Assembly: GCF_964194025.1 (NCBI RefSeq)
Contig: NC_134475.1
Coordinates: forward strand, 11,470,001 to 11,534,000
Source of the DNA: Convolutriloba macropyga
Taxonomy: Eukaryota
Direction: 5' to 3'
Length of the DNA: 64,000 nt
Every line of letters begins with the position of its first letter. The first letter of the stretch is position 1. A model generated the notes under the pieces. The model searched no databases. It was not told where the DNA came from and was given only the letters and a program-made list of their open reading frames with translations. A program made the translations under genes and the position numbers. Positions 1 through 64,000 of the stretch are shown here, piece after piece.

Positions 1-2263
1 ACGATTACGAAATAGGCATAGTAGCGGATACGATTTTGAAAACTGATCATTTTGCAACAATCACAGTTCTTAAATCTTTGATGCTAAAATCAAAAACAAC
101 AAAGAAAAAATTTGTTGACAAAAAAACTATTCAGCCATAGCATTCCAAAATTTAATTGAAAATTCAGACTGGAGACAATTTTACGGTGCAGTGACAGGAG
201 ATATGATGTTATTAGAATTTCAAAGAATTATTGAAACAGCATTAGCACTACATGCTCCAATTAAAGCCTGTTATATTAGAACAGAAAAACCAAAATTTTT
301 GCTTCAAGAAAAATGGCTATGTGAGGAAACAAAAAGACAGTTTTCAAGAAATAGCCATGATGAAACTAAAAACGATTTAACTCGTCAAAAAGAAAAAAAA
401 CTTCTTTCAAGTTTTATAGAGTTAAACAGTGAAAAAGCCAGATGGAAATTCAATCAAGATCTTCGTAATAAAGAAAAGACTCAAACAAGAATTCAATCTT
501 TATTAAACAGTTTTGGTGATAAGATAACAAAGCCCATGGAAATTTCAAATCTTCTAAATTGAAGATTTTCCACTCTAGGAGAACTCATTGGCTTGCAACA
601 AACAAACAACATTCCTCCTAAAACTGCTCCGAGAAAGTGTTTCAAGTTCCGATATATAACAACCAGGGAAACAAATGTGCTCATAGATTCATTGAATACA
701 AGTAAACCAATCGGTCCTTCAAAAATAACAGCTTGGGCAATAAAAAATGCTAAAGCAGCGCTAGCAATCACTATGTTATCTCATTAATCAGTTCATTACA
801 GAAGGAAAATTTCCAGAAGATCTTAAAAACGCTTGTGTAACTCCACTCTTCAAAAAAGGGAATCCCGAAGACCCACTCAATTATAGACCTATTTCTGTCA
901 CTTCTGCTTTGTCAAAAAATTTTTAAAAGGCGTTCAGTTCACAAATCACAAGTTTCCTAGAAAGGGTTCAATTATTGTCTGCTAGTCAATTTGGTTATAG
1001 AAAACAAATTTCAACAATTGATGCTATCCTGAAATCGACAGAACAAATAAGATTAGAACTCAACAAGAAAAAAAATGTTACAGGGTTGATTTTAGATCTT
1101 TCAAAGTCTTTTGATTCTATAAACCACAAAATACTGTTACGGAGACTTGAAAAAAAATAGGTTTTGACGAACACGCTACCAATTTAATAGAGAATTATTT
1201 GAGTGAAAGAACGCAGAGAGTTGTTCTGAATGGAATTAAATCAGATATTATCCATTCCTTTCAGTTGTTCTGAATGGAATGGATAAATTTGAAAAGAAGA
1301 GCTCCACAAGGTACTATTTTAGGACCTCTATTATTTAACATTTACGTCAACGGTTTAGCAAAGAATGTAGAAAAGGATTGCACGGTCGTACAGTACGCAG
1401 GCGACATTTTTCTTTTTACATCGGACACTGATGAAATATCGTCAAAAACAAAACTTGAACATAACATCTCAAAAATTATTGACTTTTTTGCTAAGTCCCA
1501 GTTAGTAGTGAACAAACAAAAAACAGAATATATTGTGTTCAGCACCAGGAAGAGGTTAACAAATACTGTTCTAAATGTCGAAAATGAAAGAATAGCAGAA
1601 TCCAATAGTGTGAAGTATCTTGCCGTAATTTTTGATAGCAAACTAAAATTTGATGGAGAAGTGAAAAAGATTCTTCAGAGAATGGCTTGTGGAAAAAAAG
1701 TTTCGAATACACTAAGTAAAAGTTTACCAGAGAAAACGAAAGTCTTATTATTTATTGCAATAGTAATAAGTCATCTACATTATTCCGCTCTAATTCTGAT
1801 ATAGTTGCAAAAGTCATTACTCACAACTTTAGAAAAACATCTGAATTGGGGAATAAAATCCATTTTTAATAGAAAATACGATCGGTCTACAGATCTCAAA
1901 CTTCGGAACAAAATACTACCAGTTTTTTTCTCTTGAAATACCATTGCTCAAAATATATTTTCTCGCTTACTCAGCAACGACCTTCCAGTATATAAAATTG
2001 AACCTCTCTCTGCCATGAGAATAAAACAACATGACAGGTCAAAAAAAGTAACGTTCGATATAAGAAAGAACAATAAGTTTTTAACTGATTCTTTTATTGC
2101 ACAAGCCATTCCAATTTATAATAGTCTGCCTTCTAATATTAGACTGAAAACAACATCGAAAGCTTCCTTAAACAGAGAACTGAAAGAATATTTTTGGAAA
2201 GAATTTTTGAAGGACCCAAAAGTAACTGATATAAAAGATGACATTGAGAGCGTTAGATTTTAA
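1..2263 (+). mobile_element. Degenerate CR1/L2-type non-LTR retrotransposon ORF2 (APE C-terminus plus reverse transcriptase); 5' part outside window; lies antisense within the ENaC intron
   Basis: TDH endonuclease end near nt 43. RT motifs across frameshifted ORFs: KKGNPEDPLNYRPISVTSALSK (~851-920), QFGYRK, LDLSKSFDSINH, PQGTILGPLLFNIYVN, YAGD (decayed YADD), VKYLAVIFDSKLKF. Confidence 0.9.
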
Positions 2264-2521
2264 TTTTACTTTTTAATCTTCATGATGTATATATAAAATT
2301 GTGAGAACATTTTATGCTCGCATTTTAGGCCATTTTTTAATAATGTAAGGTCAAATGTTTAGTTAAGTAATTTAATGATTTTATAATTTTACATAATGTT
2401 ATATTCTTAACTTTACATTGCCTCTTTTACCATTTGCTTTTTATACTTATGTGTACCAGAGGAAATTAACAATGTTCTTTTTTTAATTATCAGATGTTTT
2501 ACCTTTGGTACGTTATGCAGC

Positions 2522-3127
2522 CCCAGTTACAGAGCTCGTGTCATTAAAAAGTGAATCACTACCCGTGTCGAGGAATTTACATTTTCACTTGTAAGAAATT
2601 GTCATTTTTTTCATCTTTTTCCTTAGACAAAAACGATCAAAGTCCTTACATGGTAATAATCGTTTTCGTCGTTCCTCCGTCGGTAGTTCACTTGTAAAAA
2701 ATAAATTTGGTTCTAAATTTTGGCTGATACTGGGTGGGGGGCATTATATAAAAAATAGTGTTAGTATAGAACAAGTAATGTTCCTGTGTTTTTTAACGGT
2801 GATTGATTGAGCACCGCTCATGGTAAACAAAAAATTTTTGCATTGAAAAGAAGCGATGCGAGAAACGACGAAAAAACGATCAGAAAGAGTCGATTTCTTT
2901 CAAAAGAAGAAAGATGTAAGAAACGACAAAAAAAACGAAAAAAAAACAAGAATTAAAAACAATCACAAAGTCGATTTTTTACAAAATTAAACGACGTGAG
3001 AAACGGAAAAAAACGACAAAATACCATCATTTCTTACACGTAAAAGACGACGAAAACGAAGAGAACGACGAATAACGCCAGTAACGACGATTTCTTACAG
3101 TATTATTGTCGTTTTTTCATCGCTGGG
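2522..3127. mobile_element. Non-autonomous foldback/MITE-like element with AAACGAC-type subterminal repeats
   Basis: Many AAGAAACGACGAAAAAACG-like repeats and inverted copies; ends CTGGG at 3127. Left end ambiguous (CCCAG at 2522 or TA|CCCGTG at 2562). Resembles 59700-60078. Confidence 0.5.
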
Positions 3128-3247
3128 CTCAATGCGAGTATGTAAAAATATAGCATATGCGGTGGGCAGTGCTTATATTATGCACCCACTAAGCTGGGGG
3201 TACAAATGGAAAATATCCGAATTGCCTTTATGAACAAAAAATCTCAC

Positions 3248-3728
3248 CTGAAGTCGAACATTTATAAAACTCGCTTGCAGGGCAGGAATCACCAACATTG
3301 CTGTCGTTTAAACGTGTCCGCATCAAACTCAGTAGATAATTGTCAAGTAAAGCTATGTTGCGGTATCGTCTATCACGCAATACATACGATTTCCTCAGTG
3401 GGTTTATATTGCACACAGTTATTGCCGGAAAATCTATCTGCTTCCAGGTTAAAACATCAATATTGATATTTGTAGGATAACTAAAATAATCTTCAAACAG
3501 ATCGTAAGCCTGAAATAGTAAACAAAAAATGGCACCCAAGTAAATTACAGCCCAAATTGCTGCGGCTACTTTTCGTTTTTGCAGCACGTGTGGAGTCGTG
3601 GACTCGAGAAGGTGTTCGGCGGCTTTGATCAGCTCCTGTCTTGTTCCCAATCTGTTCATTTCGGGTGAATGCTTTTCACATAAATTTGAAGCCTGTTGTT
3701 TTTCCGAGGGCCTTAAACACGGGTCCAT
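3248..3728 (-). CDS. DEG/ENaC (amiloride-sensitive channel superfamily) subunit, 5' coding exon; remaining exons presumably left of the window
   Basis: TM1 (AIWAVIYLGAIFCLLFQAYDLFEDYFSYPT) followed by the signature FPAITVCNINP. Splice donor CAG|GTGAGA at 3248/3247 (phase 1). Confidence 0.92.
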
Positions 3729-4111
3729 TATCGCGTTATAATATTTGCAATTTAACCCGTTCTTTATAGCCTACCTATACTTACAAAGAGTTAAATTTAG
3801 GGTTTTATGGTTTAATCAAACATAGGTGAAGTTAGGGTTGTCTGTGAGAAAATTTATACCTGTTTGGGGATTTTGAAAGACTGGAGAATGCTAACATGTT
3901 CAGGTGAATGAAATTTCTGGCAGCAACTCAAAAATATCCCTATTAACTTTAAATTTGAGACAGCTTATCAATATGGAAGCAAAAACACGCAGGACTCATT
4001 TTAAAAACAATCACTATTCCACCCTTTAAATTAAAGTTCCATTTTATGGAAATGTTTGAAACGGTTGCAATTCGAAAATGAAAGCTTTGTAAACCAGCAG
4101 TCGAGAGTAAG

Positions 4112-4491
4112 GGTGCTAGGAAAATTGGCCGACAGGGCGTTTAGCCGACAAGGAAAAAATGAGAAATTTAGCCGACAGTTTTATCATAATTGGTAATAAA
4201 AGTCCATAATTGGTCCATAAATCAGTAGTTCGGTTGTGATAGATTCATATCAAGTCCCACGGGCCGCTGAGGCATGGCCATGGTAAAATACGGTGCGAGC
4301 ATGGATAGACGTTCGTTACACTACTTGATGAAAAAACTGCGGTATATATGTCCGCTTACGAAATAGTGTTTTAAATTGGCCAATCACAGCTTTAGAATAA
4401 GCTTTATTGCTCATATTACTTAAGTTGTCGGTTAAATTTCTCATTATTTGGTTGTCGGCTAAACGCCCTGTCGGCCAATACGGCGGCCACC
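4112..4491. mobile_element. Mutator (MULE)-like MITE
   Basis: GGTG...CACC ends, long imperfect TIRs (TTGGCCGACAGGGCGTTTAGCCGACAA and its reverse complement), perfect 9-bp TSD GAGAGTAAG (4103-4111, 4492-4500). Confidence 0.85.
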
Positions 4492-4614
4492 GAGAGTAAG
4501 CTAAAAGGGAATTGGGCTTTTAATCCACTGCACCTAAAGAACTGCAAACTTTTAGGGTGCCCGGATATTAAAGTCACCGCTAGCTCATTGATCACTAGTT
4601 GATATTGTTAATAG

Positions 4615-4928
4615 GGTGAACGCAAAGTAAGCCGAAGTAAAAGTAAGCCGACATAAAAGCAAGCCGAAAGTTATGTAATAGTTATGTAATCTATCAGAAA
4701 TAGCACATTGTTAACCGCTAACTGCGCCAAAGAAATAAAAATAGGTCAATTTTTAGACATCTAGTGGGTACGAGCCTCAGCGGACCGCTGTCCATGGCCA
4801 TGCCTCTCATCCGCTGTGGGATGTAATCCGGAAACCGCGGGCGGTTATCGCGGCGAAAATTTGTCGGCTTACTTGTCCTCATTTTCAAAATTCGGCTTGC
4901 TTGCCTATCGGCTTGCTAGACCGCCACC
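4615..4928. mobile_element. Mutator (MULE)-like MITE, second family
   Basis: GGTG...CACC ends, AAGCCGA/TCGGCTT subterminal repeats, perfect 9-bp TSD TGTTAATAG (4606-4614, 4929-4937). Confidence 0.85.
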
Positions 4929-7820
4929 TGTTAATAGATAGCTCGTCTTAACCAACACAGCTACATTTGAACTGAAACAAAACAACAAAACGGGAGTTAC
5001 CATATTCATAAAATTCAAATTTTTCCTTCATTTTAAGGGCACAAATTTGCTGTCCGGTCATTTACACCAACGTGACCTGAAGTTAAATGTACCGTCTATT
5101 AAATGCATGTATTTCAAATTTATATAGGCTACTTCGAAAAAACAGATATTTGAGTCTGTAAGCTCTAAGTATTCTTGTCAAATATTGAGAATTGAGAATT
5201 GGATATTGACGAGACTGCTCGGGAGCACCCAGCTTTTCATTAAAAGAAACCAAAAATTCCTAAATATGACCTAAAACGACAACAGAAATGGCAAAAACCG
5301 ATACTTTTTAAGTGACTTTTTAAGTAGATAGTTTGCAACGCGATAACGTTGCAAACTATCTACTTAAAAAGTCACTAAAAGTATGTAATTCATCAATACA
5401 GAAACATTTGGACCCGTCCTTAAAGAGACTAGGCGACTTGACAAGATGGAAAACAAAAAAAAAAACACGGGAAAAACTCCAAAAAGAACTTTTTCGCATA
5501 ATAGGTCAAGTAAATTCTCAAATTCCTTTTGACGGATATTGAAAATTGTTTTTTGAATTAAAACTTACTATAAAAAACTTATTTTGGGAACGCAGGTATA
5601 AGCTTCAATAATAGTTGCTAAGATTTGGTGAAGAATTTTGCGAACGCAGAAGTCAAACTGCCGCACCTGAAAACAAACTCTCAATAAAATTTTGTTCACG
5701 AAAAAAATTATCACTTGAAAAAATCTTGCTTTGGGATTCCTTGCGTGTTACTTTCATTGGCTACAACAAAATATTAAAACCACCAACCCAGTTCCAAGTA
5801 CATTAAAAAACAATCAAAAGCACGGGATTTTTGCGGAAATGACCATCGGAAGATCAAAAACTGCTGTGGGATGTAATCCGGAAACCGCGGGCGGTTATCG
5901 CGGCGAAAATTTGTCGGCTTACTTGTCCTCATTTTCAAAATTCGGCTTGCTTGCCTATCGGCTTGCTAGACCGCCACCTGTTAATAGATAGCTCGTCTTA
6001 ACCAACACAGCTACATTTGAACTGAAACAAAACAACAAAACGGGAGTTACCATATTCATAAAATTCAAATTTTTCCTTCATTTTAAGGGCACAAGTTTGC
6101 TGTCCGGTCATTTACACCAACGTGACCTGAAGTTAAATGTACCGTCTATTAAATGCATGTATTTCAAATTTATATAGGCTACTTCGAAAAAACAGATATT
6201 TGAGTCTGTAAGCTCTAAGTATTCTTGTCAAATATTGAGAATTGAGAATTGGATATTGACGAGACTGCTCGGGAGCACCCAGCTTTTCATTAAAAGAAAG
6301 CAAAAATTCCTAAATATGACCTAAAACGACAACAGAAATGGCAAAAACCTGAGCTTGAATTAATTTTTTTTTGATAATTACAAGAGTAATAAACAACCTT
6401 TTAAATATCATTCCGTAGTTAATTTTTGTCATTCAAAAAAAAAGCACAGCCCATGTTTTAAGTTAAGAGACGTAAGTGAGTCAGGGATCTTATAAAATAT
6501 GAAATCTTAATTCAAATTACTTTGGAACTGAAAATATTGGTCAGTTGTCTCCAGTTTTATCGTAATTTTAATCTTCAAAAATAGTCAAAGTGTTTAACAC
6601 GCACAGAAGTGGTACCCCTCACTCAGACCCCCCAAAAATTCGATATACTGAAAATGATGGACAATAATCACTAACAGATAAAATTGACAAAAGATATGGA
6701 AAATTTTTCGGCTTCTGCTCGATTCACCCCACCCCATGCTTGCTGGGCTCAAATTGTTTGAGCCCACGCTTCGGTGCACCAAATTTTTCTCCGGTCGCAA
6801 AATATTGTAAAAGATTAACAGAGCTTAGTTTTGACAGCCCCAATAAATTACAATACATATAAAAAAACAATCCTATAAATCCTTAACTTGTCATCAATGA
6901 AATTTTAAGAAATGAAAAAATTTGAAAACCAACGTTTTTTTTAAACCAGTTATTTTCATTTTCGGAAAACTTTAACTATCAAATAGAAATATTCAAGAAG
7001 TTTTCCCAGTTCTACAGAGTGGGGATTGTATTTTATTAACGCTCTTAGGACATTAAGAAGACAACAAATGCGGGAAAAATTCCATCTCAATAACTTTTTG
7101 ATATATAAAAATAGAGCAAACATCATTCGAAAAAAAAACTAACATCTCAGAATTTATAGAATAAATATCTCTGCTTCTTTTGCAGCAAACAATAGTTGTA
7201 ATGAGGCAAAATGAAATTTAAAAAAGATAAATAATATGGAAACAACAATTTTTTCAAAAAAATCTGTAAAATTGTAACAACACAACTTATAGTTACGGCG
7301 ATAACGTTGCAAACTATCTACTTAAAAAGTCACTAAAAGTATGTAATTCATCAATACAGAAACATTTGGACCCGTCGTTAAAGAGACTAGGCGACTTGAC
7401 AAGATGGAAAACAAAAAAAAACACGGGAAAAACTCCAAAAAGAACTTTTTCGCATAATAGGTCAAGTAAATTCTCAAATTCCTTTTGACGGATATTGAAA
7501 ATTGTTTTTTGAATTAAAACTTACTATAAAAAACTTATTTTGGGAACGCAGGTATAAACTTCAATAATAGTTGCTAAGATTTGGTGAAGAATATTGCGAA
7601 CGCAGAAGTCAAACTGCCGCACCTGAAAACAAACTCTCAATAAAATTTTGTTCACGAAAAAAATTATCACTTGAAAAAATCTTGCTTTGGGATTCCTTGC
7701 GTGTTACTTGCATTGGCTACAACAAAATATTAAAACCACCAACCCAGTTCCAAGTACATTAAAAAACAATCAAAAGCACGGGATTTTTGCGGAAATGACC
7801 ATCGGAAGATCAATAACTGC
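4813..7820. repeat. Complex local duplication A-inv-B-A-C-B
   Basis: A = 4813-5299 and 5863-6349; B = 5340-5864 and 7298-7820, both near-identical pairs. 5301-5340 is an inverted copy of the start of B. Confidence 0.9.
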
Positions 7821-10800
7821 CCGGCTATTGGCTTCGCGACAATTAAAAATTTAATATAAATTGTTCACTAACAAAAAAGTTCAATGGTTTGCGTTTCCAC
7901 TTGAAATTCCGACCCCAATCATGTAGATTTTTGCATTATGTGTGTACCAAATGAGGAACAGATAGAAAACCGCAAAAATTCTAGTAATAATTAAAAATAT
8001 TGGTGTATGAACAAAAATAAAAGAACAACGCAATTACTTTAAAGTAGTACGAACAAACTGCATTGAGTTGATGAGATCTATCATTATTAAGAAAGTGAGG
8101 CAAGACGAATAAGAAAATCAGACAACAACCACAAACTAAAATCAATCATAGTAACTTGTATTTCACCAGAAAAGATATAGGACAAGGTAATAGGATTTGG
8201 TTACAATTAGACAAAACAGGACAAAATCATCAAATTTTTTAGATTCCCTCATAACATGAAAAACAATTCAATTCATAGTAATGAAAACCATTTTATATCA
8301 ACTGAAAACATCTAAACATTTTATCGTCACGGTTGTCTATATATGAAAGGATTAGGATCTGCCGTTATCCAGTTTTTCATGCGTTTACCAAAACAAAACA
8401 AACAGAGACAACAAAGACTCAATGAAAATTTTCGTGAAAAAACTGTCGAAACCATAGAGCCGTATTTTGCCGCGCGTAAAAATACGTTCAATTGCACAAT
8501 TTTTGAATGTAAATCATGTGTTATGTGACCCCTCATTAGCTGATCATCGGTAAAAAAAGTGGGCGAAAAAGAGAAAATTGATAAACAATTAAGAAAAATA
8601 TCTCTTTTTCGAAAATAATTATTTTCAGAGTCATGAATGCCCTTAGATACAAAATGAAAATGTTAAGCAGGGTCTTTTATTTGTCCAAAAAAGCCTCTTA
8701 AACCTGCAATTTTTCAGAAAATGTCTTAAAGAGTTCTTTAAAATCAAACTTTAGAGACCAACGCCTGTTCTTGACGCCAACATTGCCATATGTGACCTGT
8801 AATGAACGAGACTAGGGGACAAACACAGAACGAAAAAATGCGAATTTAAAAAGATTTTTTTTTAAAAAAAAACTGTTGTTTTCAAAAGCATGAAAGCCAT
8901 CACCTATCTGCTCAATTCAGGGTTTAAGCTAGTCTAATCGTCAAAAAAACCAATCAGACTTGTTGCTTATCCCAGGAATTTCATACGATTAAAAGACAAT
9001 TGAAAACGACAGTTCAAGACAAAAGTAAAAAAAAGACAATTGAATTCTTCGAGAAAGTGTGGAAGTAGTTTAAACCATAATCTTTAACTTTAAAGCCTTT
9101 TGGTATGTTCAATTGTGCCTTATTTTGAACGCCAGTAATGTGATGTGTGAACTTTCAATAATGTTATAATGCGAAAAAACAAGAAAAAGGAGTGAAAAAG
9201 CGCAAATGCCTAAGAATAAAAAAAATAAAATCTTGTAGTATTAAAGCCAGAAAACCATAACGCAAAGCGTAAATTCGCTACAGAGACTAAATTTTAATAA
9301 TTGGAAAAAAGGAGTCTATTTTTACTGACACTAAGCTACAAGTTGACCAATTTAAGAGAAAAATATTGGCAAAGTTCAAAAAGCATGGTTTATTCGAAAA
9401 TCAAATTCTTAAAAAAAGTCAAAATTACAACAAATTTATGTGTAAAAAACTAGAAATATTTACTTAGAACTGCTTATGAAGCTGACTGAACCTATCACCA
9501 GTGAGCTTTGCTTTTGCTGTTTCTCCATTAGGGACAGTTAATTCTTTCCAATCTTAAAGATATAGCTAAATTGCAAGTAAACAATTCAAAAATAAATGCT
9601 GCCGTCTTGATAATCATCAGGAAAAAATCGCAAAACTGCAAAATTTTATCTCCAGAGCACTCTCCAAATTGCGTTAGGGGTTTTTCTGCGTGTACTTCCG
9701 GCATATTTTTTATCAGAGTGGACCAAAGAAGATTATTTTTTTCAATTCTTGATGAAAAAAGGCTGAATTTTGAAAAACTAAGACAAAACTTCAGCCAAAA
9801 AAATATCTGAAAATCAAATCAGCAGCACTACTATTAATAATTTTTGTCATATTTTAGCGCAATTGAATAACTTTTAGGCAAAACATTGGTAAAATGTGAA
9901 AAAAATTAACTCAAATTTGTCAAATGTTCAAAAAAATAAAAACATCAATGACGCACTCGAGAAAACATTGTCAAAAAAATTTCTTAGCTCCATGTTCTAC
10001 GCTGCATGGGTCTTTTAAGGATACACACCACTCACAATTCTATGATGAATATATCGATCGGTCACAATTGACAGAACAAAAAAGCCTGTTTGACTACATA
10101 GTCCCCTCCCCCCTCGAGAGGGGTCGGAACAGTGATGAGCCAGTTAATCATTAAGCTGTGAAATATTTCGTTTATTTGGTTTGAGAGATTAACTTCCAGT
10201 TTTCTCAAAAAACAAGATAAAGAAATGCTGGTGAAGCTATATGTGCGCGCGTTCTAAGAGCACCACTGTTCAATGTTTGTTGAAAAAATCTTTGGGTGAA
10301 TGAGCAATAAGGTTTTGTATTTACGAGTTAAATATATCTTTGGGAATAGCTAAAAATTATTTGGACGGAACCGGGTTTGTAACACGGATATAAGTGGTAC
10401 CCCGCACTCTGACCCCCAAAAAATCGATAAACTGAAAATGATGGGCAAAAATTATTAACAGATTTGTTTTGTGGCTAATAAAAACTGGGTGAGGTTTATG
10501 CATAGGTAACAAAATGTTAGCTAAAATTAACAAAAAATAATAAAACTTTATTGGTTTTGCTCGATTCACCCCACCCCATGGTTGCAGGGCTCAATTTGTT
10601 TGAGCCCACGCTTCGGTGTGCAAAAAATTTTTCTCCGGTCGCATAATATTGTAAATAATTAACAGAGCTTAGTTTTGACAGCTCCAATAAATTACGATAC
10701 ATATGAAAATACAATCCTATAATTCGATAACTTAACTAGTCATCAATGAAATTTTAAGAACTGAAAAAAATTTAAAAACCAACGTTTTTTTTAAACCAGT

Positions 10801-13660
10801 TATTTTCATTTTCGGAAAACTTTAACTATCAAATAGAAACATTCAAGAAGTTTTTCCAGTTCTACAGAGTGGGGATTGTAATTTATTAACGCTCTTAGGA
10901 CATTAAGAAGACAACAAATACGGGAAAAATTCCATCTCAATAACTTTTTGATATATAAAAATATAGCAAACATCATTCGAAAAAATAACTAACATCTCAC
11001 AATTTATAGAATAAATGCCTCTGCTTCTTTTGCAGCAAACAATAGTTGTAATGAGGCAAAATGAAATTTAAAAAAAGATAAATAATATGGAAACAACAAT
11101 TTTTTCAAATAAGTCTGTAAATTTGTAACAACACAGTTATAGTCACGGCGATAACGTTGCTTTAAAAAATAAAAAGCACAGGATTGTTGAGGAAACGACT
11201 ATTGGAAGATCAAATACTATCCTGCTATTAGCTTTGGTTTCGCGACAGTTAATAATTGTATTTGATTTTTTCCTTTATAAAAGAGTTTAATGATTTGCGT
11301 TTCCAATAGAATTTCGACCGCGATCATCGAGGTTTTTGGAAAATGTGTCTACCAATTGAGGAACAGATAGAAAACCCCCAAAAACTTTAGTAAAGTTTTA
11401 AAATATTGGTGTATGAACTATTATGAAAAATAAACTAACAATGCAAATACTTTAGAGGAGTACGATCAGATAAGAAAAGAAATAGGAACAGTCAATAATA
11501 AGGCTCGGTTACATTTAGAGAAAACAGGACAAAAACAGCAAATTTAATAGAATCGCTCATAACATTAAAAACAATTAATTTCACGGTCAGGAAAACCATT
11601 ATATATCAACTAAAAATGTGCAAACATTTTATCATCACCGAGGTCTATATATGAAGGGCTTAAGACCTGTCGTTATCTAGTTTTTCATGCGGTTATCAAA
11701 AAAGAACAAAAAGAGACAATAAACAAAGATTCAAAGAAAATTTGAGAAAAAAAGGACGTCAAAATATGTTCAGTTGCGTTTTTTTGAACACAAATTATGT
11801 GTTATGTGACCTCTCATTAACTAATCATCGGTAAAAAGTAGGCAAAAAAATTGGAAAAAATTTAAAAAAATCTTTTGAATTTTTAGGAAACAATTATTTC
11901 CCAGGTCCTGAAAGCCCTTAGGTACAAAAAACTTAAATAAGCTGTTTTATTCGTCCAACAAGCCTTTGAGACCTGAACTAGTTCAGAGTATGTCTTACGC
12001 TAACAAGGAGAACGACAAAAATCAAAAATTAATTTGTTTTCTGCTAAACCCCGTGTCGAAACCAGTAAAGTCATAAAGAATTCCTTAAAATCAAATTTTA
12101 AAGACTTCCGCCTGCTCCTAACATCAATATTGTCATATGTGACCTGTATTGAACACGAATAGGTGACAGTTACACAACAGAGGAACAGAAAAATGCGGAA
12201 TAAAAAGATTTTTTTAAAAAACAGTTGTTTTCAAAGTCATGAAAGCCATCTGCTATCTACTCATTTCAGAATATAAACTAGTCTATTCTTCAATAAAATA
12301 AAAAATCCGACCAGTCGCTCTCCAAATGAATTTCATACGACTGAAAGACAAAGTGGAAACGACAGTTCAAGACAAAAGTAAAGAAAACAATTAAATTTTC
12401 CGAGAAACTGTCGAAGTCGTTAAAACCATAATCTTTAATTTTATTGACTTTGGTATTTTCAATTGAGCCTCATTATGAACGGCTAGTTATGTGTTATGTC
12501 AACTGTCACATGATAATTTCTGGTATTATAAAAGCCAGAAAACCATAACTTAAAGCGTAAGTGCGAAATTGAGATTAAATTTTAATTCGTTTCAAAGAAG
12601 CATTCTGTCTTTGCTGGCACTAAGCTGCAACGTGACCAAACTAAGAGAAAAGTATAGGAGAAAGTCAAAAAACATTGTTTATTTGAAAATCAAATTGTTT
12701 TAAAAGTCAAAATTACCAAAAGCTTTCGAGTGAAAAACTGGTTGTATTAATTCGGAAGTGCTTAGGAAGCCGATTGGACCTATCACCAGTGAGCCCTGCT
12801 TTTGCTGTTTCTCCATTAGGTACACCTAAATGTTTCCAATGGTAAAGATATAGCTAATTTGTTAAAAAACAACTCAAAAAGAAATGCTGCGTTCTTGATA
12901 ATAATAAAAAAAAAAGTTAGCAAAAATTGCAAAACTTTATCTCCATAGCACTCTTAAAAATGCGTAAATGGTTTTTGGGTGTGTACTTCCGGCATATTTT
13001 TTATCAAAGTGGACCAAAAAAGATTATATCGTTCAATTTTTGATGAAAAAGGCTGAATGAAGTTTGAAATTTTAGACTATAAATTAAATCAAAATGTTCA
13101 ACAATAATTTTGCTTTTGAAAATCAAATCGGCATCACCACTATTTATAAATTTTACATATTTTAGCTCAACTGATATATTTTTTGACGAAAATGTAAATA
13201 AATTTAACGCAAATTTGTCAAACATTCACAAAAACATAAACATCATTAACTCAATCTAGAAAACGTTGTCAAAAAATTTTCTTAATTCCATATTTTACGC
13301 TGCATGGGCTTTTTAATGATACATACCACTCACAACTCTACGATGAATATATCGATCAATCAAAATTGACACAACAAAAAATCCTATTTGAGTATATAAT
13401 CCCCCCCTCCCCCCCTCCCCCCCCCCCCTCGAGAGGGTCAGAACGATAATGAGCTAATTAAATATTAAGCTGTTAAATTTTTCTTTTATTTGGTTTGAGA
13501 GACCAACTACCAGTTTTTTCAAAGCAAAAGACAGTGAAATGCCGTTGAAGCTGTATGTGCGGCGTTCTAACGAGCACCACTGTTTAATGTTTGTTAAAAA
13601 AAATTGAGTGAATGAGCAAGAAGGTTTTGAATTTACGAGTTAAATATATCTGTGGGAATA
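6560..13660 (+). repeat. Two diverged tandem copies of a ~3.3-3.8 kb non-coding repeat (approx. 6560-10350 and 10360-13660)
   Basis: Collinear anchors: AAGTGGTACCCC (6607/10392), TGAGGAACAGATAGAAAAC (7952/11357), TACTTCCGGCATATTTTTTATCA (9693/12984), TTACGAGTTAAATATATCT (10321/13633). Confidence 0.85.
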
Positions 13661-14143
13661 GTTATAAGGAAGAAAAGCCTTTGAGAAATTCCGCTGGAAC
13701 AAAAAGGTTTTAGCAAGAAAATGGTTGTTATGTTTTACGTGTTCGCATAACATGTTTTATTTATTTTCTAAGAATTGGTCATCTTACCTGTAAACATTGG
13801 CAAGCATACTGTTACTGTGAAATTTGTTTTTCGTAATATACGCTTGCGACAAGTTTAAAGTCATATCGAGCGGAGATTTTTGAAAGCAAACTTATTTTAT
13901 AGTCACACGGTAAATACTTTGAACAACGGATAATAAACGTTTAAATTTGAATCCTATGTTCCGGTTCAAGAAGTCTAAATACTCAAAATGAACAAGTTAA
14001 AGTTGAAAGAGTGCTTCACTGATCACAAACGATTCTTTTTATACATACCAAACGTTATTTTAGTACCAAAATCAACGAAATACAGTGTGACAATACAGTT
14101 TTCACTTAACATTTGTTACAAACTGAGCGCGAAATCTTTGTTT

Positions 14144-16376
14144 CCCGGGCCGAGGTGTCAACGCTAAAAAACGCAAAATTATTTAAGATTGGCGTTGAAT
14201 GCGTTGAATTTATGTAAGATCTACGCTTGAGCGTAGATCTTACATAAATTCAACGCATTCAACGCCAATCTTACATAATTTTGCGTTGAATTTTGGCGTA
14301 GATCTTACAGATTTAGCGTTGAATTTTAGCGTAGATCTTACATATTTAGCGTTGAATTTAGCGTAGATCTTACATAAATTCAACGCATTCAACGTCAATC
14401 TTACATATTTTGCGTTGAAATTTGGCGTAGATATTACATATTTAGCGTTGAATTTTAGCGTAGATCTTACATATTTAGCGTTGAATTTAGCGTAGATCTT
14501 ACATAAATTCAACGCATTCAACGCCAATCTTACATAATTTTCCGTTGAATTTTGGCGTAGATCTTACATATTTAGCGTTGAATTTTAGCGTAGATCTTAC
14601 GTATTTAGCGTTGTATTTAGCGTAGATCTTACATAAAATCAACGCATTCAACGCCAATCTTACATAATTTGCATTAAAATTTGGCGTAGATCTTACATAA
14701 TTAGCGTTGAATTTTAGCGTAGATCTTACATATTTAGCGTTGAATTTAGCGTAGATCTTACATAAATTCAACGCATTCAACGCCAATCTTACATAATTTT
14801 GCGTTGAAATTTGGCGTAGATCTTACATATTTAGCGTTGAATTTTAGGGTAGATCTTACATATTTAGCGTTGAATTTAGCGTAGATCTTACATAAATTCA
14901 ACGCATTCAACGCCAATCTTACATATTTTGCATTGCAGTTTGGCGTAGATCTTACATATTTAGCGTTGAATTTTGGCGTAGATCTTACATATTTAGCGTT
15001 GAATTTAGCGTAGATCTTACATAAATTCAACGCTTTCAACACCAATCTTACATATTTTGCGTAGAATTTTGGCTTAGATCTTACAAATTTAAGGTTGAAT
15101 TTTTTGAATTCCATTTCAGACCACTTTATGATTTCAAAGTTTTTCAAGTGTTTTTTCAAAAAGTCAATTTTTTCACTGTTTCGACCCCTATGCTTCACAG
15201 GTGAGAAAAGCGAAGTCAGCAAAAAACCACTTTTTAGTGCTCTTTTATAGTGCAAAATCCAATTGACACCATTTTACGGTTTCAAATTTTTCAAGTCTTT
15301 TTTCAAAAAGTTAATTTTTTAACTGTTTCAACCCTATACTGCATTTAGTGCTCTTTTTTAGTGCAAAATCCGTTTCAGACCATATTACGATTTCAAAACT
15401 TTTTCAAGTTTTTTTTTCGAAAATTTAATTTTTTCACTATTTCGAACCCTATACTCCAAATGTGAGTAACAAAAAGTCAGAAAAAATCTTTTTTAGTGCT
15501 CTTTTATAGTGCAAAATCCAATTCAGACCATTTGAAGATTTCAAATTTTTCAAATTTTTTTTTGGAAAAATTAATTTTTTTACTGTTTCGACCCCTGCAC
15601 CCCACTGCACAATTGAGAAAAATGAAGTCAGCAAAAAATAACCATTTGCTCTCTTACGGTGCAAAAACCATTTCAGACCATTTTAGGAATTCAAATTTTT
15701 TTCAAAATTAAAAAAAAATTTTAAATTTTTCCCAGTACTTCTCACATGATAAATGCGTTGAATACGTTGAAATTATGTAAGATCTCGGCTAAATTCAACG
15801 AAAAATATGTAAAATCTAGGCTAAATTCAACGAAATATATGCAAGTTCTACGCTAAATTCAACGCAAAATATGTAAGGTCTACGCTAAAATCAACGCAAA
15901 AAATGTAAGATCTACGCTAAATTCAACGCAAAATATGTAAAATCTACGCTTTATAAGGATTTCGGCTCTTAAGGAAACCAAGGTACGGTGGCGCAATGGT
16001 AGAAGAGGCGACAAGTAAACAGGAGGTCAGTGGTTCGAGTCCTATACCCAGAGTTCTACGCGTTGATTTTTTGTAAGATCAACGCTAAATTCAACGCAAA
16101 AAATATGTAAGATCTACGCTAAATTCAACGCTAAATATGTAAGATCTACGCTAAATTCAACGCTAAATATGTAAGATCAGCGGCAACTAGCGTTGACAAG
16201 TCGGAAAATTCACCGCCATTTCTTACATAATTTTGCGCTGAATGCGTTGAATTTTTGTCTTTAAAATCAACGCATTCCACGCAAAATTATGTAAGAAAAT
16301 TGCGGTGAATTTTCCGACTTGTCAACGCTAGTTGCCGCTGATCTTACATAATTTTGGCCAAATTCCTTGGCCCGGG
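14144..16376. mobile_element. Foldback-type non-autonomous DNA transposon (CCC...GGG termini, CMC/EnSpm-like) with inverted 32-33 bp subterminal arrays
   Basis: TIR CCCGGGCCGAGG / CCTTGGCCCGGG with TT on both flanks. Left array GCGTAGATCTTACATATTTAGCGTTGAATTTTA (~14180-15100) is inverted at ~15750-16170. Central ~110-150 bp tandem units at 15100-15710. Confidence 0.85.
15982..16048 (+). other. tRNA-derived (SINE-head-like) sequence inside the foldback element
   Basis: A box TGGCGCAATGG (15989) and B box GGTTCGAGTCC (16032); cloverleaf stems imperfect. Confidence 0.6.
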
Positions 16377-17499
16377 TTTCAATTTAATCGAACAGTTCAA
16401 CACATAATGGCGAAAAACACAATCGACTACAAATTGTCCTGTATTTCTTGAAAAACGCTTTAAATGGCATATTTGTAACTATTTTTGTGCGTGTCAGTGA
16501 CACCAAAATCAAATTTTTTTGTTCGTACACTTTTTTGTATTTTGAGTTATGCAAATGATCTAAAAAATTAAGAACTGTTTGAAAACGAAAAATCGGCCAG
16601 TCATATTGTTTTTACACATCAATTGTAAAAATTTCCAAGTTTTTTTTCAAGTGATCAAAAGTTTTTTGGCAAAGCTGAAATTGATCACGGTGTTTCATCA
16701 ATATTTTTGGTGAAACAGACGTTTGTGATTGTTATTTAGTTTGCGAAGCAGGTAAAAATCAAAAAAGTGTTTGCAATTTCTTAACTAATTTGTGACAAAG
16801 AAAGCAATTTGTTGATCACCAAAGTGCAATAAGTGATCCTAAAACAGACTATGGACGGCCAATACAATGTGATAAAAACTGATAACTGTCAGAACAGAGA
16901 ATTTTAAAAAAAAATGGTTTTTCTTCATCTATGTCTTAAATTTTATTAGGAAAAACAAACGTTCGCTCTAAAAAATCTTGAATGTTAAATGAAATAATTA
17001 GTAAATTCAGTCATGCTTTACAGTACAGTCACTGATAAATAAAACCATTCAGACTTCGTAATTAAAAAAAAGTGGACAACCAGAACAATGAAAAGCTATA
17101 CTTTCGAAAAAGTTTTGCTCATCATAATACAATTAATCTTTTTGGTTTACCTTTAAAAGCAGCATTGTTGCCTCAAACTCATTATATTCTCGGCTGATGG
17201 TTTGTTGAGATATAGAACAATGCAATTTTTCTTGATTTTTAAAAATTTTTCAATACATTTCAGGGAAAGAAAACTATACATAAATTCATAAATGAACATT
17301 TGAAAAGTATTATTCCAATAAAAAGTATTTTTGTAAAACAATTTATTCATATTATTTGTTGTCTGCCTAAAATTTGTTGTCTGCCTAACATAATTTGTTT
17401 TTAATCCTTTGCACGTCTAAAGTTGTCAGGTGACATTGAATTGTACCCAGGGCCTCAACTGAAAAATTTATTTGAAAGTTCCTTTACTTAAAAAACAAA

Positions 17500-20260
17500 G
17501 GATCAGACAATTTGCCATGATGTTACTTGCAGTTGAAGAGTTCGAAGAGTTTTCAATTTGTTGGAAACAACACCACAAAAAAACGTTTGTTGCTGTAACT
17601 GAAGCCTGGTTGAACACTGATTTTTTTGCAGAAATCAAATTTTTAACAGCTTTGAATTTTTTCTTTGGCAAAATGTAGATCAAATAAGACTGGGATTCCA
17701 AAGCAAATGTACCACCAGTATTAAATCAAGCATAGAAACGGTTGAAGAGAACTTTTTGAATCCATTTGGGATGAAATAAGCGACACTCCGAATGAAAAAC
17801 TCTTTGCTTACGTTTCTTATTGCCCGAACAAACGCCCTGGTGAATTTTTCTTCATCAATTAAGTAGCGAACTACCGGAGGCATATAGTATAACAGACAAC
17901 TAAATTTGGCTGGGAGAATACAACTTGAATTATTTTAATAAGACAGAGAAATAAACCAGACACTTTTGCGTTAAATTAAGAATTACAAATTGTTAACCTC
18001 AGGTATGCAACCAAATGTACTGATAACATTTACACTAATTGATAGCAGTCTCATTTCGAAAGATCAAATAATTGCGTACAACGTTACAGCAACTCCCTTT
18101 CCAACCTCTTTCTTGATATCTTGGAATCAAACCTCTCGTTGTAATCTGAGTGTGACAACATGACAACAACAAGAAATTTGCTACTGACGTTCCAAATTTA
18201 ACAGAGATCTTGCCGTCGCAAAAACTTGGAAAAAAGCCAGTGTATGTTTCGTTCATTTATCATCGATACTTTTGAGAATATTGTAGAAAACAATCGCCGA
18301 TACAGAATGATGAGAAATAGTAATGCAAATTTTAAGAATTCTAAGCCCTCTGGTTAAAACAAGAATTGAGGTATTTGTTTGCCCATAAAGTTTTTTTGTT
18401 CAAAAAATTGAGAAAATCCTGATAGTGAGACGTATAAAGAAATTAAGCGTGTTAAAAATTTAGTTAATAGGAGATTAAGGGAGGCGCGCTACAATTTTTG
18501 CATAATTTTTTTCAAAAAATCTACAAATAAGAAAAAAGTGAGGGAAATTCAATAAGTAAAAGATCAGTCAGAGTGAAAAATAGTCACGATTAAAGAAATT
18601 AGATTAGATAATGGCGATATTTCCAGACCTGCAAAAAATATTTTGAGTTGTCGAAAATGATCATTTGCTAATCTAGTGTTTTCAAAGGTTCAGATATTGC
18701 TTGTATATATCCTGATAAAATTCACATCCCTGAAATCACATTCAGAGCTATGATTAAAAAAGAACTGTATTCAGTGATTTACTCACTTTAATATAACAAA
18801 GCAGCCAAAGACCTGGTGAAATATCAGTTCACCTCAGAATGTTGTGCAATATATTGATGGGTGTACATCTACAGTTCGCTTTGAATGAGTGTATTCAGGA
18901 GAAAGTTTTTTCAAACTATAATGAAACTAGCCTATTTAAGAAGAAGAAAACCAATTTTCAAGAAGAGTGGTAAATTGGTTAGTACCAATTTCTGTAACTC
19001 CGAGTTTTGCAAAAGTTTTTGAGCGCGTTCTTCTGACACAGATGACGGATTCTATTGATAGGCTTAAAATTGTAAACAATGAGCAATTCGGATTTCAGGA
19101 AAAAAGTCAGCAACCGATGCAGTTTTTTCACTAGTTGAAACAGTTTTTTGTCTAGTTTAGATAAAAAATTGTGATTATTTTTCTATATCTTGGAAAAATT
19201 TTCACCTCCATTTCACACAGCATTTTTTAGAAAATTGAAATGTATGGTTTTTCGAACGAGGCGAAAGATTTGCTATTTTCGTTTCTTGCCAACAGCAGAC
19301 AAAAAATAAAACTTAATGGAATGTTTTCTGATTTTGAAGTGTTGAATCACAGTTCGCCACAGGCAACTGTTTCAGGGCCATTTTTTTCTTTTATATGTGA
19401 ACAATATCTCATCTATTATTAACACAATAGAGAAAGTAATTCAGTTCTCAGATGACGCAAAGTTTGTCTGTCGTAGAATGGAAAGTAGCTTAACTGGAAA
19501 AGTTAAAAAAATTTAACATAAAACAGAAGATTATGCAGAGATGAACAAAATAACCGTGAATGCAAGCAAAAATTGAATCAACCTTTTTTCCCGCAATAAC
19601 TCTGATTTGGAATCTATTTTTTAAAAAAAAAAACGAAGTACCCACAATTGTTGCAGATACCTTGTATTTAAATTGTTGGGAACCTTGATTTTGAAGAGCA
19701 GTTGAATAAAACATTTAAAAAGACGGATCATGCGATACGATCTCAATATACCTGATAAATCATCAAATTCTCCTGAATGCTCGCATTTTTCTTTCAAAAC
19801 CACTTGCGCTTTCACACTTATCGTTTTGGGCAGTCTTTTTCAAACGTTTTCTGAAAAAAATCTGAAACGCTTTATTCGACAAATTAACTGGGGTATAAAT
19901 GTTTGCATTCTACGCTAAAAGTATGACAAAGCCAGAAGTCTGCTAATACAGACAAAGATCCTACCTGCTCAAATAATAATAGCAAAAATTTCGTTAATGA
20001 AATTTCAATATGGCATAGCCAGAGCCAAAAATTCTGAAAATTTTCACGGGTATCTGAGTCTTCATCAAAACATTCGAACAAAACAATTCAAAATTAGACA
20101 AAATCTTCAAAAACCAACTTTGGAATGATTTCGTCAATGCGTACAAAACCGGAATAAGTTTCCACAATGGCTTCGGTTGGCAAAAAAGGAAATTATTTTT
20201 GAGAATACTTTGAATGATTTCTTGCTCTCATAACATGAAAAAATCTCTTTGAATAGTTAA
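17500..20260 (+). mobile_element. Highly decayed CR1/L2-type LINE ORF2 (APE plus RT)
   Basis: VAVTEAWL and FESIWDEI...SYCP (APE). PISVTPSFAKVFERV (~18985), EQFGFQ, KIEMYGFS, SPQATVSGP, QFSDD (RT). Many stops and frameshifts. Confidence 0.8.
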
Positions 20261-20836
20261 GTTTTTCTTAGGAAGAAAAGAACCGGAAGAAAAATTAATA
20301 ATATGATTCTTTAAGAGAATTGATTGTTGTTTAAACATTTGCTTAAATTATTTGAAGTATTGTCCGTTTCAAGTATATTTAACTTCATGTTGAAAAAAAT
20401 TTCATCAGGCCGACTAGTAAACTTGACGAAAAACTTGCCAAAAAGAATGAAAAATTGCCAAATGAATTACTAGCTGCCTTTTGTCGAATTTAAGAAAAAT
20501 GAAACTTTAGAAAATTACAAAACATATACAACCTATTGACAAAAATCATACAAAAAAATCCAGAGAAAATTTTCAAAAACAAAAACTTATACTCAACATA
20601 TTGACAAAAATCATCGAAAAATCAGGAGAAAAATTTCAAAAACGACGTCAATTGGCCTCAAGTAAATAAAAGTTCTGTCATAAACCAAAAGTTTGATGAA
20701 GCGCTGTTAACTAACTCCACTTCGAAAAGCCCTCTGTTTAAAGAATATGACCCCAAACTAAATAGTTTTCACTTCTTTAACCACTATAGCGTAATTAAAA
20801 TGAGTGCTTAAATTCTAAAGGTCTTCAAGAGGAGTG

Positions 20837-22350
20837 AGCAGATCTTAAGAACCGGCCCAATTCAATTTTAATATTTGTAATTAGAAAGAACTAGAATAAC
20901 AGCTGTTTGACCTCACAGCTTATCTCACTTTAACCTCACTTAGGTTAGAAAGCCGAAGCTATGCAAGTGATCTGAATAATTCAAGCGGCTTCATAAGGTA
21001 TCTCTGGATAAAAAATAGTTAGCTTTTAACTAAAAAATTTAGTTTAGCTCAAGTTTGGTAAATTGAGACAAAAAATAAAATCAACGGTGCGATTAATTAG
21101 TTAGCGAACACATTACGATTGTTTAGGGGCGCACTTGTGTCATTTAGGTCTATTGTCCAGTCACCTCGTCAACTTACACGGTGGTCAAACCAAAACACCT
21201 GTCACAAAATGATTGGTTGAGTCTGCAGCCGTTCTTTATTCCTGGAAATAATACTCAATGCTTCCTGAATTTTATATTAAACAATTTATTACGTCTGAAG
21301 TAAGTTGGTAATTATAGAAGTGATATCAATACAGGGGTCGATAGAATTTTCATCACATTGAATTTCATAGAAATTTAATGGATCATTGAATTCATAAATC
21401 ATACAGTTAATAAATATTGGTGAATCTTAATTTTTTCTTTGACACCATAATTGTAAGTTGTAATTAGTGTTACTGAGTAAAAAAGTAAAAAAGTGCCATA
21501 TTTTCGGTGCCAAAGACTCGCCAACTTGTGCTAACTATGCGTTGCAACGCACGGCCCGAGACAACATAGGTCAATACCCGGAAGCAACCAAAGCAGATCT
21601 TAAGAACCGGCCCAATTCAATTTTAATATTTGTAATTAGAAAGAACTAGAATAACAGCTGTTTGACCTCACAGCTTATCTCACTTTAACCTCACTTAGGT
21701 TAGAAAGCCGAAGCTATGCAAGTGATCTGAATAATTCAAGCGGCTTCATAAGGTATCTCTGGATAAAAAATAGTTAGCTTTTAACTAAAAAATTTAGTTT
21801 AGCTCAAGTTTGGTAAATTGAGACAAAAAATAAAATCAACGGTGCGATTAATTAGTTAGCGAACACATTACGATTGTTTAGGGGCGCACTTCTGTCATTT
21901 AGGTCTATTGTCCAGTCACCTCGTCAACTTACACGGTGGTCAAACCAAAACACCTGTCACAAAATGATTGGTTGAGTCTGCAGCCGTTCTTTATTCCTGG
22001 AAATAAAACTCAATGCTTCCTGAATTTTATATTAAACAATTTATTACGTCTGAAGTAAGTTGGTAATTATAGAAGTGATATCAATACAGGGGTCGATAGA
22101 ATTTTCATCACATTGAATTTCATAGAAATTTAATGGATCATTGAATTCATAAATCATACAGTTAATAAATATTGGTGAATCTTAATTTTTTCTTTGACAC
22201 CATAATTGTAAGTTGTAATTAGTGTTACTGAGTAAAAAAGTAAAAAAAGTGCCATATTTTCGGTGCCAAAGACTCGCCAACTTGTGCTAACTATGCGTTG
22301 CAACGCACGGCCCGAGACAACATAGGTCAATACCCGGAAGCAACCAAAGC
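20837..22350 (+). repeat. Near-identical 755-bp tandem duplication spanning the BEL insertion junction
   Basis: 20837-21594 matches 21592-22350; AGC microhomology at the junction. Confidence 0.92.
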
Positions 22351-25350
22351 CGTCCTAGAAAACTTCTACATGGACGATTACCTAGAATCGGTGGAGTCCC
22401 CCTGAGAGGCCTCTCAATAGATCGAAAGAATTGGTGCAATTTCTCCATCTAGGTGGGTTCAAGCTTAATAAGTTTGTAAGCAGTGTACCAAATCTGGCTG
22501 ATCAAATTGATGGTCACCGCAGTCCACCAAACCAAAAGTAATCGCGTCATCTAAGGAGGAATATTCGCATGTGCTCAGGATGAAATGGGATCACAACAAT
22601 GATACTCTAGACGTGAGTCGAGGTATCTCCAATACAGTAACTAAGTCTTTAACACAACGCTTGGCACTGAGCCTAGTGTCTATGGTATATGATCCCATTG
22701 GTCTAGTGGCACCATTTACAGTTGGTGCTCGATTGTTACTAAGAGACATTTGGCGTGTCCGTGGGCAGCTTTGGGATGAAGAGCTACCGAAAGGCACAGT
22801 AGAAAAGTTCCTCGAATGGAGTGAAGAACTACCCAAGCTTGCAGAAATTACTATATCGTGGAGCTGCTTTTCGGCAAACTTTGAACACTTGGAACTACAA
22901 ATTTTTGGCGATAGTTCGCAAGAAGTCTCCAGTGCTGTTGAATTTCTCCGACCTTGGTTAAATACTTCCGGTGGGTCCCAAACGGAGCTTCCGTTTGTCC
23001 TGGGTAAAACTCGCGTAACACCTGTGAAGGTCATGACAGTTCCAAAGCTGGAATTACAGGCGGCGCTATTGGCCGCTCCATTGAAATACCTGCCGAGCTC
23101 TTACATTGAAAACAAATAAGGTTTCCATGTGGACCAACAGCACTAGTGTCTTGCAATGGCTTAACTCTACAATCAAGCAGACAATATTTATTGATAACCG
23201 TGTTTGCGAGATCTGTAAACACTCTAGTGTTGACGAATGGAACCACGTTGCCTCAAGCGATAACCCGGCAGACGCCGGTACTCGTGGTATATCCGCTGGG
23301 CTTTGCAATAAAGTAGCTGGGTGAGGGATCCAGATTTCCTAAGAACCAAGCAATTCCCGTTCAATCCAAATAGGGAGGTAGTTAAAAAAATCAAACTCGG
23401 TATAGTAACCAAAGAAATTGAGGATACTAACACATCATTGGCGGCATCCGCAACTAAGTCAACTAACGAACCGCCCCCGCAACTAGTCCCCTTCGATAAG
23501 TTTGGTTCTTATCAAAAATTTCTTCGAATAATAGCATACATACTCCGGCTCTTACCTTCGCATGAATGCTACCGTAAAATCGATGGTAGTATAATAGATC
23601 CCACTGAGTTTGTAAAACCGAGCGCCATCTGCAGTATCTCGTTCAAAGAGAATCTTTTCCTTCCGAAAAAAAAGATCTCCTGGAAAACTAATGCGGTAGT
23701 TGGAGTAGCCGTGTTGTCCCGTTTTCCCTGTTCATCGGACCAAATGGTCTAATCCGCTCGGCTGGCCGTATCAAACAGCTGGTCGAAGTAGATTATGATG
23801 TAAAACATCCTATCGTTCTTGACGCATCGCATGTGTTCGTAAAGGTGTTTCTCATAATCACTTGAAAAACCATCATCAGGGCGTTGACTATCAGCAGGCT
23901 AAAATACAGGAACGTTATATCATCCGTAAGTTACGATTTTCTCTGCGTTCGATTAAAAACAACTGCGTCACTTGCAGAGTGATCCGCGCTGTCACTAACC
24001 AACCCATCAAGGCTGACCTCCCATTAGAAAGACTCCCATACCCGTCTACTCCCTTCACGAACACCGGGGATGACTACTTCGGTCCATTTTAAGTTACTGT
24101 ACGTAGGAATACCGAAAAAAGGTGGGGATTCCTCTTCACATGCTTGACTGCTGGTGCCGTTCATGTTGAAATCGTTCCGTCCATGGACGCCAGTTCGTGT
24201 GGAAAGTGAATGAATCTCCCGTTGGGGTACACCAGCAATTATTTGGTCTAATAAGGGTACTAACTTTGTTAGTGCGGAAAAAGAACTACGCGAGAACATC
24301 GAAAAGTGGAACACCATCAACATCGCCGTTGTATTTGCCCAAAAAAGGCTTTAAGTGGAATTTCAACCCGCCCATGCGCCTCACCAGGGTGGAAAATGAG
24401 AGAGGCTAGTACGTAGTTTCAAGCGAATACTTTGCACTATCCTTGGTACTCGTCGCCTCACCGACAAAGTTTCGAAAACTACTTTTTGTCTGATCGAACA
24501 TGCACTTAATTCACCTCCGTTAACGCCCGTAAGCGCCAACCTTTCCGATCTAGCCGCATTAACACCTAATCATTTTCTCCTTGGTAACCGAGCAAGTAGT
24601 GTTCCTTCCATCATTGGTCTAGATGAGTTTGATCACCGTAAGTGGTACGCCCGCGCACAGTCTTACTCTAATACCATTTGGCCCCGTTGGATCAAAGAGT
24701 ACGTCCCGGAGCTGCACCGACGTTTCAAGTGGCAAACGCCTGCTGAGCAACACATAAAGACTAATGAATTGGTTTGGGTAGTTGAAAAGACCGACCCCAG
24801 GGGTTGCTACCCTACTGCTTGGCTTACTGAACTCCTTTACGTTATCGACAGCGTCGCACGCTCCGCCGTCTTGCGCACGTCCACGTTTTCACTCGTCCGC
24901 CCAATTAGTGCCCATTTTCCCAATATCTTTTTCTATGGCGGAGGATGTTACTGAGTAATTAAGTACGCAACAGAATATTATCCAATCAGATTCAAGTGAC
25001 AAAATGCGTACCGAAATTGTTCCGATTTACGTATAAGGCCCGGAAAAAGCGCAAATAACATAATTTCAAGTAAATCTAATCATAAGACCTGTCAAATAAG
25101 ACAAGACTCAGCTCAATAATTTTCGGTTTTTTGGATTTATCGGTGCGCAATGGTGACCTGCTTTGAACTCATGCATGAAAAACAGACTGATACCAGCCAA
25201 ATGAACAAAAAAAACTTTGTCTTCCGAAAACACTTGTTGCTATATTCGTACCAATGTAAAAACGTTACATCGTCGTTTTTATATTTTTATGTGCATTGTG
25301 AAAAAGACTGAATTGAGCATCCGAAAGCGTGTTTGTTTTACAACTTCATA
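22223..25350 (+). mobile_element. BEL/Pao LTR retrotransposon, internally deleted and decayed (RT C-half, RNase H, integrase, 3' LTR)
   Basis: FGAKDSPTCANYAL, NFYMDDYL, YDPIGLVAP, IFGDSS, TVPKLELQAA, NPADAGTRG, HH..CVTC, PFTNTGDDYFGP, LTPNHFL. PPT GGCGGAGGA then TGTTACTGAGTAA at 24946; same 13-mer at 22223; ATTAG at 22218-22222 and 25351-25355. Confidence 0.9.
24946..25350 (+). repeat. Putative 3' LTR of the BEL element
   Basis: Starts TG directly after the PPT. End inferred from the ATTAG TSD; terminal dinucleotide reads TA rather than CA. Confidence 0.6.
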
Positions 25351-27066
25351 ATTAGTTTTCTAATTTACGCAATTAAATAGAATTGTAGTCCTATGTCTCC
25401 CGGAAGGAAATTATTCTATCACAGGGAATGGATCTTTACCGCAATATGCCTAGTTGCAGCGAAAAATGATGCGGTCTCTTTTTTAAACAGAAAAAGTGAC
25501 GGTAAACAAATTTATTTAACAAAACGTTCTTAGATTGTTTTCTACTTATCAAAAAATAAATAATTAGCCTGCAAATTTTGAATGTTTTATAGCTTGAATA
25601 AAAAGTTATTTATCCCTACAAGTAAACTAAATGTGGTGAGCGATATAGAATTTGTTATAGTATACACTCTAGTAACTAAGTTTTGATCATAAGATGGAGC
25701 TTGAAATTATAGCTCAATATACGAGCGCATAGTAAGACTCTCGCAATGTGGAACAGTTGGCTCAGTGGAGAGCACAGGATTGCAAGCAATTAGAAGATTG
25801 TGGGGTCGCAATTCACAATGATCTAACTTTACGCTCACTATAATGGCGTTGACATAGATTCAACATAACGAGCAAAGAGTTGTTGTAATAGAATAAGTTA
25901 AATTAAAAGAACAATTAAAATTGGATGTGTCTTACCTGTTTTGATCAATTTCTGGTGTCTTACTCATACTCTGGCGATATTGAAAATATGCTGACGTTTT
26001 CCGAAATAAAAATTTTGAAACAAATCCTTCAATTAAAAATATTAGAACCTTTAAAGCTCAACCAAGAATAGACTTCGTGGGAAACATTTTATTTACTGTA
26101 CGTTCTATAACGAAACAAACTGTTTAACATTTATAACAGTTGATGACAACGAAATTTTTGCTGAATAAGCAAATGTGAAAAATATTGAAAATATTGGATT
26201 GTGAAAAATATTGAACATATTGTGAAAAATATTGAATAACAGTTGATGAACTTTGTGATCAGATCAAATATCTCAAGAAGTGAAAACGGATTCATGGATT
26301 GCTCATTATCAATTAATGAAGGGTTCTTTAAAGACAATGACGCAATTAAAACAGAAAAGAATTTCTGCCGCAGTTTAAAATCCTTCTCTTAAACTCTGAT
26401 AGAAAAACAAAAGCATTAAATTTTGCGGACTCTTGAAAACAAGCAAAGAGCTCTTGATGCAATTTGTATGGCGTCCTATTGTTTCTGAGATGGGATTTGA
26501 TTTTTAAAATTCATCCCCGATCAAAACAGCAGAACTGTTGATAGCCAAATTCATCTAAATTTTGATGGAAAATAGCTATTAAGAAGATTCCATTTTTCAA
26601 TGTTTATATTTTCTGTGTATATGATATATACTATCAACAAAAAAATTTTTTAGAGTGTTTTACTAATCATAAACAGACCCGAAAACTCGTCCACTAAAAG
26701 CAAACTTGACATCTTTGATAGATAACATACCGAAATTTTATTTGTCTAGTCGCAAACTTACTATGTTATACAGAAAAAACATCAAGAAATGTAAGCATTT
26801 ACAGAAATCTCGCCAGGATAACCCAAAATGATTTACTATTACACTGAAAGATATAACAGATTATGCGAACAGAAATAGCACTATTAAAAAATCATAACAA
26901 AATTATAAAATTCAGCATATATCAAGATTAATCAAGACCAATTATGAATTATGAACAATTTTGAGGATTTCAACTGCCGTTATTTTAATGAAAAGCAGTT
27001 GCTCTCATTGTTTTTTAAAGAGTTGAATTATAATTTTAAATGGATGGAAGACCGGTATGTAGACAG

Positions 27067-27941
27067 CCTTAGTTGAGAAATTTTCGATTTTTAAGGATAA
27101 GAAATAGTCGGTATCGTCGTTTTATTCTAGCCAAAAAAGACGAAATTTCTTACGATTTTTCGTCTGTATCGTCGTTTTTCTTCGCTATTTAAAATAAGAA
27201 AGATTAGGTAATGTTGTTTTTAAACTTAAGAAAGATTCGGTATCGTTGTTTTTAATTGTAAAAGAGGTTCGGTATCGTCGTTTTTAAACTTAAGGGAGAT
27301 TCGGTATTGTTTGGAGAAACAGCAGGATTTTTTAAACAGGGTCTGAAAAATAGATTAGTCCAGCAGACCGAACTATTAAAAACGATCGTCAGTGGACGCT
27401 TTGAAACGCAACCAACCGTGAAGAAAATTTTGCTTGCAAACTACAAGAAAATGCGTAAAATCTCAATGAATGCGAATTAATCAACAAAATTTTCATCAAT
27501 GTTCAACATTATGTGACATTTTTGAATTCAAAAGCAATCAATAAATTTATTTTCTTTCACTTTTTTTTGTGAATTAGCTAAAGAAAATTTTTCAATGAAC
27601 TTGCACATTCTTTCAGATTTTTGTTCTAAGAAGAACGTCTGAAATTTCTGCAAAACAACCGTATCTTAACGATTGACTACAATATATGCAGAAAAATCAA
27701 TTTCTCTAATGGAAAAAACGACAATTTCCTACGAATAAAACCAAACATACCGACGATCTCTTACGTTTAAATACCGAATATACCGAATCTTCTAAATCCG
27801 AACATACCGAACATCTTTTGCGTCCAAAAATGGCCATACCGAATCTTTTAAACGTTGGGAACCGACAAAACTGAGCAAACCGAACATACCAAAGATTCTT
27901 AAAAACGTTTTGTGATTTTTGTTCTGTGTTCTCAACTAGGG
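27067..27941. mobile_element. Foldback/MITE-like element with inverted TCGGTATCGTCG / CATACCGA subterminal repeats
   Basis: TIR CCTTAGTTGAGAA ... TTCTCAACTAGGG; ~30-bp subrepeats in opposite orientation at the two ends. Confidence 0.7.
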
Positions 27942-30900
27942 ATTAAAAAATTGAGTTACATTGTATCTTAATTTAATATCCTTGTTTAATTTAATAATTT
28001 CTCATTGTTCGTTTTTTGCGTCTCAAAATTTAGTACAAATAACTGCTTTGCGACCATGGAGATCCCAATTAAACAAGCCTTTTGACTGTGACAATTGGTG
28101 ACTGTACTTTCTTGTGATCAGGTTGTCCGTAATTCTAGCCCAACGAGTTTGCCTATAACAACCCGAAAAGCCCACGAAAGAGCTTACAAGCAATCTCTCC
28201 AGAAATTCTGCTTGCAACTGCTCGTCTGTACGCTCCTTATACTCACCTGTAACTCAATATCAGATGTCGTTTTATCCAATTATCCTAGTTTCTAAAAACC
28301 TAATATATATTTTTAAAATTTGAACTGAGAGTCAAAAATACATAAATTTCCAACTAATACTATAAAGGCCAAAATAATAATATGCGATTTAAATGATCCC
28401 TTTAATGTAAATAATGTACAAAACATTTTGTATGATGTTTGAATTTACTTTTCAAAATGGAAAAAAATGTGAATATGTTTCAGATTTTTAACCTTTCAGA
28501 TGTGGTAAAAGAGTTCTGTGACGCCAGCAACAAATTTTAAAAAATATTTATAGTGAGATGATGTTCAAGGGAAATTTTAATTTATTGTTTCGGTCAATTT
28601 CATAACATAACGGTTAGACTGATTTGGTTAATCGCACGTACTTATGAAAATCTCACTCGGTGGCGATCCTATGAACGTTTTTGTCTCCGCAAAGATTAGA
28701 GTGTCTCCAATTTAATTGAATTTTTTATCTTTTCGTAGAATTGCCATCCAATTCGAACAATTGAATAAAAGTTGAGTAAAAGCACTCATATAGCCGTTAG
28801 AATGAGCCGTGCTACTTTTTTTTGTTGGTGGGGGGTGGTGGTGGGCAAAAAAAGTAAGCCGGTCACAATCTCCTTTAGGTAAAAAACGAAAAATCTGAAA
28901 AAAATTGCCCCGACCACGCAAAGAATAAGCATATTCATTCTTCTTGAAGGATTGACAAACTGGCTTGACCTTTCCTGGCAACCATTTTCAAGAACCATAT
29001 ATGGTTCCGGATCCCTTCCGTTTTTGCCCCCCCCCCCCAACTTAGTGGGCGCATATTATTTGCACACACCAGACGCACGTGCCATATTTTCACATAATGA
29101 TTTACTATGTAATGGTAGATCCATGGTTCCAAGCAGACCATACAAAAATGTATTACATGTTTTGCTGTGGTTGCTAAGAATTCCATATGGAGTTCACACA
29201 ATCCACACGACATTTAAACCTTTCACATATAATAATTTAATGTGAAATGTTACAACCAGTTTTGCTCATCATAATTGTTTCTTAACAATCGTACAAGGTC
29301 ATCTATGTTATTTTTCGACATTATTATGCTACATTTTGTTGTTATGGTGCTACATTTTGCTGCTTTTTTAGGTTCTGGCTTATCCGGAACCTTTTTGTCT
29401 TTTTAGCTATCAGAGACTCTTTTTGTTTCTTGGGCTGCAAAGGAAAACTCGCCTAAAGTGCGGACAGTTTTTCTTAAAAATTTTTTAAGGATAGCATCCT
29501 TTTATCAGTGGATAAAATCATTGTTTGCGCTAACTTGTCAAGTCATATCTTGACTACTTTCCATTGCTCATAGGTGCAGTTCTCGGCTATATCAGCACAG
29601 GTCCTGGTGTCAGTTGACATAAGCGCATAATCTGGTAAAAAAAGGCTTTCAATGCGTTGAATATTTTGTTCTAGGTAATGTATGTGCTGGCAGGAACCTT
29701 TTCAGTTGTTGCGAAAATTGACTTTTTTAACAGACATTTTTAGCAATTGACTTTTCTTAGCAGATTTAAATATAATGCTTGCTTTCAGCGAAAGTACTCT
29801 ATTGAACACATTTCAATCAGAAAAGTCCTCAAATTATGCCCAATTTTTTCAAAAACTCAGTATTATGTTTGAACGATCTTTATAGAACTTCAACACATTA
29901 AAAAGCATATTTGATGACACATTTTTTTTCAAATTTTTCTCGCACATTTTTCAAAAAACATCCTGGCCTTATTCTTATTTCTTACGCATACAATAGTAGA
30001 AGTTGTAGAAGCGACGGCTTGAAAGAGATGTAAGATTAGATCTGAAAACGAAATTTGCTTTTATTGAATGTGAGAGAGCAGGATGATTGGAACACAAATT
30101 TTTTGTTATAATCCTGCTCAAAATGGAACCAAAAATAGCATAGCGTGACAGGTCCTGAATTACAAATCAGGAACTGTAAAACTAAAAATTTGACCACAGC
30201 CTTTGAATTTCATTAAAACAATTGACACGAAAAATTGGAGACACCAAAAACAGATCACATCATGTGGACAATGTTCATAATACGGGTAATGACATATCAG
30301 CTTTGTTGAAAAACAATGAAAAATAAAGCAACTAAAACGACAAAAAGGGACAATTGGAAGAACTCAATATGTTTTTTTTGAATAAGTAGTGGTGTCTAGT
30401 TTAACAAAAATTGTAACCATAAAACAAAAGCATTAAATCTGTGATTCGTTTTTAATGTTGGAAAGCAGCGATGAGTGTTTCCTGATTACACTAAACGACA
30501 AAAATATAAGAATGAAGGAATAGGAATAACAGCTAATGCAGGAATTTTTCAAATATTCGTTAAAGTTTTCACAAAATAAGATTAGATAAAATCCAACTAA
30601 AAGATTTTGAATTTCGCATCAAACCGTTATATTTAGATAATTGGAATGCAACAATTAAAAAGCTCAATATTCGTAGCTTTTTCAATGCGAAAAAACTTAA
30701 CAAAAAAAGTTAGATCAAAAACAATTTACAGGCCGAAAAAAAGCCAATTGTGGCAAAACTCTATATTTCTTTATATTTCAAAACAAGTAACATCAAAATC
30801 TCATATATATTCATTTTCAATTGCATTACAATTGCATTAGTTTATTCATGCTTTCTTAGAAAAACAATCGGATGAGACTAAATAATAAGGTTGCAAAAAA

Positions 30901-32466
30901 CAAAAACTACAGTCAAAAGACAAAATTTTATGGGCAATAATAATGTCAAATCGAAAAAAAATCAAAAGCCATAAACTAGAAACATTAGCTAGATCTTTTT
31001 AAGCAACAATTATCTTCAATGAGAAAAAACGCGGTCATCTGCTATATATGAGACTATATGATAAAAAAGACTAATTGTAATATCTAATTTATAAAAAAAA
31101 TCCTCGAATCCTAAGTTCCTCTAATCATAAATCGAGGATTAAAAAGACGTTGATTTGCCGAGATTTTGAAGCATAACAATTCTGCACACCCTTGATCTGT
31201 TGCACATTTTTGAAAGTTCTTGTTAATTTCCTGAGCTCGAAAGAAAAACTCATGCAAGGCAAACTTACCCAAAATAGGGAGTTTTTTGGAGGGAGAATGT
31301 AAAGTTTTGACGAATTGACACTCGATGCTATATTTTTTAGTAAACCTTATTTTATAATAATGCAAAAACTTTATATATCAGTATTGCGGTATTTTGTACA
31401 TAGAAAAATAATGGAAGTAACAAAACACTGTAATTGGAATAATCGCTTTCAGCATTCACGTTAAGCCGCACAGTGACTAAACTCTCCTGCCCAATAGATT
31501 GAACAAATATAATAAACCAAAAATACCTCATGTAATGTTGTAAACAGTTTAATGGCTATTGTAAACGCGCGTGTCTTTCCATCCACAATTTTGCTTGACC
31601 ATATTCGCTCTGGAGCATTCTTTTGATTTAACTTGTCGAAAGTCACCCTTGACGTTTTGATTTTTGCGTGACATATATAGCTCTTATTCAGAAATTAATT
31701 CTGGGCTATCAGAAATTACGATTATGTATGATATGGGCTAACACAAGGCCCGGATATGAGAGAGATAATGCGTCAGTCAATTCCGGAGGTCCCAGATCAA
31801 ACCCATCCTGTGTTGACAAGAGTTGCACCCTCAAAAAAATTATCTAGGCTATAGCCCCCCCCCGTCTGAGAGCAATTTGTCTGACGTTACCGGGCTTATA
31901 ATTGTAACGATGAGTTCCAATTGTGAAGTTTGGTGCACGGTATGAACCTTTTTCACAAACATTTCTGACTAGTTTTCAACAAAACGATAGTCAGGAGATT
32001 TTTGGGGTATTTCCCATCAAACCCCCCCCCCCCCCACCTCCACTTTAAGATATGTTAACCATGATTTTTATGGGAAGGGGTTCAATTGGAAATGCCCCAT
32101 TTTTGTCGATGTTCTTTTTGATAGAAATAGAAGATAAATTTTGACAGAAACAGTTCCCTTTTACCTTCCTTTGAGTCTAGATCATTCTAGCATAGCAGAA
32201 AAATTGCCCGGAAATGTTACAGCCTGATGTTTTTTTTTCCTATGCTTCATATATTTCTCTTAAATTTTTGATCCTAATATTTTTTCACAATAAGCCCCCC
32301 GCTCAAGCAGTAACCAAAAATTTCTTAATTGTCATAAAGGAGGTATAATTTTCTTTGCATTGCAATGCGAACAACCAACTTTCAGTCGTTGCTTTTCAAA
32401 GTTTCAAGTTCTATTGTGCTAAAATATATTTTTACATATACAGATACCATCTATTTTCAAAAATAT

Positions 32467-33578
32467 TTATTGGCACAAGTTTTGTTCGTAGCAGTCTATG
32501 GTTGGAATAGAAAGATGATTTTTAAAGATATTTTCTGGATCGAACTTCGTTTTGGCGGTCATAACTTCGTATTTTGACTCGCCGTAATGGAAATCCATCA
32601 TACCAACATGACCACCTTGATCGGACCGACCGTGTGATGCGTCTTCGTATCCGCGGTACGAGTAGTTGGTATATGGTCGCAAAATATCCCAAAACTCAGC
32701 CTGAAATTTTTGAATTAGGGTTGCTTTCTCGGGTGTATCGCCTCGTTTTGGATATGTTGTAAATATTGCCCTGCATCCCTTGCCTTTGTACACGCCATAC
32801 ATTTCATCAGAAAATGTGTTACCGCCAAAAAGCTCAACATTTGTACCAATGTCCGCTGGAAGGAGCTGTTTTCTGTATTTGGGATGAAAATAGTGTTTTT
32901 CTAATTTTTCAAATACCTCCAAGGGTACGTGGTCAGTACATATGTAACCACTGGTGACACCATTGTACTCGCTATTCGTGTGTTCTCGATAATCTCGAAG
33001 CCAGGTGGACTTTGGGTTTACCGATTTGGAGTATGCGTGGGCGCCGTAAGTATATTTCCATAGGTCCGTGTAGGGCACTTTAAAAATGTTGGCTGAAATA
33101 ATATCTACACCACGCTTTTTGGCATCGTCGACTAAGTTTTGTACTACCTCATTTTGGAGTGTACTGTTGCTGAAAAGTTCGCCAGTCAATGCACCCTGAA
33201 CCAAAGTGAACTTATCAAAAAGATATGTGTATATGTACATCATATCATCGGATAACGTGTCTGCAATTGACACGAAGTAATGCAACCATTCTCCTGTTGA
33301 TTTGGGATCAATTTTGATTCTCAGGAACCCGTACATTGGTTCTAAAGGTCCAAGTTTTAAAGTTACATGAGTAATTATCCCGAAGGAAGAGCCACCCGTG
33401 CCTCGCAGGACATCAAACAAGTCACGGTTCTCGTCAAAAGAAGCGTTGACGACGTCTCCAGTCGGCAGAACGACTTCGTAGTTGAGCACTGTGTTTATCA
33501 TAACGCCGTATTTTCGTGTCGTGAATCCAGTCCCGCCTGTTGAAGACAGTCCACCAATGCCGACATCTGGACAATCTC
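32467..33578 (-). CDS. BBE-like FAD-linked oxidase, last exon (rest of FAD-binding domain, substrate domain, C-terminal BBE domain)
   Basis: Acceptor CCAG|GA joins in phase 1 to give G-DCPDVGIGGLSSTGGTGFTTRKYG. Also DLFDVLRGTGGSSFGIIT and KTKFDPENIFKNHLSIP. Open to the stop at 32467. Confidence 0.92.
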
Positions 33579-34003
33579 CTGGTGGTCATAAATATTCACA
33601 GTGATATCGGATCAGATCAAGTTACAAAGAATTCTTCGTCAAAATTTCATTTATGATGTTTATGTGTTTAATGAACACCTCTTTCATTCGCTTTTTTTCC
33701 TTCTTTCCTTTTTTTGCCCCCTTCTCTCCACAATTCTTAGATTACCAATCTGATAGCCCCCCCCCCCAGAAATTCAATTTCTGTTACTTATTGATACTTG
33801 TTATGATAATGGTAATATGCCAATACAGAAAAAAGCCAGCGGGAACGCAAAAAATATTTCATTGTACGCGTATAAAGGATTTTTAAATCATAAAAGGCAA
33901 GCGTCAACACTACTGTAGGTCCTAGTAATGACGTGTGACTATTAATTAGCCAATTAGTTAAAAAGCTCCAACCAAAGTACCAATTTCGAAAACAAATGCT
34001 TAC

Positions 34004-34235
34004 CTCCAATTACCAGCAGTTTGTATTTTTCAAGCGCTTGATAAGCTTCGCCAACTCTCACCCCCACACCTAAAACTACTTCTTTCTTCTTCGGCTTCAC
34101 AGATATTCGTCGCATTCGCTTCATGTCAACAATGAAACCGTGCTCCACAAAGGAAGTGCCTCCGAAGCTGTGAGCACCTGAACGCACTCGAAAGGGAACC
34201 CTCGCCGGTTTGCTGCCAGCCAGACATTTGACAAC
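34004..34235 (-). CDS. BBE-like FAD-linked oxidase, internal exon
   Basis: TTAG|GTT acceptor, GAG|GTAAGC donor; encodes VVKCLAG...FRVRSGAHSFGG...IVDMKRM, with the RSGxH FAD-histidine motif. Confidence 0.92.
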
Positions 34236-34310
34236 CTAAGAGCCAACTTTATTATTCCCCTGAGATATTTTTAGTTCTAATATAAATAGTTGGTATATAT
34301 CTACATTAAT

Positions 34311-34440
34311 GGCGTGATAACCGAGAGGTAAGGTGTGTGATTGACACGCCAATGATTGAGAGTTCGATCCCCTGCTTCCGTGAAGCTGTCTGTGTGGGGA
34401 ATAGCACTTACTTAACCATAGCTTTAGGTTGACCATAGCG
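34311..34440 (+). mobile_element. tRNA-derived SINE-like element in an oxidase intron
   Basis: A-box-like TAACCGAGAGG and B box AGTTCGATCC (34361), followed by a non-tRNA body; 3' end approximate. Confidence 0.55.
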
Positions 34441-35006
34441 TGACCAATGTTGGCTGTAATAATGGTACCACGTGAAAATATCAGACGCAAAAAATTGGCC
34501 ATAGTCACCAAAAAAGAGCATTCATGCTCACAAAATGAACAGGGTGAGATATGGCGAATAATTGAAAAAGGACAATTAAAAACAGGTTACTGTTAATGCA
34601 GATTAAAAAGCTTAATGCTGCTTCGCTGCGATTAAGCAGAAACAAATTAATATTATTATTATTATATCAAGTTCATTAGTTGATGCCCTCGTTTGTTTTT
34701 AAAAGAATTCTTTGTTTTTTTTTGCACAGAATGTTGCGAGTTCTCCGCAAAAAAACATTCCATGAAAATTCACCGCCCTTGGAAACTCATCTCCTATTTT
34801 CAGGTAAATTTTAAGTATTTTTCAGGTGTGTTCAGGTGTGGTTCAGGTGAGACAAATCTACCTGAACTGTTCAGGTAAGTTCAGGTGTTTTTTCAGGTAA
34901 ATTTACCTGAACTTTTTTTTGGTTTGTATCCGCGATGCTTGTTTTTAAACTCGAATTTCTGCCTTTGCTTTTAATACTGACTTGAAACGGGGATTTGCGA
35001 ACTGAC

Positions 35007-35162
35007 CTTGACTGTTTCCTTTGTGTCAATAGGGAAGACGAATCCTGGAGTAAGTTTACACAGTGAACATGATCCTGCATCTTTGAGGTAGTAGACGTTG
35101 ATGTCTTCAGAGTGGAGACAATCAACTATGTGGCTGTAGTTCTGTGGCACCTCACAGTAAGT
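35007..35162 (-). CDS. BBE-like FAD-linked oxidase, upstream exon (absent from the ORF track in this frame)
   Basis: TTCTTCAG| acceptor, AAG|GTCAGT donor, 156 nt, phase 0/0: TYCEVPQNYSHIVDCLHSEDINVYYLKDAGSCSLCKLTPGFVFPIDTKETVK. Joins VVKC to give the family pattern P..v.P....v..vvk. Confidence 0.8.
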
Positions 35163-35383
35163 CTGAAGAAAATTTGCATCTTTTCAACAATCGCACCCGC
35201 TTCTAATCTTTACTTAATGCTATAACACAAAAAACTCGAGATTGGCGAATAAGCATTCGATCAAGATGAGATAATATCAGGGTCAGGACGGTACCGGACA
35301 GCTGTTTACATCCGTGCAAAAAATGTGGCTATGCCCTCCGACTAGTCAATAAACCGCTCATGCAAATTGTATTCAAGAATTAC

Positions 35384-35434
35384 CTCACTTTTTACAATAG
35401 GGGAGTCAATATTGTCAAAAATATCAGAACGCGT
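35384..35434 (-). CDS. Possible 51-nt further upstream exon of the oxidase
   Basis: TTTTGATTAG| acceptor, GAG|GTAATT donor, phase 0/0, encodes TRSDIFDNIDSPIVKSE; no homology support. Confidence 0.35.
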
Positions 35435-35759
35435 CTAATCAAAACCAATTAACACTAAAAAAAATCTATTTTGCAAATAGGGCATATCGATATAAACCAG
35501 GAATCAGTTTTTGTATTTATATAAGTATGCAACCTAGGATTGTTATTGTTCATCTTAAGCATCCCAATATAACCCCACACTTGTGTTAACGACGATTCAA
35601 AAAACCTCTCAATTTAGCCTAATGTCCATGATGATAAAAACGCTATTAATGTCACTTTCGGATCAGTACCTCAAAGTGTGATGGGAAAGCCACAAGCAAG
35701 TACTCCACTTTGTGTAGGAACGTCCTTTGGGAGTGAGTATTTTATAAAAAAAATATTTT

Positions 35760-38700
35760 TCACTAAAAGTTGCCTAAGATTTAAAATCCCTTTTCCATTT
35801 ACTTCTCTCTCTTTCCTTTTTCTCTTAACCTTACACTTCAGAAGTCTTTTAAATCCACTTCTTTCTTAGCTTAAGCTTTTTAATTAGTTTTTTAAAAGTT
35901 GCTCTCTCCTTTACTATAGAGCATTTAGACTTCTTAACAAGGTTAGCTGCAAATTTTTTTTATTTGGAAAAATTGTCCGCATCTAGCCTCTATAGAGAAC
36001 AATGGAAACTTCAGAGCCTCATTGAGGCTGATTCTCAACATGAGCCAAACTGACAGCCTTTTATCTGAGGCCAGAATGACAGCAGAAGAATCAACGCAAG
36101 ATGAAAGCAATTTTTTTTGAAGTGCGAAACAAAAGAGAACGTTTCAGAAAACAAATGCCCACCTGACCAACAACGTAAGACCTATGATTGTTTCAATTGA
36201 TCCAAGACCATCACAAATTGAGTTTGCAAGAGCAATAAAGTCGAATTTTCCAGCCGTTAATTCAAGCAAATGAGAGAACTGAAGAACAATACCGATTTTT
36301 TTATTCAACCAGAGGACCTTGCTTCAAGAGAATTCCTAATGCTGTCACTAAACCTAAATCAAGCCTTTCCAAATGCCAAAGTGAATGCCAGGAACACACT
36401 TCCTCAGCCGAAAACTAAAGCAAGTGTTGTCATTGTAAACGTTCACCACAGCATTACTGAAGATGAGGTAAAAGAAGAACTCCTAACCAACAACGAAATG
36501 GATGTCACCAAAGTGTCACGAATAACAAGTCGAGCAACCAGTCCACCAACAAAATTAATACGTGTGATTACAGAATCAAACCATCAAGTCAATGCAGCTC
36601 AAAAACAGGGCGTCAAAATAGGCTGGCAGCTACACCGATGTGAAACAAGCCGAGAACCACCACATGAATGCGCCAACGCAACTCGATGCCTTCGCTGCTC
36701 GCAAGATCATAGTGTTAAAGAATGCGCTGTTGCAAAACAAAACGCCAAAAGCAAAAAATTGTGGTGGTACTCATGTGACAGTTTATCGAGGGTGTCTAAC
36801 ATGTCAGCAGAAATTAGCAGAGGCCTCGAAAAAGATAAATGAGAATAAATTCTCAGCTGTAGCCAACAAATTGAAACCTCATGCAAACACTGAGCTAACG
36901 CCAGGAACGGAAAAAAATTGCTCTTCTGGTAGTTGAAGTTCTGAGGAAAATTCGAACAGTTCTTAACACTATGTCTTACAGTGATATAGTAAATATTGTC
37001 TCTAACAGCGCCTCACGCATCTTCAATAAAAAAAATAGATGGCCAAAGAATACATGAGAGCATTAAAAGCGCGCATACAGCTCCTTTCATTTCAATGCAA
37101 TCAAACAACCTAACAAGTAGCCAAAACTTTTCGCGAAATGGATAACCTCAAAACTTTGCAATGGAACTGTCGCGGCCTCAACAACAAAACAAACGATCTG
37201 ATTCTAATTTCAGCAGAAGCAGACATAGATGTAATTTGCTTGAATAAAGTTAGAATTGGAAGAAATCAATACCCCTCAACACCTACATCGTTGCGACGGA
37301 AAGCTGCAACAACGTTCATCATGGTTCTGCCATCTTAGTGAAGAAAAGCATTGTTGCGAACAGAACCAGTAGAAAAAGAAACCGATAGAAATGGTTGAAA
37401 CACATGGTCGAACAATTGAAACACTGAAGCTTTGCCTTAGGTTGCCCTTTTTGATGAGTTTTAGATAATAACTGTTTACAATTCCCCTGGAATGCCGCTG
37501 TCGTCCAAGAAAATATTTTCAGGAAAGTTGAAAAATGTCTTTTTATGCGGCGATTTCAATGCTCCCCACCCAGAACTGAACTGCTCCTATGATTCTGAAA
37601 ATGGAGAAAAGATTCCAAAAGTTATTGACGAGGGCACTTTTAAACTGCTGAAGACGGATATCACACATCACACATATCAGTCATCTGACGGAAAATGCAA
37701 AAATATGTTAGATCTGCATTTTTGCGATAATTCACTCCTTACAAATTTTAAGGATTTTCAAGTATCAGAAGATCTAGGCAGTGATCACTAAATTACAAAT
37801 ACAACAATGAACCTAAGAAGAAGCAAACTTTTTCAGCTAAAATCATAAATCAACTACAGGAAATTTAGACAAAACACGCTAAAATTTTAAAGATCATAAA
37901 ATCTCTGGCCTGCGAAGTATCCAAAAAAGGATGAAATAATTCAGTTCAGCAATAGCTTAGTTGAAATAATACACAAATTTCTCGAAGACACCTGCATTAA
38001 CAGGAAAGTGTTCCCCTACAGTGTTGAGACACAAAAATTGATTAAACTGAAGAGAGGAAGGCGAAGAGAGCTCAAAACTGCAGTTGGCGATCACTTTATT
38101 TCTTTAAGAAAGGAGATAAATTACCTATAGAAAAAAATTAAACGTTCCATGAGGCGGTCAGATGAAAGAAAAAGAACAAAAAATCTCGGAAAGTGCTTTT
38201 GACGGACAATGACGGATAAAATTTGCTACAAACTCCCTAAAGATTTTCCTAAAAATGTTGAAGTCCTTGCCTGTATGCTCATATCTAGCTCAATTAATAA
38301 CTCGTTTGTTTTAGTTAACTGGAAAGATTCCCAAATTAAAAGGATAAAAAAGGAAAACAAAGACCAATCGAAGGCTGAAAACTACCGACCCATTAGTCTT
38401 ACAAATTGTTTAGCCAAAATATGTAAAACTGTTGTAAAAAACATTGTTATGGAACATTGTGAAAGTCAAAATACATTCGGCGAGACTCAGAGCGCTTACA
38501 TGAAACACCACCGCACCACAGACAACCCGTCACACAACACGTCAGTGAAGCCCTCCAGTGCTCCGAAATGGTTGGTTTTGTATGCTTGGATGTCGATAAA
38601 GCGTTTGATTCTGTATGGCGCCTAGGACTCGTTCACAAGCTAAATTCGATTGGGCTAAATAATTCAGTTATAAGGTGGATAAATTCTTTTTTATCGCAAA

Positions 38701-39820
38701 GGAACTTTGTTGTGAAGATAAATTCTACTGTCAGTGATAGTTTCAATCCGTCAGTTGGAGTACCTCAAAAGAGCGTAATTGCTCCAATCCTCGTTCTCAT
38801 ATACGTTAGACGTTTGCCTAAAATAGAAGCCCAGATCTCACAGTTCACTGATGACTTTGCACATTACTATAGGTCGCGCTCCCCCAAATTAATTCAAAAA
38901 CATCTACAATCATCGCTGAACAGCCTAATTGATTGGTGTTACTCACTGAAATTTAAATTAAATCCAAACAAAACTCATTACCTGATATTTAAAAACCCGT
39001 CAAAAGAAAAAATTTCCTTTTGAACTCCACATAAAATGAGTATTAATTCAGAAGACACAATCGATAAAACTCCTTGGCATCACTTTCACTCCACACCTCA
39101 AGTTGAGTGAACATTGCAAAGATCTAGTACGAAGAAAGAACAGCAGGCAATTTCAACTCTGGAAGCTTAGTAATCTAAACGTTAATGAAAAAAGTCTAAT
39201 TTTGGTCTACATATCTTGGGTCCGACCTCTTTTTTTTTGTACTCAAATGCTTTTTGGCTGGATCATTCACATTCCCTTATCAATAATATACAAAACATGC
39301 AAAACCGAGCTCTACGAATTGGCCTTGGAAAACCAAGATGGTACCAGGTACAGAAACTCCACGAAGAGGCAAACATGAAGTCAGTGAGAGAAATGCAAAT
39401 TAAATTGGACAACGGGTATATTCAAAGAGCAGTAAAATACAACATATTCTTTGTATTAGAATTGATATTTAAGGAACAACAGCGCCCGCTCAACTCCTGC
39501 AAAAGCACTCTTGACCATCTCCAATACTAAATCTTCTAGCCGCATACACCAAAGAGTAGTGGTTAAAATGACTGCCTATAATTGTGATCAACTATACAAA
39601 ATGAGGATCAATCCCAGTTCATTCGCTGAAATTCAATATCAATGATCATAGTCGATCAAACAACAGAAATGTGCTCGAAGACAGAAGAAATGCAAGAACT
39701 GAGAGCACAAAAAGGAAAATAGGGAAAAACGGAAAAATCCAAGCACAACAACAAACTGAAAAACAGAGAGACAGACAGTGCGAAGGAAACACAGGCAGCC
39801 AAATAAACAAAAATCATAAA
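35760..39820 (+). mobile_element. Decayed near-full-length Jockey/I-group LINE (gag-like ORF1 with zinc knuckles; APE-RT ORF2)
   Basis: ORF1: CLRCSQDHSVKEC, CGGTHVTVYRGC. ORF2: LQWNCRGL, CGDFNAPH, GSDH, NYRPISLTNCLAKI, LDVDKAFDSVW, GVPQKSVIAP, QFTDD. Linker apparently shortened near 38200; ends approximate. Confidence 0.88.
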
Positions 39821-42800
39821 AAATCATTATCGAATGACTCAGTTGTGAAGAGCACAAAAATGGTTCAATAAAGTACACACAACTACCGTTCGAGTCCAAC
39901 GCCAGCAACTTTATATTTATTTTTGTGAGACGTTTCTTCCATTCATTAAATTGCAACAAAATTCTAACTTCTTGAAGAGTAGGAAAGTGGCGCAGTAGTT
40001 AACAAATAGTGGAAAAATTAACGGAAGAACTAACTTTATTTTTTCTCTCATCAGCGGTTCTCAGTTACCTCCAATATTCATATTATTCCTTTTCTCTCGG
40101 CTATTTAAAAAAACACTATATGAAAAGCATCATAATAATCAGACGTGATAAGAGTATTTGGCCAACCGCTCGCCTAATCGATTCGGGGCCAAGTACAACT
40201 CAGTCATCGTCAATTTCTGTCCATCTCGTTCCCTTCTCTCTATCTGTTCAGCCAGCCACTCGCCTAGTCAATTCGGGGTTGAACAGATCGCAGCTTTCAT
40301 TAATGTCTTTTTGCGTAAATAATAACCAACTGTTGCGCCTTCTTTTGATACTTTTCATTACTTCTCTCCTTACATTTTACTATTTTCTTAAACACTGTCA
40401 GATCAAAAACAAACAAAAACTTTCACTATTGTGCTGAGCGTGGTTTGATTTCAGTGGTTTTATGGTTTAGGTTAGCGTAGCACTTTTAACAATTTATCAG
40501 TTTTTTCAATTTTTGTTCATGGCTTTTTCAAGTCAGAAAAAACGCTTTTACTTATTAATTTTATCCCTCTCTTTAATAATCTTAACCGTTTCTGCCATCT
40601 CCTCAATCTTTTTCAACATCAAAGCAGGATCATCCAAAAACATAACCAGTGATCTAGTCCCCAGCCATAATGGCATCAGACGGAGAGTTAAAATAATTGA
40701 AAGAAAAGCAGAATTTTTGTGTATTGTACAAGACACTTAGCGCAGTCCCCTAATACAACATCAGAACTGGGCGCTTCTGTTCGAAACCTTCCAAATCAAT
40801 TTGCTGAGCTCTATTTTAACTTTGCGACGAATTGAACATTGAAAGAACGAAGCATTAAAACGAAAAACTTACAGCTATATAAGTCAACGTAGTGCAGTGA
40901 ACATTCACCAAGAAGAAACAGAGCTTCAACACGAGTGGTTTCGGGTCCCAAATACGCCCTTTGAACTTTTAAGATTTTACTATTCAATTTTTTCAATTAT
41001 TTTTTTGTTTCGTCATACTTACCCGAAGAAATTGTCTCAATCTTTAACACAATTTCCACGAGGCTAGCCGAGGAAAAGAGGCACTATAATTTTTAAACAT
41101 CAAGTTCAGCCAGCAGAAGTCCTCCACGGTTTTTGAAATGGCTGAGTGCATCCAAGGCAGAGGAAGTTTTTTTACTGCAGTTAGATAGAACAATCAGTTT
41201 TAACAAGATTTTCACAAACTCAATTTTATAAACTCAAACTCTTCTTACTGTGTATTTAACTTTTGTCGCCTCTGGTTGTACATAAATTGTATTGTATATA
41301 GGTGACGATTCAAAAAAAACCTCTCACACTTTTCAAAAAAAAATTTAAATCATAAGAAAATAAAATTCTTTTGATTATACTGAGGACATTTAAGTGATTT
41401 CTTTTTGAGGTTGAATAGTCTGCCCTTATATGAGAGAAAGTAAATAAAATACATCAGACTGATAAAAAAAGTATTTTGAAAAGATTAATAGCTACTTATT
41501 GTTGGTTTCCTAAACAATCAACAGAGGTTTTCAGGAGCATTTGATTTTTACCAGCAGACAACCATCATAAAATCGCTGACTTTTTAAATGTGCAAATCAG
41601 TGCTTTTTCATACAAAAACAAAATCCAACGGAATTCAAAATATAAGTGGAAATAATATCTGTAAAAATAATAACATCTAGTTATTTCTTCTTTTTTTCAG
41701 TCAAACAATATCAGAAAAATCGGAAATACAGTTGAATTACTATAGGTAATTACTGAGATAAATTACCTATAGAAAAAAATTAAACGTTCCATGAGGCGGT
41801 CAGATGAAAGAAAAAGAACAAAAAATCTCGGAAAGTGCTTTTGACGGACAATGACGGATAAAATTTGCTACAAACTCCCTAAAGATTTTCCTAAAAATGT
41901 TGAAGTCCTTGCCTGTATGCTCATATCTAGCTCAATTAATAACTCGTTTGTTTTAGTTAACTGGAAAGATTCCCAAATTAAAAGGATAAAAAAGGAAAAC
42001 AAAGACCAATCGAAGGCTGAAAACTACCGACCCATTAGTCTTACAAATTGTTTAGCCAAAATATGTAAAACTGTTGTAAAAAACATTGTTATGGAACATT
42101 GTGAAAGTCAAAATACATTCGGCGAGACTCAGAGCGCTTACATGAAACACCACCGCACCACAGACAACCCGTCACACAACACGTCAGTGAAGCCCTCCAG
42201 TGCTCCGAAATGGTTGGTTTTGTATGCTTGGATGTCGATAAAGCGTTTGATTCTGTATGGCGCCTAGGACTCGTTCACAAGCTAAATTCGATTGGGCTAA
42301 ATAATTCAGTTATAAGGTGGATAAATTCTTTTTTATCGCAAAGGAACTTTGTTGTGAAGATAAATTCTACTGTCAGTGATAGTTTCAATCCGTCAGTTGG
42401 AGTACCTCAAAAGAGCGTAATTGCTCCAATCCTCGTTCTCATATACGTTAGACGTTTGCCTAAAATAGAAGCCCAGATCTCACAGTTCACTGATGACTTT
42501 GCACATTACTATAGGTCGCGCTCCCCCAAATTAATTCAAAAACATCTACAATCATCGCTGAACAGCCTAATTGATTGGTGTTACTCACTGAAATTTAAAT
42601 TAAATCCAAACAAAACTCATTACCTGATATTTAAAAACCCGTCAAAAGAAAAAATTTCCTCTTGAACTCCACATAAAATGAGTATTAATTCAGAAGACAC
42701 AATCGATAAAACTCCTTGGCATCACTTTCACTCCACACCTCAAGTTGAGTGAACATTGCAAAGATCTAGTACGAAGAACGAACAGCAGGCAATTTCAACT

Positions 42801-45376
42801 CTGGAAGCTTAGTAATCTAAACGTTAATGAAAAAAGTCTAATTTTGGTCTACATATCTTGGGTCCGACCTCTTTTTTTTTGTACTCAAATGCTTTTTGGC
42901 TGGATCATTCACATTCCCTTATCAATAATATATAAAACATGCAAAACCGAGCTCTACGAATTGGCCTTTGAAAACCAAGATGGTACCAGCTACAGAAACT
43001 CCACGAAGAGGCAAACATGAAGTCAGTGAGAGAAATGCAAATTAAATTGGACAACGGGTATATTCAAAGATAGGTAAAATACAACATACTCTTTGTATTA
43101 GAATTGATAATTAAGGAACGACAGCGCCCGCTCAACTCCTGCAAAAGCACTCTTGACCATCTCCAATACTAAATCTTCTAGCCGCATACACCAAAGAGTA
43201 GTGGTTAAAATGACTGCCTATAATTGTGATCAACTATACAAAATGAGGATCAATCCCAGTTCATTCGCTGAAATTCAATATCAATGATCATAGTCGATCA
43301 AACAACAGAAATGTGCTCGAAGACAGAAGAAATGCAAGAACTGAGAGCACAAAAAGGAAAATAGGGAAAAACGGAAAAATCCAAGCACAACAACAAACTG
43401 AAAAACAGAGAGACAGACAGTGCGAAGGAAACACAGGCAGCCAAATAAACAAAAATCATTATCGAATGACTCAGTTGTGAAGAGCACAAAAATGGTTCAA
43501 TAAAGTACACACAACTACCGTTCGAGTCCAACGCCAGCAACTTTATATTTATTTTTGTGAGACGTTTCTTCCATTCATTAAATTGCAACAAAATTCTAAC
43601 TTCTTGAAGAGTAGGAAAGTGGCGCAGTAGTTAACAAATAGTGGAAAATTTAACGGAAGAACGAACTTTATTTTTTCTCTCATCAGCGGTTCTCAGTTAC
43701 CTCCAATATTCATATTATTCCTTTTCTCTCGGCTATTTAAAAAAAACACTATATGAAAAGCATCATAATAATCAGACGTGATAAGAGTATTTGGCCAGCC
43801 GCTCGCCTAATCGATTCGGGGCCAAGTACAACTCAGTCATCGTCAATTTCTGTCCATCTCATTCCCTTCTCTCTATCTGTTCAGCCAGCCACTCGCCTAG
43901 TCAATTCGGGGTTGAACAGATCGCAGCTTTCATTAATGTCTTTTTGCGTAAATAATAACCAACTGTTGCGCCTTCTTTTGATACTTTTCATTACTTCTCT
44001 CCTTACATTTTACTATTTTCTTAAACACTGTCAGATCAAAAACAAACAAAAACTTTCACTATTGTGCTGAGCGTGGTTTGATTTCAGTGGTTTTATGGTT
44101 TAGGTTAGCGTAGCACTTTTAACAATTTATCAGTTTTTTCAATTTTTGTTCATGGCTTTTTCAAGTCAGAAAAAACGCTTTTACTTATTAATTTTATCCC
44201 TCTCTTTAATAATCTTAACCGTTTCTGCCATCTCCTCAATCTTTTTCAACATCAAAGCAGGATCATCCAAAAACATAACCAGTGATCTAGTCCCCAGCCA
44301 TAATGGCATCAGACGGAGAGTTAAAATAATTGAAAGAAAAGCAGAATTTTTGTGTATTTTACAAGACACTTAGCGCAGTCCCCTAATACAACATCAGAAC
44401 TGGGCGCTTCTATTCGAAACCTTCCAAATCAATTTGCCGAGCTCTATTTTAACTTTGCGACGAATTGAACATTGAAAGAACGAAGCATTAAAACGAAAAA
44501 CTTACAGCTATATAAGTAAACTTAGTGCAGTGAACATTCACCAAGAAGAAACAGAGCTTCAACACGAGTGGTTTCGGGTCCCAAATACGCCCTTTGAACT
44601 TTTAAGATTTTACTATTCAATTTTTTCAATTATTTTTTTGTTTCGTCATACTTACCCGAAGAAATTGTCTCAATCTTTACCACAATTTCCACGAGGCTAG
44701 CCGAGGAAAAGAGGCATTATAATTTTTAAACATCAAGTTCAGCCAGCAGAAGTCCTCCACGGTTTTTGAAATGGCTGAGTGCATCCAAGGCAGAGGAAGT
44801 TTTTTTACTGCAGTTAGATAGAACAATCAGTTTTAACAAGATTTTCACAAACTCAATTTTATAAACTCAAACTCTTCTTACTGTGTATTTAACTTTTGTC
44901 GCCTCTGGTTGTACATAAATTGTATTGTATATAGGTGACGATTCAAAAAAAACCTCTCACGCTTTTCGAAAAAAAAAATTAAATTATAAGAAAATAAAAT
45001 TCTTTTGATTATACTGAGGACATTTAAGTGATTTCTTTTTGAGGTTGAATAGTCTGCCCTTATATGAGAGAAAGTAAATAAAATACATCAGACTGATAAA
45101 AAAAGTATTTTGAAAAGATTAATAGCTACTTATTGTTGGTTTCCTAAACAATCAACAGAGGTTTTCAGGAGCATTTGATTTTTACCAGCAGACAACCATC
45201 ATAAAATCGCTGACTTTTTAAATGTGCAAATCAGTGCTTTTTCATACAAAAACAAAATCCAACGGAATTCAAAATATAAGTGGAAATAATATCTGTAAAA
45301 ATAATAACATCTAGTTATTTCTTCTTTTTTTCAGTCAAACAATATCAGAAAAATCGGAAATACAGTTGAATTACTA
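38113..45376 (+). repeat. ~3.63-kb near-identical tandem duplication (LINE RT half plus downstream flank)
   Basis: 38113-41742 matches 41755-45376 with scattered SNPs and indels; 12-nt junction insert. Confidence 0.95.
41755..43460 (+). mobile_element. Duplicated 3' half of the Jockey/I-group LINE
   Basis: ORFs 41851-42267, 42210-42665 and 42745-43020 mirror 38209-38625, 38568-39023 and 39103-39378, with the same frameshifts. Confidence 0.9.
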
Positions 45377-47607
45377 AAAAAAAGAAAAAAAAAAACGATT
45401 TAATTCTCTCTAACTCTTGAGATTGAGACCCTTAACCTATCAATACAATAGTTTTCACCTTGGACTTGGAATGCACCAGACTCTGATAGACGGTACAAGG
45501 CAAAGACAAAAATAATTTGTAGTTCTTCGGAAAATTCAAGTAATTTCTTGATTCAAACAAAATTTGCACTATTGTTTCCTATCAAGTGTTTATCAAGTAT
45601 TTTATCAAGTGCACCAAATGCATCCCAAAGTTATTTTTTTGTTTGATGCTTGCAAACCTGAATATAATTTAAAGCCATTCAAGTTCTCAAAACAAAATTA
45701 TTAGGTATAGTTATGCCAAGAGGCCTTGCTTATGATGCTTATTGGTCATATATTTCTGCTCAGCTCTATTTTATATATCAGTCAGAAATTGATTGTTAAG
45801 ATCTACATCAACATTTTCGGCAAAATAAATTATACCTCTGATAACCACAAAGCAAATAATTTGGGCTAGAAAGGAAATTAAAGAAAGGAAAATGTACAAT
45901 TTTAAAACCTAATCCGGTTTAAAAGCAGTTCGTGTTTCATGTAATTTATATATTTTTTTAAAAGCAAAAACACTTTGATCTCCTTTCGCTTTTTTTTCAG
46001 TTTAAAAGTCAAGCAAGTAAAAGTCTTAAGATACATGGGCAAAAAGTCAGCTCGGAATTTTTTTTTCAGATGTCAATAAATACTTGTGTTGGTATTTTTA
46101 TGAGTCGGTACTTCATTTTTGTCGTAAGATTTTTACTGTTTGATGACTCTCATATTCGCAAATTTATTCACTCAACAAAACTACTGATTCTTATTGCCTT
46201 AAAATCAGTGTGAAAAATGACGAAATAATTAAAAGTAAAATGTTGCCGTTATTGAGGTGTTGCAACGTTTACTTTACCAAAAACAAGTTCACCATTTTTT
46301 CTCTGCGATGTAATAGGTTCGACAAAATTGTCACCGTCTCATTTTAAAAAACTCGAAATAGGCCCGAAAAACATTGTTAGAAAAGCAAATGCCTGTGTCT
46401 TTCGATGATTTTTTATTTTGTCTTCATAAAAACATCTGTGCTCTTTTTTTTCTTTTTCGCCTGTTTTAGGTCAAATTTCTTCCAAAAAAATGCAAGCGAG
46501 CCTCCTTTTTAAACCAGTTTCCAGGAATTGAACAAATGAGAATTTTGCGTTTTTCAGAACAATTGGATCCGTGAATGTCTTTAATGTCTCCTTAATTCAA
46601 TTCTTTTTTAGTTTACTGGAGAACGCTCTCCACTTCATAGGAAAAGATTGGGTTGGTCAAGTTTGGCTCCGTTTTCTTAAATGTTCAAATTTTTCTTATT
46701 TTCCATTTTTCTGTTTGAATTTGTTTGAACCAGTTTAAAAAGCAAAAAAGTCTTCCAAAAATGCATTTGAAAGTCTAATTCTCTTTTTTTTTTGTAACTC
46801 TTTTTCATGTAACCTTTACTATTTAAAACTGCTTAAAAATTAACTGAAATATCAAATACAAATTTAGATGATTTTAAGTTAAATTTCGCATTTTTCAAAA
46901 ACGTACATATCTGTTTTTTTGTGAAATATAAATTGTTGGATTTGTGATGATTTTTTTTAAAGTAAACTTCAATGAACAAGAGAACATGATACTAAAAGTT
47001 ATTTGTAGGTTTAGGCAGCTTTCAGTCCTTCTTATCTTTTTGGAAAAAAAACTGATGCTTCATTTTTTAACTAAAATTTATGTTTGCTCTTGCAGATAAA
47101 GAACAATGCAAGTGAAGTCGGACTTAATAATGTTTTCAAATATGGCATTGTAAATTCAAAATTGCCCTATTTCAGCTATTGATAAATCGCGACTTCTTCG
47201 CCAGTCCTTTTATCTTCCATCAATTTCCTTTGGTGTTTTCCTTCAATTTAATTTTTTCTCAATTAGAAATTTTTTAAATTTCAAAATGAAATTAAATGCA
47301 GCAGCTAATGATAACGCGTTGTTTTTTGATGAAGCAAAAAACTTTTAAAAATTGACCCAAGGATAAAGATTCCTATTTTTCGAGAAATATCTGCCACTTG
47401 TTTGGTGTTTTAATTCATTTTCAAAAGCGGAATTTTATTGTTTTCAAGGCGCCATCAGAATATCCCCATCATCGAAAACAAAAAAGTTCAGATTTGTGAA
47501 TATTTCCTCTGATGGTCTGAATCCCAATCCGAATGATACAAAATCAAATTGCTGCTTTGGAAGAGTAAACATTGAAATCTTTTCAAGATCTTTTGCAATT
47601 TTTAATT

Positions 47608-48147
47608 CGGTTAGAGCGGAAAATTTTGGACGGTTAGAGACGGAAAATTTGGTTAGAGACGGAAAATTTTGGACGGTCAGAGACCAAAAATTTGGTTAGA
47701 GACGGAAAAATTTGGATGGTTAGAGAAGTAAAATGTTGGACGGTTGGAGACGGAAAATTTTGGACGGTTAGAGACGGAAAATTTGGATAGAGACGGAAAA
47801 TTTTGGACGGTTAGAGACGGAAAATTTGGTTAGAGACGGAAAATTTTGGACGGTTAGAGACGGAAAATTTTGGACAGTTAGAGACGAAAAATTTTGTTAC
47901 AGACGGAAAATTTTGGACGGTTAGAGACGGAAAATTTGGTTAGAGACGGAAAATTTTGGACGGTTAGAGACGGAAAATTTTGTTAGAGACGGAAGATTTT
48001 GGACGGTTAGAGACGAAAAATTTGGTTAGAGACGGAAAATTTTGGACGGTTAGAGACGGAAAATGTTGGACGGTTAGAGACGGAAAATTTTGGACGGTTA
48101 GAGACGGAAAATTTTGTTAGAGAATGAAAATTTTGGACTTGTTAGAG
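47608..48147. repeat. Minisatellite of 24-bp and 19-bp units
   Basis: CGGTTAGAGACGGAAAATTTTGGA (24) interspersed with GGTTAGAGACGGAAAATTT (19). Confidence 0.95.
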
Positions 48148-48556
48148 CAGATAACTACAAAACAAATGCTCGGTTAGAGTTTAAAATGTCTAAATTCTAC
48201 AAAAATGCTACCATCTTTGTTTATGTTCAATATGGATTGAGGGAAAGGAGCAAATGATATTTGTCACAGGACAGCATGCATCTCTGATGAGAACCCCCTT
48301 TATGTACAGAAGGTGAGGAAAACCCTACTTTTTAATACTTATTACATTTATATGATAGTGCAGTTTCCCATGGGAATAACTTGAACTATGAGATTTTTTG
48401 ATAACTTTTTCTTGCAAATTTGATGAATAATTAATTTGTGCCAGATGCATTCAAATTTATCAAAATTTTTTCTTCAACTTGCTTAGATATCCTTAAAAAC
48501 TATTAAGAAACCCTCATATTTGATCTGAGTTTAAGCGCATCCGAGTTCCTTTAGCT

Positions 48557-48901
48557 TCAAAGTTTTATGGGCCGAGCAAACTCTTCAAACATATCACCGT
48601 TAAATTTTAAAGTTGTTTTCCGAATTTCAGTCAGCAGTTTATATCTAATCAAGTCAGGAAGACTATTTGTAGTAACCTTTTTAAGCATGCAGATGGAATC
48701 GTCCAATTTGGAGTAATCAATTTCATCAATTGCAACCATCTGCTCCATTTTTGAGACTGTGCCTGATTTTGTCTTTTCAGAGGAAAAATTCTGGTAAAAT
48801 TCTGAGAATAAATAAAACCTAACAGCAATAAATAAAGTTATAAGGGAGTATAAATAGTATTTTGTTTTCGAATTTTTGGGTTTTATCGACTTTTTAGCCA
48901 T
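48557..48901 (-). pseudogene. N-terminal fragment of an unidentified, probably decayed gene (basic N-terminus plus signal-anchor-like segment)
   Basis: MAKKSIKPKNSKTKYYLYSLITLFIAVRFYLF; 114 codons, then protein-like but stop-interrupted sequence. Confidence 0.3.
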
Positions 48902-50689
48902 TTTAAGTAAAACTAAATAATATATTTTTTTGGTAATTTTAATACTTTCGTTCTTTAATTAGTAGTTTGTCCAGATTTAGCATTTGGTTATAATAAGTAT
49001 AGACAACACGAATAAGAAAAATTTCTTGTACATATAAGTTTATGAACACAATAATGCTTACTGCTTTTAGAATAATAAATATTTGAACTTACACCCTTCA
49101 ATATGTTTAACTGAATGCAGAATAATTTTCGTGCTGTTGTTTGTTCAAGCTGGCCGGAGCAGAAATACAGGTATACATTTTCATAAGAACAGAATCTTTG
49201 TAACGATTGTCAACTTTGACTTGAGCTCTGACTGGCCGCATTGAACTAAACATCAGCCAGCATAATACATGCGTTTACAGTCTTTTCAAACTCTTTCTAT
49301 TTATTTCTCTAGCCAATATTTCTCTTTCTAATTAAGCACGGTATAGCTCAAATACCACGACCATAAATGAATAAACGTTGAGCGGTCGGTGACGTTTACC
49401 TCGCTTGAATGTTATTTAAGCAAAATGCACTGATTGAAAAATGTAGTTTTTTTTATCTGTTCGAATGATACAGTGTTTGAATAACTGGCAATATATTAAA
49501 ATTTACCGCTTTTGCAGGCTTATAGAATCACCTGAATTTTTCACTGTACTATAATGAAAAAAGTGCACTGATAAAATCATTGAGAGAATCTATTTGCATA
49601 ATTTAAGTTATCCTTCAAATATACTTTCAACATCTCTTGTGATTTAAATTGAGCCAGCATTTTTATTATTTATGCATTCCTGATTGCAGAATACATTTGG
49701 ATTGCATAATTTGGATTATTTGAAGCTTATTAAGTTGCAGCGAGCTGAGGTAAATTATTTGTTCCTTCTTGACTTGGAAAAATGGTGGTGTCATTTTGAA
49801 AAAAAAACATTCTATTTTTGAGGATGCCAATTAAATCGTTTTCGTTGGAAAGCATATTGGATGTTATAAATTGTCCCCAGAAATACACAATGGTATTTTC
49901 AATAATTAATTGCCGTTTCTTTGTTTGTTTGTTTGGTAGACAATCAAATTATTCATACTAAAAGGGGACTCTAGTGTGAGTATGCGTGTGAATGAAAAAT
50001 TTCGGGAGTCTCATGTTTGATAAGTGCCAATGAACAAAATTAACTTCCGAAAACTCAACAATTGTAAGCAATTTTTTGAATACCAAAAACCATAATAATA
50101 ATCGTTTGAAATTTTTGGAAAAGAGATCTTTAAAAAAATGATCAGCAGTGACAAGATAGCAACTGATAAGACCTGATAATGGCTACGTGTAAGAAAATCA
50201 GAATACTTAGTAAAACCTACAGCTATTTATTCGAAAATCACTTCAGCGAGTATGTTACAAGAGTCGGCGTGTAATTGCGCTATTAGAAAAATTGGACCGC
50301 TTCTCAATCGTTTGGATCTTGTGCGCATCTGATATTTTGCAGAGCTACCTATGATCTGTCACTCGAAGGTTTTTGAAGGATAAAAATGATAATATCAACT
50401 TAAACGTTTGATTGAAAAATTAGTTCAACTTGAACATCAACGCCAGCCATTTATTGTTCCGACCCCTCGTGAGGAGGGAAGAACTATATACTCAAATGGG
50501 TTTTTTTTTGTTCAGACAACTTTCGCCGATTGATATAATTATCGTAGATTTGAGACTGCTATCATTAGAAAGCATTTTCGTTTTTTGCAGGGAGTTATCG
50601 AGGTTTAAACTTCTGAAAAAAATAGATTGAATTACGTTGCTTTTATTAACATTTTCCGGAATTTCTGCTGAAATTTTTGTCATTTTTGT

Positions 50690-52970
50690 TAAAATGTGTT
50701 ATAATTTTTTAAGATTAGTGTTGTTGATTTAATTTTTAGAGACAAAAAATTTTGTTGATTATTTTGATTTACTTTTCTTGTTAAAAATTCCGGCTAAATA
50801 TTTCAAAATTCAGCCTTCTTCATCAAAAACAGCATGTAATAAGCTTCTTTAGTCCACTTTATTTAAATTTGCTGGCAGTACACCCCCAAAAAACACTAAC
50901 ACAATCTTGGTAGACTCAAAAGGGGGCTATTCCTACTTCAACTTATGCTGAGAGTGCTCTTTAATTAAAACCCTGTGGTTTTTTGCTAATTTTACTCGTC
51001 AGTTATCAAAAACACCGAATTTCTTTTTTGAGTTTTTAACTAACAAATCATCGATATCTATAACAATCGAAAAAATAAGTGTTCTTAATGGAAGATAAGC
51101 ATTAGCAGGGCTAGTTTTGGACCGATCTTGGACTCTTAAAATTCTAAAAAAAAATTCAGATTGTAATTAATCGGTGTTTTTTTTTAAAAAAATGATCTTT
51201 TTTATTAATTAGAGAACAGAACATAACAAATCGCAGCTCAGGAGTAATAGGTCCAATTGGCCTCCTAAACAGCTGCAAGCTAATGCATTTAGTTTTTTAC
51301 TTGAAAGCTTATGGTTGTTTTAACTTTTAAAAATAATTGATTTTTGAAAAACATTGGCTTAATGAACATTTCCTCTATTTTTTTACTGAATTTGGTCAAC
51401 TTGTAGCTTAGTGTCAGCAAAGAATCAATGCTTCTTCTTTCTGCTGATGTGAAATGTTATCTCTAGTGCGGTTTAAGCCTTAAGTTATTTTCTAGTTTTA
51501 TCACATTATCACATTATTGACAGCTCTCATATCAAACTATTGGCGTTCAAAAATAGGCGCCATTGAACATATTAAAATCTTGAATGATATAGGTTATCGT
51601 TATAACGGCTTCGACACTTCTTTCTTGAAGAAATTAATTGAATTTTTTAATTTTGTCTTTAACTGTCGTTTTTACTTTGTCGTTTTAGTCGAATGAAATT
51701 TCCTAAATAATGACAAGTTTCACTGGCCATTCGTGGAAAAAAATTAATGAGCCGATTTTCTGATATTAGTAGATAGCTGATGGCTTTCACGACTTTGAAA
51801 ACAATTGTTTTCCAAAACAAAGAACAACTTTTTAACTTCGCAATTTTTTTTGTCTTTTTGTTACCTAGACCAGCTAATTAGAGATCAAACATGACATTAT
51901 TGGTGTCAAAGGAAGGTGTCAAAACGGATTGCTGTCACAAAAAATAATCTTTTTGAAGAACTCATTATGACCTTACTGGCTTCGACACGTTTTTCACAAA
52001 AAAAATTGATTTTTGTCTTATTTTACGTTCTTTTGTTTACGCAAAGCATATTCTGAACTTCTGCAGGTCTCAAGGGCTTCCTTTGGACGATTAAACGAAC
52101 CTATTTTATCAATTCATTTTGTAATTAATGGCTTTCATGACTTTGGAAATAATTTTATTTCGAAAAAAAATCAAAAGTATTACTTACTTTTGCCTTTTTC
52201 TTCTTTTTTGTCTACTTTTTACCAAATCTCGTTAATAAAAGGCCACATAATACATTATTGACGTTTGAAAAAAGCGCAATTGAACATATTTTCAGGGCAA
52301 AGATATTGCTTTAGGGCTTCGACAGCGTTTTCTGGCAAATTTTAATTGAATTTTTGTTTGTTGTCTTTTTTGTTAATCTTTTTTATTTGCTTAAAAATGA
52401 TTGAAGACAGGTCTGAATGCCCTTCTACAGAAACATTTATTATCGCAGGCCTATGGGATGTTTTAGTTTATTTCTAATGGCTTTCATTACTTTGAAAATA
52501 ATTGTTTTTAAAAAAAGTTTGTGAATTTTTTAACTATACTGTTTTTTTTTCTGTCTAACTGTTACTAAGCCTCATCAGGGACTGGTCCCATAACATTTCT
52601 GGGGAATTACAAGTTTTTTTTGTTTCGTTTCAATTTTATCTGACGCTACGTTAACTTTCTTATTAAGTTTTATTTTTTAAAATGGACAAAAAGTTTTTGA
52701 TGTAATTAATGTGTGTTGTTGTTGTTCGATTTTGCTGTTCGTCTTAACTCGCTTTCCTAATATTGGCATATCTCATGAAACTAGTGCATCAATTTTTACT
52801 CCACTGAGTTGTTTGCTTTGGAGGCTATCTTTCGTTCATAAACTTTTTTATTGAAAAATACATGTTTTTTTAAGGTTTTTTGGGATTCTAAAAAATAATT
52901 TCTGGGTTTTTCCATCTGTTCCTCATTTGGTAGACAACTATGCCAAAATTGTGGATGAGCGGGGTCGGAA
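50690..52970 (-). repeat. Diverged inverted partial copy of the 6.5-13.7 kb repeat family
   Basis: GGTCAACTTGTAGCTTAGTGTCAG (~51394) is the reverse complement of ~9325; TCTGTTCCTCATTTGGTA (~52915) of ~7945; TGGCGTTCAAAATAGG (51541) of ~9120. Confidence 0.8.
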
Positions 52971-55900
52971 CCTTGTGTGCGGTCGCACATTACCGAGCCT
53001 CCTTGCTGATGTTAAAGCATATATTTGATTAGTTTTTCTCCGTTGCATTGTTGCTTCTCTGGTAATTTATCAGTCGACATCAATACTGATGTTACTTCCC
53101 TGTCTGAGAATTCCTAGAATATGTTTGATATTTTAAAAAATACTGAAAATCAAAAATGAATTCAAATGCATAAAATCTGGGAAGATTAATTTTGGAAGAT
53201 CCAGCCTTACGCGCAACCAACAGGCTACCCTATACTTTTGAAACCGTTAATCATCATACTAAAAGTCATATTATTCCTAAGAAATGGGGCGGTCTACCAC
53301 ACACCTTTTGACTCATTTTGAATTTTGAAATTTCAATATACATATTCATACCACACATCTATTAGAAATACGTATTTCAAAAAGTATTACAGAACATTTA
53401 TATCAATCAGAAGCAACGAGTTAGCGGAAACTTTGCCTGAAAAAAAAAGATTACCAAAATGTAAAATTATCCACAAAACAATAAATTAATTGTTTTGTTT
53501 TTCTATAATAATTAAAAATAAAAAAATGCATTATTCTCTCGAACTATTAATCTAACACTACCTTAAGAGATGCGGGAAAAACACCTTGTACTGCAAAAAT
53601 TAAGATACACTTTTTTTTGGAACACATGGTCAATAATTGGCAAAAAGATTGGCCCTTTCGTTTTCTGTAATTTTAGAATCACGGTTCATAAGCCTCATAT
53701 CCTCGCTTTTAGTTGTGGTATATGAATGGCATAGAAACAAAGAGACAGAATCATTACATGGCCAATGTACAATAGCGCAAATTTCAATAAAATGTGCTTT
53801 TTGTGGAAACAAAATCACTTTGAGCGTACAATTATCCTAAAAAAATTTTGCTAGAATTTTAATAGTAATTACTTGAAACCAAACTCAAATACTTAAATTT
53901 TCTTGTGAACAGTGCTAGGGGTAACTTAAACACCACTCGTTGTCTTCTTAGCCCCCAATTAGTATCAAGAGAAATATTTCTGAATTTAATCGCCTATTAG
54001 GCTTTCTTTCATTTCGGTAGCTAGATTTCTGTATCCGGAAAGGAGTAATTTTAGCAAAATCAAACTCAATTAGCTTAGTCTCACAGATTTCCACCCACGC
54101 ATAAAACCCCAATCTTGAAAACATGGGTCGTGAAAATACCCGACGAAATTGAGTTTTTATACTCGATTTTTTTGCCATTGCCCACGGAAGATTCAACAAT
54201 GTGGTCGTTTATGTTTTGTCATCCAATGCGATTAAACATGAAACTTGGCCGTTTCTGTAAATACTTACAACGTAGCTTTATAATCGATGAGTAATTGATT
54301 CTGATATATTTTGTTTAATGGAGTTTTTTCATAATTAATGGTATTCATTCTGTTTTTTGCTTGTTTTCGCTTATCACAAATATGGTAAATTTTCACAAGT
54401 AAGCAACTAAATTGTGAATTAATAAAAAAATAGCTAATTTTGAACTCCCTTGGACTGTGTTTACTGTTTTTACTTCTCCGTAAGCACTGTTATATCTTTA
54501 GGTATTTGAATATTAAATGTACTTCACAGACTGAAGAAATTAAGAAAAATTTTCATCAGTGAGACTTTTTATTTAAAAACGCCTTTAAAGCCTATTGAAC
54601 TTATCTCGGAACTCTTTTTTACATTTAACTGAAAAAGATTGTTTTATCCTCACATAATGGTTAATTTTTAAGAAGGGTGTGATTTGAAGTCAAGGAGACT
54701 ATGAATATTGAATTCAGTGAGTATCGAGTGCAGTTCAATATTTTAGGACTGTTGTGCCAGGAGGCACGTGCAATAAAACTGTAACTTCGACACACCAAGT
54801 CATAATTATGATTTTTTATATTGTACATCAATGGTTAGGAAATGGATGACTTTTTCTCGGTAATAGAAGATGATTTGTAACGCAAATCTCACAAAACATC
54901 TGAACTGCTGCCTAGGAACAAGATTGGGTAAAAGGTACCCAAGCATATTGTGCCAAAACGAACTTGATGCTGGGTTTTTTTGAAAAACCGCCAACATTTG
55001 CGTCAGTGAAGCAAGCTAATTATCTTGGTTCTTTGACGTCCGAACATAATACCACCAACTTTGCACATTCAATATTAATTGCAGTCGGAACACCGAACTC
55101 CTGTGTTGTAGTTTTGTTTTATCGTTTTATATTTTTTATCGTTTCATGGTTAAGAGAAATATATCAAGCATTAAATTTTCTCATTATATTAGTGAAGATT
55201 TCAGAGTTTTCTAGAATATATCAATTATAGTGCGTTTGTTGCATTCGGATACGCATTTTTTTTTCAACATTTTCTCGACGTGTTGACATCTACTTTGATT
55301 TCAGGCATTGAAGATATTTAATACTTCTTGCTAGTTAAGTGCTAGCGTAGCTAGCTTGTTGAAAGTGGAACTTTAGTTTGTTTTTAATTGTTGTCGAACG
55401 ACGATTGAGTGAATTATTGCAAACGTGTGTTTCTTTTCCACACAAATTTATACCTGTCTAATTTAAATTCCCCAATGTGTCATCCGAGAACAATTCATCT
55501 GACCTTATGTCTGTTCATCTGATTCCATAATTTTATTGTTGTTTATTTTATCATGCTATTCATTTTTGTTTAGCAATGTACTGCTGTTCATTTTTCTTGG
55601 AAATGTTTTTTTCCAAATTTAACTTGAAAAAATTTTTGAAAAATTTAAAAACTTGAAAAATTTTTGAAAACTTGAAAAGTTTTTAAGTTAAAAAAAATTG
55701 AGGATTTGTGTCTCACTAAACCTTTTGAGTTTTACAGCAAAAAGATCTGTCTATGGTTTTTCAAAATCCATTTCAAAATAGTTGTTTATGATTCTAGCAA
55801 CTAATTTTCTCGTGTTATGAATTTGATGGTAAATAAATTAAAATTGAACAAAGTTGTTTTCAACGTTTTTCATTTTTTTTAAAAAAGTTTTTGCTTCGTT

Positions 55901-56347
55901 GTTTTATTTTCAGTATTTTGCGTAATGATAAATATATAATGAAGTTCTGTTTTTCATCTCCGTGATAGTGTCTGTTGTTGCTTTCTTATTCATTGACCCG
56001 CAAGTTTTTTTTGTTATTGGCCGATTTAATTGGTTGTTGATTTTTTTTACATTGTAAAAGGCTTTTGATTCAAAGCAAACTTAGGTTTTGTCGGCAAATT
56101 GAAAACTTCTATGTGGTAAAAAAAATTTTGAAAATTGTACAAACGATGTACTTGAACGCACTAAAAGTCTGGACAAATTTAATATAGGATCCGTTATCAG
56201 GAGAAGTTTTCTACCCGTTCTTGTTGTTTTAGTTTTAATAAACTTTTGTAAAATTATTATAGCCTCCATTCTTTGAAACTTCTAAATATAAACGTGTTTT
56301 GCGGACGCATGTCAATGAAAATTATGACCTCGTTTTTGTTGCAATAG

Positions 56348-56463
56348 ATGGTGATAGAAAAGAAATTGACAAAGGAGGAGAGGAATGTGTTAGATGCTGT
56401 GAGACAAGACAACTTCAGAGATGTCAAGATTCTCATTCACACTCTCAAGAAGAAATCTAAGAA
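56348..56463 (+). CDS. Ankyrin-repeat protein, first recognised coding exon
   Basis: ATAG|ATG start; MVIEKKLTKEERNVLDAVRQDNFRDVKILIHTLKKKSK; AA|GTCAGT phase-2 donor matches the next exon. Confidence 0.7.
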
Positions 56464-56933
56464 GTCAGTCTAATTTCTTTCTCAACATTCCAAACAGCTT
56501 AACTTTTAACTTTTAACAGTTTCTCCGGTTTCTAGGATAATGAAATTGTTTCTAGGAGAGACATTGTTGATGAGGTTCTACAGTCAGATTAAAAACTACA
56601 TTGAAATAATAATCAGAAATACTGAGGTTATTTACAGAGATGGCTTGGTTATGTACAAGTGTTATTTACCCCAAAACACTTTGAGTGTAAGAAAGGTACC
56701 ATAAAAGTGAAGTATAGATTTTAACATTTCCTTCACAGAGATGTTGTTTCGGAACTGCAAGAGGCCTTTTGGAGTGTTTTTCAACCAAACGAGAAAAATA
56801 TTTGATTGTTGTTGATTGTTGAAGTAACTTTTCATAAATTCCATATATGGCGGTTCATTATAGGTAAGTTTTTTTCTGGTGGTCACCCCGGGACGTGTAG
56901 CATGCGAATTGAGGGTTTTGATTACTGTTTCAG

Positions 56934-57011
56934 AAGTGAATTGGGTGAACTGAACTTCCAGTATGATCATGGCAGGACTCTATTACATGCAGCAGCAGAG
57001 ACAGGATCAAA
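56934..57011 (+). CDS. Ankyrin-repeat protein exon 2
   Basis: TTTCAG| acceptor; SELGELNFQYDHGRTLLHAAAETGSK; phase 2/2. Confidence 0.85.
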
Positions 57012-57147
57012 GTATTGCTTTTTTATTTTTTATCGTTGTGAAAGTTTCTCTTCCATTATGAAGCCCCCATCCCAGGGCCATGATATTAGTACAGTAATTA
57101 GGGTGTGGGTCCATGGGTTCTATGTTCCATCCCCAGTAAGCTGAGTT

Positions 57148-57446
57148 CCCAATGAATCGGAACTTGACACACCTTGATAAGACATGCATGATCTTGACAT
57201 CTCTCGCAAAACTTGAAACATCTCGCCAAGAGCTTGAAATAGCAGCTTTCTAAGGTAAATCTTGATAGGATCTTGGTAAGATCTTATCAATATAGACCAA
57301 AAAAATCTCTTGATAGCTCTTGACAAAATCTTGACAAATCTTACACTTATTGTCGTTTCTGATCGCTGTTTGATGTATCTCGTCCCATGATTTACCATGT
57401 TTTATTATGATTCTTATCAAGGTGTATCAAGTTTCGTTCCAATGGT
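57148..57446. mobile_element. MITE with TCTTGA subrepeats in an ankyrin intron
   Basis: ~35-bp imperfect TIR: CCCAATGAATCGGAACTTGACACACCTTGATAAGA and TCTTATCAAGGTGTATCAAGTTTCGTTCCAATGG. Confidence 0.75.
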
Positions 57447-57655
57447 TTTCAATACTGACTGATAACTTAATGAATTGTGCTGATTTGTATGGAAAAGCTA
57501 ATAATTTTATAAGTTTAAGCTCTCAATAGCTAAATACCGAAATTATTAAATTTGTATATCGACGAGCTTATTGTGTTGGATGACACAATTATGAACGTGC
57601 TTCTTTATGAACATTGAAAAAATTGAGTTGACAGGTGCCAGATCTCATGTTTCAG

Positions 57656-57806
57656 GCAGATGGCGGAAGTTCTGCTGGGGTCTGGGGCGAATTCACACAT
57701 GTCAGACAGCAATGGGTTCCTCCCTGTTCACGTGGCATGTGAGTTGGCACACAGTGAAATCTTGAGATATCTGGTGGAAACATACCCTGACGAAATAAAC
57801 CGGAAG
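57656..57806 (+). CDS. Ankyrin-repeat protein exon 3
   Basis: TTTCAG| acceptor; QMAEVLLGSGANSHMSDSNGFLPVHVACELAHSEILRYLVETYPDEINRK; AAG|GTGAAT donor. Confidence 0.88.
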
Positions 57807-57936
57807 GTGAATAAATTAGGAATCTTTTCTGCCACTGGGATTCGGCATCACTGAGAGTCAAAATGGCGAATATGATGTTGAATTTTTTAAAGCAGTTTTT
57901 GTGTTAGTTGAGCTTGTTTTTATTGTTTTTGTTTAG

Positions 57937-58017
57937 ACTGCGGTTGGAGACACTCTATTGCACTTGGCAGTAAGTGGAAATCATTGTACGCCACTCGACA
58001 TAAAGATGTTAGTGGAG
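57937..58017 (+). CDS. Ankyrin-repeat protein exon 4 (GC donor)
   Basis: TTTAG| acceptor; TAVGDTLLHLAVSGNHCTPLDIKMLVE; GAG|GCAAGT donor, phase 0. Confidence 0.78.
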
Positions 58018-58266
58018 GCAAGTAACAACGACAGTCTTCTATATCATCCCTATTAGTATATCTTTGAAAAAAATTGATTTTGAATTCAAATCGTTCAAAT
58101 TGATCAACTTCGATGAATAAGAAAACAAAAGTTATTTCGTCAAAATGCGATTTGTTATCTTCATTTAAAAAATAAAATATATGTTATCTTATCAATGTTT
58201 AGATCTTGGTAAATTTTGCATTCCACATTATTTACAATAAATAAATTTACATTTAAACAGCAAATG

Positions 58267-58268
<2 letters not shown>

Positions 58269-58349
<81 letters not shown>
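58269..58349. repeat. (AT)n microsatellite
   Basis: ~80 bp of AT repeats with one GT interruption. Confidence 0.97.
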
Positions 58350-58352
<3 letters not shown>

Positions 58353-58399
58353 AATATAAAATGTTGAATTAGTATACTAAGTCAGGATATATATTTGTA

Positions 58400-59152
58400 G
58401 GGTCTAGGAAATAAACCCCCACGGAAAAGAACCCCACAAAAATTCAGATAGGAAACAGACCTCTAAGGAAAAACTAAGGCAGACCGAAGGTGGGCTCTTT
58501 TTACAGCATTAAAGTATAAAGAGCTAGGGCTACTTATTTCTGCGCGCGAAGTAGGCTTACCTATATCTCTTAGACTAACTGACTCGGTAAAACACTGAAG
58601 ATATACTTCAATTATAACGATGTATAAAAGAGTTAACACCGGAGTCAGAGGTATACACATCGTGCTGCTACTCTAATAGACTGACTATAGTTAATGGAGT
58701 TCTCTCTATATAGAAGAGAATAGTGTCTCTCAGCCTCTGATTGGATGGAGGTGTACATCCAGTATTTCTACTGCTACAATACACACCCACCGAAATAAAG
58801 GCCCATTTTAAATATGAATTTTGATCGTGATAATTTGTTCGGTTGTGATAGTTTCATATCAAGTTCCGCGGGGAGTTATTTCCGTGTGGGTTTATTGTCT
58901 ATCTAAAGTTTTTTTACCAGTTAAATTTTGAATTCTTGCAATCTGCGTGGTCTCCATTATCGAATAATCTTGGTTTATATTGATCTAAAATTTAAATGTT
59001 TGCTGATTATTTCTTATTGCTAATTTTAATGTTTTCTCCGATTTCTGACGTTTCTTCCTCTCTCCCTTAGCCTTTTAACTCTCGTTTTTTATATTCCTCG
59101 CGTTAATGAACTGGGCTATTATTCCGGGGGTGGGGGTTTTCTTATCGACACC
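58400..59152. mobile_element. Older MULE-like MITE
   Basis: GGGTCTAGGAAATAAACCCCCAC ... GTGGGGGTTTTCTTATCGACACC imperfect TIRs. Shares TTCGGTTGTGATAG.TTCATATCAAGT with the 4112 element; TSD degenerate. Confidence 0.55.
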
Positions 59153-59389
59153 GATAATTGTGGGCAGTTGCTTATGGACTGATTCGATTAAATTTGATTT
59201 TTGGTATTTATCTGATAATTTTAATGATAGGACATTTAAAGCGGTTCATACGTAGATTTTCGTACACATTTTCCACAAAAATTTTTTCAAATGTTTCCCA
59301 TAAAAATTTGTTTCCCGGTGTATAGTTGCGAAAAAGCCCAGATTGTTCGACCAGGTTAATTCTTTTGTCATTTTTTCTTAAATTTTCAG

Positions 59390-59629
59390 AAAGGCGTGGA
59401 CATGTTAGTACAAAACGAAAAGCAAGAAACTGCCTTTTTGAAAGCCCTCAAGGACAGCGGCAGAACAGAACAAGCGTGCCAACTTCTAAAAATAGCCAAG
59501 CAGAATCGAGACATCAGCCACGATGACCTAATGAAGATGATGACACCAGGAGTGAAAGTGGCAGCAGAAATGGGCAAAATTGCTGTTCTGGAATTGTGCT
59601 TTGAATTTGGCTTTGACCTCAACAGCGCT
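59390..59629 (+). CDS. Ankyrin-repeat protein exon 5; gene probably continues beyond the window
   Basis: TTTTCAG| acceptor; KGVDMLVQNEKQETAFLKAL...AAEMGKIAVLELCFEFGFDLNSA; GCT|GTAAGT donor; 240 nt. Confidence 0.85.
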
Positions 59630-59699
59630 GTAAGTTGCTAGTTAATGACTTAAAAATAGTTTGACGTGGTTCACAGTGGGTCAATAACCGCGTCGATTA

Positions 59700-60078
59700 C
59701 CCGTGCTGAAAATTTCGTCGGATTCAAACTTAAGAAATCATCGTTTTTCGTCGGTTTAAATTCGCAAAAACCGATCAAAACCCTTACGTTTTTTTTCGTC
59801 GTTTTGATCGGTTTTCATCGGTATTTAAACATAAGAATCGTCTGTTTTTGCCGTTCTAAAAATCTTACAAAAAGACAGTCCTTGTCAGGATTGCAATCTA
59901 CACCACCTCTCACTCAGTTTTCCTGTACTTCTTTTGTATTTAAATCAAATTGAGACTGACGATACCGACAAAAACGACGATAGTTGACAGTTCCTACATA
60001 AAAAACCGACGAAATCGACAAAAATCGACAAAAAAACACGCTTCTTGCGTCGATATTGTCGCAATTTCTCAACGCGGG
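59700..60078. mobile_element. CCC...GGG MITE flanked by TA
   Basis: TA|CCCGTGCTGAAAATT ... AATTTCTCAACGCGGG|TA; inverted TTTTCGTCG / CGACAAAA subrepeats. Confidence 0.75.
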
Positions 60079-62366
60079 TAGTCAATCTGATAAATTTTTA
60101 GGGGCTCTGAAACGAAGTTTAGCAGTTGTAATATTGGCGAGATGTCCTTTTCTTCTTCAATTTCTCGGACAAATTTGGAAAATGGAAAATTTCTCTCATT
60201 TGCTCTGCCAACTTTGATCATATCTGCGTATTTCACTTCCAAGTTTATATCAACTTTCCTGGGCGCTGGAAGTTGGGTGGTTAACTACTCACAAAAAGTG
60301 TTCTTATGTTTATAAGACCCTCAACTATTTTTTATAGCCGGTTAAAAGTCGTCGGGTTAAATATATATTTACTTTCGTCATTCTCTTTAGGGGCTGAGAG
60401 AATGTTTAGCGAGGCTTGAATTCTAGAAGTCGAATAACCATTTCTTCGGGTAAAGTGTAACGAATTAGAATTGAAATGCGTTTTTGAAAGTGCCCCAGAG
60501 TTTACTCGCATTTTTACCCGCCAAATTTATCACAAGTCAGTTTTTCAAAATATTACCAAACCCAATAATCAGGCGGCCACATTTTCTCTACCGCACGGAA
60601 ATTCATTTTGACATGCGCCTTCTGACGGAAATAATGTGTTTATGGTACATTTTATCAGAATAAATTACCTTTGCTGTCTTCTAGCTGACTGGTAAATAAT
60701 TTTCAATCATTTGAAAATCACTGATATCTGAAAAACGCAGCAAAAATGCTACCCGGACCTTGTTTCAAGATTAAATCAGTACTGAATCTTTTAAACTCCA
60801 TCGTGTTTTTTCCTCTGCCAAGTTAACTGTTCATGGCATACATTAGACATTTCACTACGAATTGCAGGACAAATAAAATCTTTTCTCGATTATTCATATG
60901 CCCAGCTTGATTATATTACGGCCAGTTATCTGCGCATTATGTCTTTTAAGCGGGTAATTACTGCGCATTAAGCCTTTTAAGCGGGTAATTATATGCGCAG
61001 GATGGTTTACTTGGCGTTCCTACTCTGTATATTAAGCCACGTATCATTCTTTCTGTATATTTTGGCTCAGGCAGGTATAGACATATACATGTAAATCTGT
61101 TTATACGCTACTCAATGCTATTTATATGCGCTACTCCTTTTGAAATGGCTTCATGAAAAGGCGTTTTTTATATTACAGATGAATTAAGAAATGAATATCC
61201 CAAAAACATTCAATTTAATAAACCGGGAAATGAACAGATTCACAGAGTTTAAGTGGTTGAATTTAAATGCAATTGGTATTGTGCGCTCTTTGAACTCGAA
61301 GCTTTGCTCTTTCCCCTCAGTTGATTTCCCGAATTGATTTAGCCACTTGCCCATGTTGTATGCACAGTCTACTGATGAGAGAAGTGTTAAACATTCTGTG
61401 AAGTGTTCACCAATAATGTAATTGAGACGGCGAAGAAGAGGTACAGACTGGGATGTTTCATAATCGACTCTGGGCAGACTGTCAAAAGAATTTATACTTC
61501 TATTTGACTGGTTAAGTAATGGTTTCTATTGAAAGTCAATGGTACACCGCTGAAAAGCACTGCGACCAAGTTCCGGGAACATAAAGATACAAATAAACTA
61601 ATGAGTGAAATCTCTGCCATGATGTTGTTGGTTTCAATGTGTATCGGCAAACCAAAATATCCGCGAATTTTAGGCTGCTCGTTGTTCCTTTCTGCAAGAA
61701 AAAGATGAATGATGAATGCTACTCACTACAGTATTTGTCTTTTGATGCAATTTTTGATCTTGTGATGTTTATGTTGAAACTGCCAACGGTAATAATTTTG
61801 AAAATCGCTTTTGAAAACGGTATTCTATGTGTAGCTAAATTTCGCTACTCCAGGTTTCTACAATAAAAAAGGTTAGGGTTGGTACGCGGGTCGAGGGGTC
61901 AGCCGCTGTATCTGGATATTTTTTGTAGATAATCCAGTGATTGTACGGAAATTATGTAAAATTTGTTCTGATTGCGCTGAAAATACTGAAATAATTTTTT
62001 TTCAGCACATTTCTACGCATTTATTACATAAAATTAGCATTTGATTCAGCAAATTTCTTACTTATTTTCATTAATTGTGAAAATTTCAATTTCAACGGAT
62101 CCAGCACTTATCTAACATAAATTTTCGTGTGAATTGATTGCTCAGTATTGTTTACAACGTTGTACATGTACGCAGCAGTTACGGTCCTTTTTATTTTGCT
62201 TTTCTGTAGAGCCATTAATCAATCAAGAATCTGTGTTGTTCATTTTAATGATAACTCAACTTTTTGAAAAACAGAACAACTGAAAACTGTCAGACTTTCA
62301 TTTTATCTAACGAATTGATGACCATAATACTGAAACCCTCTGGTTTCATTAAATCGAATGTTATAC

Positions 62367-63184
62367 CCCAGCTGCGATAAATGCTTTATCTTAAGAGTTC
62401 GCAAAAATCTTAAGTCTTTTGGCAGATTTCTAACTTTGTTTTAAATTGGACGGCTCGAGTGCAATGCTGATTAGTCTTGCCCCGGCGCTGCTTCTGTATA
62501 TACAGAAGCAGAAAAAACTAAACAAATTTTTCCAATTGTTTAAGAAAAACGTTGAACATGCGTAAGTTGGCTGGTGATATTGTATAAGATAATTGCTGGA
62601 ATTTTTGAAAATTATGTACGAAATGCACCAACAGCCACTACAAAAATATTTTATAAGTGCTGAAATCGTGTAAGAAAGATTCTGAAAATTCAGCAGATTA
62701 AACGGACTATCATGTAAAATTAACCCGCTAAAATTTTTTTCAGCTGTTGTCAGCGCATTTCGTACATAGTCTGTAGCTTCATTCGTTTTGTAATGTTATT
62801 GTCAAAAATTTATTGTTGTTTGTACTAACTATTTTGGTCCTGTTCGTTTTATGGTATTTTTCGCCTTCATTGATTTTTCGTCTGACAATTTGACACTAAA
62901 ACCAAATGAATACAGTTTACTTGTTAATTTCTGTTATTGGAAACTGGTGATTCATGTTTTATGTCATTGACTCCTAACAATTGCCAGTACATTTATCCGC
63001 CCAATGTGCTGAAAAGTGCTGAAATCGTGTAAGAAAGATTCTGAAAATTCAGCAGATTAAACGGACTGTCATTTAAAATTTACCCGCTAAAATTTTTTTC
63101 AGCTGTTGTCAGCGCATTTCATACATAATTTTTGGTAATTTCAGCACTTTTTGTACACAATTTCAGACAAAATCCTCAGCCGGG
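62367..63184. mobile_element. Probable CCC...GGG foldback element with an internal ~110-bp direct repeat
   Basis: CCCAGCTGCGA ... TCCTCAGCCGGG; AAGTGCTGAAATCGTGTAAGAAAGATTCTGAAAATTCAGCAG at ~62655 and ~63014. Confidence 0.5.
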
Positions 63185-64000
63185 TTATTATACTAGATGC
63201 AGTTTTTTCTGTATGATGTTTGCGCGATGTTTGTAAGATAGATTTGCACGTTGTTTGCATTTGTTTCTTCGACTTTTGAAACGGGGGTGACGTAAGCAAG
63301 CTTGAGGTCATTAAGTAACAGAGTAGTGTTATACGTTAGCATTTAAAGCTTTCTTACACAGAAGGTGCTAAAGCGAATGTAAATGCAAGATTTCAAAGTA
63401 AATAGGTCTGTTTTTGAGTCCCAATTGATTTTTCTTCGAAGATTTCCTTGACTTTATCGGTTTGTTGCCAAATTGTTCTTTTTATTTGACGTCCTTTATT
63501 GTTTGTATAGATTTAGTTTGATTGAATATTTTTTGGTAGTGTTTTGGAAGCGTATGTTTTGTCAGTGCTAACTTTAAGACCGATAATTTTGTTTTTGTTG
63601 GTCATTTGTTATTTTGAAATTATTTCGGAGTTTGGTGTTCTTTATAATTGTGAGAGGCCGTTAAAGTTCTTTAAAGGTTAAAACTGGTATTCCTGATAGG
63701 TATTAGATTCACAATATGGTCTTGAAAACAAAACATAAAGAACGTCAAGAAACTTATAAGTAATATTAAATAAGTTAGCAGTGTTTTCCTTTATCAATGG
63801 TAGTCTCATAGGGCTCCACTAGGGTTATTGTTAGCAAGTCATGTTATTTTATTTGTTGAGGCATTGGGAAAAAGCTGTATTTGTAGGACATCAAAATTCA
63901 AAATTTGATGAAATCATTTGTGAGTTTTACAATTTCACAAAAATTAATATTGGTTAATTTTTTTTATTTTTTTTCGCGTGGAGCACCAGAAAATTTCTGT

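Follow-up and report, generated by a model that had tools for sequence, protein, structure and literature searches.

Plants, fungi and bacteria are the organisms to which BBE-like flavoenzymes have been ascribed (PMC4898691). The Physcomitrella patens cellobiose oxidase PpBBE1 (PDB 6EO4) is a secretory-pathway protein with a two-domain VAO-type fold. The roles of its residues H111, C172, V175 and Y461 have been established experimentally, and V175 has been called the gatekeeper (PMC6001459). In the berberine bridge enzyme of Eschscholzia californica (3D2D), FAD is bicovalently attached to H104 and C166, and a BBE domain lies at the C-terminus. The fungal AA7 oligosaccharide oxidases GOOX (1ZR6), ChitO (6Y0R) and XylO (5K8E) are extracellular enzymes with FAD of the bicovalent His+Cys type and an open carbohydrate-oxidase-like fold. 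BBE-like flavoenzymes of marine bacteria are represented by PDB entries 9P1O, 9P1R and 9P1P. These are probably the structures of the Clz9/Tcz9 study (PMC12632287). No paper on an animal BBE-like member was found in the literature searched, nor one that mentions RefSeq entries XP_075251448.1, XP_063718213.1 or XP_063713013.1, nor one of relevance on gene transfer in acoels.

Here we describe a locus in a 64,000-nucleotide stretch of the Convolutriloba macropyga genome (NC_134475.1, positions 11,470,001 to 11,534,000), called the window below; coordinates are those of the window. The locus is probably a functional four-exon nuclear gene encoding a type II membrane-anchored BBE-like oxidase, which belongs to a fast-diverged clade seen in convolutid acoels only. 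What is shown below is how the exons are arranged and conserved, that purifying selection acts on them, which domains and fold the product has by prediction, and how its key residues align; the membrane topology, covalent flavinylation and oxygen reactivity are deduced from sequence only.

Gene structure

The original prediction comprised three minus-strand exons, 35162-35007, 34235-34004 and 33578-32467, and all three were confirmed. They splice in frame to 1500 nt (499 codons and a stop), and the boundaries of these three downstream exons are all canonical GT-AG (...cag/ACT, AAG/gtcagt, ttag/GTT, GAG/gtaagc and ccag/GA; slashes mark the junctions). The model was not complete, however. No Met is present in these exons, and an in-frame 5′ extension at 35162 was rejected, with an in-frame stop 7 codons upstream of the acceptor and the sole nearby ATG out of frame. 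Comparison by blastn of 12 kb of the window with 7.7 kb upstream of a C. macropyga paralog returned the known exon only, and a wider, more sensitive search located an additional first exon at 48901-48677, 13.5 kb upstream of exon 2. Its start codon is the first one past an in-frame stop, and an AG precedes this ATG by 11 nt. The exon is kept in the paralog and in Symsagittifera roscoffensis (L005:1507..), with a donor position common to all. The earlier model did not contain this exon and therefore lacked the predicted membrane anchor. The gene is organized as follows.

48677..48901, minus strand: exon 1, 75 codons, opening with the ATG at 48901; tail with six lysines, hydrophobic helix and poorly conserved stem; phase-0 GT donor
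35163..48676, minus strand: intron 1, 13.5 kb; antisense retrotransposon fragments and a tandem repeat
35007..35162, minus strand: exon 2, codons 76-127; N-terminal end of the predicted lumenal part, rich in cysteine; acceptor and phase kept in the paralog and S. roscoffensis
34004..34235, minus strand: exon 3, codons 128-205, phase-1 end; first half of FAD_binding_4 (Pfam, 44.4 bits)
32467..33578, minus strand: exon 4, codons 205-574 and stop; remaining FAD domain, substrate-binding domain and BBE C-terminal domain

The four-exon product has 574 residues and is identical, residue for residue, to RefSeq XP_075251448.1, an automatic C. macropyga prediction with the similarity-derived name 'FAD-linked oxidoreductase DDB_G0289697-like'. 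The protein is less new than had been assumed, because RefSeq already carries it exactly.

Intron 1 holds two open frames for RVT_1 domains (38568-39023, 42210-42665) and a third, at 36270-36842, for a gag-like segment with a zinc knuckle; the counterpart of this intron in S. roscoffensis is just ∼430 bp long. A conserved patch at 47538-47454 was considered as an exon and proved to be an intronic repeat. Intron 2 contains a tRNA-like repeat, in which ARAGORN called no tRNA.

Domains, predicted fold and flavin site

The motifs RSGAHS and GDCPDVG are present as originally reported, and the two domains named with them were both found by Pfam. FAD_binding_4 (PF01565) scored 30.5 bits in exon 4 in addition to the exon 3 match, against a cut-off of 26.4. 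The match to BBE (PF08031) at the C-terminus was marginal, at 22.1 bits versus a cut-off of 20.6 and over profile positions 18-45 only; precomputed matches to PF08031 also exist for the orthologs P0004 and P0005. AlphaFold2 modelled exon 4 with a pLDDT of 90.8 and a pTM of 0.90, and the full-length protein confidently from residue ∼113 on. The 50 best PDB matches of the exon 4 model in Foldseek were all BBE-like or closely related VAO-type flavoenzymes (E down to 2e-17, TM ∼0.75), and the PDB sequence search returned matches to 54 BBE-like chains. Together, AlphaFold2 and Foldseek point to a two-domain fold of the VAO type, in which the substrate sheet has seven strands. ESM Atlas searches by feature and by shape returned generic BBE-like clusters only, from plants, ascomycetes and bacteria.

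The residues expected at the flavin and in the active site lie in three places.

34170..34172, minus strand: His149 codon (RSGAHS), candidate 8-alpha-N1-histidyl FAD site; aligns with PpBBE1 H111
33562..33573, minus strand: Cys207-Pro-Asp-Val210 codons, candidate 6-S-cysteinyl FAD site and oxygen 'gatekeeper' Val; align with PpBBE1 C172 and V175
32647..32658, minus strand: Tyr512-Arg-Gly-Tyr515 codons, Y/FxN motif with Asn replaced by Gly; Tyr515 aligns with the catalytic-base Tyr461 of PpBBE1

Members of the bicovalent subgroup carry this His in R-S-G-G-H-S and, about 60 residues on, the Cys in G-x-C-P-x-V-G. Of 67 distant BBE-like proteins, 66 have His in the His149 column. Cys207, 58 residues past His149, is invariant in the acoel clade, as is GDCPDVGIGG (5/5 acoel sequences), and the gatekeeper position three residues past the Cys is Val rather than Leu or Ile. 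The pair of sites that led to the original assignment to the bicovalent type thus aligns with the established one of PpBBE1. His and Cys stand at the right aligned positions for bicovalent attachment, by which we infer flavinylation, and Val210 would confer oxygen reactivity. The Y/FxN motif is altered. Tyr512 is kept, but the five acoel sequences all have Gly514 where Asn is expected, and the motif reads Y-R-G; among the distant relatives this column is Asn in 56 of 67 and Gly in 7 of 67. Acoel sequences do not vary in the surrounding stretch, W-x-ILRPYTNYSYRGYED, save for its second residue.

The model superimposes on PpBBE1 with a Foldseek TM of 0.74, and His, Cys, gatekeeper Val and catalytic Tyr of the two proteins all align. 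The acoel protein would likewise enter the secretory pathway. The two sequences are recognisably similar just within the FAD domain and over the final 30 residues. PpBBE1 has the Asn of Y/FxN where the acoel protein has Gly, and counterparts of its active-site partners Asp396 and Gln424 would fall in the divergent substrate domain; in the carbohydrate oxidases of the family an Asp partner there activates the catalytic-base Tyr. Two features set the acoel protein apart from PpBBE1, the exon for the predicted signal anchor and an N-terminal stretch rich in cysteines. The fungal AA7 oxidases share with the model the open fold (TM 0.73-0.76), and with the acoel protein the predicted flavin attachment and a probable extracytoplasmic location, whereas identity in the structural alignment is 17-20% and the substrate-groove residues are not conserved. 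For the Eschscholzia enzyme the TM is 0.75. The plant BBE-like oxidases differ in having cleavable signal peptides and an intact Y/FxN motif, and nothing in the acoel protein points to alkaloid chemistry of the plant kind.

Predicted membrane anchor

Exon 1 encodes a candidate anchor.

48794..48859, minus strand: signal-anchor helix, predicted transmembrane, codons 15-36; MAKKSIKPKNSKTK directly before the helix

Codons 15-36 are the hydropathy maximum of the protein, and AlphaFold2 placed a helix there, followed by a low-confidence stem. Equivalent segments were found in the S. roscoffensis protein and in the genomic exon 1 of the paralog. We read the N-terminus as a signal anchor of type II. 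The tail, rich in lysine, and the helix behind it would direct type II membrane insertion, with the catalytic domain facing the secretory lumen or the cell exterior. This topology agrees with the presence of conserved cysteines and of N-glycosylation sequons. The helix of the C8 copy has an Arg, and the segment could alternatively be a long cleavable signal peptide.

Relatives and origin

Among 1.84 billion representative proteins, the best single-sequence match beyond these acoels scored 109 bits, versus 505 within the clade. The best sequence matches are the marine bacterial entries 9P1O, 9P1R and 9P1P (103 bits, the top PDB match) and the uncharacterised bacterial tandem BBE genes P0009, P0102, P0126, P0156 and P0201, with 109 bits by single sequence and 135 by profile. 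Distant matches numbered 7,096, and the best 150, few of which have names, were evaluated. In this set the closest full-length relatives are bacterial and ∼25% identical to the acoel protein end to end, but have no introns and no membrane anchor. The closest, P0201, has 135 bits to the acoel profile with 25% identity over 77% of the protein, and bacterial genes adjoin it; unlike the acoel protein it has no Cys site. No other animal sequence was found among the labelled matches of these 150; those assigned by name or by genomic context come from bacteria, fungi, an amoebozoan and a plant. Nesting in a broad animal clade of known function, which would have spoken against the original prediction, was not found; in the collections searched, the gene is in convolutid acoels only.

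Two trees were built. The 109-row quick tree pairs the acoel clade with a group of bacterial BBE genes that are tandem or fused, one of them encoding a Flavobacteriaceae protein (SH-aLRT 88), and in the 53-row careful tree the acoel clade joins a long-branch unknown and then early-diverging fungal sequences (bootstrap 28). Because the trees disagree on the sister group, we name no donor. The stem of the acoel clade measures about 1.8-2.0 substitutions per site, so that long-branch artefacts are likely.

The gene may have come by ancient horizontal transfer. A bacterial (or fungal) BBE-like gene would have reached the convolutid ancestor, where it acquired three introns as well as a signal-anchor exon of host type and changed quickly; we regard this as a serious possibility, though at somewhat under an even chance. 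The bacterial sister clade of the larger tree, the bacterial surroundings of P0201 and the lack of a further animal among the labelled matches would all fit such an event, and the anchor lies in an exon of its own, as a later host addition would predict. The placement is not robust, however, since the smaller tree replaces the bacterial sister and the long stem invites artefacts. Acoel signature motifs, scanned against 185,579 genomes of bacteria and archaea, gave 23 pattern matches and no relative, thus no donor-like sequence, and the comparison itself covers the best 150 matches, few of them named. The symbiont was also considered as donor, on account of a BBE-like frame on the GC-rich scaffold C2681; it was rejected because that frame is ∼29% identical and falls elsewhere in the tree.

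Vertical descent of an old eukaryotic or opisthokont BBE-like gene, kept and fast-evolving in this acoel lineage and lost nearly everywhere else in animals, seems to us rather unlikely. In its introns, its composition and its secretory-pathway architecture the gene matches the host fully, and nothing in them marks it as a recent arrival. The careful tree sets the clade loosely near early-diverging fungal sequences, and the automatic RefSeq name points to a Dictyostelium protein as the best curated match. Against it, the fungal neighbourhood has next to no support, the gene would have had to be lost independently many times within Metazoa, and nothing outside convolutid acoels exceeds 109 bits in the representative set. 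The original prediction had offered a domesticated transfer or patchy retention. The trees do not tell the two apart, as the placement of the acoel clade is unstable and its neighbours shift with taxon sampling.

Proposed reaction

The catalytic domain would carry FAD doubly tethered through His149 and Cys207. A substrate C-H beside an alcohol would give hydride to the flavin, assisted by Tyr515, and the substrate is most plausibly a sugar or other secondary alcohol. The reduced flavin would be re-oxidised by O2 with release of H2O2, because the gatekeeper is Val210. The substrate-binding domain is without a close relative, and the substrate class is therefore a guess.

The same fold may serve other chemistry, as a cyclase or dehydrogenase tailoring a specialised metabolite or with an amine as substrate, instead of an H2O2-making sugar or alcohol oxidase; we consider this improbable. 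Its main attractions are that the top PDB sequence match is a marine bacterial natural-product flavoenzyme (9p1o/9p1r), that EncM, THCA synthase and MaDS1 score near the carbohydrate oxidases, and that the substrate domain is unique and the Asn of Y/FxN replaced. The gatekeeper Val and conserved Tyr515 match the oxidase and alcohol-oxidation pattern instead. Polyketide, terpene or NRPS genes do not flank the gene; a DEG/ENaC channel gene and retrotransposons do. The roles suggested in the original prediction, secondary-metabolite synthesis or H2O2-producing defence, are conjectural, and biosynthetic genes were not found next to the locus.

Duplication and selection

The C. macropyga paralog (C2:41860003..) is 84% identical over the full-length alignment and 82% in exon 4. 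For the two copies dN is 0.091 and dS 0.362, a ratio of 0.25. Orthologs with identical intron positions were found in S. roscoffensis and in a third sample; those of S. roscoffensis are present in RefSeq as automatic predictions (XP_063718213.1 and XP_063713013.1). Between species dS is saturated, yet the proteins are 53-61% identical and the frames open. Five of six heterozygous variants in exon 4 are synonymous. The gene is kept under purifying selection, and duplication probably occurred independently in Convolutriloba and in Symsagittifera.

A silent relic, with an intact frame but untranscribed or non-functional, is very unlikely. No transcript-derived protein of the acoel BBE-like family was found in the protein collections searched, as a relic would predict, and intron-skipping joints were absent from four genome-sized DNA contig sets, which as DNA give no verdict on expression. 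On the other side stand the dN/dS of the paralogs, the mostly synonymous allelic variants, RefSeq models of the gene in two species, and open frames with conserved splice sites in three species despite saturated synonymous divergence.

Locus and host genome

The assembly txConMacr16.3 contains 1,175,981,408 bases in 4,694 scaffolds, and the gene was detected in four DNA runs from two samples. Its position in a 68.6-Mb chromosome scaffold (C8:11,502,467-11,518,901), together with the acoel orthologs, bears out the original claim of an intron-containing BBE-like gene in metazoan DNA. Misplaced contaminant or symbiont DNA, suggested by the unplaced scaffold C2681 (56% GC) with its own BBE-like open frame, is refuted for practical purposes, as the gene lies 11.5 Mb deep in the scaffold, the surrounding GC of ∼31-39% (2-kb windows) is as low as in the rest of the window, the spliceosomal introns hold the animal's own retrotransposons and high-copy repeats, the paralog is on a different chromosome, and the C2681 protein is the distant one described above.

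Significance

Three things limit the value of the finding: RefSeq already lists the protein, the trees do not decide where it came from, and what it oxidises is a guess. A more far-reaching account, which we regard as speculative and quite improbable, is that the ancestor of the alga-bearing convolutids captured a microbial BBE-like oxidase and joined it to a host anchor exon, and that the enzyme now serves the animal at its secretory or cell surface, where it oxidises sugars or cell-covering fragments of the alga (Tetraselmis) or makes H2O2 in mucus. Such animals are reported to be without standard immune signalling pathways (PMC12849515). If that account were true, a mucus or surface oxidase would fill this immune gap, and no bicovalent flavin oxidase tethered to a membrane would have been described in a bilaterian before.

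On the reading preferred here, one animal lineage maintains a BBE-like enzyme under selection, duplicated and joined to a predicted type II membrane anchor. For work on flavoenzymes its interest lies in the strong divergence of its substrate domain; for those who study acoels and their symbioses, it is a lineage-restricted oxidase that would act in the secretory pathway.

Gene structure

The gene is real and was spotted correctly, and its structure is now corrected. Canonical acceptors and GT donors bound the minus-strand stretches 35162-35007, 34235-34004 and 33578-32467, and their join is a 1500-nt open frame closing with a stop. Splice sites, Pfam and translation bear out to the base the three exons, the frame and the RSGAHS and GDCPDVG motifs of the original prediction, but its gene model omitted the first exon. 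Seven codons ahead of the acceptor at 35162 the frame is closed by a stop, and the three-exon frame has no Met before about residue 90. The 29 kb upstream were searched against the upstream region of a paralog on another chromosome (C2), and the Symsagittifera roscoffensis locus was read in all frames; this comparison revealed a conserved exon at 48901-48677 (minus strand). Exon 1 begins at the first start codon past a stop, and the window gene, the paralog and the S. roscoffensis gene share the codon at which its phase-0 GT donor falls. Joining all four exons gives a protein of 574 residues that matches RefSeq XP_075251448.1 exactly ('FAD-linked oxidoreductase DDB_G0289697-like [Convolutriloba macropyga]'). 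Intron 1 measures ~430 bp in S. roscoffensis and has grown to 13.5 kb in the window because of antisense retrotransposon fragments.

The RefSeq model of the C2 paralog (LOC142335279, G000:C2:41860060 onward; XP_075239826.1, 521 aa) begins at an internal Met. Since the genomic DNA there holds an intact in-frame exon 1, with a MAKK tail and hydrophobic helix, that model is probably cut short at its 5′ end.

Protein family and conserved residues

In Pfam searches FAD_binding_4 spans exons 3 and 4, and the C-terminal BBE domain is marginal. The full-length protein matched 54 distinct BBE-like flavoenzyme sequences in the PDB, led by 9p1o from a marine bacterium (103 bits) and by the cellobiose oxidase PpBBE1 of the moss Physcomitrella patens (6EO4, 97 bits). 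For the exon-4 part, AlphaFold2 gave a confident model (pLDDT 90.8, pTM 0.90), whose top structural matches, all at TM ~0.75, were BBE, pollen-allergen glucose dehydrogenases, SorD and chito-, gluco- and xylo-oligosaccharide oxidases.

H111 and C172 of PpBBE1, the covalent FAD links, and Y461, the catalytic base, have been probed experimentally, and V175 is the gatekeeper permitting fast reaction with O2 (PMC6001459). In the alignment, acoel His149 and Cys207 correspond to H111 and C172, Val210 to V175 and Tyr515 to Y461; a 72-sequence alignment supports all four columns. At the family-defining C-terminal Y/FxN motif, every acoel sequence has Y-R-G instead. The protein is a divergent BBE-like oxidase, probably bicovalent and with a predicted membrane anchor.

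Predicted membrane anchor

Exon 1 codes for MAKKSIKPKNSKTK and then for the segment with the highest hydrophobicity in the protein, modelled as a helix at 15-36. Behind this helix lie a stem of ~40 residues, poorly conserved, and a cysteine-rich stretch. The S. roscoffensis protein and the genomic exon 1 of the C2 paralog have the same layout. Type II signal anchors show this pattern, a basic N-terminus ahead of a long hydrophobic helix. We infer that the catalytic domain is lumenal or extracellular. Five N-glycosylation sequons and ten additional cysteines, of which four are invariant within the exon-4 part, suit that location.

Selection

In exon 4 the two C. macropyga copies share 82% identity; dN is 0.091 and dS 0.362, a ratio of 0.25. 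Orthologs from S. roscoffensis (two genes, XP_063718213.1 and XP_063713013.1) and from a third sample are 53-61% identical; their frames are open, their introns sit at matching positions, and synonymous sites are saturated between species. All four DNA runs show heterozygous exon-4 variants, each at ~1/3 of the depth, at:

32974
32989
33477
33487
33508
33514

Five of the six are synonymous and the other changes Glu239 to Lys. The paralog ratio, the frames still open despite saturation and the mostly synonymous variants together indicate, at the sequence level, that the gene is kept under purifying selection. No transcript-derived protein of this acoel family was present in the protein collections searched. 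Public RNA-seq data of C. macropyga exist.

One S. roscoffensis contig (L004, ERZ25071366) carries the last exon twice, at 3924-5057 and 5965-7098, 2 kb apart and with the same protein sequence. The other assembly (L005) has one copy only; the doubling would be a tandem duplication of very recent date or else an artefact of assembly.

Genomic setting

On its 68.6-Mb chromosome scaffold the gene is located at 11.5 Mb, amid retrotransposons and near a DEG/ENaC channel gene. Other features of the window are:

3228-3728, minus strand: DEG/ENaC exon (amiloride-sensitive sodium channel, PF00858; Pfam)
1274-1804 and 22571-23119, plus strand: third RVT_1 frame and Pao-type peptidase, retrotransposon fragments
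36270-36842, plus strand: gag-like frame with a zinc-knuckle-like Cys/His pattern, without Pfam match
38568-39023 and 42210-42665, plus strand: RVT_1 frames of 151 aa each, with near-identical RVT_1 matches

Intron 1 also holds a long tandem array at ~47560-48130 (minus strand), of ~24-27 nt units resembling CCGTCTCTAACCGTCCAAAATTTT, which is absent from the intron of the paralog. Two very high-copy repeats occupy intron 2 (34276-34587 and 34796-35003), with a summed k-mer depth of 10^4-10^5 against ~30 in unique DNA. The first may be a tRNA-derived SINE, as it holds a tRNA-like T-arm box resembling GGTTCGATCCCC; ARAGORN called no tRNA in it. The second lies among short 'ttcaggtg' repeats.

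Relatives and origin

Contamination as the source of the gene is excluded for practical purposes by the chromosome scaffold setting and by its presence in four DNA runs from two samples. A 31-kb unplaced scaffold (C2681) has 56% GC against ~33% in the animal. Its FAD_binding_4 frame runs uninterrupted for 487 aa, and it also carries a reverse transcriptase and a GH18 fragment. The scaffold probably comes from the algal symbiont, or from some other eukaryotic cobiont, whose DNA remained in the assembly. It was rejected as a source, its own BBE-like frame being unrelated.

When 1.84 billion representatives were searched exhaustively with HMMER, the acoel cluster scored 505 bits and all others at most 109 bits, most of the latter matching only 80-130 residues of the exon-4-encoded FAD domain. 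Relatives that could be named or typed by gene context, among the best 150 of 7,096 distant matches, were bacteria, fungi, an amoebozoan and a plant, with no animal outside the acoels. Among the matches listed, the best outsider to an acoel profile was bacterial: P0201 scored 135 bits, with 25% identity across 77% of the length, and lacks the Cys site. As far as the data reach, the gene is restricted to convolutid acoels.

All five acoel sequences group together with full support; within this clade there are species-specific duplications, and its stem is 1.8-2.0 substitutions per site long. A 109-row quick tree places the clade beside bacterial tandem-BBE sequences (SH-aLRT 88). A 53-row careful tree instead joins it to a long-branch unknown, then fungi (bootstrap 28), and the program flags this as a long-branch join. 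The bacterial relatives grouping with the acoels in one tree carry adjacent BBE-like gene pairs (L015, L016 and the P0126 contig) or, in P0009, two such domains fused into one protein of 1118 aa. Scanning bacterial and archaeal genomes for the acoel motifs gave no closer kin. The original prediction had proposed horizontal transfer or patchy retention; the shifting tree neighbours do not separate the two origins. As the neighbours move with sampling and the scan yielded no closer kin, the choice is not a firm one, and we lean slightly towards an old transfer over retention.

Possible activity

Judging from the aligned residues and the fold, an alcohol-type substrate would pass hydride to the doubly tethered FAD, and the reduced FAD would be re-oxidised by O2 to give H2O2, formed on the lumenal or outer side of the membrane. 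The protein, already in RefSeq under an automatic name, is a new and unstudied addition to a known enzyme family, and its host is an unusual one.
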